Under the pieces are notes generated by a model. That model did not search any database, had not been told where the DNA came from, and saw only the letters and a program-made list of their open reading frames with translations. Below, piece by piece: positions 1-64,000 of a DNA stretch of 64,000 bases. Origin of the DNA: Eledone cirrhosa (lineage: Eukaryota); assembly GCA_964016885.1 (NCBI GenBank), contig OZ024740.1, positions 17,484,001 through 17,548,000 of the forward strand, in the 5' to 3' direction. A program made the position numbers and the translations under genes. Positions within the stretch are counted from its first letter, which is position 1. Each line of letters begins with the position of its first letter.

Positions 1-677
1 TTCTCTTACCCTCTCTATCACCTTCCACTTCCATTCTCTCACCCTCTCTATCACCTTCCACTTCCACTCTCTCACCTTCCACTTCCATTCTCTTACCCTC
101 TCTATCACCTTCCACTTCCATTCTCTCACCCTCTCTATCACCTTCCACTTCCACTCTCTCACCTTCCACTTCCATTCTCTTACCCTCTCTATCACCTTCC
201 ACTTCCATTCTCTCACCCTCTCTATCACCTTTCACTTCCATTCTCTCACCCTCTCTATCACCTTCCACTTCCATTCTCTCACCCTCTCTATCACCTTCCA
301 CTTCCACTCTCTCACCTTCCACTTCCATTCTCTTACCCTCTCTATCACCTTCCACTTCCATTCTCTCACCCTCTCTATCACCTTCCACTTCCATTCTCTC
401 ACCCTCTCTATCACCTTCCACTTCCATTCTCTCACCCTCTCTATCACCTTCCACTTCCATTCTCTCACCCTCTCTATCACCTTCCACTTCCATTCTCTCA
501 CCCTCTCTATCACCTTCCACTTCCATTCTCTCACCCTCTCTATCACCTTCCACTTCCATTCTCTCACCCTCTCTATCACCTTCCACTTCCATTCTCTTAC
601 CCTCTCTATCACCTTCCACTTCCATTCTCTTACCCTCTCTATCACCTTCCACTTCCATTCTCTTACCCTCTCTATCC
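1..677. repeat. 33-bp minisatellite (ttccacttccattctctcaccctctctatcacc) with occasional 21-bp deleted units; begins before the window start
   Basis: About 20 near-identical tandem units read directly; the + strand has no G in 1..683; explains the periodic ORF 232..645. Confidence 0.97.
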
Positions 678-1167
678 TTCTCTGGAAGAAATCTGTTGTA
701 TTCAGACCTGGAGAGGAAATGGGCTTTGTCAGGTTTAAAAAATGCCCTAAGAAATTCCTTGTGTCAATATGCCACCCCTTACCATTCGGGAGTTATGGGT
801 TCATACATATAGAGTAGTGCTTCCCAACCTTTCAACTGACAAGGACCATTTATATTTAAATGGATCCCATATCTCCTCCCACTATCATTACTCTCCCCTC
901 CCACACATCACCACACACCTCCCCACTATCATCACTCCCCCAACATCATTACCCCCCCCCCCCACCACCACCACCACCACTATCATCACCCCCACCACTA
1001 TCATCACCCCCCTCCCCACTTCCGAGAGTCAGACCAATGACCAATGTAGAAATGGCTGTCCCAGTAACAAGTACGTTTTTTAACAAAGTACTTGAAATAT
1101 TGCCTTTATCTCAGAGAACCCCAGGGCAACCTTTACATATCCCCAGCCTAAAAGAAACCCACCACTA

Positions 1168-1370
1168 TATAATGGTTTCTGATTTAGGCACAAGATCAAC
1201 AATTTAAATTGAACCAGTATGTTACTGGTACTTTATTTTACGATAATGACCTCGTAAGGATGAAAGGTAAAAGCTAACCCTCAATGAGATTTGTACTTAG
1301 AAGGTAAAGTGTCATAACTCTATACTGCAAAGCATGTCCGATGCTGTACCAATTATTGCCACTCTACCGC
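1168..1370 (-). mobile_element. tRNA-derived SINE family 1, diverged copy
   Basis: Reverse complement aligns by eye to the copy at 15101..15327 (ttgcctttcatcc / ataaagtaccag / ttgtgcctaa blocks). Confidence 0.75.
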
Positions 1371-2451
1371 TATATAATATAGTTGCTTTTTTACCATTTC
1401 TAACAGCTGTCTTCATCATTTACATCAATAATTTGTCTCCTTTATCATAGCCCAACAAGAGAGTTGCTCTGTGATTGATTCACCTCCTAGGAATAGCTAA
1501 ACAATTTGCCTCCATTCATGCCTTACTCTTATGTATATGTGAGCTACTGATATAGGCCTCTATACAGCCAAATCTCCCCCCAAGACTCATATGTGTGTTA
1601 GAGCCAATGTGCTAGACCTGGTAAAAATAGTTAAATCTTCTCCAGATCAACCCTTCCACTGTCATTTTTTTTATGTGTTAGCCAACAAGAAAATCTCAAT
1701 GGTAGCTAGACCTGTTAAAAATAGCAGCCAAATCCCTAGCTACTGAATTAAAGTAAAGAGACATTTGGTAACGTAATCCTAGATATAGTTTCAATGAAAC
1801 ATTGGTTAACTATGGCTACAAATAGTTGTTCTTATAGACCTTTAATGGAGTCTCCATACAGTCACTTGACCTGCTAAAAGTAGCAATCAAAATTTCCTCA
1901 AACAGTGTAAAGGGATGTAAATAAATTCTGAAAGACATGTTTGAATCTAGATATTCTATTATTAACTACCATAATCATAACAATTTCCATATAAGTAGAT
2001 ATATGTATTTACTATTGTGATAAGGAGACAGCCTTACAAATAAAGCATAAGTGAGTGGATGACAGTAGGAGAAACAGAGGGTGACAGAAGAAGTCTAATG
2101 AAAGTGGGTTTGAAGGACAAGATGTATATCTGTCAAACATGAGTAACAGTGAAGTGAGAATGTAAGAGAATTAAATTGAGTGACATTCTTAGAACACAAT
2201 TGTAAAGAAATTTACGATACAAACAAGATAACATGAGTTATCTCCCATATATATATATATATCTTTATATGTATGTATATATATATACACACATATATAC
2301 ACGCACGTGTGTGTTTGTCTGTCTGTGTTTGTAAAGATATATAATTTTAAAATAAACACCAAACGTGTTTTGTCTTCAAAATAGATCATGCAATGTAAAC
2401 GTTATGGAAAATATATAGATAAAAAGAAACTTTCTGTTGACACGGGTACAC

Positions 2452-2950
2452 TAATAATTGTTTCTACTTTTGGTACAAGGCCAGCAATAACCCAGTGCAT
2501 TACTGGTACTTTATTTTATCGACTCCGTAAGGATGAAAGGCAAAGTAATCCTCGGCGGGATTTGAACTCAGAATGGCAAGGACCGTAACTCTATGCTTCA
2601 AAGCATGGCGTCCGACCCTCTACCGATACTGCCAATCCACCGCCTTACACTAATAATGGTTTCCGATTTAGGCACAAGGCCAAGATTTTGTGGGAAAGTC
2701 GATTAAATCGACTCAGTGTGTTACTGGCTATATATGTTATCGACCCCGCAAGAATGAAAAGCAAAGCTAATCTCGATAGTACTTTAGACTCAAGGCCAAT
2801 AATTTGGGGGAGAGGAAAGTCGATTTAAATCGACGCCAGTGCATTACTGGTGCTTTATTTTATCGACCACAGTAATAATTGTTTCTACTTTAGGCACAAG
2901 GCCAGCAATTACTCAGTCTATTACTGGTACTTTATTTTATCGACCCTGTA
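2452..2950 (-). mobile_element. Cluster of SINE family 1: one full copy (2452..2648) plus three tandem 3' fragments
   Basis: Repeated ggcacaaggcc...ttactggtactttattttatcgac blocks; full copy has A-box (tggcagtatcgg) and B-box (gagttcaaatcc) on the - strand. Confidence 0.88.
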
Positions 2951-4009
2951 ATAATAACAGCAATAATGTGTGTATATAGAAATTTAAAAAATACTCAGAG
3001 CTACAGTGGCTTCTAACACAAACACAAGGACACTGTCACCATCTCCCTAGTATATAAGTGGTATGGATGGGTGTAGCCAACAAAATACACTAGTGTATAA
3101 TTGGTATGGGAGGGTGGGTGTGGCTAACAAAATCGTTCCTCGTAAATAACTGGTATTGGAGGGTGGGTGTAGCCAAAAAAATCTCCCTGGCATAGGACTT
3201 GAATTGACTTTTATTAACCACTGGATGAACGAAAGGCACAATGTAAGCTTTGGTATGATTTGAACTAGGAACGTGGTGTAGTCGGATATCGCAAGTAATT
3301 CGTTTTTAAGAGCAAGAACAATAAAATTAAAGCTTAAATCAATAAGGATTTTCTGTGGAGCAGAATGCGTGGGAAGGAAAGGAGACTGCCCTATTACGTC
3401 CCTTGAAGTTGCTGATAACTGCAATTCATTCACCTGCAGTTTCCACAAAGATCGAGAAAGGCGGAGAAGGAGGAGTTAAAAGTGGAGGTGGGGTGGGTGG
3501 GGGGGGGGGGGTTAGGGTGTGTGAGTGAAGAAATATTGATGTGCTTTCACTACACCCCCACCCCCTTCAGAATTACACCCACCATCGTCAACATAATTCA
3601 GGCGATAATTTAGTCACGGCAGAACAGAATAATTGCCCTAATTCCATAGAGGCTGATACGTATGCAAATAAAATACCTTATATTTTGTTCTTCAAGGGTT
3701 TACTTTGACTTTTATTTGTTTATGTACATACATACTTACACAAAAATGCAGATACACAAGAATACACACACACACACACACACACATATATAAGAGAGAG
3801 AGAGATAATATTATATACACCATTCTCTAAAATCCTTCTCCTCACTATTTTTCTGACATAACATACAATCATGAGAAATAGAGGGGAAAGTAATCTTGGT
3901 TGATTCGTATTCCACGTCAGGGGGAAACAACACCGTGTAATGCATATTTCTCTCTCCCCTCGTCCTCTCTCTCTATCTATACATATAAAATATATCAATG
4001 TGTCTGTGT

Positions 4010-4136
4010 GTCGGACCACTATCTGATTGGTTCATTATGTGGTCAGTCACCGGTTGGCACAGTTGTTCCGTTTGAACAACGACGTAGGGTGCGGAGGAAT
4101 CCGGAACCAACATCTTTTGGTTCCTCCTACGTAAGA
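4010..4136 (+). promoter_or_regulatory. Candidate promoter / non-coding first exon of the MPP8-like gene
   Basis: CpG-containing TE-free patch, reverse CCAAT (ctgattgg about 4023), donor-like ctac|gtaaga at 4130/4131; no transcript evidence. Confidence 0.25.
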
Positions 4137-4952
4137 TAATACTATTAACCAATCTATCTTGATAATATATTCTTTACTCTATACGTAATGTAATCTTTTA
4201 GTATGTTTTAGTCATTCTACACCTAATTTTTTCTATTGTTTTCTCTTGTAATGTTGGCTGTAAAATACCAGTGATAAACAACACTTGGCGCGCACTTACT
4301 TCTCCCCCTCTCTCTCTCTTTCTACATCACTGAGTGTGAGAATCTTTCTTATGTTTCATATACGGACGTAGATATACATATAAATTTATATATGCGTATG
4401 TAAAATGCGCACGCACACATAGTTAAACTCACATAGACATATTCTACTTACATACATACATACATACTTGTACGTGCGTATATACAGCTGTGAACTAAAC
4501 TAATGTACGGATGTTAAAATACTTCAGATATAACAACAGTTGTGATGTTAAGGAGTACAGGAATGCAATGAAATAAAATAAGTATTTAAAGGAAACAAAA
4601 ATGTGAACTGATTAAAAAAAAAAAGAACAAGAGAAACTTTGGAAATATTCCACCCGTCCACCTGACAAAGGAAAGAAATCACAAATAAAATGTGTACACG
4701 TTGAAGAAAATAACTGATGGATTGTATTTATTGTTTTATCTCTGCTACTGATTATTATATATTTATTTGATTGGACTGATATAAGATCGAACCAAGATCT
4801 GAAGTAAGGACCACAAACAGCAACACAAATTTACCGCGGGACTTGTTGATTGTTCTTATTTGTGTGTGGTGTGTGTGAGAGAGCTAGGGTTGTTATTCTG
4901 GTGGTTGGTAGTGAAAGATGTTTGTTATTCTTTGTATCAACGGACATTGGAA

Positions 4953-5142
4953 ATGAAATGTTTCAGATCTCACCAATGTGAGACGGACCTTTATTGTGAC
5001 CAAAAGAACACCTTAAAGGTGCTGCTACTGCACCATATTGGCAGGACTGCTCTTTTGTTTTATTCCTTGCAAGAGGCTCTTTCAGTTAGCTGTAGACTCT
5101 TACATTACTATTATTATAACAGTCCCCAGCACGGACACCTGG
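4953..5142 (+). CDS. Candidate first coding exon of the MPP8-like gene (MKCFRSHQ...PQHGHL-G)
   Basis: In-frame ATG at 4953; strong donor tgg|gtaagt at 5142/5143 in phase 1, matching the phase-1 acceptor at 10388/10389; no homology support. Confidence 0.35.
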
Positions 5143-6103
5143 GTAAGTAGAACACATATATATATATAATTAGATGTGTATACGTATATATTTCTGTAGG
5201 TGTGTGTGTATGTGTGTGTATATATATATATATATAACGTTATTCGTGTTCATACACGGAAGAAAAGCGCTACCTAACATTTCCAGACCCACTATTGTCC
5301 ATCTCTCCAGAATATATAGGGGTGGGGGTATTTATGTAACTATATACATATGTGACTGTTTACATATATGGGTGAATATGTTATGAACTGGTAGAGACGA
5401 GAAAGTTCTCTCGTGAACTTATTCACACGAGAGACAAAAACAAACGAAGCCGTCACGTTTTCAAGTTCTCGTCACATGTTGCTGTGAGGCACATGTTTGT
5501 TCTGAATTAGTCAGAAATGTCATTGGATGTCTCCACGATTCTGTTGTTCAGCAGTAATTGAGCAGACCCATCATCAAAGACGTTACACAGTCGTAACCAT
5601 TCCGTTCTGTTAGGGGTACATACGACCGAATTATCCAATCTATCCTTTCACTTTAAAACGAAAGATTTGGTTGTTCGTAACAGGTCGAGCGGCCACGAAG
5701 TGTAACATTTTGTGCTTTTTATTTCTTTGTTAGCCATCGAGCCGTATAATTTAATAAAAGGGGAAGCGTATAGTGTTAAACGGAGTGTTTCACGGGAGCC
5801 AGGTGTCCTAGGGCAATAATAATCATGTTTACCATGTCCCCATTTCTTGGTTAGACGGTTCATGTTTATTGTCAGCTATATCGACCGGATCTACCTGGTC
5901 ATCAACTTTCTACAAGTGTGTGTATGGTAGATCTTATCCTTGTCCCCCTTCTCCCTATGTATATATAAATAAATATATATATACACTCTATCACCAATAC
6001 TTGTGTGTGCGTACGTATATAGCAATCTGTATGTGCACCCTTCCACCCGTTCTATTGTATTAAATCGACATTCAACGTAGGTCACACAAGATAACTGGCG
6101 ACC

Positions 6104-6142
<39 letters not shown>

Positions 6143-9106
6143 CACATACATACGACTTGATAGTTGTGGCCGTTCACCTAGCTCAATGGTGTATATGCTT
6201 TCCTTTTTCTTCTGCCACCATATCTGTTCACAATCAGCATCACTGTCATATCGCTATCGCCCCCTCTTGTTTGCAATGACAAATTTGGGATCGCCATCTT
6301 CTTGACTCACTGGCCACACAATACTGGCATATATACATGTTATTTACACACACACACACACATATATATGTATATATACATACACACATCATTTAGAAGA
6401 AGAAAAAAACATACAATACTCATATATATATATATATGCAAACACCTCACTCTCATACATACATTAAACTAATACATTGCTCACACGCATACATATTACA
6501 AAGATTCACTATCACTCACATATGCATGTTGTTCACGTATATACACATACAAACATCACTGATACATACACACATGTGTATACATGATGGTGAAGAGTGT
6601 GGATGTATGTTGATTTGATAGCAATTCAAAGCAGCCATTGACTACTACACGATCTAGCTGGGCTTTATGGATATATTATCTGCAGTCATTGCAGCTTTTA
6701 GTGCAGCAGGCGTTGGCAGCAAGACTTTATACCATGTCTGAGGTGAGAAGATGCATGTCACTTCATTCTCTCCCCCCCCCCCTCTTGTCATAATGGTGGT
6801 GGTGTGTGATATTACTTTTACCTCTCCCCCCCCCCCTCAAAATACCGTCTTGCTACTCATTGTCCCCCTATATTCACCCGTGTCACCACTTAGTACACAC
6901 ACGTATATATGTATATATACACACACATATATACGTAATAAACCCATACAGTTGGTCTTGCGCTTTATTTTCTACCTCTGCAGACTTCCTCACGTGGCGC
7001 CACCAGTTGTTGCTTGTATTAGTAGTAGTAGCAGTAACAAGTTGTGATGATGGTGGTACTAGTGGTAATAGCAGGTTGTGGTGGTGATTGTAGTAGCAGC
7101 AGCAGTAGTTTGTGATATTGGTATTAGCAGGTGGTGGTGGTGGTAGTAACAGCAGCAGATGGCTCTGATGGTGATATGTTGGTAGTAGCAGTAATAACAA
7201 TAGTAGACATTGTGGTTTATGGTATCTGGTATCAGTTTAGCTGTAGTAAAAAAAAAACTATAATGTCTATGCGCATGACCAATTATGGGGGAAGGGGTAT
7301 GTGGAGGGAGTACAGCAGATCGAACGAAACCTTAGTAAATTACTGGTATTGGTGGATAGCATGTTAGTTTTAGTGGTGTCACGCAGTCGCCTTTCTACTG
7401 CTGAAGTCATCGTTTACCGTCACGTCAATCGCCACTATGATTATAGTAGTAATAGTACAGCAATACTACTACTACAGTGCCCTTTTGCTGGTAGTATATC
7501 GACTGGTTTTCCTTATGTTCATTTCTTTATCGAGTGTGATAGAGTGATAGATTGCAAAGGAGGAAGGGGGAGCATTGGTTTCTATGACGACTTTGGCTGA
7601 TATTGTCAGACTTTCAGTTAACAAGTGCTCGTTTCTTCTCCCCCCCCCCCTCTCTCTCTCCCCCCCCCCTCTCTCTCTCTCTATATAAACGGGGAAACTC
7701 TGTGCCAGCTGCGTATAATACTACTTTCTCTATCTATCTATCTATCTATAGACAGACAGAGAGAATACTTTCTTATTTATGAAGAAAATCCATTACACAC
7801 AATTATATATATGTGTGTGTGAGCAGTGTTTGTCCGATAGTCAATCTGACTTTTAAGTGTCTAAATTTGGCACTAATATATTTCTACCGCCTCTCATCTT
7901 TGTCTCCTCCGCCTACTTCTTCCTCCCCATACTTTAATTTCTTTTCTCTTCCATACTTATTTACTCAAACCCTTTCTATCCAGACCTCTTTATATATAAC
8001 ACACCCACTCAGACGTCTCTGCTGCTTTTACCTCGTGTGTGTGTGTATATATATGTATATCTAATTTGCCGTCAACTCCTAGCAATTGTACAACTATCGT
8101 CATCAGCTTTGGATCAACATGACTCTTACAGCTCTACCCTGTCACTGATCGCTTCGCTTCGTCATGATAATGATGATGATGATAAGTGTGGGGTGGTATG
8201 GAATGATAGATAGTATAAACGGTAGGGCAGTTCTAGGTGAGAGTGGTGACGACTGCGTACGTATAGTGGAAGAAGGAGGAGGAGGAGGTGGACTACAAAC
8301 TCAACCATCTCCCCCTCTCTCTTTCTTTATTTCCTCCTCGTCCCCATACCCTAACAGAAACACACTGAACATGAGAGAGGGGTGGGAGACAGTGAGAGTG
8401 CGTGATAGCAGTATTTTAAAGAATTAATCTGATGTCGTCTGGTCGACAATTTTGATGTCTCCACGTATTCCGAGCTCACTCTCTTGTAAGTGTGATGTCT
8501 GTCTATCTCTTGAACATGATGATGATGTCTTGACGTAGCTTAGTGCTTGCTTTGCTACCCCCACCTTCTTCACATGATCCTTTCTCATCCTTTTATACAT
8601 GTATGTGTTGCTACGGTCAATTGACGTCACGTCTTTAATTGTCCGTCTCTCCTTAGTTTTTGTTAAAGTGTTTTGCGTCAGTTCTATGTAATATAAATGA
8701 TTCTTATTACTACCCTACCCCCTCTCTCAGTCTAGATTGTCTTGTAATACTTCTAAACCACCTTCCTCCCCTCCGTATTGTCTTATGTCACCTTATTTAC
8801 TAACTACATACTCTGCTTCTTGTTTTTATTATTAGTTTTAGTGGTGGGGTGGAGGAACAAACTTTTCACAAACTTTCTCTCTATCTCAATATTGCAGAGG
8901 TGAGCAGAAAGAGGGTGAGACCATACACACACACACACGTCTTTTTCACGAATTCTTAACTAAGAAAATAGAACTAGTCCTGTAAGAATTATATAATAAA
9001 TCCATCTACTCTTCCTACTTGATGTATTGAGTACCTTTAACTGCGGTTTCGTTCCTAACGGATCACCCATACACACATATAGAGAGACCTACACACACAC
9101 ACACAC

Positions 9107-9148
<42 letters not shown>

Positions 9149-9406
9149 TTTTTTTAATTGATTATATATATTTTTATATACTCATGTCTAGTGTAGGTTT
9201 GTGTGTGTTCGTTCCGTCCTTTGTTGGATGTAAAAGTAAGAGGCAATGTTTTTTTTTAACCTCGTACACGTGTTTTTATTGCCCCCCCCCCCCCTTTCTT
9301 TTGTGTGCATATCTTTTTTTCTAATATTGCAGTTCATCTGCTGTTGTATAGATCGAAAGTTCGAACCTATATCTTGGTCAGTTGGTCAACCGCCCCCCCC
9401 CCCCCC

Positions 9407-9457
<51 letters not shown>

Positions 9458-10388
9458 CACTTATATTTCAAGGAAGTAAATATTCTAGAAATTCCATATT
9501 CCAAGAATTTTTATGTCAGTCATGATTATTATTTATTTATTTATTTGATATTGCTCATGATTTTCGGGGTGTGTGAGTGAGGGTTATTTTAGCTGAGAAA
9601 GGCTTTTATTTCAAAGACTAGCAGTTTTTAAAAGATTAATGTAGTCTTTTTAATGTGTAAGCAAGAACCGTTGGTGTCTGACAGAATACCTTACAATATT
9701 TAGTTATGACACTATATTAGTGAGTTCAAATTCCTCCGAGGTCTAATTCTGATTTTCGTCATTCCAGGGTCTCTCTCTCTTCTGTAATGTTTCGCCTTGT
9801 GTCTATAATAATAATAAATAATAATTATTATTCAATGTAAATTCCTCTGTTCCTTGTTCTGTGTATTCACTCTCTCACAATCCCCCACCCATCCTCTTGT
9901 GGCCAAATAAAAGAAATGATTGTGTGAGGTCAACTTTACTCTTCATCGTTTTGGGACCGATTTAATCGCCTAAACTCTTCTCAAATTTCTGGCCTTGTGT
10001 CTCTAAATTAGAAACAATTATTGTTATTGTTTTCTGACGATTAATTTAAAGGTCTAGTGATGTTGGTACTGTTAGTATTGGTATTTGTTTTAAGAGTTAC
10101 TATGAGTCCTAATCCGTTAAGTACCAGAGTATGTGGTGGTGGTGGTGGTGGGGGAGTAACCCAACGTGAATAAGAAAAACAGCATTTTATATTCTATCGA
10201 CTGTTGATTCTTTTTCTTTTGTATAAACTGTGCACTAATATAATATATATCTCTCGCTTTGTCTCTCCCGTAATTTCAACGTTGCTGTGGCTCTTGTATT
10301 CACCACCACCACCACCACCATCTTCTCTGTCACTTGTTCTGTGACTTATGTCGTTGCTTGAATTACAATAATTTTTCTTTATTTCTAG

Positions 10389-11249
10389 GTGATGCGTCAA
10401 GTCAGCACTGTGACTGTGATAACCTCTCAACGCCATCTTCGTCGCCATCTTCGGCAGTGCATCTACAGAACTTAAAAGACCCTCCACATTGTCTTGCCAA
10501 AAAACGAAGAACTCGCCTAAGGCCAAATCGAAACATAGTGATAAGTTATTCTTCAAAACGGAAAAAAACTAAATTTCAAAACTTACGGACACCTCCGAAG
10601 AGGACGATGAGGACTACGATGAATTCGTTGCCTCCAGAAAAGAGTAGTTGCAATATATTTGCAGTGGGAGAAAGTAGTGTTGATAGTGGAGTGTCTAGCT
10701 TAAGAAACGAAACCGAGACGGAGATGGACAGTAATTCTCCCGGGTTGGAGTCTGTGGCATCGACGGTGTCGATATCACGATCAATGACCCCACAGGACAC
10801 TGGATGTGTGAATTTAATGGAAGAGGATAATGTTATGTCAGAACCTTGTATGTTTGTTTCAGATCTGCTCACTCCTATGTGTAGTAGTAGTAGTAGCAGC
10901 AACAGTAGTAGTAATGGTAGTAATCAACTGTTATTGCCGTGTGATGACCTCAACACAGATACAAAACAGTCATCATCAACAGAAGACAAATATGGAAGCA
11001 TTAACAACCGTTATGCATCCAAGATCAAATCTTGTCGATCAACGACGACGTACTTGTGTCCTGAAGCAAATTCTGTATCAAAACAGTCACTTGCTTCTTC
11101 GAATGCAAGTGGATATTCTTTGAATGACCAGACTTTTGGAATGTATAATAACCCTAAAAACTCTCTCGGAACGTCTAACCGATGGGAAATGAGTGCTCTT
11201 TTAAAGCTCCAGAACCCTTTAATCTCCATCAGGAATAAAATTGTCCGAA
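10389..11249 (+). CDS. MPHOSPH8: MPP8-like large exon: basic NLS-like ([15 protein letters not shown]) and Ser-rich low-complexity region
   Basis: 861-nt open frame; acceptor tttctttatttctag|gt, donor cgaa|gtaagt; phase 1 matches the exon at 37324. Linkage to the downstream exons is inferred from phase only. Confidence 0.75.
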
Positions 11250-12037
11250 GTAAGTATACATGGTTCCAGTTTGTGGCAGTTTGTTCTTCTTTGACATGAA
11301 ATGAATTTGTTGCGATCCTTCAATGTAAAAGCCACTGGGTTTTTCCACAACTGATATGGCACTAGCATCGCATAGATAATGGTATCTCCATTTATGATAA
11401 ATACTTTTTAATTCAAATTTTACTGAAGTGACCTCACATGCTTCACTAATATCTACATTTCAATAATAGCCTAAGTAATGTGTGTGTGTTAGTACTGGGT
11501 TCAATTGGGGAGTAGCCACAGTTAGTAAGGTACTCAATACATTAGTAGAGTGTAAACATGTTTATTATAGAAATGGCTTCTACAGGACTAGAACTGTTTC
11601 ATTCAAAAGAAATCACCAGGAAAGCATTCTTGATGAAACAGTTCTAGTCCTGTAGAAGCCATTTTTATGTGTATAGTATTGTGTTTATGTCTTATAGCTC
11701 TGTAATTCAACAAAAAAAAGTAGGTTGACCAAAACTGTCAGTACTTTTGAATGCCCTTCCTTACTTTATTTCGAAGTATGGTATATTGCACTGGTCTTTG
11801 TTGGACAGCTGCAGGACATAAAACTTCCTTAAACTGTGACATTGTGAAGGCATGCAGAGGACACATGCATACAATGGTCTTCTGTGTGGTTTCTGTCTGC
11901 CAAATTTTGTATTGGTCCTTCCAAGGCTGCTATAGAAGACATTTGTAGAACATGTCACACAGTTGATTAAATCTGAAATCAGATGCTTGTGAAACAAACT
12001 TCCTATATGTATACATATCTCTATGTATAGATGTGGG

Positions 12038-12086
<49 letters not shown>

Positions 12087-12116
12087 ATACACATGCATGT
12101 ATGTTTGTTTTATACA

Positions 12117-12167
<51 letters not shown>

Positions 12168-12246
12168 TTATTCACTAATTTATCACTAGATACAAAACCT
12201 ATATCATTGCCAAATACCCTATCTTTTAAGATTGCCTATTCTTGGT

Positions 12247-12342
<96 letters not shown>

Positions 12343-15300
12343 CATATATATACATATTTACAAATATAAATGAGAAAGATGTATTGTCTACAGTCTACTG
12401 CCAAAAATGTTCTCAACTGTTAATGCTCAAAGGTCAGGTAAGAATTTGCATTGTCTTTGAATTGTCTTGGAAGAGGGCTGTTTGCATGTGGGCTGGTGAG
12501 TGGGCTAAAATACTCAAATTCTTTTGTCCCCCTCCCCACTCCCAAACTATTTTGTTTTGTTTTTTCACACACTGACGTCAACACCACTGCCATGTTACTA
12601 GAAACCATATACAGATAACTGAACTTCCTAATGTACACATTTTATATAACAGTTAATGGCCTGCTGTTTGTCAGTAATAACTGTTCGTTAACAATTACTA
12701 TCATGTTTATTTTCATATTTAATGAACATTATGTAAGATTAAGACAAATGGTTAATGAGTTCCTGTACAGGTTTATAATCTTTGTTAAAATGTAGTTCAT
12801 TTCACATATTACAAGATTGATATAGTTTTGTTCATTAACAAACTAACACAGAGAGGATTCTGGCCGGTTTAAATGTTAAATGGTTAGCACGTTCATTAAC
12901 ATGTAGTAACAGTGAACTATGTTTGTTACATAATACTGACATAGTAGTTAATGAAAAGGTCATTACCAACTTTATGTAGGTAACATAAGATTGGCAACTG
13001 TCTATATTGGTATCATCTAGATACCATGTTCATTGCAGTACAGTGAGGTGAACATATTGTCATGGGATGACAATATGTTCACCCCAAGTCTGGGACACAA
13101 CACCTGCTTTGTTTTTTATTTTTTTATATTTAAATTTAAATGTCATTACTTTACTAATTTAATTAAGAAAAACAAATAACTAATGTAAAGATTCATCCTA
13201 TTTTATATGTTAACTTTTCCTATAAAGTGTTGTAGTTTGCTTGAAGCATTGTGGAGTATGAGATACAACTATAACTAGGAAATAAGTTTGGTTGTATAGA
13301 GAACCCTGAGAAATGTTGTGGGTGGCTGTTCAAGTTCTGCCAGGATCAATTTTACAATCCATTCTTCTCTGATTATTAACTTTTCCATGACCACATCTTT
13401 AATGAAATACTCTCCATTTTGATTAATGAAGAATTTTGAGGTATTTATTAAAATGATTAATTACTTCATTACTAAGATAGTAACTTAATGTAAGGTAAGC
13501 ATCAGTGGTTCAGTGGTAGAATGCTCACCTGAGACGTGATCGACCCTGCCTCGTTTCCTGGCCAATGCACATAAACATATATAATGGAGGTGCCTCAGCA
13601 TGGCCTCAACCTGTCGGTTGGAACACGTGATAGAGTAACAGAGTAATATAAAATTATATTGGAAGATTTTGATTTAAATTGGAAACCTTTAAAATTGGTG
13701 ATTTTATGTCATAGAACCAGAGCTAGTTTTGGTCGCGTTTGTAACTAAAGGGTTAAAATAACATACCAGTTATGAACCGAGGTCTGATTTTTAATAAAGT
13801 GTTCCCTACCTCAAATATTCTGATTTTGTGCTAGTATTAAAACTCACAGAGTTGGTAGACCAACAACAGACAAATCCATTTTATGTGGGGTTTAGTTATA
13901 TCTCTGTTTTGTGTTTAAATCTCACAGGAACTGTAGCCTTTTTTCATCCTCCAAGGTTGATAATGATAAAATTAGTGCCAGTTAATCTTATTACCATATT
14001 TCCACAGTCTGCTATTGGAAATAATCAAGAATTTGGAGGGATTTAATAATATAATTAACCCTTTAGTATTTACATTACTCGGTATTTACTATTGTATTTT
14101 CACAGTAAAGGTTTTACCTCACAATATCGAATCAATGAGATTTTGATATTATTTATTTTGAGAACTTAACATCAGTATGGGCAGCCGGTTACAGCCAGTT
14201 TGCACAGAAAGAGGTGAGGGAATTCTGGCTGGATACGACTGGTTTAAATGCTAAAGGGTTAATGTTCTCATTAATACAGTGGATTGGCAGTGTCAGTTGA
14301 GCATTGGATAAAATGCTTTGTGGCATTTAGTTATGTCTTTCTACGTTCTGAGTTCAAATCCTGCCGAGGTCAACTTTGCCTTTCATCCTTTTGAGGTGAG
14401 GTACCTAAAATAAAGTACCAGTGAAGCACTGTGGTCAACTTAAACCCAAAATTGCTGACCTTGTGCCTAAACTAGAAATAATTATGTTGTAAGATATTTT
14501 AGATAAACAAACACTTCCAATTTCAAATAGTCATGTGTTGTGGAACAAGGGTCAGTTTGTTTGGATTCATTGTCCCTTCCAAGATTTATACATTTCTATC
14601 TATGCAAGTAATCATCATTAGTATTTTTCTTATATCAAGGTGGTGGATTGACAAAATGCCTTGTGGTATTTGTTCTGGCTTTTTTTTTTTTTGGTAAGTT
14701 TTGAAGGAAGGGCAGAGTGCACCCTAAGGCCAGAAATATTGATGCCAAGGACTCCGTTTAAACTGCTGCTGGTCTTCACATGTCCCCTGAGACAGCACAT
14801 CTAGGGGTCAGCTGGAAGAGAGTGACTGACTTTTGGCCAAATAGCCAAGTGACTTTTTTTGGATGTGGTTTGAGAAACAACACTACCATCCCAAATATGG
14901 GAGCAGGGCTCACCTGAACTTGTTAAGGTGTTGAAGTATTTTCTGATCCTAAAGAGAAGGGCCAGTCATTTGGGATGTAGTCCTGGCTATTGACATTTTA
15001 CATACTGAATTTAAATTCTTATGGGTTTGATTTAATCAACTTTTTCTACCCCACCAAAATATTGGCCTTGTGCTTAAATTAGAAACCATTATTATTACTA
15101 GGGCAGTGGATTGGCAGTATCGGTAGAGCGTCGGACACCATGCTTTGCAGCATAGAGTTATGGCCCTTTATGATCTGAGTCCAAATCCTGCTGAGGGTAA
15201 CTTTGCCTTTCATCCTGACGGGATCGATAAAATAAAGTACCAGTCACGCACTGGGGTCGATTTAATCGACTTTGCCCTCCCCCAAAATTGCTGGCCTTGT

Positions 15301-18300
15301 GCCTAACGTAGAAACATTATTATTATTTATTTGATTTTATTACTGTTTTTACATCTATTATAATTCTTGCAAGAGTACTATAGGGAATGTGTTGCTATTG
15401 CTAACTGAAACATTTGTATAATGAGGAGGCAATGTTTGTATTGTCAAGACTATTTCTGCTCATGACAGTCAATATTAACCCCTGCTTAACCTGACACAGT
15501 CTATATTAATCTCTAGTTAACCTGACACAGTCTATATTAACCTCTAGTTAACCTGACACAGTCTATATTAACCTCTAGTTAACCTGACACAGTCTATATT
15601 AACCCCTGCTTAACCTGACATAGTCAATATTAACCACTAGTTAACCTGGCACAGACTATATTAACCTCTAGTTAACCTGACACAGTCTATATTAACCTCT
15701 AGTTAACCTGACACAGTCTATATTAACCTCTGGTTAACCTGACACAGTCTATATTAACCTCTGGTTAACCTGACACAGTCTATATTAACCACTAGTTAAC
15801 CTGACACAGTCTATATTAACCTCTAGTTAACCTGACACAGTCTATATTAACCTCTGGTTAACCTGACACAGTCTATATTAACCTCTGGTTAACCTGACAC
15901 AGTCTATATTAACCAATAGTTAACCTGACACAGTCTATATTAACCTCTATTTAACCTGACACAGTCTATATTAACCTCTATTTAACCTGACACAGTCTAT
16001 ATTAACCTCTAGTTAACCTGACACAGTCTATATTAACCTCTAGTTAACCTGACACAGTCTATATTAATCTCTAGTTAACCTGACACAGTCTATATTAACC
16101 TCTAGTTAACCTGACACAGTCTATATTAACTTCTAGTTAACCTGACACAGACTATATTAACCACTAGTTAACCTGACACAGACTATATTAACCACTAGTT
16201 AACCTGACACAGTCTATATTAACCTCTAGTTAACCTGACAGTCTATATTAACTTCTAGTTAACCTGACACAGACTATATTAACCTCTAGTTAACCTGACA
16301 CAGTCTATATTAATCTCTAGTTAACCTGACACAGTCTATATTAATCTCTAGTTAACCTGACACAGTCTATATTAACCTCTAGTTAACCTGACAGACTATA
16401 TTAATCTCTAGTTAACCTGACAGTCTATATTAACCTCTAGTTAACCTGACACAGACTATATTAACCTCTAGTTAACCTGACACAGTCTATATTAATCTCT
16501 AGTTAACCTGACACAGTCTATATTAACCTCTAGTTAACCTGACACAGTCTATATTAATCTCTAGTTAACCTGACACAGACTATATTAATCTCTAGTTAAC
16601 CTGACAGACTATATTAACCTCTAGTTAACCTGACACAGTCTATATTAACCACTAGTTAACCTGACACAGTCTATATTAACCACTAGTTAACCTGACACAG
16701 TCTATATTAACCACTAGTTAACCTGACACAGTCTATATTAACCACTAGTTAACCTGACACAGACTATATTAACCACTAGTTAACCTGACACAGTCTATAT
16801 TAACCTCTAGTTAACCTGACACAGACTATATTAATCTCTAGTTAACCTGACAGACTATATTAATCTCTAGTTAACCTGACACAGACTATATTAATCTCTA
16901 GTTAACCTGACAGACTATATTAATCTCTAGTTAACCTGACACAGACTATATTAACCTCTAGTTAACCTGACACAGTCTATATTAACCTCTAGTTAACCTG
17001 ACACAGTCTATATTAACCACTAGTTAACCTGACACAGTCTATATTAACCACTAGTTAACCTGACACAGTCTATATTAACCACTAGTTAACCTGACACAGT
17101 CTATATTAACCACTAGTTAACCTGACACAGTCTATATTAACCACTAGTTAACCTGACACAGTCTATATTAACCACTAGTTAACCTGACAAGACTATATTA
17201 ACCACTAGTTAACCTGACACAGTCTATATTAACCTCTAGTTAACCTGACACAGACTATATTAATCTCTAGTTAACCTGACAGACTATATTAATCTCTAGT
17301 TAACCTGACACAGTCTATATTAACCTCTAGTTAACCTGACACAGTCTATATTAACCACTAGTTAACCTGACACAGTCTATATTAATCTCTAGTTAACCTG
17401 ACACAGTCTATATTAACCACTAGTTAACCTGACACAGACTATATTAACCACTAGTTAACCTGACACAGTCTATATTAACCTCTAGTTAACCTGACACAGA
17501 CTATATTAATCTTTAGTTAACCTGACAGACTATATTAATCTCTAGTTAACCTGACACAGACTATATTAACCTCTAGTTAACCTGACACAGTCTATATTAA
17601 CCTCTAGTTAACCTGACACAGTCTATATTAACCTCTAGTTAACCTGACACAGACTATATTAACCACTAGTTAACCTGACACAGTCTATATTAACCTCTAG
17701 TTAACCTGACACAGACTATATTAATCTCTAGTTAACCTGACACAGTCTATATTAATCTCTAGTTAACCTGACACAGTCTATATTAACCTCTAGTTAACCT
17801 GACACAGTCTATATTAACCTCTAGTTAACCTGACAGTCTATATTAACCTCTAGTTAACCTGACACAGTCTATATTAACCTCTAGTTAACCTGACACAGTC
17901 TATATTAATCTCTAGTTAACCTGACACAGTCTATATTAACCTCTAGTTAACCTGACACAGTCTATATTAACCTCTAGTTAACCTGACACAGTCTATATTA
18001 ATCTCTAGTTAACCTGACACAGTCTATATTAACCACTAGTTAACCTGACACAGACTATATTAACCACTAGTTAACCTGACACAGTCTATATTAACCTCTA
18101 GTTAACCTGACACAGACTATATTAATCTCTAGTTAACCTGACAGACTATATTAATCTCTAGTTAACCTGACACAGTCTATATTAACCTCTGCTCATCTGT
18201 GATGCCTGAAAGTGTGCAGCCGAGTGGTTAGGGTGTTAGGCGCATGATCATAAAGTCAGTGATTCAATTCCTGGGGTAAGCATTATATCCACTCATCTGA

Positions 18301-18981
18301 AAAGCTGAGGGTTAACTCTATGATGGACAAATAGGCCAATGAGTCTCTAGGTTATCAATTTCTTTATGGTCAAAAGTCTTCTTCCTGTAACCATCCCACC
18401 TTTCATTGAGACATATTCTTACTATTACATTAACCAATGTGTATTTCTCATATTTATGACAACATACATTTTAGAGTAAACATTTGACTGCTCTATCTAG
18501 CAAGTTCAATAACTATATAAAGGTTATGTTCACTCTAGAGGTTTTTTTTTTTTTTATATATATCAAGAACTATTTTTCAAAATACTGAAATATATTCTAG
18601 GAATTATACAGTGAAATGGAATGTTTAATAAAATGTACAGAAAAAGGAAAGTAATATTGGAAAGAACTATAAAGGCCATAAATGAGAGGGGAGAGGAGAC
18701 AGACTCTTAACTACATAAAAATAATTTAATATTTAGTCAAACATAGAAAAAGAAAGTAAGCTCTGAAAACTATATTGTCTGTGACTTCTTTTTAGTGTGA
18801 TGTGGCTGCTATTTTTAGCAGGTCAGGTGATCATTTAATCCCACTTCCTTAGTTTTAGATTTCAATTTGATCAAATGTTCCACTTGGCTGCTCACACTGT
18901 GTGTACTTGTTAACCTTCTCTACTATGAATTACCTGCAGAGTTATGATGATACCTTTGCCTATATTGGCTTAGTAGTATTG

Positions 18982-19013
<32 letters not shown>

Positions 19014-22000
19014 GGTCATGGTAGTAATAGTAGCAGTCAATTGTGGTGGTGGTGTCATGGCGGTAGTAGAAATGTTGAACTAGTGACTGACCAGCAATGT
19101 TGGTCAATAGCAACCCTAGCAGAGCACCACAATCTAAACTATTCTACCTCACATGAATTCAAACAACATATCTGTCTTAACATTTGATAATTAAATAGGT
19201 TCTTTTTGTTTCACAAGAATTTACTTGTTCACTTATCACCTTTACAACCACCCTTTGCCCTTCACAGATTAAGAAAACTAATAAAATAACCCAGTTGTGA
19301 GCTTCACTGCTGGACTACCACACTAGAAGGTTATGTCTCCTTCCCTGTTTCTTCCATGTTACTCAGAGACACCATCTGCATGAAAAATACAGGATGAAGT
19401 TTGAATTTGACTTATGTGTCTATCTGTCTGTGCTTATATCTACACCACTTAACAGCTGGTCTTGTTTAGGTCTCGTAATTTAGTGGTTTTATAAGATAAG
19501 TGTAAGTGCCAGACTTGAAAAATCTATATGATCACTTAAAACTTTTGATAGTGGTGTCTAAGTATGGCTACAGTCCTCAAACACTCCAGTGGGTCCTGTC
19601 AGAAGCAACCATCTCCAATTGATCCGGCTGGATCTTCAAGCAAGACCAGCCAAGCTCATGGATGTTATCCCAGCATTTTGCTCTGGGTCTCCTGCCAGTT
19701 GGTTTTGCCCATAAAATCTGTCCAGTTATTCTTTCCTGAGGCATTCTCACCACATGTCCATAGTATCGAATCTGTGATCTCTCAATTTGGAGAAGTAGTG
19801 GCTCTACCTAGAATAACACTCTGATCTCTGAGCTACAAAGACCCTTCAGAGGAACCACATTACGGCCACTTGTATTAGCGATCGTATTATTTTGGTCATT
19901 ACCTAATATTCATGATTATAATGAGTTTGGCTTTTACACCATCCTCCCTTCTGATTACTAAATGCTGAAGCTGGCACATTACTGCACCAGCTCCTGCAAT
20001 TCTTGTACATAATACAGCCTCCTGCCTTCACTATTTCCCCATCTCTATATTCAGAACTATATTATCAATTGTTATGTAGCTCCAGGACAATCCTTTGTCA
20101 TTCTGTCAGAGATTTTGCTGCTATTTCTAGCAACCTTGTGACTCTTGTTTGGTTGAAGACTTTCTAAACACATGGGTTCATGTTATTTTCGAGTCCTGAT
20201 AATGATTATAACAAGCAATCATCAGTGATGGGTTGCTGCACTATATTGTTTGATAAAGCATTATTAGAGCCATAATACTGGGTAAAGTAAGGAGTAGCTT
20301 TGTGTCTTGATAGAAGTAAATTTAGAGACAACTGCAACTGCTGCACAGGATCAACCGTAAAGCTGTACAGTGACAATTGCATAGCTACACAACCAACTGC
20401 AGGCATGCTGCTGCACACTGACAATTACATAACATGGCTACACACAGACAAACTAGTTGTGCTGTTGCACAATGACAATTGCATGACTCCACAATAACAA
20501 TTACATGTTTACACATTGATAACTGCAGGTATTGTGTTGCACACTGACAATTGCATAACATGGCTATACACAAACTACAGATATTGGTTGCACAATGGTA
20601 ATTGCATGACCACACTGACCGCATGTGTTCTGTTGCACAAATTACATTACATGGCTATACACAAACTGTAGATGTTGGTTGCACAATGACAATTGCATGA
20701 CACCACACTGATAACTGCAGGTGTTGTTGCACAGTGACAGCTGTAACTACTGCACACGCAGATTTTTATGTTGAGGTGATTATTGTGCTGAAAGTCTTTG
20801 ACTTAATGTGTTGCAGATGGTACGCACTTAATATTTGATAATCTGTTGAATCTGTTAGATCCTATTGGGGTGGTGTAGGGTAAGATCCTACTGGGGTGGT
20901 GTGTGGTTAGATATACAACCTATTTAATCATAGGGCCAACACTAGTCTTTTTCTGTATTGGTATAACCATCTGACCAATTGATCTGTTAGATGTAGCAGT
21001 TAAATTCCAGTCAAATCGTACTTCACATTCTTAAAAAAAAATTGGGACACATTGGATGTCTTTTGGGGCTTCATGCACAAAAGAAATGGGATGGTCACAG
21101 CTGGAATGTCTTTTGTCATAGGTCATTTTGATCTAGGTGGACTTGTGGTTAAACAATGACAATCATTTACACGCCTACACACAAACATAATACTTTCACT
21201 TACGTTGCTATCATGTTCTATCCTGCCATGACTCACTCTACCAGCCTATCACCTTCTCCCCCTTTTTACTCATTTTTGCTCATGGCCACCCCACCCCCTT
21301 TAGATTACCCTCTTTAAGACACCTTTGCTTTGAAAGTGCAGAAAGGACAGGTTTGCCATGTTGGGAGAGGCAGGGCTCTGTATTAATGCCACAATAGAAT
21401 GTGCTCCATGTGGCATAGAATAGAGTTCTATTGTTTTTGACAGTACCACAGAGCTGTTTAGCACTGGTGCTACAAGAATATGAAGCTAGTATATTGTTAT
21501 TTGTTTGGTGTTAGCATGGGTTTCTAGCTGTTGAACCCAAGCCAAAAATAGAATATATGAACCAAGTGTGGTTCTTTGACACATCTTGGAGGGCAATAAA
21601 TCCAAATGGGAACCAGATTGAATTATAACAACCTGCCCATCCCATGCCAGAATGGGTTTGACATAAAATGATAATAACAGTATGTGTATATGTCACAGAT
21701 TATAGTTAATATTACCTGTAAATACCTATATAACTAATTTAGTTTGTGGTTATTATTTATAGTAATTTTAGTTACTTTGAGTGATTGGTTTGTTTTAAGT
21801 TGTGTATAAATCCCCTCATTATCCCACTGCCACCACAGTATATACTCACAGTTAGTGTTCTGTTCAGAGTCCAACCATTGAAGGCAGCTTCCTGTTAAGA
21901 GTTCAATTTCTATCAGTCACACACAGTATATATACATATATGTCTCTCTCTATATATATACATGTGGCCTAGTGGTAAGGGTGTTGGACTTACGATCATA

Positions 22001-25000
22001 ATGTCATGGGTTCGATTCCTCGACTGGTTGCGTATTGTTCTTGACCAAAACACTTCAATTTATGAAACTCCAGTTGAAATCAAAACCAGCAACATCTGAG
22101 GATACTTGTACTCTGTCGCTTCATGCCATGAAACAAGGATTTAGACTTAGATATGTGTTAGGGTATTAGGTTAAACATACTCCTATATATACAGCTCCTA
22201 TGACTGTTATAGGGGTCTCTCCTATATATACAGCTCCTATGACTGTATCGGGGGTCTCTCCTATATATACAGCTCCTATTACTGTATCAGGGGGTCTCTC
22301 CTATATATACAGCTCCTATGACTGTTATAGGGGTCTCGCCTATATATACAGCTCCTATGACTGTATCAGGGGGTCTCTCATATATATACAGCTCCTATGA
22401 CTATCAGGAGGGTCTCTCCTAAAATAAATCACCTCTTATATACCCTATATATACTCAAATATAAACCATACGCCCCTGTTTTATGTCAGAGAAAAGAGCA
22501 AAATTCCAAACCCCATAAGTCGAGACGGCTAATCAACACATTGTTTAGATGGTATATATAACCTCCTCCCATCCCAATTTTACCATTGATTTTTTTTTTT
22601 TAGGGCACATATTCCTTGGTTTATATTCAAGTATATACAGTGTGTAAAACACTAATATATAACTATCATATATTTATGTGTGTGTTTGTCTAGATGACTA
22701 CAGTTGGTTGTGTGGCTGACATCTGATAAAAGAAATCACCCTCAATAGTATGAAAATAGAGTTAAACATTTATTATTCATGGAATCAACTAAACTGTAAT
22801 CTTATTTATTTCATTTAGACTGTCAATAAATCAAAATCTTCAGTTTTCCTTTATAAAAAAGCCACTTGTATATATATATATATAGGAAAATGTTAGACCC
22901 CGTTTCGATGGCTATTTCTGGACTCCAGAAATAGTCGTAGAAACGGCTTGAGTTCTGCCGTCGGGGTCTAACATTTTCCTATTACCCACTCTACTACCAT
23001 AAGTATTGAGTACTCTGGTGCGTTATGGTCCATCTGGTTCCTTACCACACCTCCTTCGTTATATATATACATATATATATATTTTATGAACTGATTTGAT
23101 TTTTGATATTGGTTGATATTGGATGTATTGATTTTATTGATAACCTTAATTAATTTGTTCAATTATTGCCATTAAGCTACTATATCTGAATTTCAGTTAG
23201 CATTGGGTAAGATATGTTTCTTTTATTTGCCACCAGGGCATCAAAAGTGGGACAAGTACAAAGGGGGGAGTTTACACAAAAAGGCGTCCTCAATAAGGAG
23301 GAGGCAATAACAAAATATAAAAATAAAATAAAATAAAATATAACAAAAAATAAAATTTGTAACAAAATCCTCAATAGAGAGGAGGCGCCTTGGGGGGTCG
23401 CACACACCCCCGAAAAAAGTGTGCAACCCTTTTCCTCAGGAGCACAGAGAGGGGGTGCTCCCTCGTTCCTTCCTCTTCTCCACCTACAGGCTTATGTAAA
23501 GAGAAGGCCCATTCACACGGGCCATTCTCGCCACTTTCACCCACCTTTCATAAAAACGACTGGGGTGGAGCACCTCTCTCTCCATCCTGATCCTTCTTCC
23601 GAAATGATATCGGAAGAAACGGACCAGTTGTTGGCCAGAGAGAAAGGTGTCTGACCTCAGTCCTTTCAGACGCGTCCACCATACAACCTCTTTCGCCATG
23701 GCTATTACGCACAGAAACACCGCCTCTGCTTCATCTTTGAAGGGGGGAGGCGGCTTGATCATTACAATAGACTCGGTGGTCAACCGGATCGGCCCCACCC
23801 TTGACAGCAGTTGTTCGACATAGCCCCACAGATCGGCTACGCCCGAGCAGTGTACCAATGCGTGTGCAACGGTTTCCTCGTCGCACACGCATCTGGGACA
23901 TCTTTTTGGCGGGGTCCCTACCCGGGCGCCCGTGTCTGTAGAGCCTTTCTCGAACGGGTAAAGCCCCTCGGTAGCACTGCCAGGCCAGGGACTTCTGGAA
24001 GTTGTCCATAGGTCCCGGGCTGAATGTCCTACCGAACAGGCTGGCCAGTTCGTCCTCCTCCATGTCTAGGGCTTCTCCGAGGGCGTCGTCGCACCTGCTG
24101 CGTACCAGCCCTCTATAGAATGTTGCGGTGGAGTCTCCACTGATAACCAGATCCGCCTGCCAGAGGGCGGTGAGCGCCTGGGCACACTCGGTGTGCCAGG
24201 CGCCCAGTTTTCTCGGTCTTTGCTTGACCCAGGATTGCAGCTCGGTGAGTGAGACGAGTCTGGGAAAGGTTCGTCTCACAAACGAGGCCCACACCGGTTG
24301 ACAGGTGAGGAATACGTAGAGGTGCCGTAGCCTTAATGCGTGTTTACGCATCATTAGCCACGGCATCCCCAGCCCTCCTTTCGAAGGGTGTTGACAGCAG
24401 ATGGATCTCCTCACCATAGGAGCCCGCCTCTTCCAAAGGAATTGGAAGAGTGCTCGCTCCATCTTGGTGAGGGTTTCCCTTGGGCAGGGCACTACGGTCA
24501 GGCGGTAGTAGATGACGGACGCTATGTAGGTGTTCGCCACCTCCGCCCGACCTTTCAGGGATAGTTTGCAACTGGCCCACTTCTGGGTCAGTGCAAACAC
24601 CCTGTTCGTAACCTCCGCCCAGTTTTTCTACACCTGGAGGTCCGGTCCGAACCAGACCCCGAGCAACTTCACCGGGCCCTCCGTCCAGCGTCCGACGACG
24701 CCATCGGAGGGCATCGGTCTGCCCCTCCACGTGCCGAGTTGCAAACCGATCGACTTGTCCCGGTTCAGCTTAGCCCCTGTGAACCTTTCGTACTCCTCCA
24801 GTAAGGTGCCGACCGCCTCGATTTCGGAGGCCGTCGACACCATTACTGTCACGTCATCGGCGTGGGCCGACACCGCTTTCCGCAATCCCGGTTCCAAAGG
24901 GATGCCCTGCAACAACTCCAACTTCCGCAGTAGTGGCTCGAGAGTCAACACATACAGAAGGGAGGAGAGAGGGCACCCTTGTCGGATGGACCGCGCGATT

Positions 25001-28000
25001 TTGAACGGCTCCGAGAGGTAGCCGTTCACCTTGACCCTAGAGCAGATGCGGCTGCTGTGCATAGCAGTGATCCAGCCCCTGAAAACGGGTCCGAAACCTG
25101 CCGCCGCTAGCACCGCATCCAGGTAACCATGGTCGACCCTATCGAACGCCTTAGATTGATCCAAGTTGATCAGAGCCCCACCAAAGCCGGGTTCGTTCCC
25201 AACCCTCTCTATGATGTATCGCATGAGGTGGAGGTTGTCATGGATGGACCTGGACAGGATAGCGCATCTCCCACCAGGTTGCCCACGACAAGCGCCAACC
25301 TCTTTGCTAGCACCTTGGCCAAAATCTGTAACTCTGTATTTAGCAGAGTTATGGGCCTGAAGTTACTTATTTCGTCCCCCTTGTTCTCGTCCTTCCTCAC
25401 TAGCGTGACTACGCCCTTGGTCACAGTACAGGGAATTCTCCCGTTCTGTTGCCAGTTGCAGTAGACCGCCTCGAGGAGATCGGGGAACAAGTCCGGCATA
25501 GCTAGATATAATTCGTAAGGAAGACCATCGAGACCCGGGGATTTGCGTTTGCCGCATTGGCTCAGCACGTCCTCTATCTCAGCGGCCGAAATCGGCTCCT
25601 CGCAGGACTTCGCCTCCCTGTCCGAGAGGCGCGGCAGGCCGTCGAGGTATGGACTGAAGTCCACGTTCCCAACCGGCTCCCCACCCCGAACAGTCGGGCA
25701 AAGTGCCTTTGAAAGGCCTCACACATCTGCTTAGGCTCAAGAATCGCCCGTCCATCCAGGTCTCGCAAAGACCGGATGGTGGATTTAGTTCCACTGTTGG
25801 CCTCTGTCACGCGGGCCCAGCTAACAGCTTTGGCCCCAGCTAACAGCTTTAGCCCCCTCGTTCCCTAGAGCACGTATTTTACTTCGGACAACGCAGCCTT
25901 CGTGCTTCGCGTCGAAAAACTGGCTCAAAGCTGTTCTCGACGCTAGCACTCTGGCCACGTCGCCGCTTCTAATTGCCTCTTCTACTCTATCTATTAGCTC
26001 CCTTTCTTTCCTATTCCTATCCGCAGCTAGAACCTTACTAAATTCTATCGAGACTGCTCTAATCTCTCTCTTTAGAGATACCCACCACCTGCTGTTGACG
26101 ATCGCTCCAGTCAACCGTTCCTTAACTAACGTACTAATTCGATCCCTGTAGGCTCTACTTGCCGGCAAGGACAAGTTGAGCTTCCAGTAACCGGGGCCCT
26201 GTCTATGCGTTCTATCAAGGTTGACCATGCAGGTCACCAACTTGTGGTTTGAATAGCCAACCATGAGCATTTCTGGACAACTTAAAAAGTCCCTGTCCTT
26301 ATTTCTAACTAAAAATCTATCTCGGTACGACCTAGATGATCTGCTGCGATTTGACCAAGACCAGGTTGGCACCGTCGGAAAATCTAGTCGAAATCTAGAA
26401 AAGACTCCAGACGCTGGAAAAAGTCGGGCCGCTCTGTCCCAAAAGGGGCATATGCGGCTACCAGCCTAAAGGCTCTACCTTCACCACTGCCAAGGTCCAG
26501 CACCACCAGTCGACCCCCTGGGTCCAAGTGAACTATCTGTGTTGCAAGGCCCATATGTTTTTGCAGCAGAACGACAACCCCACCGCCACCTCCGGGCTGA
26601 CAGAGAGATGCGTGCATCTCAAAGTCGTCAAAGGTGGGGGCTAGCTGCCGCATGCTGCTGATCCGGGCCTCGCAGATAACCATCACATTTATAGATTGTG
26701 ACCTGAGGTCATTTAGAAGCATTGCTTGCTTCCAAGACGAGCCCAGGCCACGCGCATTTAGACACTCTACTCTTAGCACAGCCATGTTGGTGGTAAGGAG
26801 AAAAGGCACTTACCTCTCTGCGTCCCGGGAAACGGGCCGCTCAATTTCCATGCTGGTTGGGGATGGGTTGTTGGGTGGGGTGGTGGTTTGTGGAAGTGAA
26901 GGGGCATTGGGGGGGGGGTGAAATTTTTTAGGAGGACGCGGTTGATTGGTTTGGCGCAGGGGGGGCCCACGTCCTCCGTGAAATTTATTTTCAGTGTTTT
27001 GTACAAGTGCATTGGGACTTTTATCATTTTTAAATGAGGTAGTCCCACAGCAGTTTTAAAGTTAGGCCCTTTGGTTTGGACCGAAGTAAGATAGTGCCTA
27101 GCCCACACTGTAAAGTGGTTCTGTAGGTGTCATGATAAAACACCTAGCCCACACTGTAAAGTTGTCCTGTAGGTGTCATGATAAAACACCTAGCCCACAC
27201 TGTAAAGTTGTCCTGTAGGTGTCACAATAAAACACCTAGCCCACACTGTAAAGTTGTCCTGTAGGTGTCACAATAAAACACCTAGCCCACACTGTAAAGT
27301 TGTCCTGTAGGTGTCACAATAAAACACCTAGCCCACACTGTAAAGTTGTCCTGTAGGTGTCACAATAAAACACCTAGCCCACACTGTAAAGTTGTCCTGT
27401 AGGTGTCACAATAAAACACCTAGCCCACACTGTAAAGTTGTCCTGTAGGTGTCACAATAAAACACCTAGCCCACACTGGAAAGTTGTCCTGTAGGTGTCA
27501 CAATAAAATACCTAGCCCACACTGTAAAGTGGTTGTGTAGATGTCATGACAAAAGACATCTATCCTACACTGAAGTGGTTGTGTAGGTGTCAACAAAAAG
27601 CACTCTGTAAATGTGGTTAGTGTTAGGAAGGGCATCCAGCCATAGAAACCTAGCTAGAAACAGTTCTGTATGAGCCAGATATGGTCAACTGACCTGGTTT
27701 GTGTAGGGTCAATTGGTCTAACCCATGCTAGCATGGACAATGGACATTAAACAGTGATGATGATACCTGAAATGCCATTGTCCCAACATAGAGGACTTTA
27801 ATAATTTTCTACTTTTTGGCACAAGGCCAGCAATTACCCAGTGCATTTCTGGTACTTTTTTATCGACCCCGTAAGGATGAAAGGCAAAGTTAACCTCGGC
27901 GGGATTTGAACTCAGAATGGCAAGGGTGGTAACTCTGTGTCAAAGCATGCCGTCCGACCCTCTACCGATACTGCCAATCCACCGCCAAATAATAATAACA

Positions 28001-28391
28001 TACCCCTGGAGGTGGGGAAATGTGGATTGTTCATTATAGTCATTATTGTTGGGAGAACTACATTTTAATTTTCCCAATGCTTCTTAAATAAACTAGATGT
28101 GAGCAATGCTACTTACTACAGCTGGTACCTGTTTCAGCAGATTGGTTTTACATGACTTAGATATTCAGTTTAAAAGTGTGACTTAATACCAACATCTGTT
28201 TGATATTGGTGTAATATGTTGAGTTTTTATATTAAAAGAGAGCAATTGAAGTTTCACTTCAACATATACATATATTCTTTGTAATCACACGTGTTTCATA
28301 AATGACCGGCTCAGTATTGGTCATTTGTGAAATACTGTTACACAGGATTATGAATTGTATATATTAAACTGAAACTCCACTCTCTCTTTCT

Positions 28392-28450
<59 letters not shown>

Positions 28451-28632
28451 AAAGGTAAACAGAAATAGCAGGAAGAGGGTCTTAACATTTCGGAAACTAG
28501 TCCTTCATCAGAAGAAAGAATGAGAAACAAGATAGATTGAAGGGACGGGCGGGTTGGAATTGGAAAAAGTGTCTCTAGATAAAAATAACAGGTCCATTCA
28601 TGTGACATCTCTTAGAGTTGATGCTGACATTT

Positions 28633-28666
<34 letters not shown>

Positions 28667-31600
28667 AAGCTATGTGAAGGCGTGTGGCTGAGTGGTTAGA
28701 GAACTGGATTCGCAATCGTAAGGTTGTGAGTTTGATTCCCGGACCAGGTGATGCGTTATCTCCTTGAGCAAGACACTTTATTTCACGTTGCTCCTTCTAC
28801 CTGGAGTTGCGACCGATAGATAGTATTACCAACTGGAAAGACCGATGGAAACATTGTTTCCTCGGTCTCACATGACGAAAGTCAATTGTTCCTATGTATA
28901 GCTATAGAATGTATCTCTGGTCAAATGTAGATGTTGCTAGATTATTGGCTCACAAATATACATAAATTAAGTGGAGACAAAAATGTTTGCTAGAAATCCT
29001 GTCCCAGGCCCTCCCCCCCCCCCTCTATTCTTCTGTGATTCTACAGCTCTCCCTCCTATTCTTCTGTGACCCTACAGCCCCACCCCTCCCATTCTTCTGT
29101 GACTCTACATCTCCCCTCCCATTCTTCTGTGACCCTACAGCCCCTCACCCTCCCATTCTTATGTGGCCCTACAGCCCCTCACCCTTCCATTCTTCTGTGA
29201 CCCTACAGCCTTTACCTTTCACTTTTCTGTTTTTAAATATTTGTAGTAATTTGTGTAAATCTTTCAAAAATGTTAAATGGAAAACAAAATTATGAGGTGT
29301 GTGTATATATAGGCATATATAGTAAAGAGAGTGTATGTGTTATGCAATATAAAATCTATGCTTATATAATATGTAGTACATTTGTATGCATACTTGACAC
29401 GTGTGTATATGTGTATATATAATACATCTGTATGTTATATGGCACTTGTGCATATGTATATATGTATCTATATAAAATTTTTAGTATTAATATTTAATTC
29501 AAGTTTATTTAAAACTGTTTTCAACTTGACATGTAAACCTAAGTAAATTTTACTTATTGCTGGATCCTATAAGTCCTTGTACAAACAATATATATCTAGA
29601 TATTGCACACTTGTATACTAACATATTGACAGCGGAAAGTTCAGTATTCTTAGAAAAACAATCAAGTTTGTTTTCCATTTCAAATGAGAAAGCCTGTCTT
29701 TTACAATGTATAATAACTCACTTTATTAATATTCCATTTTATTTGAAGTCAGTTTTGTTGTTGTGGGCTAACAGGGTTTATTATTGTTTTCTGGGAATTT
29801 GCAATGTCATTCTGAATGGAATTAAGATTATTAAGATTAAATATGTTGTATATGGTTAGCCTAGCATGACTAAGTATACAGATATAGATGTTTGTATGCA
29901 GTGTAAGGGTGGGGAGATATGCATAAAGATTTTTATTTATCAATATATTGGATAGAGGGATAAAGATTTACCTATATGTATAAAGATTAACTGAGACATA
30001 CATGCGTATGTGTGTGTGTATATATATATGGTGCTCCCCCAAAATGTATACACATTTTGATTACCTGTACAGGCAATAGTAATTAGAATGCTGTTGAAGT
30101 ATGTATACATTTTTGGGAAAACCCATACATACATGCACACATATAAATGTTCAGTGAATCCATACATACATATATATGTGTGCATGTATGTATATATATA
30201 TACATACTACTGTACGTCTGTATACATATATGTATGTACGTGTACATACTTATATTTAAGTAACAGCCGTACTAAGAGTGGGAAATGAAATTTCGTTTCA
30301 TTTTTTCCGTTTATCGTTTTCGGTGCACCCGGCCGATTAACCCATTCGATATGCAAATTGGGCTACTCAGCCGTTAATATGCATAAGGTAAGTATATACG
30401 TTCAACAATCTGGCAGGAAGGTATACGTTGCTGACGATAGCTAATAAGCTTGAAACTAGTACAGCGTTCCTTTGTCAGTGTTGAACAAATGAGCAACGAT
30501 GGTTGCTAGACACTACGGCTTAATACGGGATGTTTGTTTACAAACACACCGAGCATTATAATAAATGTTCGGTGAATCCATACGTACATATATATATGTG
30601 TGCATGTATATGTATATATATACATACTACTGTACGTCTGTATACATATATGTATGTACGTGTACATATATGTATGTACATGTACATACTTATAGTTAAG
30701 TAACAGCCGTACTAAGAGTGGGAAATGAAATTTCGTTTCATTTTTTCCGTTTATATATATAAAGTAATAATAATAAATTTGAAGACTAAAATCCAAAGAG
30801 GGCTCGATAAGGATAAATATATATCAAATATATAAGAACCCTAGAGTAAACTTTAATCTGTTATTTTAATAAATATATACATATATATATATACACATAT
30901 ACATATACATATATGTATGTGTGTGTGTGTGTGTGTAGTTTAAAATAAATGGAACCCTGTGGTTGTTTATGTCTGTAGAAAGTGTATTTATTGATAAACT
31001 GTAGCGTAATATGTCTTATATTTGTTGTTGGAAGAAAAGTTTGTTTTGGAGCAATTCTTTCTTAGGGGTACAAGAAAAATGTTTCCTCTTCATTAGTTCA
31101 TAAGAATGGTGAAGAATGGAAGAGAATTAGTGATAGGACTTCATTGCCTTTCTTATCTTTCATTTTTTGAACCCATTACTTTGTGGTGTTTGTTCCAATT
31201 ATCTGCTGAGGTCAGCTTTATCTTTCATCCTTATAGGAGTTAAAGTAGCAGTCTAGGGCAGTGGCTTATCAGACTCCCTGTATGTGAATGTGTGTGTATA
31301 TATATTATATATACAAGCTGAAGTTGAAGCATATGGACAATATGCCCCCCCCCCCCCCCCCCACCTCCTACAGCAAAGTGGCCATGGAGGCGCCATAGCA
31401 AAAAAGCACCCAGCCCCTCCCACTGCGAAGTGGTCGTGGAGGTGTCATGGAAAAAAAGCACCCAGCACTCACTGTAAATGAGGTTGGTGTTAGGAAGGGC
31501 ATCCAGCTGTAGAAATCAAGCCAAAATCAGTTCCCGTATGAGCAAGGCATGGACAGCTGACTGGGCACTGCCCACAACAGGACAACCCGTCTAACCTATG

Positions 31601-31946
31601 CTAGCGTTGAAGAATGGACATAAAATGATGATATATATATATATTTCGTTTCATTCTTTTCCCTTTATCGTTTTCGGTACGCCCGGCCGACTAACTCACT
31701 TGATATGCAAATTAGGCTGCTCAGCCGTTAATATGCATAAGGAAAGTATATACTTTCAGACGTTCAATCATCTGACAGAAAGGTGTACGATGCTGATGAT
31801 AGCTAATAAGCTTGAAACCAGTACATCGTTCCTGTGTCACTGTTGAACAAAAGGGCGACGATGGTTGGTGAGCACTGTACGGCTTAATTCAGCCTGTTTT
31901 TTTACAAACAAACTGAGCATTATAATAAATGCTCGGTAAATCCATA

Positions 31947-32008
<62 letters not shown>

Positions 32009-35000
32009 GCCTTTCTGTTATAATACAGTAATGCCATAATACTGTATGACAACATCTGAGATGCTTTGTGGTATTTCTTTTGTCACTTTGCTTTCTGGGG
32101 TTTATTTGGGTGGGAGATTTAATACCATCATCTAGTCATTGTGTGCCTTTAGCAGAATCAATTCTGTTGCAAGCATTCAGGGGCCAGGCCGTCAGATAAG
32201 GATACCCTCCTCACACCCAGCAGTCAGGTCCTGAAAACTAACTAGCACTGCCCTTCTTTACCTGACTAAACAGGAAAGAAAATGTTATGGTGGTGGTGAT
32301 GATGTTGATGATGATGATGGTGGTGGTGGTGATGTTCTTTCCAAGCATGACTTTTAATTAGGGCACTGTCACATTCCAGAGGACTTCCTGATATACCTCC
32401 TCCTCCTACCCTGCATTGCCCCCACCCCACATCCTTTTCTGACACACACCCTCCCCCTCTCTCTATTCAACACTACCCTCTTTCTTCTTGTCTTAGATTC
32501 TCTGGCACCAGTAGTTATTTTTCTTTTTACATTTTATTAATATATTTTCTTTTAAATTTCATAGTTCAGCTCCACCCACCTTTCCCCTCTTATCTGCTTA
32601 CCACCCCATCTTGCACCCTCCCTATCTCCTTTCCAAATGTGCCCCTCCCAACTGGTCTTCATAGTCACCCACCACTGCCACCATTTTTATGTTATAGAAT
32701 ATTTGAAAGGAAAAAAAAAATAAGAGGCTACTCCCTTGTACTCATCAGCATCATCATCATCACCATCATCAGCATCATCAGCATCATCATCATCATCATC
32801 ATCACCATCATCAGCATCATCAGCATCATCATTATCACACTCTTCATAATACTTGTTGTTGTCAATGTAATGTCTCTGTCTTCAGAAGAATAAACAGAAA
32901 ATTGATGTTCACACACATACACACCTATTTTTTTTATTCCAACACTTGTGTGCATGCACGAATAAATGTGTGTGTATGTGTATATATATACACACACACA
33001 CACACACACATTTATTCGTACATGCACACAAGTGTTGGAATAAAAAAAAAATAGGTGCGTATGTGTGTGTGTATACACACACACACACACACACACACAG
33101 TTGTCTTAGCCAAGTTTTCTTCTTGACCCCCCCCCCCCCCATCTCTCCTGTTACTTCCAACTACCTTCCACCACCTCTACTGCCACTACCTCTACACCCA
33201 TAGTCAGATGGTGTCGCACAGTATTATATTACTACTGTATATAAAACACATGCATGCACGTGTTCATATACACACACACACACACACACGTGTTCATACA
33301 CACACAAGCTGGCTAGTTTTTTTTTTTCTCAAAGATTGCAAGTGTGTGTGCGTGTATATATGTGTATTATGTGTTTATATGCATGTCCCTGGTTCTGTGT
33401 GTATGCATTCATATACATGTATGTGTTTATGTACATTGTATGTATATGCATACATTGTGCATACATATATACATCACATCTATGCATATATACATTGTAT
33501 GTGTATGCATACATATACATGTATTTATGTACATGTGTCGGTGTGTGTGTATGTATCCACATCTATGTGTATGTGAGCAGCTGTATGTGTCACTTGTTTT
33601 ATTGGACTATGCAGTTTTTGTAATGGAAGAATGTATATTTTGTTTTTGGCAGATGTGTGTGTGTTTATGGAAATATTTTGTTTAAGTATGGGTGTGTGGT
33701 AGATTGATGATCCCGAGAGAAGTCTGTAGCTGGAATCTCATGTCTTTATCAGAGAAAATCTGAAATGATTACCATTGGTATGTACCCACACACATACTTT
33801 CATAGTTTCCAGCCCATTGAAGGGCCACTGTGCAGTTATTTGACCTGCTAGAAAGACCAGCCAAATCTTCCTCAAGTTACATGAATGTTTCAGTTATTTG
33901 ATAAACAGAATGACCTACTCATTAAATTGTGTAAGTGGTTGGTTATTCCACAGAGTTTCTCAGGTAATTCTCAGAGATTCAACATGTCACAGTATGTGAC
34001 ACAGCTGGTCCTTCGAATTACAGTGGAGACTTCTGGCGTCCCCAACCTCGACCACATCTCTACTCACTGCTATCGGAGTGGAATTGGCCACCTGCAGGTG
34101 TGAGCCCCATAAGGTGGAGTCACTGTTTCAGCGTGTCTCTCTCATGGTCCTGTGGGGCAATGCATTCTCCATCCTGTCATCAGGGACCCAGAGACGGGGT
34201 GGGGAATAGTTATTTGGTGGTGGAGGATACTCATTCGGACATCACTTCAACAACTAAAGTATATTTACAAATACAAACATATATGGTAGGGTGGTGGTGA
34301 TGATGATGGTAGGGTGGTGGTGGCGATGATGGTAGGGTGGTGGTGGTGATGATGGTAGGGTGGTGGTGGTAGTAGTGATGATAGTTGAGTGATGGTTGGT
34401 AATTGAATGTTGCTGGGAATATTAAAAAACAAAAATAAAGTTTATTTCAATAACCCCCCCCCCCCCCCTTCCCATGTTCTTGTTCCTCCAACACCCACTC
34501 CAATTATTCTCTTCAGTCACTCCCAAACTACTTAACTCTCCACCCTAGCCCTGCTTCTTTCACCCCCCCCCCTTAACCCAACTCTCCACCCTCCACCTGC
34601 CTGTTTCACCCCTTTTTATAGCTTTGACACCAGCCCCATCCACTCCCCTATATCATTTAGATGATGAAATACTCATAAACACACTTTCACCCTCACACAC
34701 CAATTCTCTTTGTGTACAACACATGAAAAGATATAAGCAAAAAGGGACAGTGTGTATGTGTACACATACTTATATTTTGCTTATTCTGAATATTTAGTAC
34801 ACACACGCACACTCACACACACCTTCATTCACACCCTCATTCACACCCTCACACACATGCACACATACACTCACACATTTATTGGTAAGAATGTTGTGAA
34901 GCTAATTGTTAGTATCAGAATGGCTAGAACTCCTTCCACTGTTTACAGTCTTTGTATATGTCAGTGTGAATGCTTGTTTTATGAGTTTCTGTAATAAACA

Positions 35001-37763
35001 CAGTAAACATGTACTAACTAGGGTAATTTTTATAGAACCTAAATATGTCTTTAATAGTGGCTGTTTGTTTTAAAATTTTACTGAAGCTACTGGCTTTTCA
35101 AAACAGTCTTTTTAAAACATTGTTTTGGAAACCTTGTAAGTTTGGCAAAGTTTTGAAGTGAACAGATGTATTAATAACAGATATATACACATGTAGGATT
35201 GGTGCTTCTCTTAAAACAAAAAATAATTATGTAAAATAATTGTTTCTACTTTTGGCACAAAACCAGCAATTACCCAGTACATTACTGGTACTTTATTTTA
35301 TCAACCCCGTAAGGATGAAAGGCAAAATTAACCTCGACGGGATTTGAACTCGGACCGTAAAGGGACGTAACTATGCTAGAAAGCATGGCGTCCAATCCTC
35401 TACCGATACTGTCAATTCTCTTTTCTTTCATATTGTACCTGACTATAAAAGATGGTGAACCTTGATAAAGAGTACATGTGGCTTGAGGTGTGGAAAAGGA
35501 AGGAGGGGGGGGGGGGTATGACAAAAACATTGTTGACAACTTAAAGCTCCCACTATGTAGAGGGGGGAGGAAGGAGTTAGAGGACAGTAAGTTTGACATT
35601 GACACTGTGGCTGCTAGGAAAACTCAGAATTGCATCCAGAAAGTTGAGTAGTTCATTGAAGAAGGCCTCTATTAGGATATGCAAGATTGCCTGCTGTGAT
35701 AAGACTTTTAGGACTTATATGAATGAAGACCTTGCTGCAAGTATTACCTGATGTCAACAGGTCAGCTGCTCCGTCACCTGCGTCCAAGGAGAACTGTATG
35801 AAGAGAGACAAGAAGCTGTTCAATGTGATGAAGTATTCCCTGGAATTAAACATGGGGTTTTTCTCCAGAACAAGGTACACAGCAAGGAGAATAACAGGTG
35901 GTTCCCAGGGTCATGAAAACTAAAGTTTTCTGTCCACATCATGGTTGTTAGTGTAATTAACAGTGAGGGTCATGTGAAGCCCCCTTACATCTTTAATGTA
36001 GGCCTGAAGGTGAACCAGTTCTGGAGACTGGTGAAGCCCTTGATTAAAGTGGTGACAGTGGGGAAGACTTTGTCTTCCAGCAAGATTCTGCACCTGCACA
36101 CATGGCCAGGAAGACACAAAAGTGGCCATTTAAGCCCAGACATATGGCCTCCTAATCCTTGACTATTTTTTCAGGGTACAGTTGAGTCACCAACAAGATT
36201 GCCTACAACACCAAGGACAAGTTGAAGCAGTGGCTAGGCATTCCAACTGCAACCGTGAAATGCACCTCCATTCCGAGGTCACCTCAAGGAGGTTATTAAA
36301 GTTAGCGAGGGTTATAATGAATAATTATATCATATACAGTTCTGGTAACTTCATGCATCTTGAATTTTCAATATATATTTGTCTTATGTCTCTATATATT
36401 TGTCTTACGTCTCAGACACCATCATAATATCTCAATATATATTTGTCTTATGTCTCAGACACCATTATAATATCTCAATATATATTTGTTCTTTATGTAC
36501 TAAACCTCCTCATAATATACTAATATATATTATGTTATATTTCAAACACTTGTTTAATATACCAAAATGTTTCAAAGGCTATCATATTTGTCTTCTGTTG
36601 TGTTCCAAACACCATCTCATTATTTCAACATATTTCTTATTTTCCAAGTGCCATCTTAATCTTTTAAGCTATATTATAACATTGAGATAATTGTATTTTT
36701 ACTAGGAATATGGCTATAGATGGGTTAAGTTAGATCGTTTAACTATTGTTTCTTTGTATTATTGAGTAGCATTGGTGATGTAGGATATGAGAAACTGCTG
36801 CAGCTAAACAAGAACAACTTTAAACTTAAAAGAGACATGAATTATTTCTTGATAGCCTACACCACATAAAACCACATTAGCAAGACACTCTTGAAATTTA
36901 ACAGCACCATGGCTGCATTGCATTAAAAATTAAAGTCTTTACACTAATACTACAAATTTTTACAACTAGTAAAACACTATAAACATTTGAATTAACAAAT
37001 CTGTTTTTAGATATTTTCTGTTGAATCATTAGATGTTAAGACATAACTTTACCCTTTCGTTACTGAATTTTTAATGACATATTTCAATTAATGAATTTGC
37101 AGGAATTTAATAAAATTATTTCATTATTAAAATAGTATTTCTAACATGGTCTATCTGTTGAGGGTGGTGATGTGAGTTGGTGGTTATGGAGGTTCATTTG
37201 GGGTCAGATTTTATAGGATGGGATGGAAGTGGCTTAATGGTAAGCATGTCTGTTACTTGTGGTCTGTTTTTTGTTGGGTGAGGTGTAATATTTATATTAT
37301 AAATGTTTTTCATTATTTTCCAGATTTCTTTGATGCTTGTACAACAGAAGAATTAACAAATTTTTGTTGCTGTTATCGAAGATCGGAGAGGTCACGGGAC
37401 TATGAGGTAATGTCACGCTTGTCTTTATCTCTTTCACTCTCTCCCTTTTTAAACATTATATGATGATATATATATGATGATATACATATATGATAATATA
37501 TATATATATATATAGTAATAATAATAAATTTGAAGACTAAAATCCAAAGAGAGCTCGATAAGGATAAATATATATCAAATATATAAGAACCATAGAGCAA
37601 ATATTTATTAAAATAACAGATTAAAGTTTAAGCAAAGAATCGCTGCTTCCACCCTTAACGGGATCTTCTGAAACTGAGTTTCAGAAGATCCCGTTAAGGG
37701 TGAAAGCAGCGATTCTTTGCTTAAACTTTAATCTGTTATTTTAATAAATATATATATATATGA

Positions 37764-37799
<36 letters not shown>

Positions 37800-39090
37800 G
37801 ATGATATATATATACACACACACGTACATGTGTGTTCTTTGTCATCTACCATGTGTGTGTCAGGGGTTTTTATTAATTTGTTTAAATCATTTTTCGATTG
37901 AATAATTTAAACATCTCTATATGACTAAGCAATTGTTTGGTTTCATCTCTCTCTCTTTCCCTCACCCTCTCCTTCAGCCCCAGGTGACCAGTATCTCTGT
38001 AGATAGGGTCAACATTAACTGAGAGGTCAACACTAGTTAATGGGCCAGTTTCTCTGTAGATAGTCAACAGCAATTGATGTGGAAATATCTGTGAGGGGAT
38101 AGATGGAGGCACATGGCTTAGGGGTTAGAGCATTGGCCTTGCAATCGAAAGGTTGTGAGTTCAATTCTCAGACCGAGTGATGTGTTGTTTCCTTGAGCAA
38201 GACACTTTATTTCACATTGCTCCAGTTTACTCAGCTATAGAAATGAGATGATAGGGACTGGGGTCCCTATCATTCCACTGCAAAGTGGTCGTGGAGGTGC
38301 CACGGCAAAAAAGCACCCAGCACTCACTGTAAATGAGGTTGGTGTTAGGAAGGGCATCCAGCTGTAGAAATCAAGCCAGAATCAGTTCCCGTCCCACCCT
38401 TGCAAGCAGGGAAAAAACGGACGTAAAATGAAATGAAAAAATGAGATCACTACTGAGGGATCAGGCTTTGTAGATAACATTAACTGAAAGCTCTGATACT
38501 ATCAGTGAAATATAGTGGAAAGTCAGTAGAAACTGTAGAATATGTGTTACATATATATATATATTTATTAAAATAACAGATTAAAGTTTAATTTAAGCAA
38601 AGAATCGCTGCTTTCACCCTTAACGGGATCTATACATGGCTTAGTGGTTAGAGCATTGGGCTTGCAATAGAAAGGTTGTGAGTTCAATTCTTGGACTGGG
38701 TGATGTTGTTTCCTTGAGCAAGACACTTTATTTCACATTGCTCAGCTGTAGAAATGAGATGATAGGATTGGGGTCCCTATCATTCCACTTCAAAGTGGTT
38801 GTGGAGGTGCCACGGCAAAAAAGCACCCAGCCCACACTGTAAAGTGGACGTGTAGGCGCCATGGAAAAAAAGCACCCAGCACTCACTGTAAATGAGGTTG
38901 GTGTTAGGAAGGGCATCCAGCTGTAGAAATCAAGCCAGAATCAGTTCCCGTATGAGCAAGACAAGGTCAGCCGACCAGACACTGCCCACAACAGGACAAC
39001 CCGTCTAACCCAGCTTGCGTGGAAGAACGGATGTAAAACGGTGATGATGATGATGGTGTGTGTGTGTGTGTGTATATATATATATGGGTG

Positions 39091-39133
<43 letters not shown>

Positions 39134-42100
39134 ATGTATATATATATGTGTGTGATGTATATATATATGTGTATGTATATATATATATGTGTGTATGTAT
39201 ATATATATATATGTGTGTGTATATATATGTGTGTGTGTGTGTGTGAAAAAGTAGCAAACAATGTTGTAGAAAGAGTATAAATCGTGTGAAGTGTTAAATT
39301 GTTGTCTTCCTGTGGTGTTTATTGTGCTAAACATGCTTCACTTGTGTCTACATATCATCATCATCAAAAACAAATCGTGATTTTATATATACATACATAC
39401 ACATATGTATATATACGTATATATGTGTGTATAAACTTTAATTTGCATCATGTTCTCTCACCTTGAGAAATTTAGCATAAATCGTGATATTTCTCTCACC
39501 TGTCTATTTACCTGCATTAGTTTACTGATTTTTCCCACCTGGCCATTTATTGTGTGCCTACGCGGCTTTGTCCTCCCCTCATTCCACCCACCACCTCCAT
39601 ATTTTGTTATCTGTAATTCACTGACTGATAAGGCAGAACTGTTGAGAGGAACCCAAAGATGACAAGTTAAAAGCTACCTGTAGATAAGGGTTGTGAAACT
39701 AATGGCAGGGTAGGGTGGAAGATGTTCTTATATGTTTGATAACTAACATTACTTCTAAACATGTTCTGTTTGATAACTAACATTACTTCTAAACATGTTC
39801 TCTGTTTGATAACTAACATTACTTCTAAACATATTCTCTATGTTTGATAACTAACATTACTTCTAAACATATTCTCTATGTTTGATAACTAACATTACTT
39901 CTAAACATGTTCTCTGTTTGATAACTAACATTACTTCTAAACATGTTCTCTGTTTGATAACTAACATTACTTCTAAACATATTCTCTATGTTTGATAACT
40001 AACATTACTTCTAAACATATTCTCTATGTTTGATAACTAACATTACTTCTAAACATATTCTCTATGTTTGATAAGTAACATTACTTCTAAACATATTCTC
40101 TATGTTTGATAACTAACATTACTTCTAAACATGTTCTGTTTGATAACTAACATTACTTCTAAACATGTTCTCTGTTTGATAACTAACATTACTTCTAAAC
40201 ATGTTCTCTGTTTGATAACTAACATTACTTCTAAACATGTTCTCTGTTTGATAACTAACATTACTTCTAAACATATTCTCTATGTTTGATAACTAACATT
40301 ACTTCTAAACATATTCTCTATGTTTGATAACTAACATTACTTCTAAACATGTTCTCTGTTTGATAACTAACATTACTTCTAAACATGTTCTCTGTTTGAT
40401 AACTAACATTACTTCTAAACATATTCTCTATGTTTGATAAGTAACATTACTTCTAAACATATTCTCTATGTTTGATAAGTAACATTACTTCTAAACATAT
40501 TCTCTATGTTTGATAACTAACATTACTTCTAAACATATTCTCTATGTTTGATAAGTAACATTACTTCTAAACATATTCTCTATGTTTGATAAGTAACATT
40601 ACTTCTAAACATATTCTCTATGTTTGATAAGTAACATTACTTCTAAACATGTTCTCTATGTTTGATAACTAACATTACTTCTAAACATGTTCTCTATGTT
40701 TGATAAGTAACATTACTTCTAAACATGTTCTCTATGTTTGATAACTAACATTACTTCTAAACATGTTCAGTGTGTTGTTTTTTAGTCCCCACTAGTCAAA
40801 CCTGAACAGGCTTACATAGAGAGCAACAGAAATAGGTTAATAAGCAAGGCCTCAATAGATCCAAGTGATCTACTCCGTAACATGACTGGGGATTCTTGGC
40901 TATGAAATCAATACTGCTTCATGTCACACAGCCTGTCTGATCGTGACACAGCAAAGCTACGAAATTCAAATTTCAACATGCTTCAGATGTGGAGAGCTGG
41001 TTAGCAACAGACATCTTGACCAACCCAACTAAATATCAACCCCAATACAGCTCTCTCACTGGGGTACTAACCTTTCTTGGAGGGAGTGAGAGTCCCTGAA
41101 TTGGATGTCCAACTATCAACCCCAATACAGCTCTCCCACTGGGGTACTAAACCATTCTGCCATCAGCTGGTTGCAGTGTCTGGGGGATGGCATGAGATAA
41201 GTGCCTCGGATCTCTACCCATCTGATAATGTGGATCTCATGTACCCTAATCCGACTGCCGTGAGTTGGTTGCAGTGTCTGCGGGATGTCACGTGATTGCT
41301 ATCTTATACTTAAGAAGAAGCCACCTTACCTATCATCAAAAGTTTGTCCGACCATGACCTTCCTAAGCTTTTTTCATGGAACCAAGTCAACTTGAGTCAA
41401 GCTTATTCTTCTCCAATCTATACCAAACAAGAGAACCTTGTGGATACTAAACTACCTGAAACTGCTTCTAGTTTTACAATACAAAACTTTGTAAAAAAAA
41501 AAAAAAGCACACATCATAATTTTATATAAGAACCTTTAAGTTATATTGCAAATATTAGCTTAATAATGAGAAAGTTATATTACTAAATCTATAAACCTTG
41601 ATTATTTGAAAATTATAAGCAATGTTTTTCATTAGAAATATGGTAATGAAAGGATTAAACTGAGAACATTGATCATGTTTACAGTGCTGCTGTTGGTGGT
41701 ATTACTGTCATATACTGGTGGTTTTATACATTGTATTGTACCGACATATGTTGTCAGGGCTGAGTGATAAAGAAGCTTGCTTCTTAGTCATGAGGCACCA
41801 AATTTGATATCACTGTAGCAACATTGGCAAGTGTCTTTCCTATAGCTTCAAGTCAACTCAAGTATTAATAGTGAAATTGGTAGAGACTGCGTGTTAGTGT
41901 TAGCCAGTTAGATGGGTGGTATCTGTAACTGAAAGACCCAACCATGTCACATATTGTGTCACACTGATTAAAGTTTGGAATTACATTAAAGTGTACCAGT
42001 GAAGTCTCCTGTTATTTCTATGTTAATTCATAGGTTGGATGTTCAGTTGATAAAACAATTGAAGGCTCATTGTTGAAACCAACCTCGAATGACTACACAC

Positions 42101-42188
42101 CCACGTACGCGTGTGTATATAACAAAGGGTGTGGCAAGATACCAGGTGGACCGTAACGGGTACTATGAAAACATTCAGGAATCTTTTC

Positions 42189-42231
<43 letters not shown>

Positions 42232-45200
42232 TATGTATATTTGGCTTCTTGCTCACATTAATTTCTCTATTTTCATTTATATATGCAAATATATATACAT
42301 GTATCACAGTACAAGGAAAGAAGTTTAGCACTTGAAATAGCAGGCAGAGATTCTTAACGTTTCAGACACTAGTCAATCATCAGAAGATAGTTAGAAATAG
42401 AAGATGAATAGAAAGTAAAGAGTGATGAGAGGAAGGAACGGGGAAGATGAGAAAAAAATTGGGGAGGAGAAAAGAAACACACGTGTGTATTGAGTGAAAC
42501 AAGAGCGTTAGATCTTGGGTTGTTTTCCCACTAACTCAATTTGAGTATCAGTAAGACACCAACCCAAGACATATATATGACAGTCACTGCAAATGTCACA
42601 TTGACATGGTAAAGTCTAGTGACAGTTGCTGTCGGAACCCATAAAGAAAATGTCTGGCAGTATATTGGCAACACTTTGGAACCATCTATCATACTTAGAA
42701 TAAGGTATGGATTGGCTAGAAGAAGGACATCTGGTCAGGTCTTGTCTAACCCAAACATCAGCCGGGTAGGTGGAGGTGATTACAAGAACATACACGAGTG
42801 TGGGTGTTAACAGTTCTCCTGACACCTCATCTCCCACCCCTTCCACTCTGTCTCATAAAACTTTTCCTCCTCCCATTCTACTTTTACTTTTTTTATTCAT
42901 CTTATTTATTTCTCTTAAATCATACCAGACTGCTTGACTCTTGGTAGTGTGGTACCCTGCCTGGGTAGTGTGGTACCCTGCCTGGGTAGTGTGTTACCCT
43001 GCCTGGGTAGTGTGGTCCCCTGTCTTGTTAGTGTGGTACCCTGTCTGGGTAGTGTGGTACTCTGTTTGTCACCCTATAGCAATCTGTAAAAAGAGTAAAT
43101 TTAGTGGAAGATGAGTTTTTAAAATAAAAGCCTGCTGTCAACAATTACATTAATGGGACATGTATCTGTGGAATACTCAGTCATTTAGACATTAATTTAA
43201 TGAGTAACCCACCCAATTGATTAAACAGCTAGAATAGTCATCATTAAAACAGAGGTTCATTTACAGGTATTACATTGTCCTTGATCAAGTTACCTAACTT
43301 CAATTTTCTCTCACCTCACCCCTGAAGAAAACAACAAACAACTTTGATAAGTGGGATGCATCTTCATTATAAATTTATGGTCCCACATTGAGGGCTATCA
43401 ATTTATCACCAACTTGTACATGTTCTACTATCAAGCACTTATACACACTATCAAAGAACTTCTGGTCTCTTCAAACCAACAAAGTCACTGATTTTGATAA
43501 TGTTCCTTCTGTTGCCCTCACCAAAGCTAGGTCCTATACTCCTCTTTCTCCCTCTGTATATATATATAGTGTATGTGATTCAGTGCATTACTGGTGGTGG
43601 TACCAAAACAAGCACTGTATGCACAGGCAGTGTATATACTAAAAAAAAAAAAACCAATGAAGTTTCATTTACATGTATTTAGATATTTGTGTATCAACCA
43701 AAAATAGTGTTCTTTTGTCATATCACCAGCCTGAAGAGCGGATAACGGAATCAGGTCCATAACTTCTACATGTGACCCTGAGCCAATCCTCTTTGAAATA
43801 CATGTAACAGGTTGATACACAATAAAAATCTAAATACATGTAAACGAAACTTCATCATTTTTTTATATATATATATCATCATCATTTCATTTTACGTCCG
43901 CTTTTCCCTGTTTGCAAGGGTGGGACGGGAATGATTCTGGCATGATTTCTACAGCTGGATGCCCTTCCTAACACCAACCTCATTTACAGTGAGTGCTGGG
44001 TACTTTTTTGCCATGGCACCTCCACGACCACTTTGCAGTGGAATGATAGAGACCCCAGTCCCTATCATCTCATTTCTACAGCTGAGTAAACTGGAGCAAT
44101 GTGAAATAAAGTCTCTTGCTCAAGGAAACATCACATCACCCGGTCTGAGAATTGAACTCACAACCTTTCGATTGCAAGGCCAATGCTCTAACCACTAAGC
44201 CATATGCCTCCAATATATATATATATATATATATTTTTTTTTTTAGGAACAATCGACTTTCGTCACATCAGACCGAGGAACAATGTTTCCGTTGGTCTTT
44301 CCAATTGCTAATACTATCTATCTAGGTTGTTGTTAGGAAGGGCATCCAGCTGTAGAATTCAAGCCAGAACCAGTTCCCGTCCCACCCTTGCAAGCAGGGA
44401 AAAGCGGATGTAAAATTATATATATATATATACACACACATATATATATAATAGTCTCTGTATATGAATCAGGTGCCATTTGATGTTTATATAAGCTTTG
44501 ACGCTCACATATATATAATACTGTGTGTGTATGTGTATATATATATATATATACACATACATACTAGGATGTATGTATAATGTCAGTAGCATAACAAAAT
44601 TAACTCTTATTGAAGTAATTCTTCATCATTTTTACAGAGTACAGCTTCCACTTCAACCAAAAAACCCAGGTTATCCAATGGTACCATTCTTCACCTGTCC
44701 AATGGTAAGTGACCAACTTCTATCAACCAAGACTGTCTCCTCTTTAATTAAATTAAACCATCCATTTTATAGAATTCCTATTTGACATAAGTATCTTTTG
44801 TTATGTTCCAAATACCATTTTAATAATGAAATAATTAAGAATTTTTGGTAAATCCCTTCAAATTCTTCATCACTTAATTCAACTGCAGTTTGTTTCATTA
44901 GAAATATGGTCAGGAGAGAATAGAAATATCTAAAAGGCATTTCCATTCATTACCTCTGCTAGATACCATCTCAAGATCTAAGTCCTCTATGGCATTCTTC
45001 CTAACACCAGTGCCTGGTAGATGGACATTTTGTCATGTCACTCACAATAGACAGGGTCCTCAGTAGTCCACTGCAGAAGAACATATCTGCCATTGTTGCA
45101 ATACCAAGATGCTGGAAGTAAGGATGATATTGATCTGATTGCTGTAATTGATCTCCACGTAAAACCTTTCATTAGTTAATTAATCCCTTGCTAACCTATG

Positions 45201-48185
45201 TTGAACAGGGTCATTTATATATAGGATGTGTCTATTCTGTTTGGAATGGGTGCACTATATCTGTGAGTGTTGTAAGAAACAAATAAAAGGTTTAGTGACA
45301 AGAAGGGCATCTGGCTGTGAAACATTGCCTCAGTAAATCACATCCAACCTATGCCAGCATGGCAAAGGCAACATAAAAACTATGGTGAAGATGTGTATCA
45401 AGGGATTTTCTCAATAACAAATCAAATCATTTTAGACGAAAGATAAAGGAAATGTAATTTAACCCTTTAGCTACCAACCCGGCCAAAACCAGCTCTGGTT
45501 CTATGAAATAAAATCACCCATTTTAAAGGTTTCAAATTTAAATTAAAATCTTCCAACATAATTTTATATATTAAGTTACTTTCTTAGTAATGAAATAATA
45601 AATAATTTTAGTAAATCCCTCAAAATTCTTCATTAATTAATTAAAATAGTGTATTTCATTAGAGATGTGGTCTTGAAAGGGTTAAGCTTTGGCCTTTTTA
45701 TTCACTTTGATGTTTTCTGGTTTCAGATGAATTTTCACAAGCTGTACTAGCAGGGGATTATGGTAAATTAAAATCTGCTTTGAGAGGGGATCGTTGGAGA
45801 TATGACCTGGAATCTCCAAACAGTGGTGGCTACACATTAATAATGCAGTCTATTTTGAGAGGTAAGTAGTTGTTTTCTGTGACCCTCACATTCAGCTCAA
45901 GATGGATATCTCCCTCACAATATGAAATTAGTGTTGTAAAAGAAATATAGGATATAATCGCTATATATACTCGAATATAAGCCGAGAAATATGCCCCCTC
46001 CCCTCCCCAACGGGCTTTATATCCGCTTGAGCTGATTAGCTGCTTCAGTTTATATTCGGGGTTTAGATCTAAGTCTATTTCTCAGGGGTGAGGGTGGGGG
46101 GCTTATATTTGGATCGGCTTTGTTCAAATATATACGGTAACTGCCTTAAAATGTTCTTACAAACAATTATAGAGGAAAGTTTAAATTGAAACATGACCAC
46201 TTTACAACAAATAATTTTTCATGAGAGAAGCAAGGGCAGTTTCAGGCAGGTTTCAAAAGGGTTCAGGGACTTTTACCACCACTTTATTAACAAATGTGTG
46301 TATGTGATGGTTCAAGTGTTTTCTATGACATGTTCATTATTTTATATTCACAGGTTTCAGTGATATTACCTTACTGTTGGCACTTGCTGGTGCTCAACTG
46401 GACAAAGAACTCAGCACTGGTGAAACTGCATTGACGTTAGCTTGTACCAGGGTAAGATTTCATTTCCAAATAGCAGCCCTCATTTATTTGTTCCATTTCT
46501 TAGTATATATGACCTACTTTATTTTTTTTTTAATCAAAAATAGCCAAAAATATAAAAATATGTCAACTGAATCTTATAGGCACCATTGATTACCAATATT
46601 TACCAAACAGTATTAAAAATATTTTCCTGCTATCTAGTTGTATGTTATGCTTTATGTATCCAGTTTAAAATAAGTGCACCATATGTGTGTCATAAGAGGT
46701 AACCAAAACGGCTGGCACCAGGAAGGGCATCCAGTTATAAAACATTGCCTTGTCCTGTCATGGAACCTGCACAACTAACCTCTACCTTAGTAGGGTAATT
46801 TAGCTGTGTATTATTATTGATTCCACAGTATTGTGAGAGGTTTTTCCTCAAATTACTCTAGATGATCTCCTATTGGGAAACTTCTCATGTTTGTTTTATT
46901 ATTGTCATTATTTCTACCATTTTCTGTTGATTTTTACCTACATTTTACTCAATGTAAAATACGATTTTCGTCTTTATGCACGATGATGCTTCTTGGATCG
47001 CTGGTTTAGGATGACCCCAGCCTCGTCAAGCAAGAGAAAGAAAAAGAAATGGCATTTGGTTATTTTTTTTTTTTTTTTTTTTGTCTTTGTACTGTCCCAA
47101 AAATATTGTCATAGTGGCCAATATGAAATTATAATTATTATTATTGCTGCTGTTGTTATTGGCGGGTTTGGTAGTGTTGGACAACAGGCTTTGCAGCATA
47201 TAGTTACTGTTCATGTTCTGAGTTCAAATCACGCTGAGGTTAACTTTACCTTTCGTCCATATAGGGTCGATAAAATAAAGTACAAAATTGCTGGCTTGTG
47301 TCTAAATCAGAAACTATGATTACTACTGCTGTTGCTGTTATTATTACTGTTTATACTATGTTGACATGTTTCAAACCTCAAATATTTTTCTTTGTTTTTA
47401 TTGTAGGGAGAAGTTGAAGCTGTGGAAGTCCTCGTTAAGCTTGGCGCTAATTTAGAGAAGTACACATCCAACAAAGAAACTGCGTTAATAAAATCTGTGT
47501 TGAGCGGCAATCTTCATATAGTGAAGTTACTGCTAGACCATGGTGCTAATGTTGGTTTTCAAAATAAGGACAACCTGAATTCTTTGGATTTAGCCAGTAA
47601 AAATCCAAATCTTGCTGATATAGAGAGCCTTCTTTCAAGCTACAAGGAAAAGTAAGCTACCAAGATTTTAAAAATATATTTTTTTGTCAGCTAGTTTGAA
47701 TAGTGTCCCTCTCTCTAACCAAGGCCCTTGGTATATTTGCATATTTGCTGTACATTCAGACAAACCTAATTTGGGATGTAATGATAGAGCTGGTAGATAA
47801 GGGAGATAATTCTTAAATCATTTTTTTTTTTTTTTTGACAAGTTTGGTAGAAGTAGTTCCACAACAGTTAATTCATCATTTCCGAGAACAATTGTTTCAC
47901 CTTAGTCGGATCATCAGTTCAGTTTAAATGATGAATTAACTGTTGTGGAACTACTACCAACAATTTTGCAAGAGATGTCAACATGAATGGACCAGTTATT
48001 TTTATCTAAAGACATTTTTTCCAATTCCAACCCGCCCATCCCCTCAATCTATTTTATTTCTCATTCTTTCTTCTGATGAAGGACTAGCGTCCGAAACGTT
48101 AAGACCCTCTTCATGCTATATCAAGTGTTAACCTAATATATCCCTTCCATATACTCTACCGATTGTGTTATTTCTATTTACCTTT

Positions 48186-48226
<41 letters not shown>

Positions 48227-51089
48227 ACCCCACAGCCAGGAATAAATTTCAAAGCATATTACTTGATGCTTTCGACAGTAAGGAAGAACATTTAGAGTCG
48301 GACAATATAGAGGGAGAGTGGGAATTTCTGAAAGCAAACCTGCTGTTGGCGACAGACGAAGTCTGTGGCTGGAGCAGGCCTGTAGGCAGGAGGAGAGTAA
48401 CATGGTGGTGGAACAGTAAGGTGGAGGGGTCAATTAAGGCCAAAAAGCAGGCTTGGAAAGTATGGCGGGATGGGGGAAGTAGAGAGGACTATCAAGTGGC
48501 CAGGAGGGAAGCTAGGAGACAAGTGTACTTAGCAAGAAGGGAAGCTGAGGAAAGAAAGTTCAAGCATGTTCTACAACGCGATGACCAAAAACGTGAGGTG
48601 TTCAGGATTGCTAGGCAATGCGTCAAGGAAAACCGTGATATTGTCGGGGAGAAGTGTGTACTAAACGACGATGGCACACTTGCCATCACCGACGCTGATA
48701 AGAAGGTAGCTTGGAAGTGTCACTATGAAAGGCTACTAAATGAGGAGAATAATTGGGAGAAAGGCAGTCTCCCCCATATCGACCCAATAGAGGGACCAGC
48801 AGTGTTAGTCGAGGGGAGTATAATAAGTAAGGCAATCAAGGATATGAAGACTGGTAAGGCGGCTGGGCCTTCGGAAATAGTTGCTGAGATGCTGAAGGCA
48901 TCTGGCACGGTGGGACACACCATGGTCACCCGCATAGTTAACCAAGTCGTACAGAATGGGGTTGTTCCGAAGGACTGGCATAGCAGCATCATCGTTAACT
49001 GTTATAAGGGTAAAGGAGACGCCCTAGATAGGAGTAACTATAGAGGCATTAAATTAATCGACCAGGTCATGAAGGTCACGGAAAAAGTAATAGCGCAACT
49101 AATCAGAGAGAGAATTGACCTAGATGAAATGCAGTTCGGGTTTGTGTCAGGCAAAAGTACCACAGACGCTCTTTTCATAGTACGACAACTACAGGAGAAG
49201 TACCTAGCTAAAGGTAAACCCCTCTACTTAGCTTTTGTCGACTTGGAGAAAGCCTTCGACAGAGTCCCCCGCTCCATTATCTGGTGGGCTCTTAGAAAAC
49301 TAGGCGTTGACGAATGGCTTGTGAGGGCTATACAAGCCATGTATAAAGAAACAGTCAGCAAGGTTAGAATTAACAACGAATATAGTGAAGAGTTTAGCGT
49401 AAAAGTTGGCGTCCATCAGGGCTCTGTTCTCAGTCCACTACTATTTATTATTGCCCTTCAGGCTATAACAGAGGAGTTCAAGACAGGCTGCCCATGGGAA
49501 CTCCTATACGCAGACGACCTGACACTCATAGCGGAATCAATGGCCGAGCTAGAGAAGAAATTCCAAACATGGAAGCACGGCCTAGAGTCAAAAGGACTTA
49601 AAATTAACCTGGCTAAGACCAAAGTACTAGTTTGTAGGAAAGAAAACAAGGCGGCGGTCCCTTCTGGGAAATGGTCGTGCTCGGTGTGTAGGAAAGGCGT
49701 AGGTAGAAACTCCATTTTATGTCCTAAATGCAAAGTATGGGTGCATAAAAGATGTAGTGGGATCACAGGTAAGCTAACTAAGAACATAGATTTTACATGT
49801 GGCCGGTGCTCTGGTGCAATAAGTAGCAGCAAGTGCCCACAAACTACTAGCTCTTTCAATTGCGCAGAGGGTTCTATAGAAATAGTGGACAGCTTCCGTT
49901 ACCTGGGCGATAAAATCAGCAGTGGGGGAGGGTGCTCTGAAAGTACTGTAGCTAGAGTCAGAACTGGTTGGAAAAAGTTCAGAGAGCTTATACCACTATT
50001 AGCTGCTAAAGGGTTCTCACTAAAAATGAAAGGCAGGTTGTACGATGCCTGCATACGAACAGCAATGCTGCATGGCAGTGAGACCTGGGCATTGTGTGCA
50101 GAGGATATACGCAGACTAGAGAGGAACGAAGCTTGCATGCTCCGCTGGATGTGTAACAGTAATATACGTGAACGGCAAAGCATAAACGAACTAAGGAAAA
50201 AATTAGAGATAAGAGGGATCAGATGTTGTTTACTCGAGAGAAGGCTACGTTGGTATGGACACGTGATGCGCATGAAAGTCGATAGCTGTATAACAAAGTG
50301 CAGGGCAATAAAGATAGACGGTAGTCACGGAATAGGCAGACCTAGAAAAACCTGGGACGAGCTGATAAACTCCGACATCACACACTTACACCTCTCCAAG
50401 ACAATGTCACTGGACCGAGACCTTTGGCGGTACTCAGTAACAGAGAAGACCCGCCTTACCTAAATACAAAGTAAAACCTACTCCAGCCAGTAGGCATCTC
50501 TAACAAAATACACCCCGTCCCACCACCACCACCCCCACCCGATCCACACCACCCCGTTCTATGTAAAGTTATGTTGGTGCCGCGCCATCGAGGCCGAAAC
50601 AAATGAGATCGTGTAGGTGTCACGACAAAAAAACACACAGTCCACGCTGTAATGTGGCCGTGTAGGCAACACGGTAAAAACCTCCCAGACCCACACTGTA
50701 AATGTGGTTGGTGTTAGGAAGGGCATCCAACTGTAGAAAACCTGCCAGACAGTCCTATGCGAGCAAGACAATCACTCTTGCCTCAAGTGGGACTACCCCC
50801 GTCCAAACCCATGCAAGCGTGGAACACGGACGTTAAACGTTGATGATGATGATGATGATGATATATATATGGTCAAGGGATGTTTAGGTTGCTTTGATTT
50901 TAAGAATATTCCTAGGGAATGATGCTTGTGAAGTGTTCATTAGAGTACTTTACTGGGATCTACCCTTTAGTGATTCTCTATATATATTTGCTTCTCTGAA
51001 TGAGATCTTTTTAATGATCCCTTTTCATTGAGATGTTATGTATATTTGTGGCAATTTTAATTATGTATAATAATTCTATATATTTTATA

Positions 51090-51141
<52 letters not shown>

Positions 51142-54100
51142 ATGATGACTTGTTTTATGTTGTTGTTTTTCAGAATTTCCAGTCAAATGAATCAATGTAT
51201 TAAAAGCTGGCTCGGTGAACAAAACACTTTGCTGGAAGAGGTGTTCCCCATTCAGTGTATGTCACTTGCTAAAAGCCGAAAAATTCAAATTTCATTTCGT
51301 CACATTATAAAGGAATGTACTTATTGTAAGTTAATAAACAGTTTTTGTGGTTGTTGTTGTTGTCGTAGCTGTGGATACAGCATGGACAAATGGTTAAGCA
51401 CTGGATGAGATACCTTCTGGTATTTGTTTCAGTTCTTTACCTTGAGTTCAAATTATTCTGTGTCCTACTTGTGTAGTATACCCAATCTGTTGTCCAGTTA
51501 GCATGACCACCTAGTCCTTGGGTGTCTTTAGCTTGTAACATACTCCACTATGTTACAAGTATTTAGACGAGAGCATAGGTGTGAGGATATCCCCCCCCCC
51601 CATTCATGTCATGTAGGTAGTCAGTGAACCAATTAGGTGGGATTTATTAATCTATTGATTTAATGTGTGTTAATAAGATTATGATTGCTCACACTATTGA
51701 CCTCATCTTTGGTGTAGGTCTAAATATTGAAGTAAATATTGGATTTAATAAACACACAATTGTAGAATATTGACAAAATACTTGCAGCATTTCTTCTGGT
51801 CCTTTTAGCTTTTCAGTTCAAATCCTGCAAATACCAACTCTGCCTTTCATCCTTCTGGATTTGATAGAATAAAGTACCAGTCATATACTGGGGTTAATGT
51901 AATCAACTTTCCCTCGACATTACTGCCTAAATTAGAAACCATGTAATGTGGTAGTGCTGGTGCCACAAAAAGAAAAACACACCCAGTACATTTTGTAGGT
52001 GATTGGTGTTAGGAAGGACATCTAGCCATAGAAACCAAGCCAAATATAGATGGAACATAAGATATTGACATGTCTGGTCCTAGCTTCAAAAGTGACAACC
52101 CATGCTAACATAGAAAGCAAATGTAAAGACGATGTTGATAATATTGTTATTTTGATACACTTACTCAGCCACATACAAAAATGCTTGTAACTCGTCTAAC
52201 TCATGCTAACCTGGAAAATGGACATTAAACGGGGGTGATGATGATGTTTAACCCTTTAGCATTCGCATTAATTTTCAAACGTCATGCTTATCTGTTCGCA
52301 TTATTTTGAGTTAATCGTCCCTTTATGATCTGAGCTCAAATCCCGCCGATGTTAACTTTGCCTTTCATCTTTACGGGGTCGATAAAATAAAGTACCAGTA
52401 ATGCACTGGGTAATTGCTGGCCTTGTGCCTAAAGTAGAAACAATTATTTTGAGTTAATCATACTCAAGAGGGTTATCAATTTTATTTGTTTGTAATTTTC
52501 TTAATTTTCTATGTGCAGGCTTGAAATTTTGTCAGTGGATGTTTAAATATCAATAATATACAATTATATAATTTTACCTGATTTTTTTTTTGGTCAAATT
52601 TGACTTTTATGGGCAGGTGAAATTAATTAATAGGGGCATTTGAAATATCAACCAGGTGCAAATACTGGTTTAATTTTAAATACGTTGTTTTCGGCATAAT
52701 ACTTGATATATAAGGATCACTAAACCTTATATCAGTGTTCCAGTAATTCCACAGTCTTGAAAATTGTTTTATACCGAACATAATATTTACGGTAAAAAAT
52801 GCTTGCATTTCCGCAGCATCTGTCGGTCGCCATAACAGATTGGGTTTTCCTCGATTTGAAATCTGTTGTTGGGTATATCGATTAATCTCTTCTGCCACAA
52901 CTTCAAAGAAAGTTTGTGGTAAAAACAAAAAGAAATAATCCAGTGCTTTATTATCGGAAGCTAATGTGTGTTGTGGATCAGTATTTTGAATAAAATCAGG
53001 AACATATATTAGTGTGGTATTTTTCAACCACGTTGCTGTAATATTTTCAATGGTGTCCTGGAGATCTCCTTCGTTTTCACTTTCAAAACAACAATCATCG
53101 TCGGACGAAATTTCAGAAATATAAACATCAGATTCATTTGAAGATAAATCACTAATATTATCGTTTTTTTCTTATTTATTCTGAATGTCGTCGTGTGTAA
53201 AACCTTCAAAGTCGATATCGCTACTTTCATAAGCCATGTTGATACAAAAAAAAAAATTTGTTGTACTTTCAAAGTTAAAAAAAACACTTGTTGTTTTAAG
53301 TTTTCACTATATTGAGTGTTAATTTTTGCGGTAAAGGCCTAATCTCGCAGTAATCTCAAATTGACGAGATTTTGATGGTTTGTTTATTTTTAGAACAATT
53401 TTTTTTAGTGTGGGTGTTATCGGGCGATTTCGGGTGGCTTAAACAAATGAAGGGGAAATAATTTCGTTCAGTTTGAACACTAAAGGGTTAACCCTTTAGT
53501 ATCTACATTACTCTATATATACTATTGTACTTTCACGGTAAAGGTTTCTCACATAATATCGAATCTGAGATTTTGATATTTAATTTGAGAGCAATACCTT
53601 CACATCAGTATGAGCGGCCAGTTTGAACAGAAAGAGGAGAGAAAATTCTGGCCGAATGTGGCCGGTTTAAATACTAAAGGGTTAAAGGTTGGATTGTGTT
53701 GAAAACATGTTTCTGTTTTTATTGTTTTCACATGTGATTTACTCTGTCTCTAGATGAAGGTTATCTCCTGTTTCTGGTCCATGTCAACGATATAGCAGCA
53801 CTACAAATTGGTTGCAGGTTAAAAGGAGAATCTGTGGTATCTCAGGTGTGGTTGAATGGTGTTTTAGAGAAACAAGTATCCTTGGTAAGTAGACTTTATC
53901 ATCAGTTTATAACACCACCAACACTTGAATAGAGTCTACTTTGTTGAAAATATTTTAACCAAGTTTCCTCCAGTTTTGGAGGATAGGGGATGCTTTACTC
54001 CCTATTTTCCACTAATTTTGAAGGCCCTGAAAATAGACATGGGCATGAGCTAAACAACAATTTAAAAAATAGCTATTTTTGTTTGTTTTATCATATACTA

Positions 54101-54316
54101 AACTTAAGGGCTAGAAAAATAAAACCCCTATGTAGTCAGAGCTCTGCTAGACAAAGCAGCCTAATCTCTCTCAAATCACACCTTTTTTTTTTAAAAAGCA
54201 ATGATAAAATTGGATAAATATTGTTCTTTGCACACTGAATAAAAGATGGGATGGTGACAAGTGGAACACCTTTGATCATGAGTCTGGATCAGAGTTGTCT
54301 TGGAGCTAAACAACAG

Positions 54317-54366
<50 letters not shown>

Positions 54367-55609
54367 CGTGAACCTAATAAACCTTTATTTGTCTGCCTCT
54401 CAGTTTTGTTCCCGTCTAAATTTGCACTATATATATATATATGTATATCGACAGTCGATTGACTTTCGTCAAGCAATGTTTCCGTTGGTCTTTCCAATTC
54501 CTAAATATATATATATATATATATATTCATCATCATCATTTAATGTCTGATATTTAAAGTTGGGTGTCACATTTTATTTTTATTTGTAGCCATCAAAGTT
54601 TGTGATGTCATTCAGGAATCTCAGGCATGGAGACAACACACTGCTTATTGAAACATACCCTGACGTTAGGGTAAGTTGCTTTTTCATCCTTCCTTCTAAC
54701 AACACACACACTGTTGAATTGGTACCTTGATCAGTTTCCAAACAAAAACCCACTACTTATTGCTGGAAGCTTTGTAAATTTCAGTCGGATAGTCTGTATT
54801 TTGTTGCTTGACCTGCAGCAAATAGTAACCAAATAACTCTTCAATTCCAACCCCCCTTTTGTTACCAACCTGGTTAAAATCAGTTTTGATTCTATCAAAC
54901 AAAACCACCAATTTAAATGGATTCTTGTTTAAATTAAAATCTTCCAATAATTTTATATAAGAACCATGTTAAATTACTATCTTAGTAATGAAATAAGTAA
55001 TAATTTTAATAAATCCCTCAAAATTCTTCATTAATTAATTGAAATAGTGAATTTCATTGGAAATACAGTAACAAAAAGGATAAAAATTTGTAAAACACTA
55101 CATTTTGTGTGTACATATAGACATGGATAGAGAAATAGAATCAGAATTGTTTCATTTACGCTCAGAGTTGCTGAAGCATGGAACCTGCAGGAATTATTAA
55201 CTGTCGAGACACTACATACTTCAAAACTTCCATGCTTCCTGAAATTTGATACACCTGATATTCCTCCTTCACACACGTGTGTGTCTATGTATATCATGAC
55301 TCATACTCTGTTCACTTTCCTGACATTTGTGCATTATTCTATGTACTGTACATGCACCTTTAATGACTTGTAGTGCACCTGAGCACAGTATACAATAATT
55401 TTCATTATTTATTTTTAAGTTCCTCACTGCAAAAATTTGAATAGGTGAATATACTCCAACACATGTATTAAGTACTTATGTTTTCTCCCATTGCTACAAA
55501 TAAATGTTCACACCTTCTTTTATACATATATATATATTTATTCTCTCTCTTTTTCTTCCAGATAACGTTATTAATATGTGCATATAAAATTAGGATGAAT
55601 ACTGGTTGA
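10389..55609 (+). CDS. MPHOSPH8: MPP8 (M-phase phosphoprotein 8)-like gene, spliced: join(10389..11249,37324..37406,44638..44704,45727..45861,46354..46451,47407..47651,51174..51325,53754..53884,54590..54670,55562..55609)
   Basis: All junctions are GT-AG with compatible phases (1,0,1,1,0,2,1,0,0), giving one open frame to TGA at 55607..55609. Ankyrin repeats are followed by [58 protein letters not shown]. These match, in order, human MPP8 LLEPVFPIAC, GILLFIFH, ARLCGPCSVQAVVLND, SHFVYSF, GPNKLFI, VKLLIGAYRV (human sequence recalled from memory). Confidence 0.85.
11571..11664. repeat. Fold-back inverted repeat, 32-bp perfect arms, degenerate hammerhead-like core on the - strand (11597..11619)
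   Basis: aaatggcttctacaggactagaactgtttcat ... atgaaacagttctagtcctgtagaagccattt; - strand reads CTGGTGA-t-ttc-tttt-gaa-t-GAAA. Confidence 0.85.
13047..13083. repeat. Perfect 17-bp-arm hairpin
   Basis: ggtgaacatattgtcat-ggg-atgacaatatgttcacc. Confidence 0.9.
13380..13752 (-). mobile_element. TTAA-flanked piggyBac-type MITE (family A) interrupted by a ~160-bp tRNA-containing insert
   Basis: Both parts align to the reverse complement of the uninterrupted copy 45463..45681; ends ...taaaggg-TTAA. Confidence 0.75.
13499..13569 (+). pseudogene. Degenerate tRNA-Gly(GCC)-derived sequence
   Basis: gcatcagtggttcagtggtagaatgctc...cctggccaatgca follows eukaryotic tRNA-Gly(GCC) over 71 nt; anticodon reads gag, and the T-arm and anticodon stem are mutated. 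Confidence 0.8.
14059..14258. mobile_element. TTAA-flanked piggyBac-type MITE (family B)
   Basis: TTAA-ccctttagtattt ... aaatgctaaaggg-TTAA; second copy at 53492..53681. Confidence 0.85.
14277..14483 (+). mobile_element. SINE family 1
   Basis: gtggattggcag head, gagttcaaatcc B-box, ttgcctttcatcc, ccttgtgcctaa tail. Confidence 0.85.
15101..15327 (+). mobile_element. SINE family 1, full-length reference copy
   Basis: tRNA-like head (tggcagtatcggtagagc), B-box, conserved body, (att)n tail; more than 15 related copies in the window. Confidence 0.9.
15464..18187. repeat. 31-bp satellite (ttaacctgacacagtctatattaacctctag), about 88 units
   Basis: Direct reading; recurrent variants (cct/cca/tct, gtc/gac, 2-bp deletion). 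Confidence 0.98.
19590..19990 (-). mobile_element. Old RTE-clade LINE ORF fragment (C-terminal region)
   Basis: - strand translates [42 protein letters not shown], the RTE-type RWxGHxxRM...GRRPRG block. Confidence 0.7.
20325..20755. repeat. Degenerate tandem repeat (tgttgcaca.tgacaattgcat core)
   Basis: Multiple imperfect copies, including a ~60-bp duplication at about 20558 and 20650. Confidence 0.7.
22180..22420. repeat. 39-bp minisatellite, about 6 units
   Basis: ctcctatatatacagctcctatgactgttataggggtct repeated. Confidence 0.92.
22885..22979. mobile_element. 95-bp TA-flanked fold-back element (MITE-like)
   Basis: TA-ggaaaatgttagaccccg ... cggggtctaacattttcc-TA perfect terminal inverted repeats, with an internal hairpin. 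Confidence 0.7.
23215..27085 (-). mobile_element. Tx1/L1-clade non-LTR retrotransposon, 5'-truncated and frameshifted (ORF1 C-terminus plus ORF2 EN-RT-zf)
   Basis: APE endonuclease ([26 protein letters not shown]); RT ([41 protein letters not shown]); C-terminal CxxC...[10 protein letters not shown]; ORF2 ATG at 26785; flanked by gtaagata at 23207..23214 and 27086..27093. Confidence 0.93.
27097..27764 (+). repeat. 46-bp tandem array (about 11 units, 27097..27600) running into an RTE-type 3' tail
   Basis: cctagcccacactgtaaagttgtcctgtaggtgtcacaataaaaca repeated, then gtgttaggaagggcatcca...(gat)n as at 50700..50862. Confidence 0.92.
27799..27988 (-). mobile_element. SINE family 1
   Basis: Near-identical to 2452..2648. 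Confidence 0.88.
28480..28515 (-). ncRNA. Type I hammerhead ribozyme motif, degenerate (family 2)
   Basis: - strand tctt-CTGATGA-a-gga-ctagtt-tcc-GAAA-tgtt-aaga; lies in a ~190-bp repeat homologous to 47960..48188. Confidence 0.6.
29025..29212. repeat. ~32-bp C-rich minisatellite, about 6 units
   Basis: attcttctgtgaccctacagcccc repeated imperfectly. Confidence 0.85.
30143..30753 (+). mobile_element. Hammerhead-bearing repeat in partial tandem (about 1.4 units of 420-440 bp), retrozyme / Penelope pLTR-like
   Basis: 30143..30313 is repeated at 30561..30753; one hammerhead between; second diverged copy at 31643..31950. Confidence 0.7.
30425..30467 (+). ncRNA. Type I hammerhead ribozyme (family 1)
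   Basis: acgttg-CTGACGA-t-agct-aata-agct-t-GAAA-ctag-TA-cagcgt: intact core, 6-bp helix I, 4-bp helix II, palindromic ACTAGT helix III, GUA cleavage triplet. Confidence 0.85.
31643..31950 (+). mobile_element. Second copy of the hammerhead-bearing repeat
   Basis: Colinear with 30290..30590; bounded by (TA)n. Confidence 0.75.
31787..31829 (+). ncRNA. Type I hammerhead ribozyme (family 1)
   Basis: acgatg-CTGATGA-t-agct-aata-agct-t-GAAA-ccag-TA-catcgt: intact core, perfect 6-bp helix I. Confidence 0.85.
32910..33069. repeat. Fold-back inverted repeat, ~60-bp arms around a (TG)/(TA)/(CA) centre
   Basis: cacctatttttttttattccaacacttgtgtgcatg.acgaataaatgtgtg and its reverse complement. Confidence 0.88.
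35235..35415 (-). mobile_element. SINE family 1
   Basis: Colinear with 2452..2648. Confidence 0.85.
35590..36330 (+). pseudogene. Tc1/mariner-superfamily (maT/DD37D-like) transposase relic
   Basis: Frameshifted blocks [52 protein letters not shown] typical of maT-type transposases. Confidence 0.78.
37324..37406 (+). CDS. MPHOSPH8: MPP8-like exon ([27 protein letters not shown])
   Basis: tttttcattattttccag| acceptor, gag|gtaatg donor; phases 1/0 bridge the neighbouring exons. Confidence 0.65.
37601..37751. repeat. Near-perfect 151-bp palindrome (75-bp arms, 1-nt spacer, 1 mismatch)
   Basis: Centre ttctgaaact-g-agtttcagaa at 37676; single-arm copy at 38561..38631; flank shared with 30762..30875. 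Confidence 0.95.
38107..38443 (+). mobile_element. SINE family 2 (tRNA head, CORE-like block, RTE-derived tail)
   Basis: tggcttaggggttagagc A-box, gagttcaattc B-box, ccttgagcaagacacttta, gtgttaggaagggcatcca tail. Confidence 0.88.
38634..39055 (+). mobile_element. SINE family 2 with two internal ~46-bp units and (gat)n tail
   Basis: Colinear with 38107..38443; tail matches the LINE 3' end at 50695..50862. Confidence 0.88.
39730..40768. repeat. 38-bp satellite (tgtttgataactaacattacttctaaacatattctcta; 36- and 34-bp variants), about 28 units
   Basis: Direct reading. Confidence 0.97.
42352..42387 (-). ncRNA. Type I hammerhead ribozyme motif (family 2-like)
   Basis: - strand tctt-CTGATGA-tt-gac-tagt-gtc-t-GAAA-cgtt-aaga. 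Confidence 0.7.
42941..43061. repeat. 21-bp minisatellite, about 6 units
   Basis: ctgggtagtgtggtaccctgc repeated. Confidence 0.9.
43657..43855. repeat. Inverted repeat (~43-bp arms) enclosing a CTGAAGA motif
   Basis: atgaagtttcatttacatgtatttagat..gtgtatcaacc / ggttgatacac..atctaaatacatgtaaacgaaacttcat; CTGAAGA at 43731..43737. Confidence 0.8.
43876..44211 (-). mobile_element. SINE family 2
   Basis: Reverse complement near-identical to 38107..38443. Confidence 0.88.
44638..44704 (+). CDS. MPHOSPH8: MPP8-like exon ([22 protein letters not shown])
   Basis: tttttacag| acceptor, aatg|gtaagt donor, phases 0/1. Confidence 0.75.
45463..45681. mobile_element. TTAA-flanked piggyBac-type MITE (family A), intact
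   Basis: TTAA-cccttt ... aaaggg-TTAA; degenerate relatives near 41400..41660, 44710..44915 and 54850..55085. Confidence 0.85.
45727..45861 (+). CDS. MPHOSPH8: MPP8-like exon, first ankyrin repeats ([21 protein letters not shown]...[12 protein letters not shown])
   Basis: Canonical splice sites, phases 1/1; resembles human MPP8 AVKNGDY..VKVAL...SGMTLVM. Confidence 0.9.
45961..46139. mobile_element. Tc1/pogo-type MITE relic
   Basis: Imperfect terminal inverted repeats tatatactcgaatataagccga / tcggctttgttcaaatatatacggta. Confidence 0.55.
46354..46451 (+). CDS. MPHOSPH8: MPP8-like ankyrin exon ([33 protein letters not shown])
   Basis: Canonical sites, phases 1/0, GETAL ankyrin motif. Confidence 0.92.
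47407..47651 (+). CDS. MPHOSPH8: MPP8-like ankyrin exon ([15 protein letters not shown]...[27 protein letters not shown]...)
   Basis: Clear ankyrin consensus; ttgtag| acceptor, aa|gtaagc donor, phases 0/2. Confidence 0.95.
47853..47954 (-). ncRNA. Hammerhead-like motif forming the entire loop (47882..47925) of a perfect 29-bp inverted repeat
   Basis: - strand ctgaa-CTGATGA-t-cc-gactaa-gg-t-GAAA-caattg-TT-ctcgg; palindromic ACAATTGT helix III; helix I has one mismatch. Confidence 0.6.
48069..48104 (+). ncRNA. Minimal type I hammerhead ribozyme (family 2)
   Basis: tctt-CTGATGA-a-ggac-tagc-gtcc-GAAA-cgtt-aaga: intact core, 4-bp helices I and II, loopless palindromic AACGTT helix III. Confidence 0.75.
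48223..50862 (+). mobile_element. RTE-clade LINE, 5'-truncated, uninterrupted RT ORF (48223..50463, 746 aa), 3' UTR and (GAT)n tail
   Basis: [73 protein letters not shown]; no endonuclease domain; inserted in (TA)n. Confidence 0.96.
51174..51325 (+). CDS. MPHOSPH8: MPP8-like exon, start of the C-terminal domain ([28 protein letters not shown]...)
   Basis: Canonical sites, phases 2/1; [10 protein letters not shown] resembles MPP8 LLEPVFPIAC. Confidence 0.9.
52317..52442 (+). mobile_element. 5'-truncated SINE family 1 with 17-bp target-site duplication, nested in a TTAA-ccc MITE-like fragment
   Basis: attattttgagttaatc at 52300..52316 and 52443..52459. Confidence 0.88.
52623..53487 (-). mobile_element. 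piggyBac element 5' part: terminus, 5' UTR and truncated transposase pseudogene (ATG at 53237)
   Basis: Acidic N-terminus [13 protein letters not shown]...(one in-frame stop) in frame with [36 protein letters not shown]; terminus TTAA-cccttt at 53491..53482. Confidence 0.88.
53492..53681. mobile_element. TTAA-flanked MITE family B sharing the TTAA of the piggyBac end
   Basis: aaaggg-TTAA-ccctttagtat ... atactaaaggg-TTAA; colinear with 14059..14258. Confidence 0.87.
53754..53884 (+). CDS. MPHOSPH8: MPP8-like C-terminal domain exon ([12 protein letters not shown]...[24 protein letters not shown])
   Basis: Canonical sites, phases 1/0; not in the ORF track. Confidence 0.9.
54590..54670 (+). CDS. 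MPHOSPH8: MPP8-like C-terminal domain exon ([27 protein letters not shown])
   Basis: tttgtag| acceptor, agg|gtaagt donor, phases 0/0. Confidence 0.88.
55145..55410 (+). mobile_element. CR1-clade LINE 3' fragment
   Basis: Diverged inverse of 62585..62860 (acgctcagagttgctgaagcatggaac ... gtagtgcacctgagcac). Confidence 0.8.
55562..55609 (+). CDS. MPHOSPH8: MPP8-like terminal coding exon ([15 protein letters not shown])
   Basis: Long pyrimidine tract + cag acceptor; resembles the MPP8 terminus VKLLIGAYRVQLQ*; candidate AATAAA at 56101. Confidence 0.88.
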   Translation: MTLLICAYKIRMNTG

Positions 55610-56774
55610 AAATATTTGTCGGCGACAGTAAGAAAATGTTCGAAATTTAGAAAAAAAATACCAGGTGAAACGATAACAGATAGGAAAGAGGAAAACAACG
55701 TGAAAAAAGTGAGAAAAGGAAACACAAAGTAACCTTTACCCTTTGTCTTTCATATATAAAGGAGGAAACGCTATTATTATTGCCCTAATTTATATCGACA
55801 AATAGACACATGGAAAGCAATAGTCTGGTGATTTAGGAATTCAAGCAGGTTTGTGAACTCCCAGTTCATTGTATAGTTAGTGGAAGTGAAGTTCACACTC
55901 CTCCAACACTACCAAAATTAAACCACCCCACCATCAGCAGCATTTATTGCAAAGGTTATAATAGTGAACACAAATACAGAGTTCATTTTCCACAGCAAGT
56001 ATAACCAAATTACTATCATTGCTATTATTATTATTATTATTATTATTACATGGACCATACCGTTTCACCAAGGAGTTGTTTCCTCACAATCCCCAATCTG
56101 AATAAATTAACGAAGGAGGTTCCTACCATTGACACCAGACGGAGGATCGCTGTCGTCACCGCTGAGGCTGTTTGTCAATGTTGTCGTCATAGTAACGACC
56201 CTGAGATGCCCCACCCCCTCTTTTTTTTTCTCTCTAACACCTGGACACTGAGACAATTCAGAATCCTTGAGTCACCCCATCCCAAACAGAAAAACAAACA
56301 CAAAGAAGAAGAAAAAAATTAAATTCCACACAACCACTTTATATATGCATAATATATATAATATATATATATATACATGTATATGTGTGTGTATATATGT
56401 ATATGTGTGTGTGTGTATATATATATATATATACACACATAGACATGTACACCACTTCTCTCACTTAGACATCCTCCAACCAGATGTCTTACCTGACTCA
56501 CATGGTTCTCACTGACTTTGCTAGAAACCTCGGAATGTAAAGCTAAGTACTGTGTTGGTTTGTTGTGCTGCCACCGTTGTCGTAATCCTCACTCGACCAA
56601 TATTCTCAACTTTCAAAGCTGATCAACCAAGACTTGATATAATAACAGTAATATACTGGGTGAGGAGTACCTGTTCAAACCCTGCTCACTGCTGAGAGCA
56701 TGATCAACCAATCAGTTAAGAAAACACAGAAAAAATAGAGAAAGTAAGAGGTAGACATCACATCTTTCTTGATG

Positions 56775-56850
56775 GAGACTGGATGTTAAAATATGCTTGA
56801 CACCTGGCGTGTGAGACTGGATGTTAAAATATGCTTGACACCTGGCGTGT
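56775..56850. repeat. Perfect 38-bp tandem duplication
   Basis: gagactggatgttaaaatatgcttgacacctggcgtgt x2. Confidence 0.95.
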
Positions 56851-56994
56851 CAATGCACTTTTTTTTTTTCTTGAGAAGGATTTCTTGTTTTGTTTCCTTT
56901 TTTTTTCTTTCTTCTCACCAACAGAATTTGTTCATCAGTTGCTAATTGCTACTGTTATTATTAATTATTCTTTTATTATTATTATTACTATTAT

Positions 56995-57770
56995 GCCAGT
57001 GGATTGGCAGAAATTGGTTAGAGCATTGGACGAAATGCCTTGAGGTATTTGGTCACACATCCCCCCTCCCCCTGTTATACAATACTGAGTTCAAATCCCA
57101 CCCTGGGTCAACTTTTGCCTTTCATCCTCCCCAGAGTTGAGGCAGGATTGATAAAATAAAGTACCAGCCAAATTACTGGGGTCGATCTAATCATTGATTG
57201 TTCCTTCCCTTAAAATGGGAGGCTTTGTTGCCCCCAATACTTAGAAAATCGTCATTGTCATCATCATCATCATTATTATTATAAGGGCAGTGGGTTGGCA
57301 GAATCAGTAGAGCTTCGAACAACAAGCTTAACAGCATATAGTTGTGTCCCTTTAAATTCTGAGTTCAAATCCCGCCGAGGTTAACTTTGCCTTTCATCCT
57401 TACAAGGTCGATAAAACAAAGTAGCAGTCACGCACTGGGGTCGATTTAATCGACTTTCCCCTCCCCCCCCAAATTGCTGGCCTTGTGCCTATCTAAGAAA
57501 CCATTATTATTATAGAAGCAGTGGATGGCAGAAATGATGGAGTATTGGACTAAATATTTTGTGTTATTTAGTTTCATGTTCTGTATATTATGAACTCTGA
57601 AATCTCACTGGGGCTAGCTTTGCCTTTCGTCCCTCTGGTAGGGGCCAATATATAAAATACCTGTCATGAACTGAGGAAGGATTCAGATTCACCCCTTCCT
57701 CCCCCATCTCTTATCAATTCATGGTCATGTATGGGACAAATGTAAAAAAAAAAAACATCATTATTATTAT
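56995..57770 (+). mobile_element. Three head-to-tail SINE family 1 copies of different ages
   Basis: Heads near 56997, 57286 and 57518, each following the (att)n tail of the previous one; further copies at 58432..58652 and 59086..59277. Confidence 0.82.
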
Positions 57771-60702
57771 TATTGCAGTAATGCACTGGAGTTTCTATTA
57801 GTGTTTTTTTTTTGTACTCCTTCCCCAAATTTGTGGCCATGTGCCTATGTTAGAAATCCCCGTTATTATTGGTGTAGCCCCTTCGCTACCACAGTTACAG
57901 CTCCCCTCATTTTGAATATGTTTACCTCTCTGTTCAACCCCCCTACCTCACCCCTTTCATACAGCCTTTGGTTCTGCTGCTGCTTCTCTGGTCATGTCAT
58001 CTTTATTACTATCGTCCACTATCATCACTATTATCGCCTCCACTATCATCATCACTATACTCTTGATAGATTTAAGAATCAGAAAACAATTTAAAAACTA
58101 AACAAGGAACCAAGATGAGGAGTGTCTGTCCATCCCAAAACACACACATCAAGACCATTCTTCCTGTCTTGGAATAAGATGACTAGCTTTCTTCTTTCTG
58201 CTTCCTCTACCGACAGAAACAGTAAATGCCAGAGTGCCAACTTAAATATGTCTTAAAACATTTAGATTTGTTATTCATTGGAGATGTTGAGTCCAAATAT
58301 GGCAGAATGGTTGATTTTCCTCCCAGAAGTCTCAGTAATAACATCATGGACAGAGAAGTTCATTTGATTGATTCAACAAGTCCTTTTACTAATGTTAGAT
58401 GATAATTACAGGAGTAATAGTTAGTTATTATTGGATTGGCAATATCGGTAGAGCGTCGAACACCATGCTTTGCAGCATAGAGTTACGGCCCTTTACGTTC
58501 TGAGTTCAAATTCCACCGGGGTTAGCTTTGCCTTTCATCCTTACGGGGTCGATAAAATAAAGTACCAGTAATGCACTGGGGGGTCGATTTAATCAACTTT
58601 CCCGTCTCTCCAAATTGCTGGCCTTGTGCTTAAATCAGAAAGCATTATTATTACTGTTATTGCCTCCTGTCACTGCATTAATGAGCACAGCTCTAAGCAC
58701 CTTGGGTATGTGCAGTGTTGCTTTTAGTTTTGTTATTTTTATTGTATTAAAAATATTCTTTATAATAGGTATACAGTGCCTAGTAGTTTTATTATTATTA
58801 CTAGTGTTGTATATTTTTAGAATTGGTAGTGATACCTTGTGGTGTTTAGTGATAGTCTTTCCTATTCTGAATTCAAATCTTGCCATGATCGATAAAATAT
58901 GTTCCAATCATGTAGTGTGGTCAATTTACTTGACAACAGCTCTTCTCTCCGTTGTGGTTCTTGTACCCTAACGTACAAAACATTGTTATACCAGTGATGT
59001 ATTGGTGTAGATATAATCAACGAAGCTATTTCCCCATAAAACACTGAGTGGATGGCTTTGTGCTTATGTTAAAAATCCTTTTTATAGGGCGGTTGATTGG
59101 CAGACAACATGCTTTGTAGCATAGAGTTGCGTTCCTTTACGTTCTGAGTTTAAATCCTGCCGAGATTAGCTTTGCTATTCATCCTTATGGGGTTAATAAG
59201 AGTACCAGTAAGACACTGGGGTCGATTTAATCTACTTTCCCCCAACATTTTGGCCTTGTAAATCAGAAACCATTATTCTGTCTTAAATATGAGCCGAGTG
59301 CTTGGGATAGATCCCGATTGAAATATACTCACTTTATGGGAGAGTTATGTTCCTGCGATAAAACATCAATACTTCACACATAATTCTCTTCTTGCTAATC
59401 TCTTTATGTAAATTTGCAGTTTTGTACTGAATTAAGGCCAACATGTTTAGCTTAACCTGCCTCTCTCACTGCTGGTCTTCCTTCTCATCATTACAGAAGT
59501 CTTAAATAACCCCCAATAGCCGGGCTGGCCCCTCAATAATTAATCTCTTTGATACATATCACCGGTTCAGCAACGTTCTTCTTTATATTAATTATATCAG
59601 GTAGGCAAGGCACCGTGCTTCCCCCCACCCCACATTGACTATCTCTCTATATATAGTACTTGTATGTGTGTGTGTGTATATATATATATATATGTGTGTG
59701 TGTATGTATGTGTGTATATATATATATATACACACACACATGATTTTTAACGAGATGAAATTGATCAGTGATCGAGGACTTTGACCTCTCTAGATAAAAA
59801 CATAGTTTATATATTGAGTCCTTTTTCTTACAAAGGGAGCCAATGCTATTATTGTTAAAAAATATACACAAGAATGTAATTTAAGCTTCAGAAATAGAGG
59901 TCATATTATACAAAAACAAATACAGTGTGTGTGTGTATATGTATATGGATATATATGGAATGTGTGTATAGCTTCTTCTGCTCCATCTATACTTTTCCCT
60001 CTAATCCATTCACATCATTTTGTTCTTAATAACCTCTGCTTTCCTTCTTTTTAAGTTTTCTCTGGATTTTTTTTGTTTTTCTTCTAGTTTTTTAAAGAAA
60101 ATTAATTATTTCTGACAATTCAATTATTTGTAATTAGTGTATCTTGAGCAGTGATTACAGTTAGCATCATTTGGTGCCTCTGTTTCTCTTTGTTTGGTAG
60201 GTTTGTGAGTGATTTGGTACACGAGATAACATGTAGTAGAGGTTGCTACGTGTAACACCCACCACCCTACCTGGTCTTTGTGTAACTTTAGTAGAGTTGA
60301 ATCTTTTGTACCCATTCACACAATTTCTCTCTTGCAGGTACTGTTAATACTGGAGGTCAACCATCAATCTTTGATGGTGCTTCTTCACATATACACCCCC
60401 CCCCCTCCCTTCCTTTCTGGGTTTTTCCTGCAGGTCTTCAGAAACATTAGTAAATCAACAATCTAGTACTGTGGCTATGGTAAATATAATAGTTTGGCAA
60501 ATGCAGAGGTGAGGTGTAGGCAGGTATAACACTGTTTTGTTTAGAGCAGAGATCAGTGTAGGTGTGACATACTGGTGTAGGGCAGTGATGAATAGGTGTG
60601 TAATACTGGTTGGTGTAGGGCAGAAGTGAATAGAGATGCCATACTGGTTTGTGTAGAATAGAGGTGCAAATATTCAGGCAAAGATGGTAGTAGAGGAATC
60701 AT

Positions 60703-60944
60703 TGTGTAGGGTTGGTCAGTTGACCAACAACTGGTAATCCTCAGATCAACTGTATCCTACAATGTGTAGGGTTGGTCAGTAGACCAACCACTTGTGATCC
60801 ACAGATCAACTGTAACCTATAATGTGTGGTGTTGGTCAGTTGACCAACAACCGGTAATCCTCAGATCAACTGTATCCTACAATGTGTAGTGTTGGTCAGT
60901 TGACCAACCACTTGTGATCCACAGATCAACTGTAACCTACAATG
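60703..60944. repeat. 60-bp tandem repeat x4 with ABAB (120-bp) higher-order structure
   Basis: Lines 60721/60841 and 60781/60901 are pairwise near-identical; each unit has gttggtcagt.gaccaac. Confidence 0.93.
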
Positions 60945-61529
60945 TACTTGTAGTCAGTTATGTGACCCACAGATTCGGTTCTCCAGATATAACATCCTTC
61001 TCACTGTATATTTTAATATACATTGATACAGAGTGGTAGTCTAGGCATGGCACTCGACCTACTGCAAATAGCAGTTGAATCTCATTCAATCTTTGAAAAG
61101 TAAAATATGGAGAATCTAATTCTGAAAACATTGGTGTGGATTAGATGTGATGTACAGTGAAGATGAATAACATAGTAGATGGTGTAGGGTACATGTGGGA
61201 GCTCATGTTGGTTAGTGTAAGGTAAAGGTGGGTTAATTCACTAGCAGAGTTTGGTACAGTTGGAGCCCCGTGCTGATTTGTGTAGGGCAACAAGATTTAG
61301 TAGTTACATTACCAGATTGTGTAGTAAAATGTATAAAAATGGACCCCATGATAGTTGAGGGTGAAAAAGTTGTATGTGGCTTATATTCTGAGATTTGGTA
61401 GGCTTTGTTTCCATATCCATTGAAGCACCAGTGTTTGTGGGATTTCAGAGTTGGGCTACTTTACTAGAAACCTTAGGGTAACCTTATCAGTGAAAATTGG
61501 AAACTGTAAGCCTGTTGTGTGTGTGTGTT

Positions 61530-61880
61530 TATATATATATATATAATATATACGTATATATATATATATAATATACGTGTATATAATATATATACGTATA
61601 TATAATATATAGGTGTATATATATATATAATATATACGTGTATATATAATATATAGGTGTATATATAATATATACGTGTATATATAATATATAGGTGTAT
61701 ATATATAATATATACGTGTATATATATATATATATGTGTATATATATATAATATATACGTATATATAATATATATGTGTATATATATATATAATATATAC
61801 GTATATATTATATATGTGTGTATATATATATATATATACGTATACATATGTTTGTATATATGTGTATATGTATATATAAT
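61530..61880. repeat. AT-rich compound micro/minisatellite
   Basis: (ta)n interspersed with tataatatatacgtg / tataatatataggtg units. Confidence 0.9.
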
Positions 61881-62356
61881 ATTTTTCGCTGGTGCTCTTC
61901 AGACGAAGCCCTTTGCGATATTTTTTCTGTTATGAGTTATGGGGTCTCCCATCTAACCATCAGAAATGCAATGAACCAGTGATTGGCCTGTTGTAACCAA
62001 CGATGCTATAGTTCACCAAATGTGATATAAAATATATTGAAATAACTGAAATATTTTTATAAGCAAGATCTGAAGAGTAAATTTTTGAAATTTGATCTTC
62101 AACTGATTGTAATATAATTTGATGAAAAACAGAAACAGATCTTTGTTTCCATTTACAATTTAAATTGCGCTAGCATTTTCCTGACCCCCACCCTTTCTCT
62201 GTCTAATCTCTATCTATCTATCTATTTATCTTTTCCTTAGCATTTTGGATGAATTCAGTTGGCTTGCTTGTTTGGTTCTGATTTCTTTGTCAGGTGTATC
62301 AGTCTAGAAATCACTTTTGTATATTTACTTGTACACACACACATATACATTTACTT

Positions 62357-62554
62357 GGTGGATTGGCAGTATCGGTAGAGGGTCGGACGCCATGCTTTCC
62401 AGCATAGTTACGTCCCTTTACGATCTGAGTTCAAATCCCGCCGAGGTTGACTTTGCCTTTCATCCTTACAGGGTCGATAAAATAAAGTACCAGTAATGCA
62501 CTGGGTAATTGCTGGCCTTGTGCATTACTGGTACTTTATTTTATCGACCCTGTA
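62357..62554 (+). mobile_element. SINE family 1 ending in a fold-back of its own body
   Basis: 35-bp perfect inverted arms 62467..62501 and 62520..62554. Confidence 0.88.
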
Positions 62555-62584
62555 TATATGTTTGTGTGTGTGTGTATATATATA

Positions 62585-63125
62585 TATAATAATAATAATG
62601 AAATATTGTGTACAGTGCTCAGGTGCACTACAACTCATCAAAAAGTGTATGTATAGTACATAGGGTAATGTACAAACGTCAGGAAAATGAACAGTGCATG
62701 AGTCATGATACACACGTGTGCATGTGTATGGAAGGGGGACATCAGGTGTAGGTTTGGCGTATTTCGGGAAGCATGAGGGTTTTAAAGGATGCAGTGTCTC
62801 GGCAGCTAACAACTGACGCAGGCAGTTTGTTCCATGCTTCAGCAACTCTGAGCGTGAAAAAATGTCTACGAAAGTCATGGGAGCTGTGCTGTTTTCTGAT
62901 TTTGTAGGCATGTCCACGTGTGTTAGACACATGGAGATCAAAAAGGTGCTCAGGGTAGTTGTTGGCGAGATGGTTAATAACTCTGTGGGTATTTACCAAG
63001 TCCATTGCCAGACGTCGGAGCTTCAATGAATCCATGCCCAGGGAAGCAAGGTGTTCAGAGTATGGAGGGTATGCGCTTGGTTGCACGTCTCTGAACAGTT
63101 TCCAGGCGGTCAATGTTCTGAGCAA
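62585..63125 (-). mobile_element. CR1-clade LINE 3' fragment (ORF2 C-terminus plus 3' UTR, (att)n tail)
   Basis: SLKLRRLAMDL...TRGHAYKI...[21 protein letters not shown]...FK, the CR1-type C-terminal signature. Confidence 0.88.
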
Positions 63126-63407
63126 GATGGGGGTTCCAGACTATAAAATCAAATACATGCCTTGCATACTTGTCCTTCTTATTGCATCTGGAACCAAGAT
63201 GTCTTGTTTTCTAATTTCTCTGTCTTCTCCATTTTTTCCTCTTTGTCAGGATGAAGAGCTGTTTTTTTTTGTCATATATTTTCAGAGATGTTCTTGTCAC
63301 ACGAAAAGTATCAAGAATATTTAACAAATGCTTATGTCTCTACTTAAACTCATCTCAGTTAATTTTTCATCTTTTCACCACTAACTCTGCTTTCCATACT
63401 CATCTGT

Positions 63408-63411
<4 letters not shown>

Positions 63412-63493
<82 letters not shown>
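63412..63493. repeat. (CA)n microsatellite, about 41 units
   Basis: Direct reading. Confidence 0.97.
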
Positions 63494-63496
<3 letters not shown>

Positions 63497-64000
63497 CACT
63501 CTCTCTCTAACCTGACTGGTATTTGACTTCTTTTCTCTTTCTTCCTTTTTCTTGTCCTCTAAAAATATCCTCTTTTCCTTCTGTATTCTTTTCCGGTGAA
63601 GGACCATCGTCCAAAATGTTAAGACATATTTTTTAATTCCTTCCTGTAATGTGATGGTTTTTGGTACTGTCCATTCATGCTTATGTATGTATGTATGTAT
63701 GTGTGTGTGTGTGTGTGTATGTATGTGTGTTTATATATATGTATGTTTATATATATACAGGAAGGGTTGCTGAAATGTTTCTGGCTTGAGGTAAAAGAAA
63801 ATACAGGAGGATCAGTTATGATTTTATTCAATATATTCCCCTCTGATTCACACACTTATTGCAGCAGTTCTTCGGTTTTTCTAAGCCCTGTAAAAAGAAC
63901 TCAGAAGGTTGAGCCTCAAACCAGGAACTTTTCAGCCCCACCCGCCTTTATATTTGTAGATTTTAAGCCCCACTTTCACCATCACTGGTTTTTAGATATC

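Follow-up and report, generated by a model that had tools for sequence, protein, structure and literature searches.

Results

The host gene and the position of the two ribozymes

The window, by which we mean the whole 64-kb stretch of DNA that was analysed, carries on its + strand a series of exons from 10391 to 55606 to which an Octopus sinensis chromo and ankyrin protein (P0002) maps in order. The ankyrin exon at 47407-47652 is 93% identical to P0002, with its next matches in Argonauta and cuttlefish relatives, and residues 730-1020 of P0002 match the solved C-terminal region of MPP8 (E=5e-31); judged by these matches, the gene is MPP8-like and is that of an octopod. MPP8 is a subunit of the HUSH complex, which silences retroelements. 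The preliminary description of this DNA had placed two hammerhead ribozymes in the sense direction of an intron of the MPP8-like gene, and the exon map bears this out, with one + strand exon ending at 11249 and the next starting at 37324.

10391-11249, + strand: MPP8-like upstream exon, 87% identical to P0002 residues 398-680
11250-37323, + strand: MPP8-like intron, GT...AG, 26,074 nt, holding both repeat copies in sense
37324-37406, + strand: MPP8-like downstream exon, with further exons to 55606

Sequence and anatomy of the hammerhead motifs

We scanned both strands of the window with a type I hammerhead descriptor (CUGANGA, a pairable helix II, GAAA, U-H, and a helix I of at least 5 bp). 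It returned exactly two matches, both on the + strand, and these sole two were, in sequence and in place, the motifs that had been described. Dinucleotide shuffles of the window gave a mean of 0.015 matches per shuffle, with one match in 3/200 shuffles and two matches in 0/200.

30425-30467, + strand: hammerhead 1, type I; ACGTTG CTGACGA TAGCTAATAAGCTT GAAACTAGTA CAGCGT
30425-30430/30462-30467, + strand: helix I of hammerhead 1
30431-30437, + strand: CUGACGA of hammerhead 1 (the core of hammerhead 2 starts at 31793)
30438/30451, + strand: U·U pair at the base of helix II of hammerhead 1 (10.1/11.1)
30439-30442/30447-30450, + strand: helix II of hammerhead 1
30452-30455, + strand: GAAA of hammerhead 1
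30455-30460, + strand: palindromic helix III of hammerhead 1, ACUAGU
After A30461, + strand: predicted cut of hammerhead 1
31787-31829, + strand: hammerhead 2; ACGATG CTGATGA TAGCTAATAAGCTT GAAACCAGTA CATCGT
31790/31826, + strand: variable helix I pair of hammerhead 2, A-U
C31819, + strand: position at which the palindrome is broken in helix III of hammerhead 2, ACCAGU
After A31823, + strand: predicted cut of hammerhead 2

The CUGANGA and GAAA segments, the U-H cleavage site and the ends meeting in helix I that characterize the canonical metazoan type I hammerhead are all present, and helix I is likewise 6 bp long before it opens into an internal loop. At the base of helix II both copies have U·U instead of the usual G10.1-C11.1 pair. 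The short palindromic helix III is found in copy 1 (ACUAGU) and in the majority of the family, and is absent from copy 2 (ACCAGU).

The copies differ at 4 of the 43 ribozyme positions: both partners of one helix I pair, N7, and T30457 versus C31819. The helix I pair concerned, 30428/30464, reads U·G in the first copy against A-U in the second, with both sides changed; the swap reported earlier is thus real, and the cuts are again predicted after 30461 and 31823. The preliminary description had the copies differing only at N7 and in this pair; those differences stand, whereas the fourth, T30457/C31819 in helix III, had been missed. Its wording of "two intact" hammerheads is apt for copy 1 but not for copy 2, where the palindrome is lost and an off-pathway fold is more stable; for a dimer-dependent ribozyme the phrase is too strong because T30457 versus C31819 breaks the palindrome of copy 2. 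By a nearest-neighbour model without tertiary contacts, the dimer helix III has an energy of -4.8 kcal/mol when copy 1 pairs with itself, -0.2 in the heterodimer of the two copies, and +1.4 when both partners are copy 2, and the off-pathway monomer fold, in which the CUG of the core pairs with loop 3, is favoured by 1.4 kcal/mol in copy 1 and by 3.2 kcal/mol in copy 2.

Rfam reported no hammerhead for the motifs at gathering score and none at E<=1 over 3.3 kb; the miRNA matches in the latter search were dismissed as TA-repeat noise. Hammerhead_HH9 (RF02275) appeared only with 101-nt queries, at 19.7 and 16.3 bits (gathering score 52) and in core-to-core alignment; the sizes of loops 1 and 2 and some of their bases align with the HH9 consensus, as a sequence alignment and not a 3D one. 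Hammerhead_1, the model proposed beforehand as the check, was listed in none of the Rfam searches (gathering score, E<=1 in 3.3 kb, and 101-nt queries); the only hammerhead match was Hammerhead_HH9 below gathering score.

The 418-bp repeat and its two local copies

Both ribozymes lie inside copies of one repeat, and in a self-comparison the copies are 84% identical over about 350 bp.

30143-30754, + strand: copy 1, whole partial tandem; period 418 bp, 1.46 units, one ribozyme
30143-30560, + strand: first unit of copy 1, 418 bp; 3' hairpin end, TA-rich spacer, and structured core with the hammerhead
30320-30385, + strand: two more hairpins within the unit, present in the predicted folds of both copies
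30400-30486, + strand: long stem extending helix I past the internal loop (loop 1), MFE z = -3.5
30549-30572, + strand: terminal hairpin of the unit, predicted in both copies
30561-30754, + strand: partial second unit of copy 1, 0.46 unit, without hammerhead, ending at the equivalent of 30314
31643-31945, + strand: copy 2, solo, 84% identical to copy 1, between (AT)n tracts
31944-32006, strand not given: (AT)31 tract flanking copy 2 on the right

The GC content of the unit is 37%, and its longest ATG frame encodes 57 aa. Its predicted fold is better than that of shuffles in both copies (z of -3.3 and -2.8), and the extension of helix I and three more hairpins are predicted in both; the extended stem is broken by several changes (30472 in copy 2, 30407, and 30400). 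Two consecutive hammerhead-bearing units, which form the working definition of an active retrozyme in a 2026 preprint (Li et al.), are absent at both loci. Inspection of the TA-rich flanks of the copies by eye revealed no target-site duplication; in non-LTR retrozymes such a duplication, when present, exceeds 4 bp. ARAGORN gave no tRNA or Pol III head (0 genes). No reverse transcriptase or GIY-YIG ORF stands beside the copies: the ORFs of at least 100 aa between 27 and 35 kb are of low complexity by eye, and both reverse transcriptase ORFs found in a scan of 25 frames are at distances of 5 and 16 kb from the copies, with no GIY-YIG match.

Abundance, joints and ends of the repeat family

The family was surveyed by mapping four public runs on 30255-30585 (331 bp) at 80% likeness: X1; X4, a run of unrecorded kind; X5, which carries another organism label; and X21, which consists of RAD-seq reads. 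This stretch was matched by 9,635 of the 16.3 million contigs of X1, by 111/762,587 contigs of X4, by 60 of the 8.25 million contigs of X5, and by 46,247 of 12.47 million X21 reads, the last being 0.37% of one reduced-representation library. From the RAD share, the density in the window, and the summed depth divided by the single-locus depth, with a genome size which we take to be 2.5-3 Gb, we roughly estimate between 2x10^4 and about 10^5 copies, at the outside 5x10^5; depth itself is no copy number. Coverage of the ribozyme is among the deepest in X1, X4 and X5, in keeping with its being conserved across subfamilies.

Fifteen of 37 joints were listed. Among them the head-to-tail joint 30585>30255 was found in 205 reads with 8 starts, and 30506>30255 in 57 reads with 2 starts; tandem joints thus occur elsewhere in the genome, the single pieces spanning less than a whole unit, and multimers with complete ribozymes are indicated. 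Eleven of the listed joints change strand, and one of these is also present in an X1 contig at depth 11, the depth of a single locus. In seven of the 11 the read starts at the AATT site at 30289 and runs leftwards, which we infer to mean a truncated neighbour in head-to-head inversion, or library chimeras where X21 is the sole source. Sixty X1 contigs stop at 30314 and continue into (AT)n, and this is also where the second unit of copy 1 breaks off. In 11,035 X21 reads the sequence departs behind 30489, marking a second subfamily. For many copies, with reads that extend beyond the left edge of the mapped stretch, an upstream ORF is possible.

Two apparent features of X21 were rejected. Read starts and ends at 30289, 30356 and 30359, considered as RNA ends, coincide with AATT sites and are restriction-library artefacts; the cluster of inverted joints at 30255-30268, considered as a boundary, reflects a detection limit of the same kind of library.

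Tests for selection on the fold within the family

The copies differ at 38 of 296 aligned bases, with 13.4% divergence outside the ribozyme. Against this divergence the 12 unchanged core bases give P=0.18 for the two copies alone, i.e., the core is no better conserved than expected. In X1, variants at 4% or more fall nowhere in the core except N7 (31 of 36 places listed; P=0.32), and in the whole-unit fold 7/28 X1 variants break predicted pairs, compared with a null mean of 9.1 (P=0.25).

The helix I pair that differs between the copies is more telling. T, A and G occur at position 30428, and G and T at 30464, giving A-U, G·U and U·G states. The shares of purine-30428 and U-30464, which are unphased and represent two or three events, match in X21 (0.93/0.92 and 0.44/0.46) and in X4 (0.85/0.86), but not in X1 (0.35/0.52) or X5 (0.40/0.79). 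The absolute depths of T-30428 and G-30464 agree in all five strata (about 808,000/787,000; 237/218; 312/256; 517/669; 5,897/6,616); this suggests that a diverged subfamily with an under-mapped 5' part lies behind the mismatched shares.

Distant loci with the same ribozyme subtype

Patterns with the exact core matched no viral and no metagenome contig. We then relaxed the pattern derived from the window copies, keeping the core and helix II fixed and leaving helix I and the middle of loop 3 free; it matched 10 metagenome loci and 0 viral contigs. Two of the loci (L003 and L004) were rejected as chance matches, both representing one and the same CRISPR RAMP coding gene. The other eight, from five families, all have a perfect helix III palindrome (ACUAGU, ACGCGU, ACAUGU or ACACGUGU), and in 7/8 helix I is 4-6 bp, the eighth being cut by its contig end.

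Covariation was assessed on six rows: copies 1 and 2, L001, L002, L006 and L008. Besides the chance matches L003 and L004, we left out L005, L009 and L010, which are of the same family as L002, and L007, which was misaligned. Over these six rows, changes on both sides are seen in each of the 6 helix I pairs and in the two outer pairs, and 96% of cells pair; the covariation score was reached by 0/500 shuffles, and slid controls drop to 19-44%. The sole row that breaks the palindrome pair is copy 2.

Locus L002 carries a 479-aa reverse transcriptase (Pfam RVT_1) and TTAGGG repeats, and the Atlas clusters nearest to this enzyme are eukaryotic, most commonly Rotifera; by sequence it would fit a telomere-associated Penelope-like element. 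The metagenome loci have only the ribozyme in common with the window, and because of this they support the fold and the link to retroelements, not common descent; the set may be convergent and not related by descent.

The allele shares at the helix I pair, together with the covariation in distant families, support selection on the predicted fold. The preliminary description had proposed such selection, and the proposal is upheld by this evidence, not by the comparison of two copies on which it had been founded.

Discussion

Probable nature of the repeat and its proposed cycle

The hammerheads lie in two copies of an abundant non-coding repeat with a unit of 418 bp. This repeat is quite probably a non-LTR retrozyme, a mini-element and likely small parasite of Penelope-type elements, whose own ribozyme is predicted to trim it to unit length and whose genomic copies would be made by Penelope-like enzymes. 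Several properties of retrozymes are found in it: a unit of 150-450 bp, a GC content below 50%, no ORF, a high copy number, and dispersed as well as tandem copies. From its sequence it would be a new, cephalopod and apparently undescribed member of the class of non-LTR retrozymes and Penelope derivatives, with self-cleavage predicted. The preliminary description, in assigning the motifs to a mobile element and to hammerheads of Penelope or retrozyme type whose helix III is short and palindromic, is supported as to kind.

The unit, the partial tandem, the abundance, the tandem and inverted joints, the end with (AT)n, and the anatomy of the hammerhead were observed directly; the cycle that follows is modelled on described families. 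RNA polymerase would read through tandem arrays on the + strand, and the palindromic ACUAGU segments of two neighbouring hammerheads would pair to form a dimeric active site, since a helix III of this length does not suffice by itself. Double cleavage would release an RNA of unit length, its ends being 5'-OH and 2',3'-cyclic phosphate, and ligation would turn this RNA into a circle. A Penelope reverse transcriptase/endonuclease would then prime at AT-rich DNA and copy more than one turn, which would leave permuted partial tandems like copy 1, and inverted truncated neighbours. As reported for metazoan type I hammerheads, helix I is 6 bp, helix II 4 bp and helix III 1-2 bp with a palindromic loop, and cleavage is efficient only in dimers (PMC4209133). 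In axolotl, monomers of retrozyme hammerheads whose helix III has one pair, or whose helix II has U·U, are reported to cleave by 6% and 22% within one hour; cleavage of the dimers is much better, and circles of the units accumulate (PMC7229834). The 2026 preprint links retrozyme units to the pLTRs of Penelope-like elements (PLEs) and gives in vitro activity for 1/9 Xenopus dimers. For PLE insertions, inverted 5'-truncated copies, a tail and a bias to microsatellites are described (10.1101/2021.04.23.441226).

The local copies are likely passengers with one predicted ribozyme each. That of copy 1 is predicted from its sequence to be intact and has no palindromic partner in cis. Copy 2 is likely a decayed, crippled copy, since its palindrome is lost, its modelled dimer pairing is weakened, and its change is rare within the family, the 5 T>C places that reach 4% in X1, among the places listed, all being at other positions.

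Weighing of other explanations

The copies could instead be truncated and rearranged end pieces of the pLTRs of an abundant autonomous Penelope-like element, with the hammerhead serving the parent. Inverted joints, a common end and (AT)n targets are all PLE marks, the pLTRs and retrozymes are close relatives according to the 2026 preprint, and Octopus vulgaris is reported to have 30 recently active Penelope families (PMC13282606); the subfamily that diverges behind 30489 would also fit. Yet in copy 1 the same sequence stands before and after the ribozyme part, leaving no room for an ORF, head-to-tail joints occur at 8 or more other starts, and the ribozyme is of canonical size, without the bulged base, the long helix II and the G10.1-C11.1 of the minimal hammerheads of metazoan PLEs. 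We regard this origin as rather unlikely. That the family is by now inert, satellite-like DNA spread at the DNA level, its hammerhead a relic free of current selection, strikes us as very improbable. Slippage and unequal exchange also yield partial tandems and TA-rich spacers, and the selection tests within the family were not significant; but retrotransposition is indicated by the dispersed copies, inverted joints and common end, coverage of the ribozyme is among the deepest in three of the runs, and one helix I position shows three pairing states.

A role of the two copies in the host gene can be pictured as co-option into a paired intronic ribozyme, of which the heterodimer would excise 1,362 nt of the MPP8-like pre-mRNA and tune the gene. 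Both copies are in sense, 1,362 nt apart in one intron, their heterodimer could form 5/6 helix III pairs, and conserved intronic ribozymes occur in amniotes (PMC7761336). At 10^4-10^5 copies, however, about 0.2-1 copy is expected per 26-kb intron, the rare change in copy 2 weakens the dimer, the core of the copies is conserved no better than expected, and splicing stayed efficient despite intronic hammerhead cleavage, as reported second-hand in PMC2995048, where splicing in cells failed only with the fast HDV ribozyme. There is very little likelihood of such co-option. Given the expected 0.2-1 copies in 26 kb, the weakness of the ribozymes and the survival of splicing under slow intronic cleavage, an effect of the copies on the MPP8-like gene is unlikely in general; the predicted cleavage of the pre-mRNA would be slow and probably without effect on splicing. 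The earlier suggestion that the ribozymes might cut the host pre-mRNA to some consequence is on these grounds, and with a lone, weak-helix-III ribozyme in each copy, not sustained. The boldest combination, in which octopods hold tens of thousands of active, doubly weakened (U·U and dimer-only) retrozymes that Rfam misses, read-through of introns feeds a pool of circular RNA, and the local heterodimer excises 1,362 nt from the MPP8 pre-mRNA and so tunes the silencer of its own family, is scarcely credible.

Significance

As a probable retrozyme using Penelope-like enzymes, the repeat extends hammerhead retrozymes to cephalopods, in a family that probably takes a measurable share of the genome and is missed by standard Rfam annotation. 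The subtype with U·U and a palindromic helix III recurs in five unrelated metagenome families, which form a natural set for dimer-dependent cleavage. The known picture of retrozymes and Penelope-like elements is unchanged by this, and the copies are unlikely to have a function in their host.

The literature searched yielded no account of a hammerhead or retrozyme family in octopus, and Repbase/Dfam, Lünse et al. (PMC5785218) or the supplement of PMC7229834 may already include the family or the subtype. By term search such a family is absent from the main texts of PMC7229834, PMC6765202, PMC13282606, PMC4758252, PMC5680766 and PMC7761336, and the main texts searched on retrozymes have no mention of cephalopod hosts. 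The giant squid genome paper gives 235 Rfam Hammerhead_1 loci, without analysis.

Comparison with known systems

Retrozymes of this kind are already known from mussels (350-390 bp), axolotl among salamanders (330/350 bp) and corals (220-245 bp), as reported by Cervera & de la Peña 2020 (PMC7229834). With these animal non-LTR retrozymes the octopod repeat has in common a low-GC, non-coding unit in the range of 150-450 bp, a canonical type I hammerhead, a self-paired fold, and tandem and solo copies in numbers from thousands to 10^5. Its helix III of one pair with a palindromic tetraloop is like that of axolotl HHR_Amex1, and its U·U at the base of helix II is like that of HHR_Amex2, whereas in the octopod both weakening features are united in one ribozyme. 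It differs further in its variable TA-rich spacer, its cephalopod host, the single ribozyme in each local copy, and in a circular RNA that is here a prediction.

The hammerheads of PLE pLTRs (Cervera & De la Peña 2014, PMC4209133; Craig et al. 2021; Li et al. 2026) are described with the same palindromic helix III and partial tandems, and at the level of the family the inverted truncated neighbours and microsatellite targets are also alike; in L002 the same ribozyme subtype adjoins a reverse transcriptase and telomeric repeats. The octopod copies differ from them in having no reverse transcriptase or endonuclease ORF beside either copy, and a ribozyme that is canonical and not minimal.

Hammerhead_HH9 (RF02275) and the amniote intronic hammerheads resemble the octopod motifs in the 6-bp helix I, in positions of loop 1 and of the 6-nt loop 2, and in their intronic, sense placement. 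The octopod motifs, in contrast, score far under the gathering score of this family and lack a stable helix III, and they belong to a high-copy mobile family and not to a single conserved locus.

A second subfamily around the ribozyme

Reads of the public RAD-seq run X21 carried about 10 linked differences around the ribozyme (window 30398-30489), which define a second subfamily. In these reads the pair 30418/30472 was changed from A-U to U·G, and 30428/30464 was G·U; behind 30489 the subfamily continued differently (11,035 reads). It could represent a diverged unit or the pLTR (terminal repeat) of an autonomous Penelope-like partner.

Other elements in the window

Short repeats, small elements and coding parts of mobile elements were as follows.

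13499-13569, + strand: degenerate tRNA-like sequence (Rfam, 34.2 bits)
23484-26809, - strand: GC-rich LINE with reverse transcriptase, reading frame broken
27097-27546: tandem array of a 46-bp unit, 9.8 copies
~30030-30125: short element bounded by imperfect inverted repeats, seen by eye
31364-31466: 52-bp duplication
48103-50460, + strand: long open LINE ORF, 786 aa, RVT_1 and PHD-like finger
52626-53171, - strand: transposase remnant (Pfam DDE_Tnp_1_7)

The tRNA-like sequence, for which ARAGORN made no call, is probably a SINE head. The short element, possibly a MITE, abuts hammerhead copy 1 on its left; a stretch which we take to be SINE-like adjoins the 52-bp duplication, immediately left of copy 2. 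Judged by eye, this duplication and the 46-bp array look related. The broken LINE shares the 26-kb intron of the MPP8-like gene with both hammerhead copies, and the open LINE ORF lies in sense orientation within a later intron.

Metagenome loci with the same ribozyme subtype

Among the metagenome loci matched by the relaxed hammerhead pattern, L002 (1348-2784, - strand), L005, L009 and L010 form one family with TTAGGG repeats and the ribozyme subtype of the window. L002, which encodes a 479-aa reverse transcriptase, is likely an endonuclease-less telomere-associated Penelope-like element. Within a span of 6.5 kb, locus L008 held two more motifs that resemble hammerheads and are of other subtypes.

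L008:1918-1950, + strand: hammerhead-like motif, other subtype
L008:3969-3994, - strand: hammerhead-like motif, other subtype

Four contigs, each with a single hammerhead, had terminal direct repeats, with periods of 1,075 nt (L001), 1,069 nt (L005), 987 nt (L006) and 1,690 nt (L007); these are tandem or circular units, whereas animal retrozymes as described are smaller.

What the first reader, a model, noticed from the sequence alone, without database searches (positions are those of the whole stretch)
45727..55609. An MPP8 (HUSH complex)-type ankyrin + C-terminal domain gene in an apparently invertebrate (octopod-like) genome
Seen: seven small exons, mostly missed by the ORF track, splice in frame to ankyrin repeats followed by a ~135-aa domain. 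Its motifs ([49 protein letters not shown]) occur in the same order as the human MPP8 C-terminus as I recall it. Established: MPP8, TASOR and Periphilin form HUSH, which silences LINE-1 and other intronless invaders. HUSH is mainly described in vertebrates, and the MPP8 ankyrin/C-terminal region is the TASOR-binding part. Inference: this retroelement-rich lineage may keep a HUSH-like silencing module.
Basis: partly seen in the sequence, partly recalled or inferred. Interest (0 to 1): 0.85.

Follow-up and report, generated by a model that had tools for sequence, protein, structure and literature searches.

The report
Octopus gene for HUSH subunit MPP8
An octopus-type genome carries an intact gene for MPP8, the part of the vertebrate transposon-silencing complex HUSH that likely reads repressive histone marks here too, but its two HUSH partners were not found, and databases already list MPP8-like genes in many invertebrates.

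Summary
Observation confirmed and extended. The seven exons are real: all have AG acceptors, the six donors are GTAAG, and they form one open frame. They are the 3' end of a 14-exon, 467-kb gene for a 1,027-aa protein (chromodomain, disordered middle, ankyrin repeats, beta-sandwich), 90-91% identical to Octopus gene models. The post-ankyrin domain alone hits only human MPP8 in the PDB (E 2.7e-9), and its model matches MPP8 at Z 20.4, 1.8 A, ahead of the PIAS/Siz PINIT domains. It is an MPP8 orthologue.

It is not octopus-specific. The same domain occurs in molluscs, annelids, brachiopods, nemerteans, chelicerates, a centipede and echinoderms, often auto-named MPP8-like.

The HUSH inference is unproven. 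The only DUF3715 gene found lacks the SPOC-DomI block that binds MPP8, and no Periphilin was found, though exon-wise searches are insensitive. MORC genes are present.

New: the coleoid C-terminal module sits on a very long stem branch (31% identical to other molluscs, which share 46%). A 2025 review dates HUSH to cartilaginous fish, and a mouse paper asks whether octopus protocadherins have HUSH-like control. This gene makes that question testable.

The parts
10389..11249 (+).
   Evidence: tblastn 87% to P0001 398-680; TAG/GTAAGT, phase 1-1
37324..37406 (+). Coding exon 6 (83 nt); short motif conserved between octopus and cuttlefish, possibly the counterpart of the pre-ankyrin SPOC-binding segment (inference)
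44638..44704 (+). Coding exon 7 (67 nt); basic, NLS-like stretch before the ankyrin repeats
45727..45861 (+).
46354..46451 (+). Coding exon 9; ankyrin repeat
47407..47651 (+). Coding exon 10; ankyrin repeats
   Evidence: Pfam Ank_2 E 2.7e-10
51174..51325 (+). Coding exon 11; long linker helix and first strands of the PINIT-like beta-sandwich
53754..53884 (+). Coding exon 12; core strands of the PINIT-like domain; one strong match in the genome
54590..54670 (+). Coding exon 13; PINIT-like domain
55562..55609 (+). Coding exon 14; last strand and stop codon
   Evidence: first AATAAA/ATTAAA downstream at 55917
48103..50460 (+). Not part of the gene product: LINE reverse-transcriptase frame (786 codons without stop) in the intron between exons 10 and 11, same strand
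   Evidence: Pfam RVT_1 E 1.9e-32
52626..53171 (-). Not part of the gene product: DNA-transposase fragment in the intron between exons 11 and 12
   Evidence: Pfam DDE_Tnp_1_7 E 2.2e-16

Best explanation
The exons are the 3' end of an intact octopod MPP8 gene, whose protein likely works as a silencing adaptor: its chromodomain is predicted to bind methylated H3K9 and H3K9-like peptides, and its ankyrin plus PINIT-like module likely docks a partner scaffold that brings repressive machinery to chromatin. Shown: gene structure, open frame, domain order, orthology, fold of the beta-sandwich, conserved aromatic positions in the chromodomain, and two MORC loci in the genome. Inferred from human MPP8: methyl-lysine reading and recruitment of SETDB1/ATF7IP or G9a/GLP. 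Open: the identity of the C-terminal partner. In vertebrates it is TASOR SPOC-DomI. In this genome no such protein was found, and the coleoid module has diverged strongly, so the partner is likely either a diverged TASOR-type protein or a replacement. Odds: orthology about 0.97; H3K9-methyl reader and repressor adaptor about 0.75; classical three-part HUSH about 0.35.
For: 14 exons, 1,027 aa, one stop, 90-91% to 4 Octopus models. P0001 730-1020 aligns to human MPP8 CTD 8QFB as one stretch, E 5e-31. The post-ankyrin 140 aa hit 1 of 177,635 PDB sequences at E<=10, which is 8QFB, E 2.7e-9. The model has pLDDT 92, Foldseek E 5e-11, TM 0.87 to 8QFB, and Z 20.4, rmsd 1.8 A over 136 residues, next Siz2/Siz1/PIAS3 at Z 10.4-11.3. 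Pfam Chromo E 8e-13 on P0001; its two chromodomain exons lie in this genome 54/55 and fully identical to P0001. F, W, Y, T and E positions match rodent MPP8 by inspection. 30 of 42 family members tested also carry the chromodomain. 53 of 73 columns conserved in both vertebrates and other invertebrates are kept. MORC S5 domain at two loci. Octopus has a SETDB1 orthologue and H3K9me3, and no 5mC on transposons (PMC9476566, passages).
Against: No functional or binding data. The chromodomain is not diagnostic alone: Rhino and CDYL score slightly above MPP8, and the cage acidic position appears to be Asn. Human TASOR-contact residues R741 and F813 (PMC7618375) are Q and L here, but they are also not kept in any of 18 other invertebrate rows, so this says little. 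20 of 73 otherwise conserved columns are changed in the window protein. The acidic pre-ankyrin motif seen in vertebrates, gastropods and bivalves is not at the same spacing in coleoids. No TASOR with SPOC-DomI and no Periphilin were found.
Confidence: 0.72

Rival explanations
1. A full HUSH-like complex (MPP8, a diverged TASOR-like SPOC-DomI protein, Periphilin) exists in this octopod and silences long intronless transcripts such as LINEs and long-exon gene clusters; the partners were simply missed.
For: The only validated job of the MPP8 C-terminal module is TASOR binding (PMC7618375), and the module is intact. TASOR-like DUF3715-SPOC-DomI proteins occur in invertebrates (PMC10578480). The genome search is weak: a real DUF3715 gene scored only E 0.9. 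Human TASOR2 often lacks the DUF3715 domain (PMC7619638), so a partner need not show in DUF3715 searches. MORC loci are present.
Against: The one DUF3715 gene found has about 3,100 mostly disordered residues after the domain and no SPOC hit. A motif scan gave 18 matches, of which only that gene is DUF3715-like. Periphilin_C, TASOR alpha-beta and PIN_TASOR gave only spurious matches on inspection.
Confidence: 0.35
2. Coleoid MPP8 works without HUSH: the TASOR-type partner was lost or replaced on the coleoid stem, and MPP8 acts as a stand-alone H3K9-methyl reader bridging methyltransferases or a new partner.
For: Coleoid stem branch 1.53 changes per site against 0.63 for the vertebrate stem. Window vs 12 other molluscan rows 31%, against 46% among those rows. 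Pre-ankyrin motif displaced or lost. No canonical partner found. Human MPP8 is the only subunit that occupies chromatin without the others (PMC7619638).
Against: After the burst the module stays strongly conserved within coleoids (post-ankyrin 61-96% identity), as expected for a binding surface. Fast change also fits co-evolution with a retained partner. Absence of the partner is not shown.
Confidence: 0.4
3. The gene is another ankyrin family, a hidden paralogue or a pseudogene, and the MPP8 likeness is superficial.
For: On the whole protein, generic ankyrin chains outscore MPP8 in the PDB (rank 4). The free tree does not group coleoids with other molluscs.
Against: The post-ankyrin domain matches only MPP8 by sequence and best by fold. 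Same domain order as MPP8. One open frame over 14 exons. One strong genomic match for exon 12. A tree with all molluscs together is not rejected, p-AU 0.17.
Confidence: 0.03

Closest known systems
Human/vertebrate MPP8 (MPHOSPH8), PDB 8QFB, HUSH subunit
   Same: N-terminal chromodomain, long disordered middle, ankyrin repeats, long linker helix and PINIT-like beta-sandwich at the very C-terminus; about 31% identity over the C-terminal module; model rmsd 1.8 A over 136 residues.
   Different: Longer middle (1,027 vs 860 aa); TASOR-contact residues R741 and F813 not kept; pre-ankyrin acidic motif not at the same spacing; no TASOR or Periphilin partner demonstrated.
Invertebrate 'M-phase phosphoprotein 8-like' database proteins (O. 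vulgaris CAI9721350.1, O. sinensis LOC115210952, Gigantopelta, Lingula, Lineus, Mercenaria, Patiria, Uloborus and others)
   Same: Same architecture; 90-91% identical to the Octopus models, same exon junctions over the C-terminal module.
   Different: Coleoid copies are far more diverged from the molluscan norm than other molluscs are from one another. These are automatic names; no functional study was found in my searches.
Siz/PIAS PINIT domain
   Same: Same beta-sandwich fold (Z 10.4-11.3).
   Different: 7-13% identity; no SP-RING domain in this gene, so not a SUMO E3 ligase.
Other H3K9me chromodomain readers (HP1, Rhino, CDYL)
   Same: Chromodomain of the same class.
   Different: No chromoshadow or enoyl-CoA-hydratase-like domain; ankyrin plus PINIT-like module instead.

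Membership tests
MPP8 orthologue | N-terminal chromodomain in the same open frame | tested here: met
   Exons at G000:C1:17072093-17072257 and 17248097-17248258, in frame with the window exons; Pfam Chromo E 8e-13 on P0001
MPP8 orthologue | Ankyrin repeats aligning to the MPP8 C-terminal domain | tested here: met
MPP8 orthologue | C-terminal PINIT-like beta-sandwich after a long helix, no RING | tested here: met
   Pfam on P0001 lists no RING
MPP8 orthologue | Falls within the MPP8 family; no closer paralogue in the genome | tested here: met
   tree has no outgroup and placement among phyla is unresolved
MPP8 orthologue | Binds H3K9me3 and H3K9-like trimethyl peptides | not testable with these tools
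   Aromatic positions kept by inspection, acidic cage position appears to be Asn
HUSH complex | TASOR-like protein (DUF3715 followed by SPOC and DomI) | tested here: inconclusive
   One DUF3715 gene at G000:C22:22712488-22728677, without SPOC-DomI behind the domain; no second gene found; searches are exon-wise and weak
HUSH complex | Periphilin | tested here: inconclusive
   PF25234: 3 matches at E 1-7, none credible on inspection; no positive control genome
HUSH complex | Effector MORC ATPase | tested here: met
   Morc6_S5 exon clusters on C23 and C19; which is MORC2-like was not determined
HUSH complex | Effector SETDB1/ATF7IP | not tested
   Not searched in this genome; SETDB1 orthologue reported for O. 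bimaculoides (PMC9476566, passages)
HUSH complex | MPP8-TASOR binding and silencing of long intronless transcripts | not testable with these tools
   No partner sequence with SPOC-DomI was available; needs experiment

The most novel reading that the evidence does not exclude
The HUSH core is bilaterian, not vertebrate, and in coleoid cephalopods a rapidly remodelled MPP8 heads a HUSH-like complex that silences LINEs and controls the independently expanded protocadherin and C2H2 zinc-finger clusters, the same target classes that HUSH controls in mammals.
Probability: 0.3. Interest if true: 0.85.

Novelty: new member of a known kind. Interest (0 to 1): 0.5.

Why it matters
[quoted passage not shown] A complete MPP8 with the TASOR-binding module in an octopus, and in at least six other invertebrate phyla by database names, means this subunit is far older and was probably lost, not absent, in flies and nematodes. 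Hagelkruys et al. (10.1101/2021.11.29.466909, passage) note that octopus expanded protocadherins and C2H2 zinc fingers, and leave open whether a HUSH-like complex controls them. Octopus transposons lack 5mC (PMC9476566), so a histone-based route matters more there. This gene is the handle for that test. Interest is tempered because the orthologue is already auto-annotated, invertebrate TASOR-like proteins are published, and the partners were not found here.

Tried and rejected
RNA support: no RNA holder listed for window 45650-47700; 3 runs of one study hold 94-96% of the words; no reads were laid, so junctions and expression are untested on reads. Single exons against PDB or Pfam were too short to show the C-terminal domain. 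The ankyrin-including homologue search was crowded by generic ankyrins; only 4 of the 120 listed rows (three coleoids and Nucella) cover the whole module. PF12509 found nothing at E<=0.001 and 1 match at E 0.9, which proved real. PF23314 (3 matches; best one inspected), PF25234 (3; all inspected) and PF24630 (1; inspected) were repeats or noise. PF07744 SPOC gave 4 matches at three loci, none on the DUF3715 contig; they were not identified further. The DUF3715 exon found no homologue by word search, and the Atlas gave no usable hit for it or for that gene's C-terminal piece. A single-sequence fold of that C-terminal piece was low-confidence (pLDDT 47, all helical) and was not used for a fold search. 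No complex model was obtained, so there is no verdict on binding. The weak second match to exon 12 on C1150 (E 6.6, internal stop) was rejected as chance. Two of the 44 profile hits (P0124, P0156) look unrelated and were dropped. Earlier scan findings: three look-ups, nothing.

Full report
OBSERVATION. Reading the DNA gives seven exons: 45727-45861, 46354-46451, 47407-47651, 51174-51325, 53754-53884, 54590-54670, 55562-55609. All 7 acceptors end in AG, all 6 donors begin GTAAG, the phases match and the frame has one stop, at the end. The product aligns without gaps to the O. sinensis model P0001 (96% over 295 aa) and the Argonauta model P0002 (92%).

WHOLE GENE. P0001 carries a chromodomain (Pfam E 8e-13). 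Mapping it back finds three more exons in the window (10389-11249, 37324-37406, 44638-44704). The window is G000:C1:17484001-17548000. Four more exons lie upstream on the same strand: 17072093-17072257, 17248097-17248258, 17341463-17342257 and 17457446-17457506. Together 14 exons give one open frame of 1,027 aa over 467,517 bases, 90-91% identical to four O. bimaculoides, O. vulgaris and O. sinensis models and 84% to Argonauta. One 200-base gap lies in an intron. The organism is therefore an octopod (inference). Exon 12 has one strong match in the genome.

IDENTITY. The whole protein meets human MPP8 CTD (8QFB) over residues 730-1020 in one stretch, E 5e-31, ranked fourth behind generic ankyrin chains. 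The 140 residues after the ankyrin repeats hit exactly one of 177,635 PDB sequences at E<=10, 8QFB, E 2.7e-9. An AlphaFold2 model of that domain from P0001 (38-row alignment that includes vertebrate MPP8, no templates; pLDDT 92) matches 8QFB at Foldseek E 5e-11, TM 0.87 and Z 20.4, rmsd 1.8 A, 136 residues; next come Siz2, Siz1 and PIAS3 at Z 10.4-11.3. This is the pattern reported for human MPP8 (PMC7618375; passages and text parts 2-3 of 7 read). The chromodomain alone is not diagnostic: Rhino and CDYL score a little above MPP8. Its F, W, Y, T and E positions match rodent MPP8 by inspection, and the acidic cage position appears to be Asn (cage numbering partly recalled).

DISTRIBUTION. The post-ankyrin domain finds 44 proteins at E<=0.001 among 1.84 billion representatives; two look unrelated. 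I looked up 30 of the 44: 4 unnamed, 5 vertebrate (lamprey, shark, sturgeon, lungfish, rodent) and 21 invertebrate, from cephalopods, gastropods, bivalves, Lineus, Capitella, Lingula, a mite, a spider, a centipede and three echinoderm classes. Many are named 'M-phase phosphoprotein 8(-like)', including O. vulgaris CAI9721350.1. None of the named ones is an insect, nematode, cnidarian or sponge; 14 were not looked up. 30 of 42 proteins tested also carry the chromodomain. So the gene is the ordinary bilaterian MPP8, not an octopus oddity.

COLEOID DIVERGENCE. In a tree of 33 C-terminal modules (10 redundant or partial rows left out) the five coleoid-type rows form a fully supported clade on a stem of 1.53 changes per site; the vertebrate stem is 0.63. 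The free tree puts them beside arthropods with weak support, and a tree holding all molluscs together is not rejected (p-AU 0.17), so long-branch attraction is the likely cause. The window protein is 31% identical to 12 other molluscan rows, which share 46% among themselves and 42% with four other protostomes. Of 73 columns conserved in both vertebrates and 18 other invertebrates it keeps 53 and changes 20. Human R741 and F813, tested TASOR contacts, are Q and L here but are not kept in any of the 18 other invertebrate rows either. An acidic-hydrophobic motif just before the first ankyrin, the SPOC-binding segment in human MPP8, is visible in vertebrates, several gastropods and bivalves, and Lineus; coleoids have a basic stretch there and a conserved motif about 20 residues further up, in exon 6, that may be its counterpart (my reading of the alignment).

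HUSH PARTNERS. PF12509 gave no match at E<=0.001 and one at E 0.9. That match is a real gene on G000:C22. Eight exons between 22712488 and 22728677 have canonical splice sites and one open frame of 3,528 aa; its start and end were not found. Two exons hit DUF3715 in Pfam (E 0.004, 0.0006), and 3 of 3 exons tested have TASOR 6TL1 as their only PDB match, each weak (E 0.1, 1.1, 0.035), in the right order. After the domain come about 3,100 mostly disordered residues, including a 7,248-nt exon, then a helical end; no SPOC family hit and no folded block follows the domain. It therefore does not meet the published definition of TASOR-like (DUF3715-SPOC-DomI; PMC10578480, passages and the Results and Discussion section read; figures and supplements not available, so I could not see whether cephalopods were sampled). 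It may belong to the TEX15-side branch, but no TEX15 domain was detected. No second DUF3715 gene turned up by protein query or by motif (18 matches, 1 relevant). Periphilin_C, TASOR alpha-beta and PIN_TASOR gave only noise. These searches work exon by exon and nearly missed the real DUF3715 gene, so absence is not shown. MORC S5 domains occur at two loci.

MECHANISM. By orthology the protein likely reads methyl-H3K9 and similar methyl marks on SETDB1/ATF7IP and G9a/GLP with its chromodomain, and docks a scaffold on its ankyrin/PINIT-like module, leading to H3K9me3 spreading and compaction. The parts are shown; the activities are inferred from human MPP8. Whether the scaffold is a TASOR, and whether an RNA-binding Periphilin gives intron-sensing, is open; I put full HUSH at 0.35 and a HUSH-independent or rewired role at 0.40.

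LITERATURE. [quoted passage not shown] Hagelkruys et al. (10.1101/2021.11.29.466909, passages) say MPP8 has no orthologue in Drosophila or Caenorhabditis and leave open whether a HUSH-like complex controls protocadherins in octopus. The cephalopod epigenetics paper (PMC9476566, passages) reports SETDB1, H3K9me3 and unmethylated transposons and does not mention MPP8, HUSH or TASOR in its text or in the 12 of 22 supplements searched. PMC10380595 and PMC7955679 (passages) add nothing on invertebrate MPP8. Ten searches listed no paper describing invertebrate MPP8; the library holds open-licence papers only, and most listed papers were seen only as listings.

VERDICT. Real, intact MPP8 orthologue; new member of a known family, already auto-annotated in relatives. 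The HUSH-complex reading is plausible but unproven. Interest 0.5.

Noticed in passing
G000:C22:22712488-22728677 (L054-L056): DUF3715 (pseudo-PARP) gene, at least 3,528 aa in 8 exons, with a 7,248-nt exon and a helical C-terminal piece of no known family; no SPOC-DomI after the domain. Possibly an invertebrate TEX15-side protein, although TEX15 is described as vertebrate-specific.
   Followed up: partly
window 48103-50460 (+): LINE reverse-transcriptase frame of 786 codons without a stop inside an MPP8 intron, same strand, with a PHD-like zinc finger after the RT domain; no endonuclease domain hit, likely 5'-truncated and young.
   Followed up: partly
window 52626-53171 (-): DNA-transposase fragment (DDE_Tnp_1_7, piggyBac-like) in an MPP8 intron.
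   Followed up: partly
window about 23500-26800 (-): A second LINE-like element broken over several frames, with endonuclease- and RT-like motifs by eye, in the 26-kb intron between exons 5 and 6.
   Followed up: no
window 13499-13569 (+): tRNA-like sequence just over the Rfam threshold (34.2 bits), probably a SINE head.
   Followed up: no
window 47839-47968: Short hairpin with 43-nt arms, 88% complementary, 44 nt apart; MITE-like.
   Followed up: no
window 45463-45685 and 54854-55083: A dispersed repeat of about 220 nt occurs twice in MPP8 introns (77-84% alike).
   Followed up: no
G000:C23:2110677-2112500 and C19:8930571-8935167: Two MORC-family loci; not assigned to MORC2 or MORC3 types.
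   Followed up: no
G000:C22:22763422-22766769 and 22776144-22782142: HSP90-like exons and short-chain-dehydrogenase-like exons downstream of the DUF3715 gene (recognised by eye).
   Followed up: no
proteins P0026/P0142 and P0148/P0157: Nucella and Batillaria each have two MPP8-like database proteins, suggesting a duplication in these gastropods.
   Followed up: no
G000:C1:17072093-17539609: The MPP8 gene spans 467 kb, with 5' introns of 176, 93, 115 and 37 kb, while the last seven exons fit in 10 kb.
   Followed up: yes
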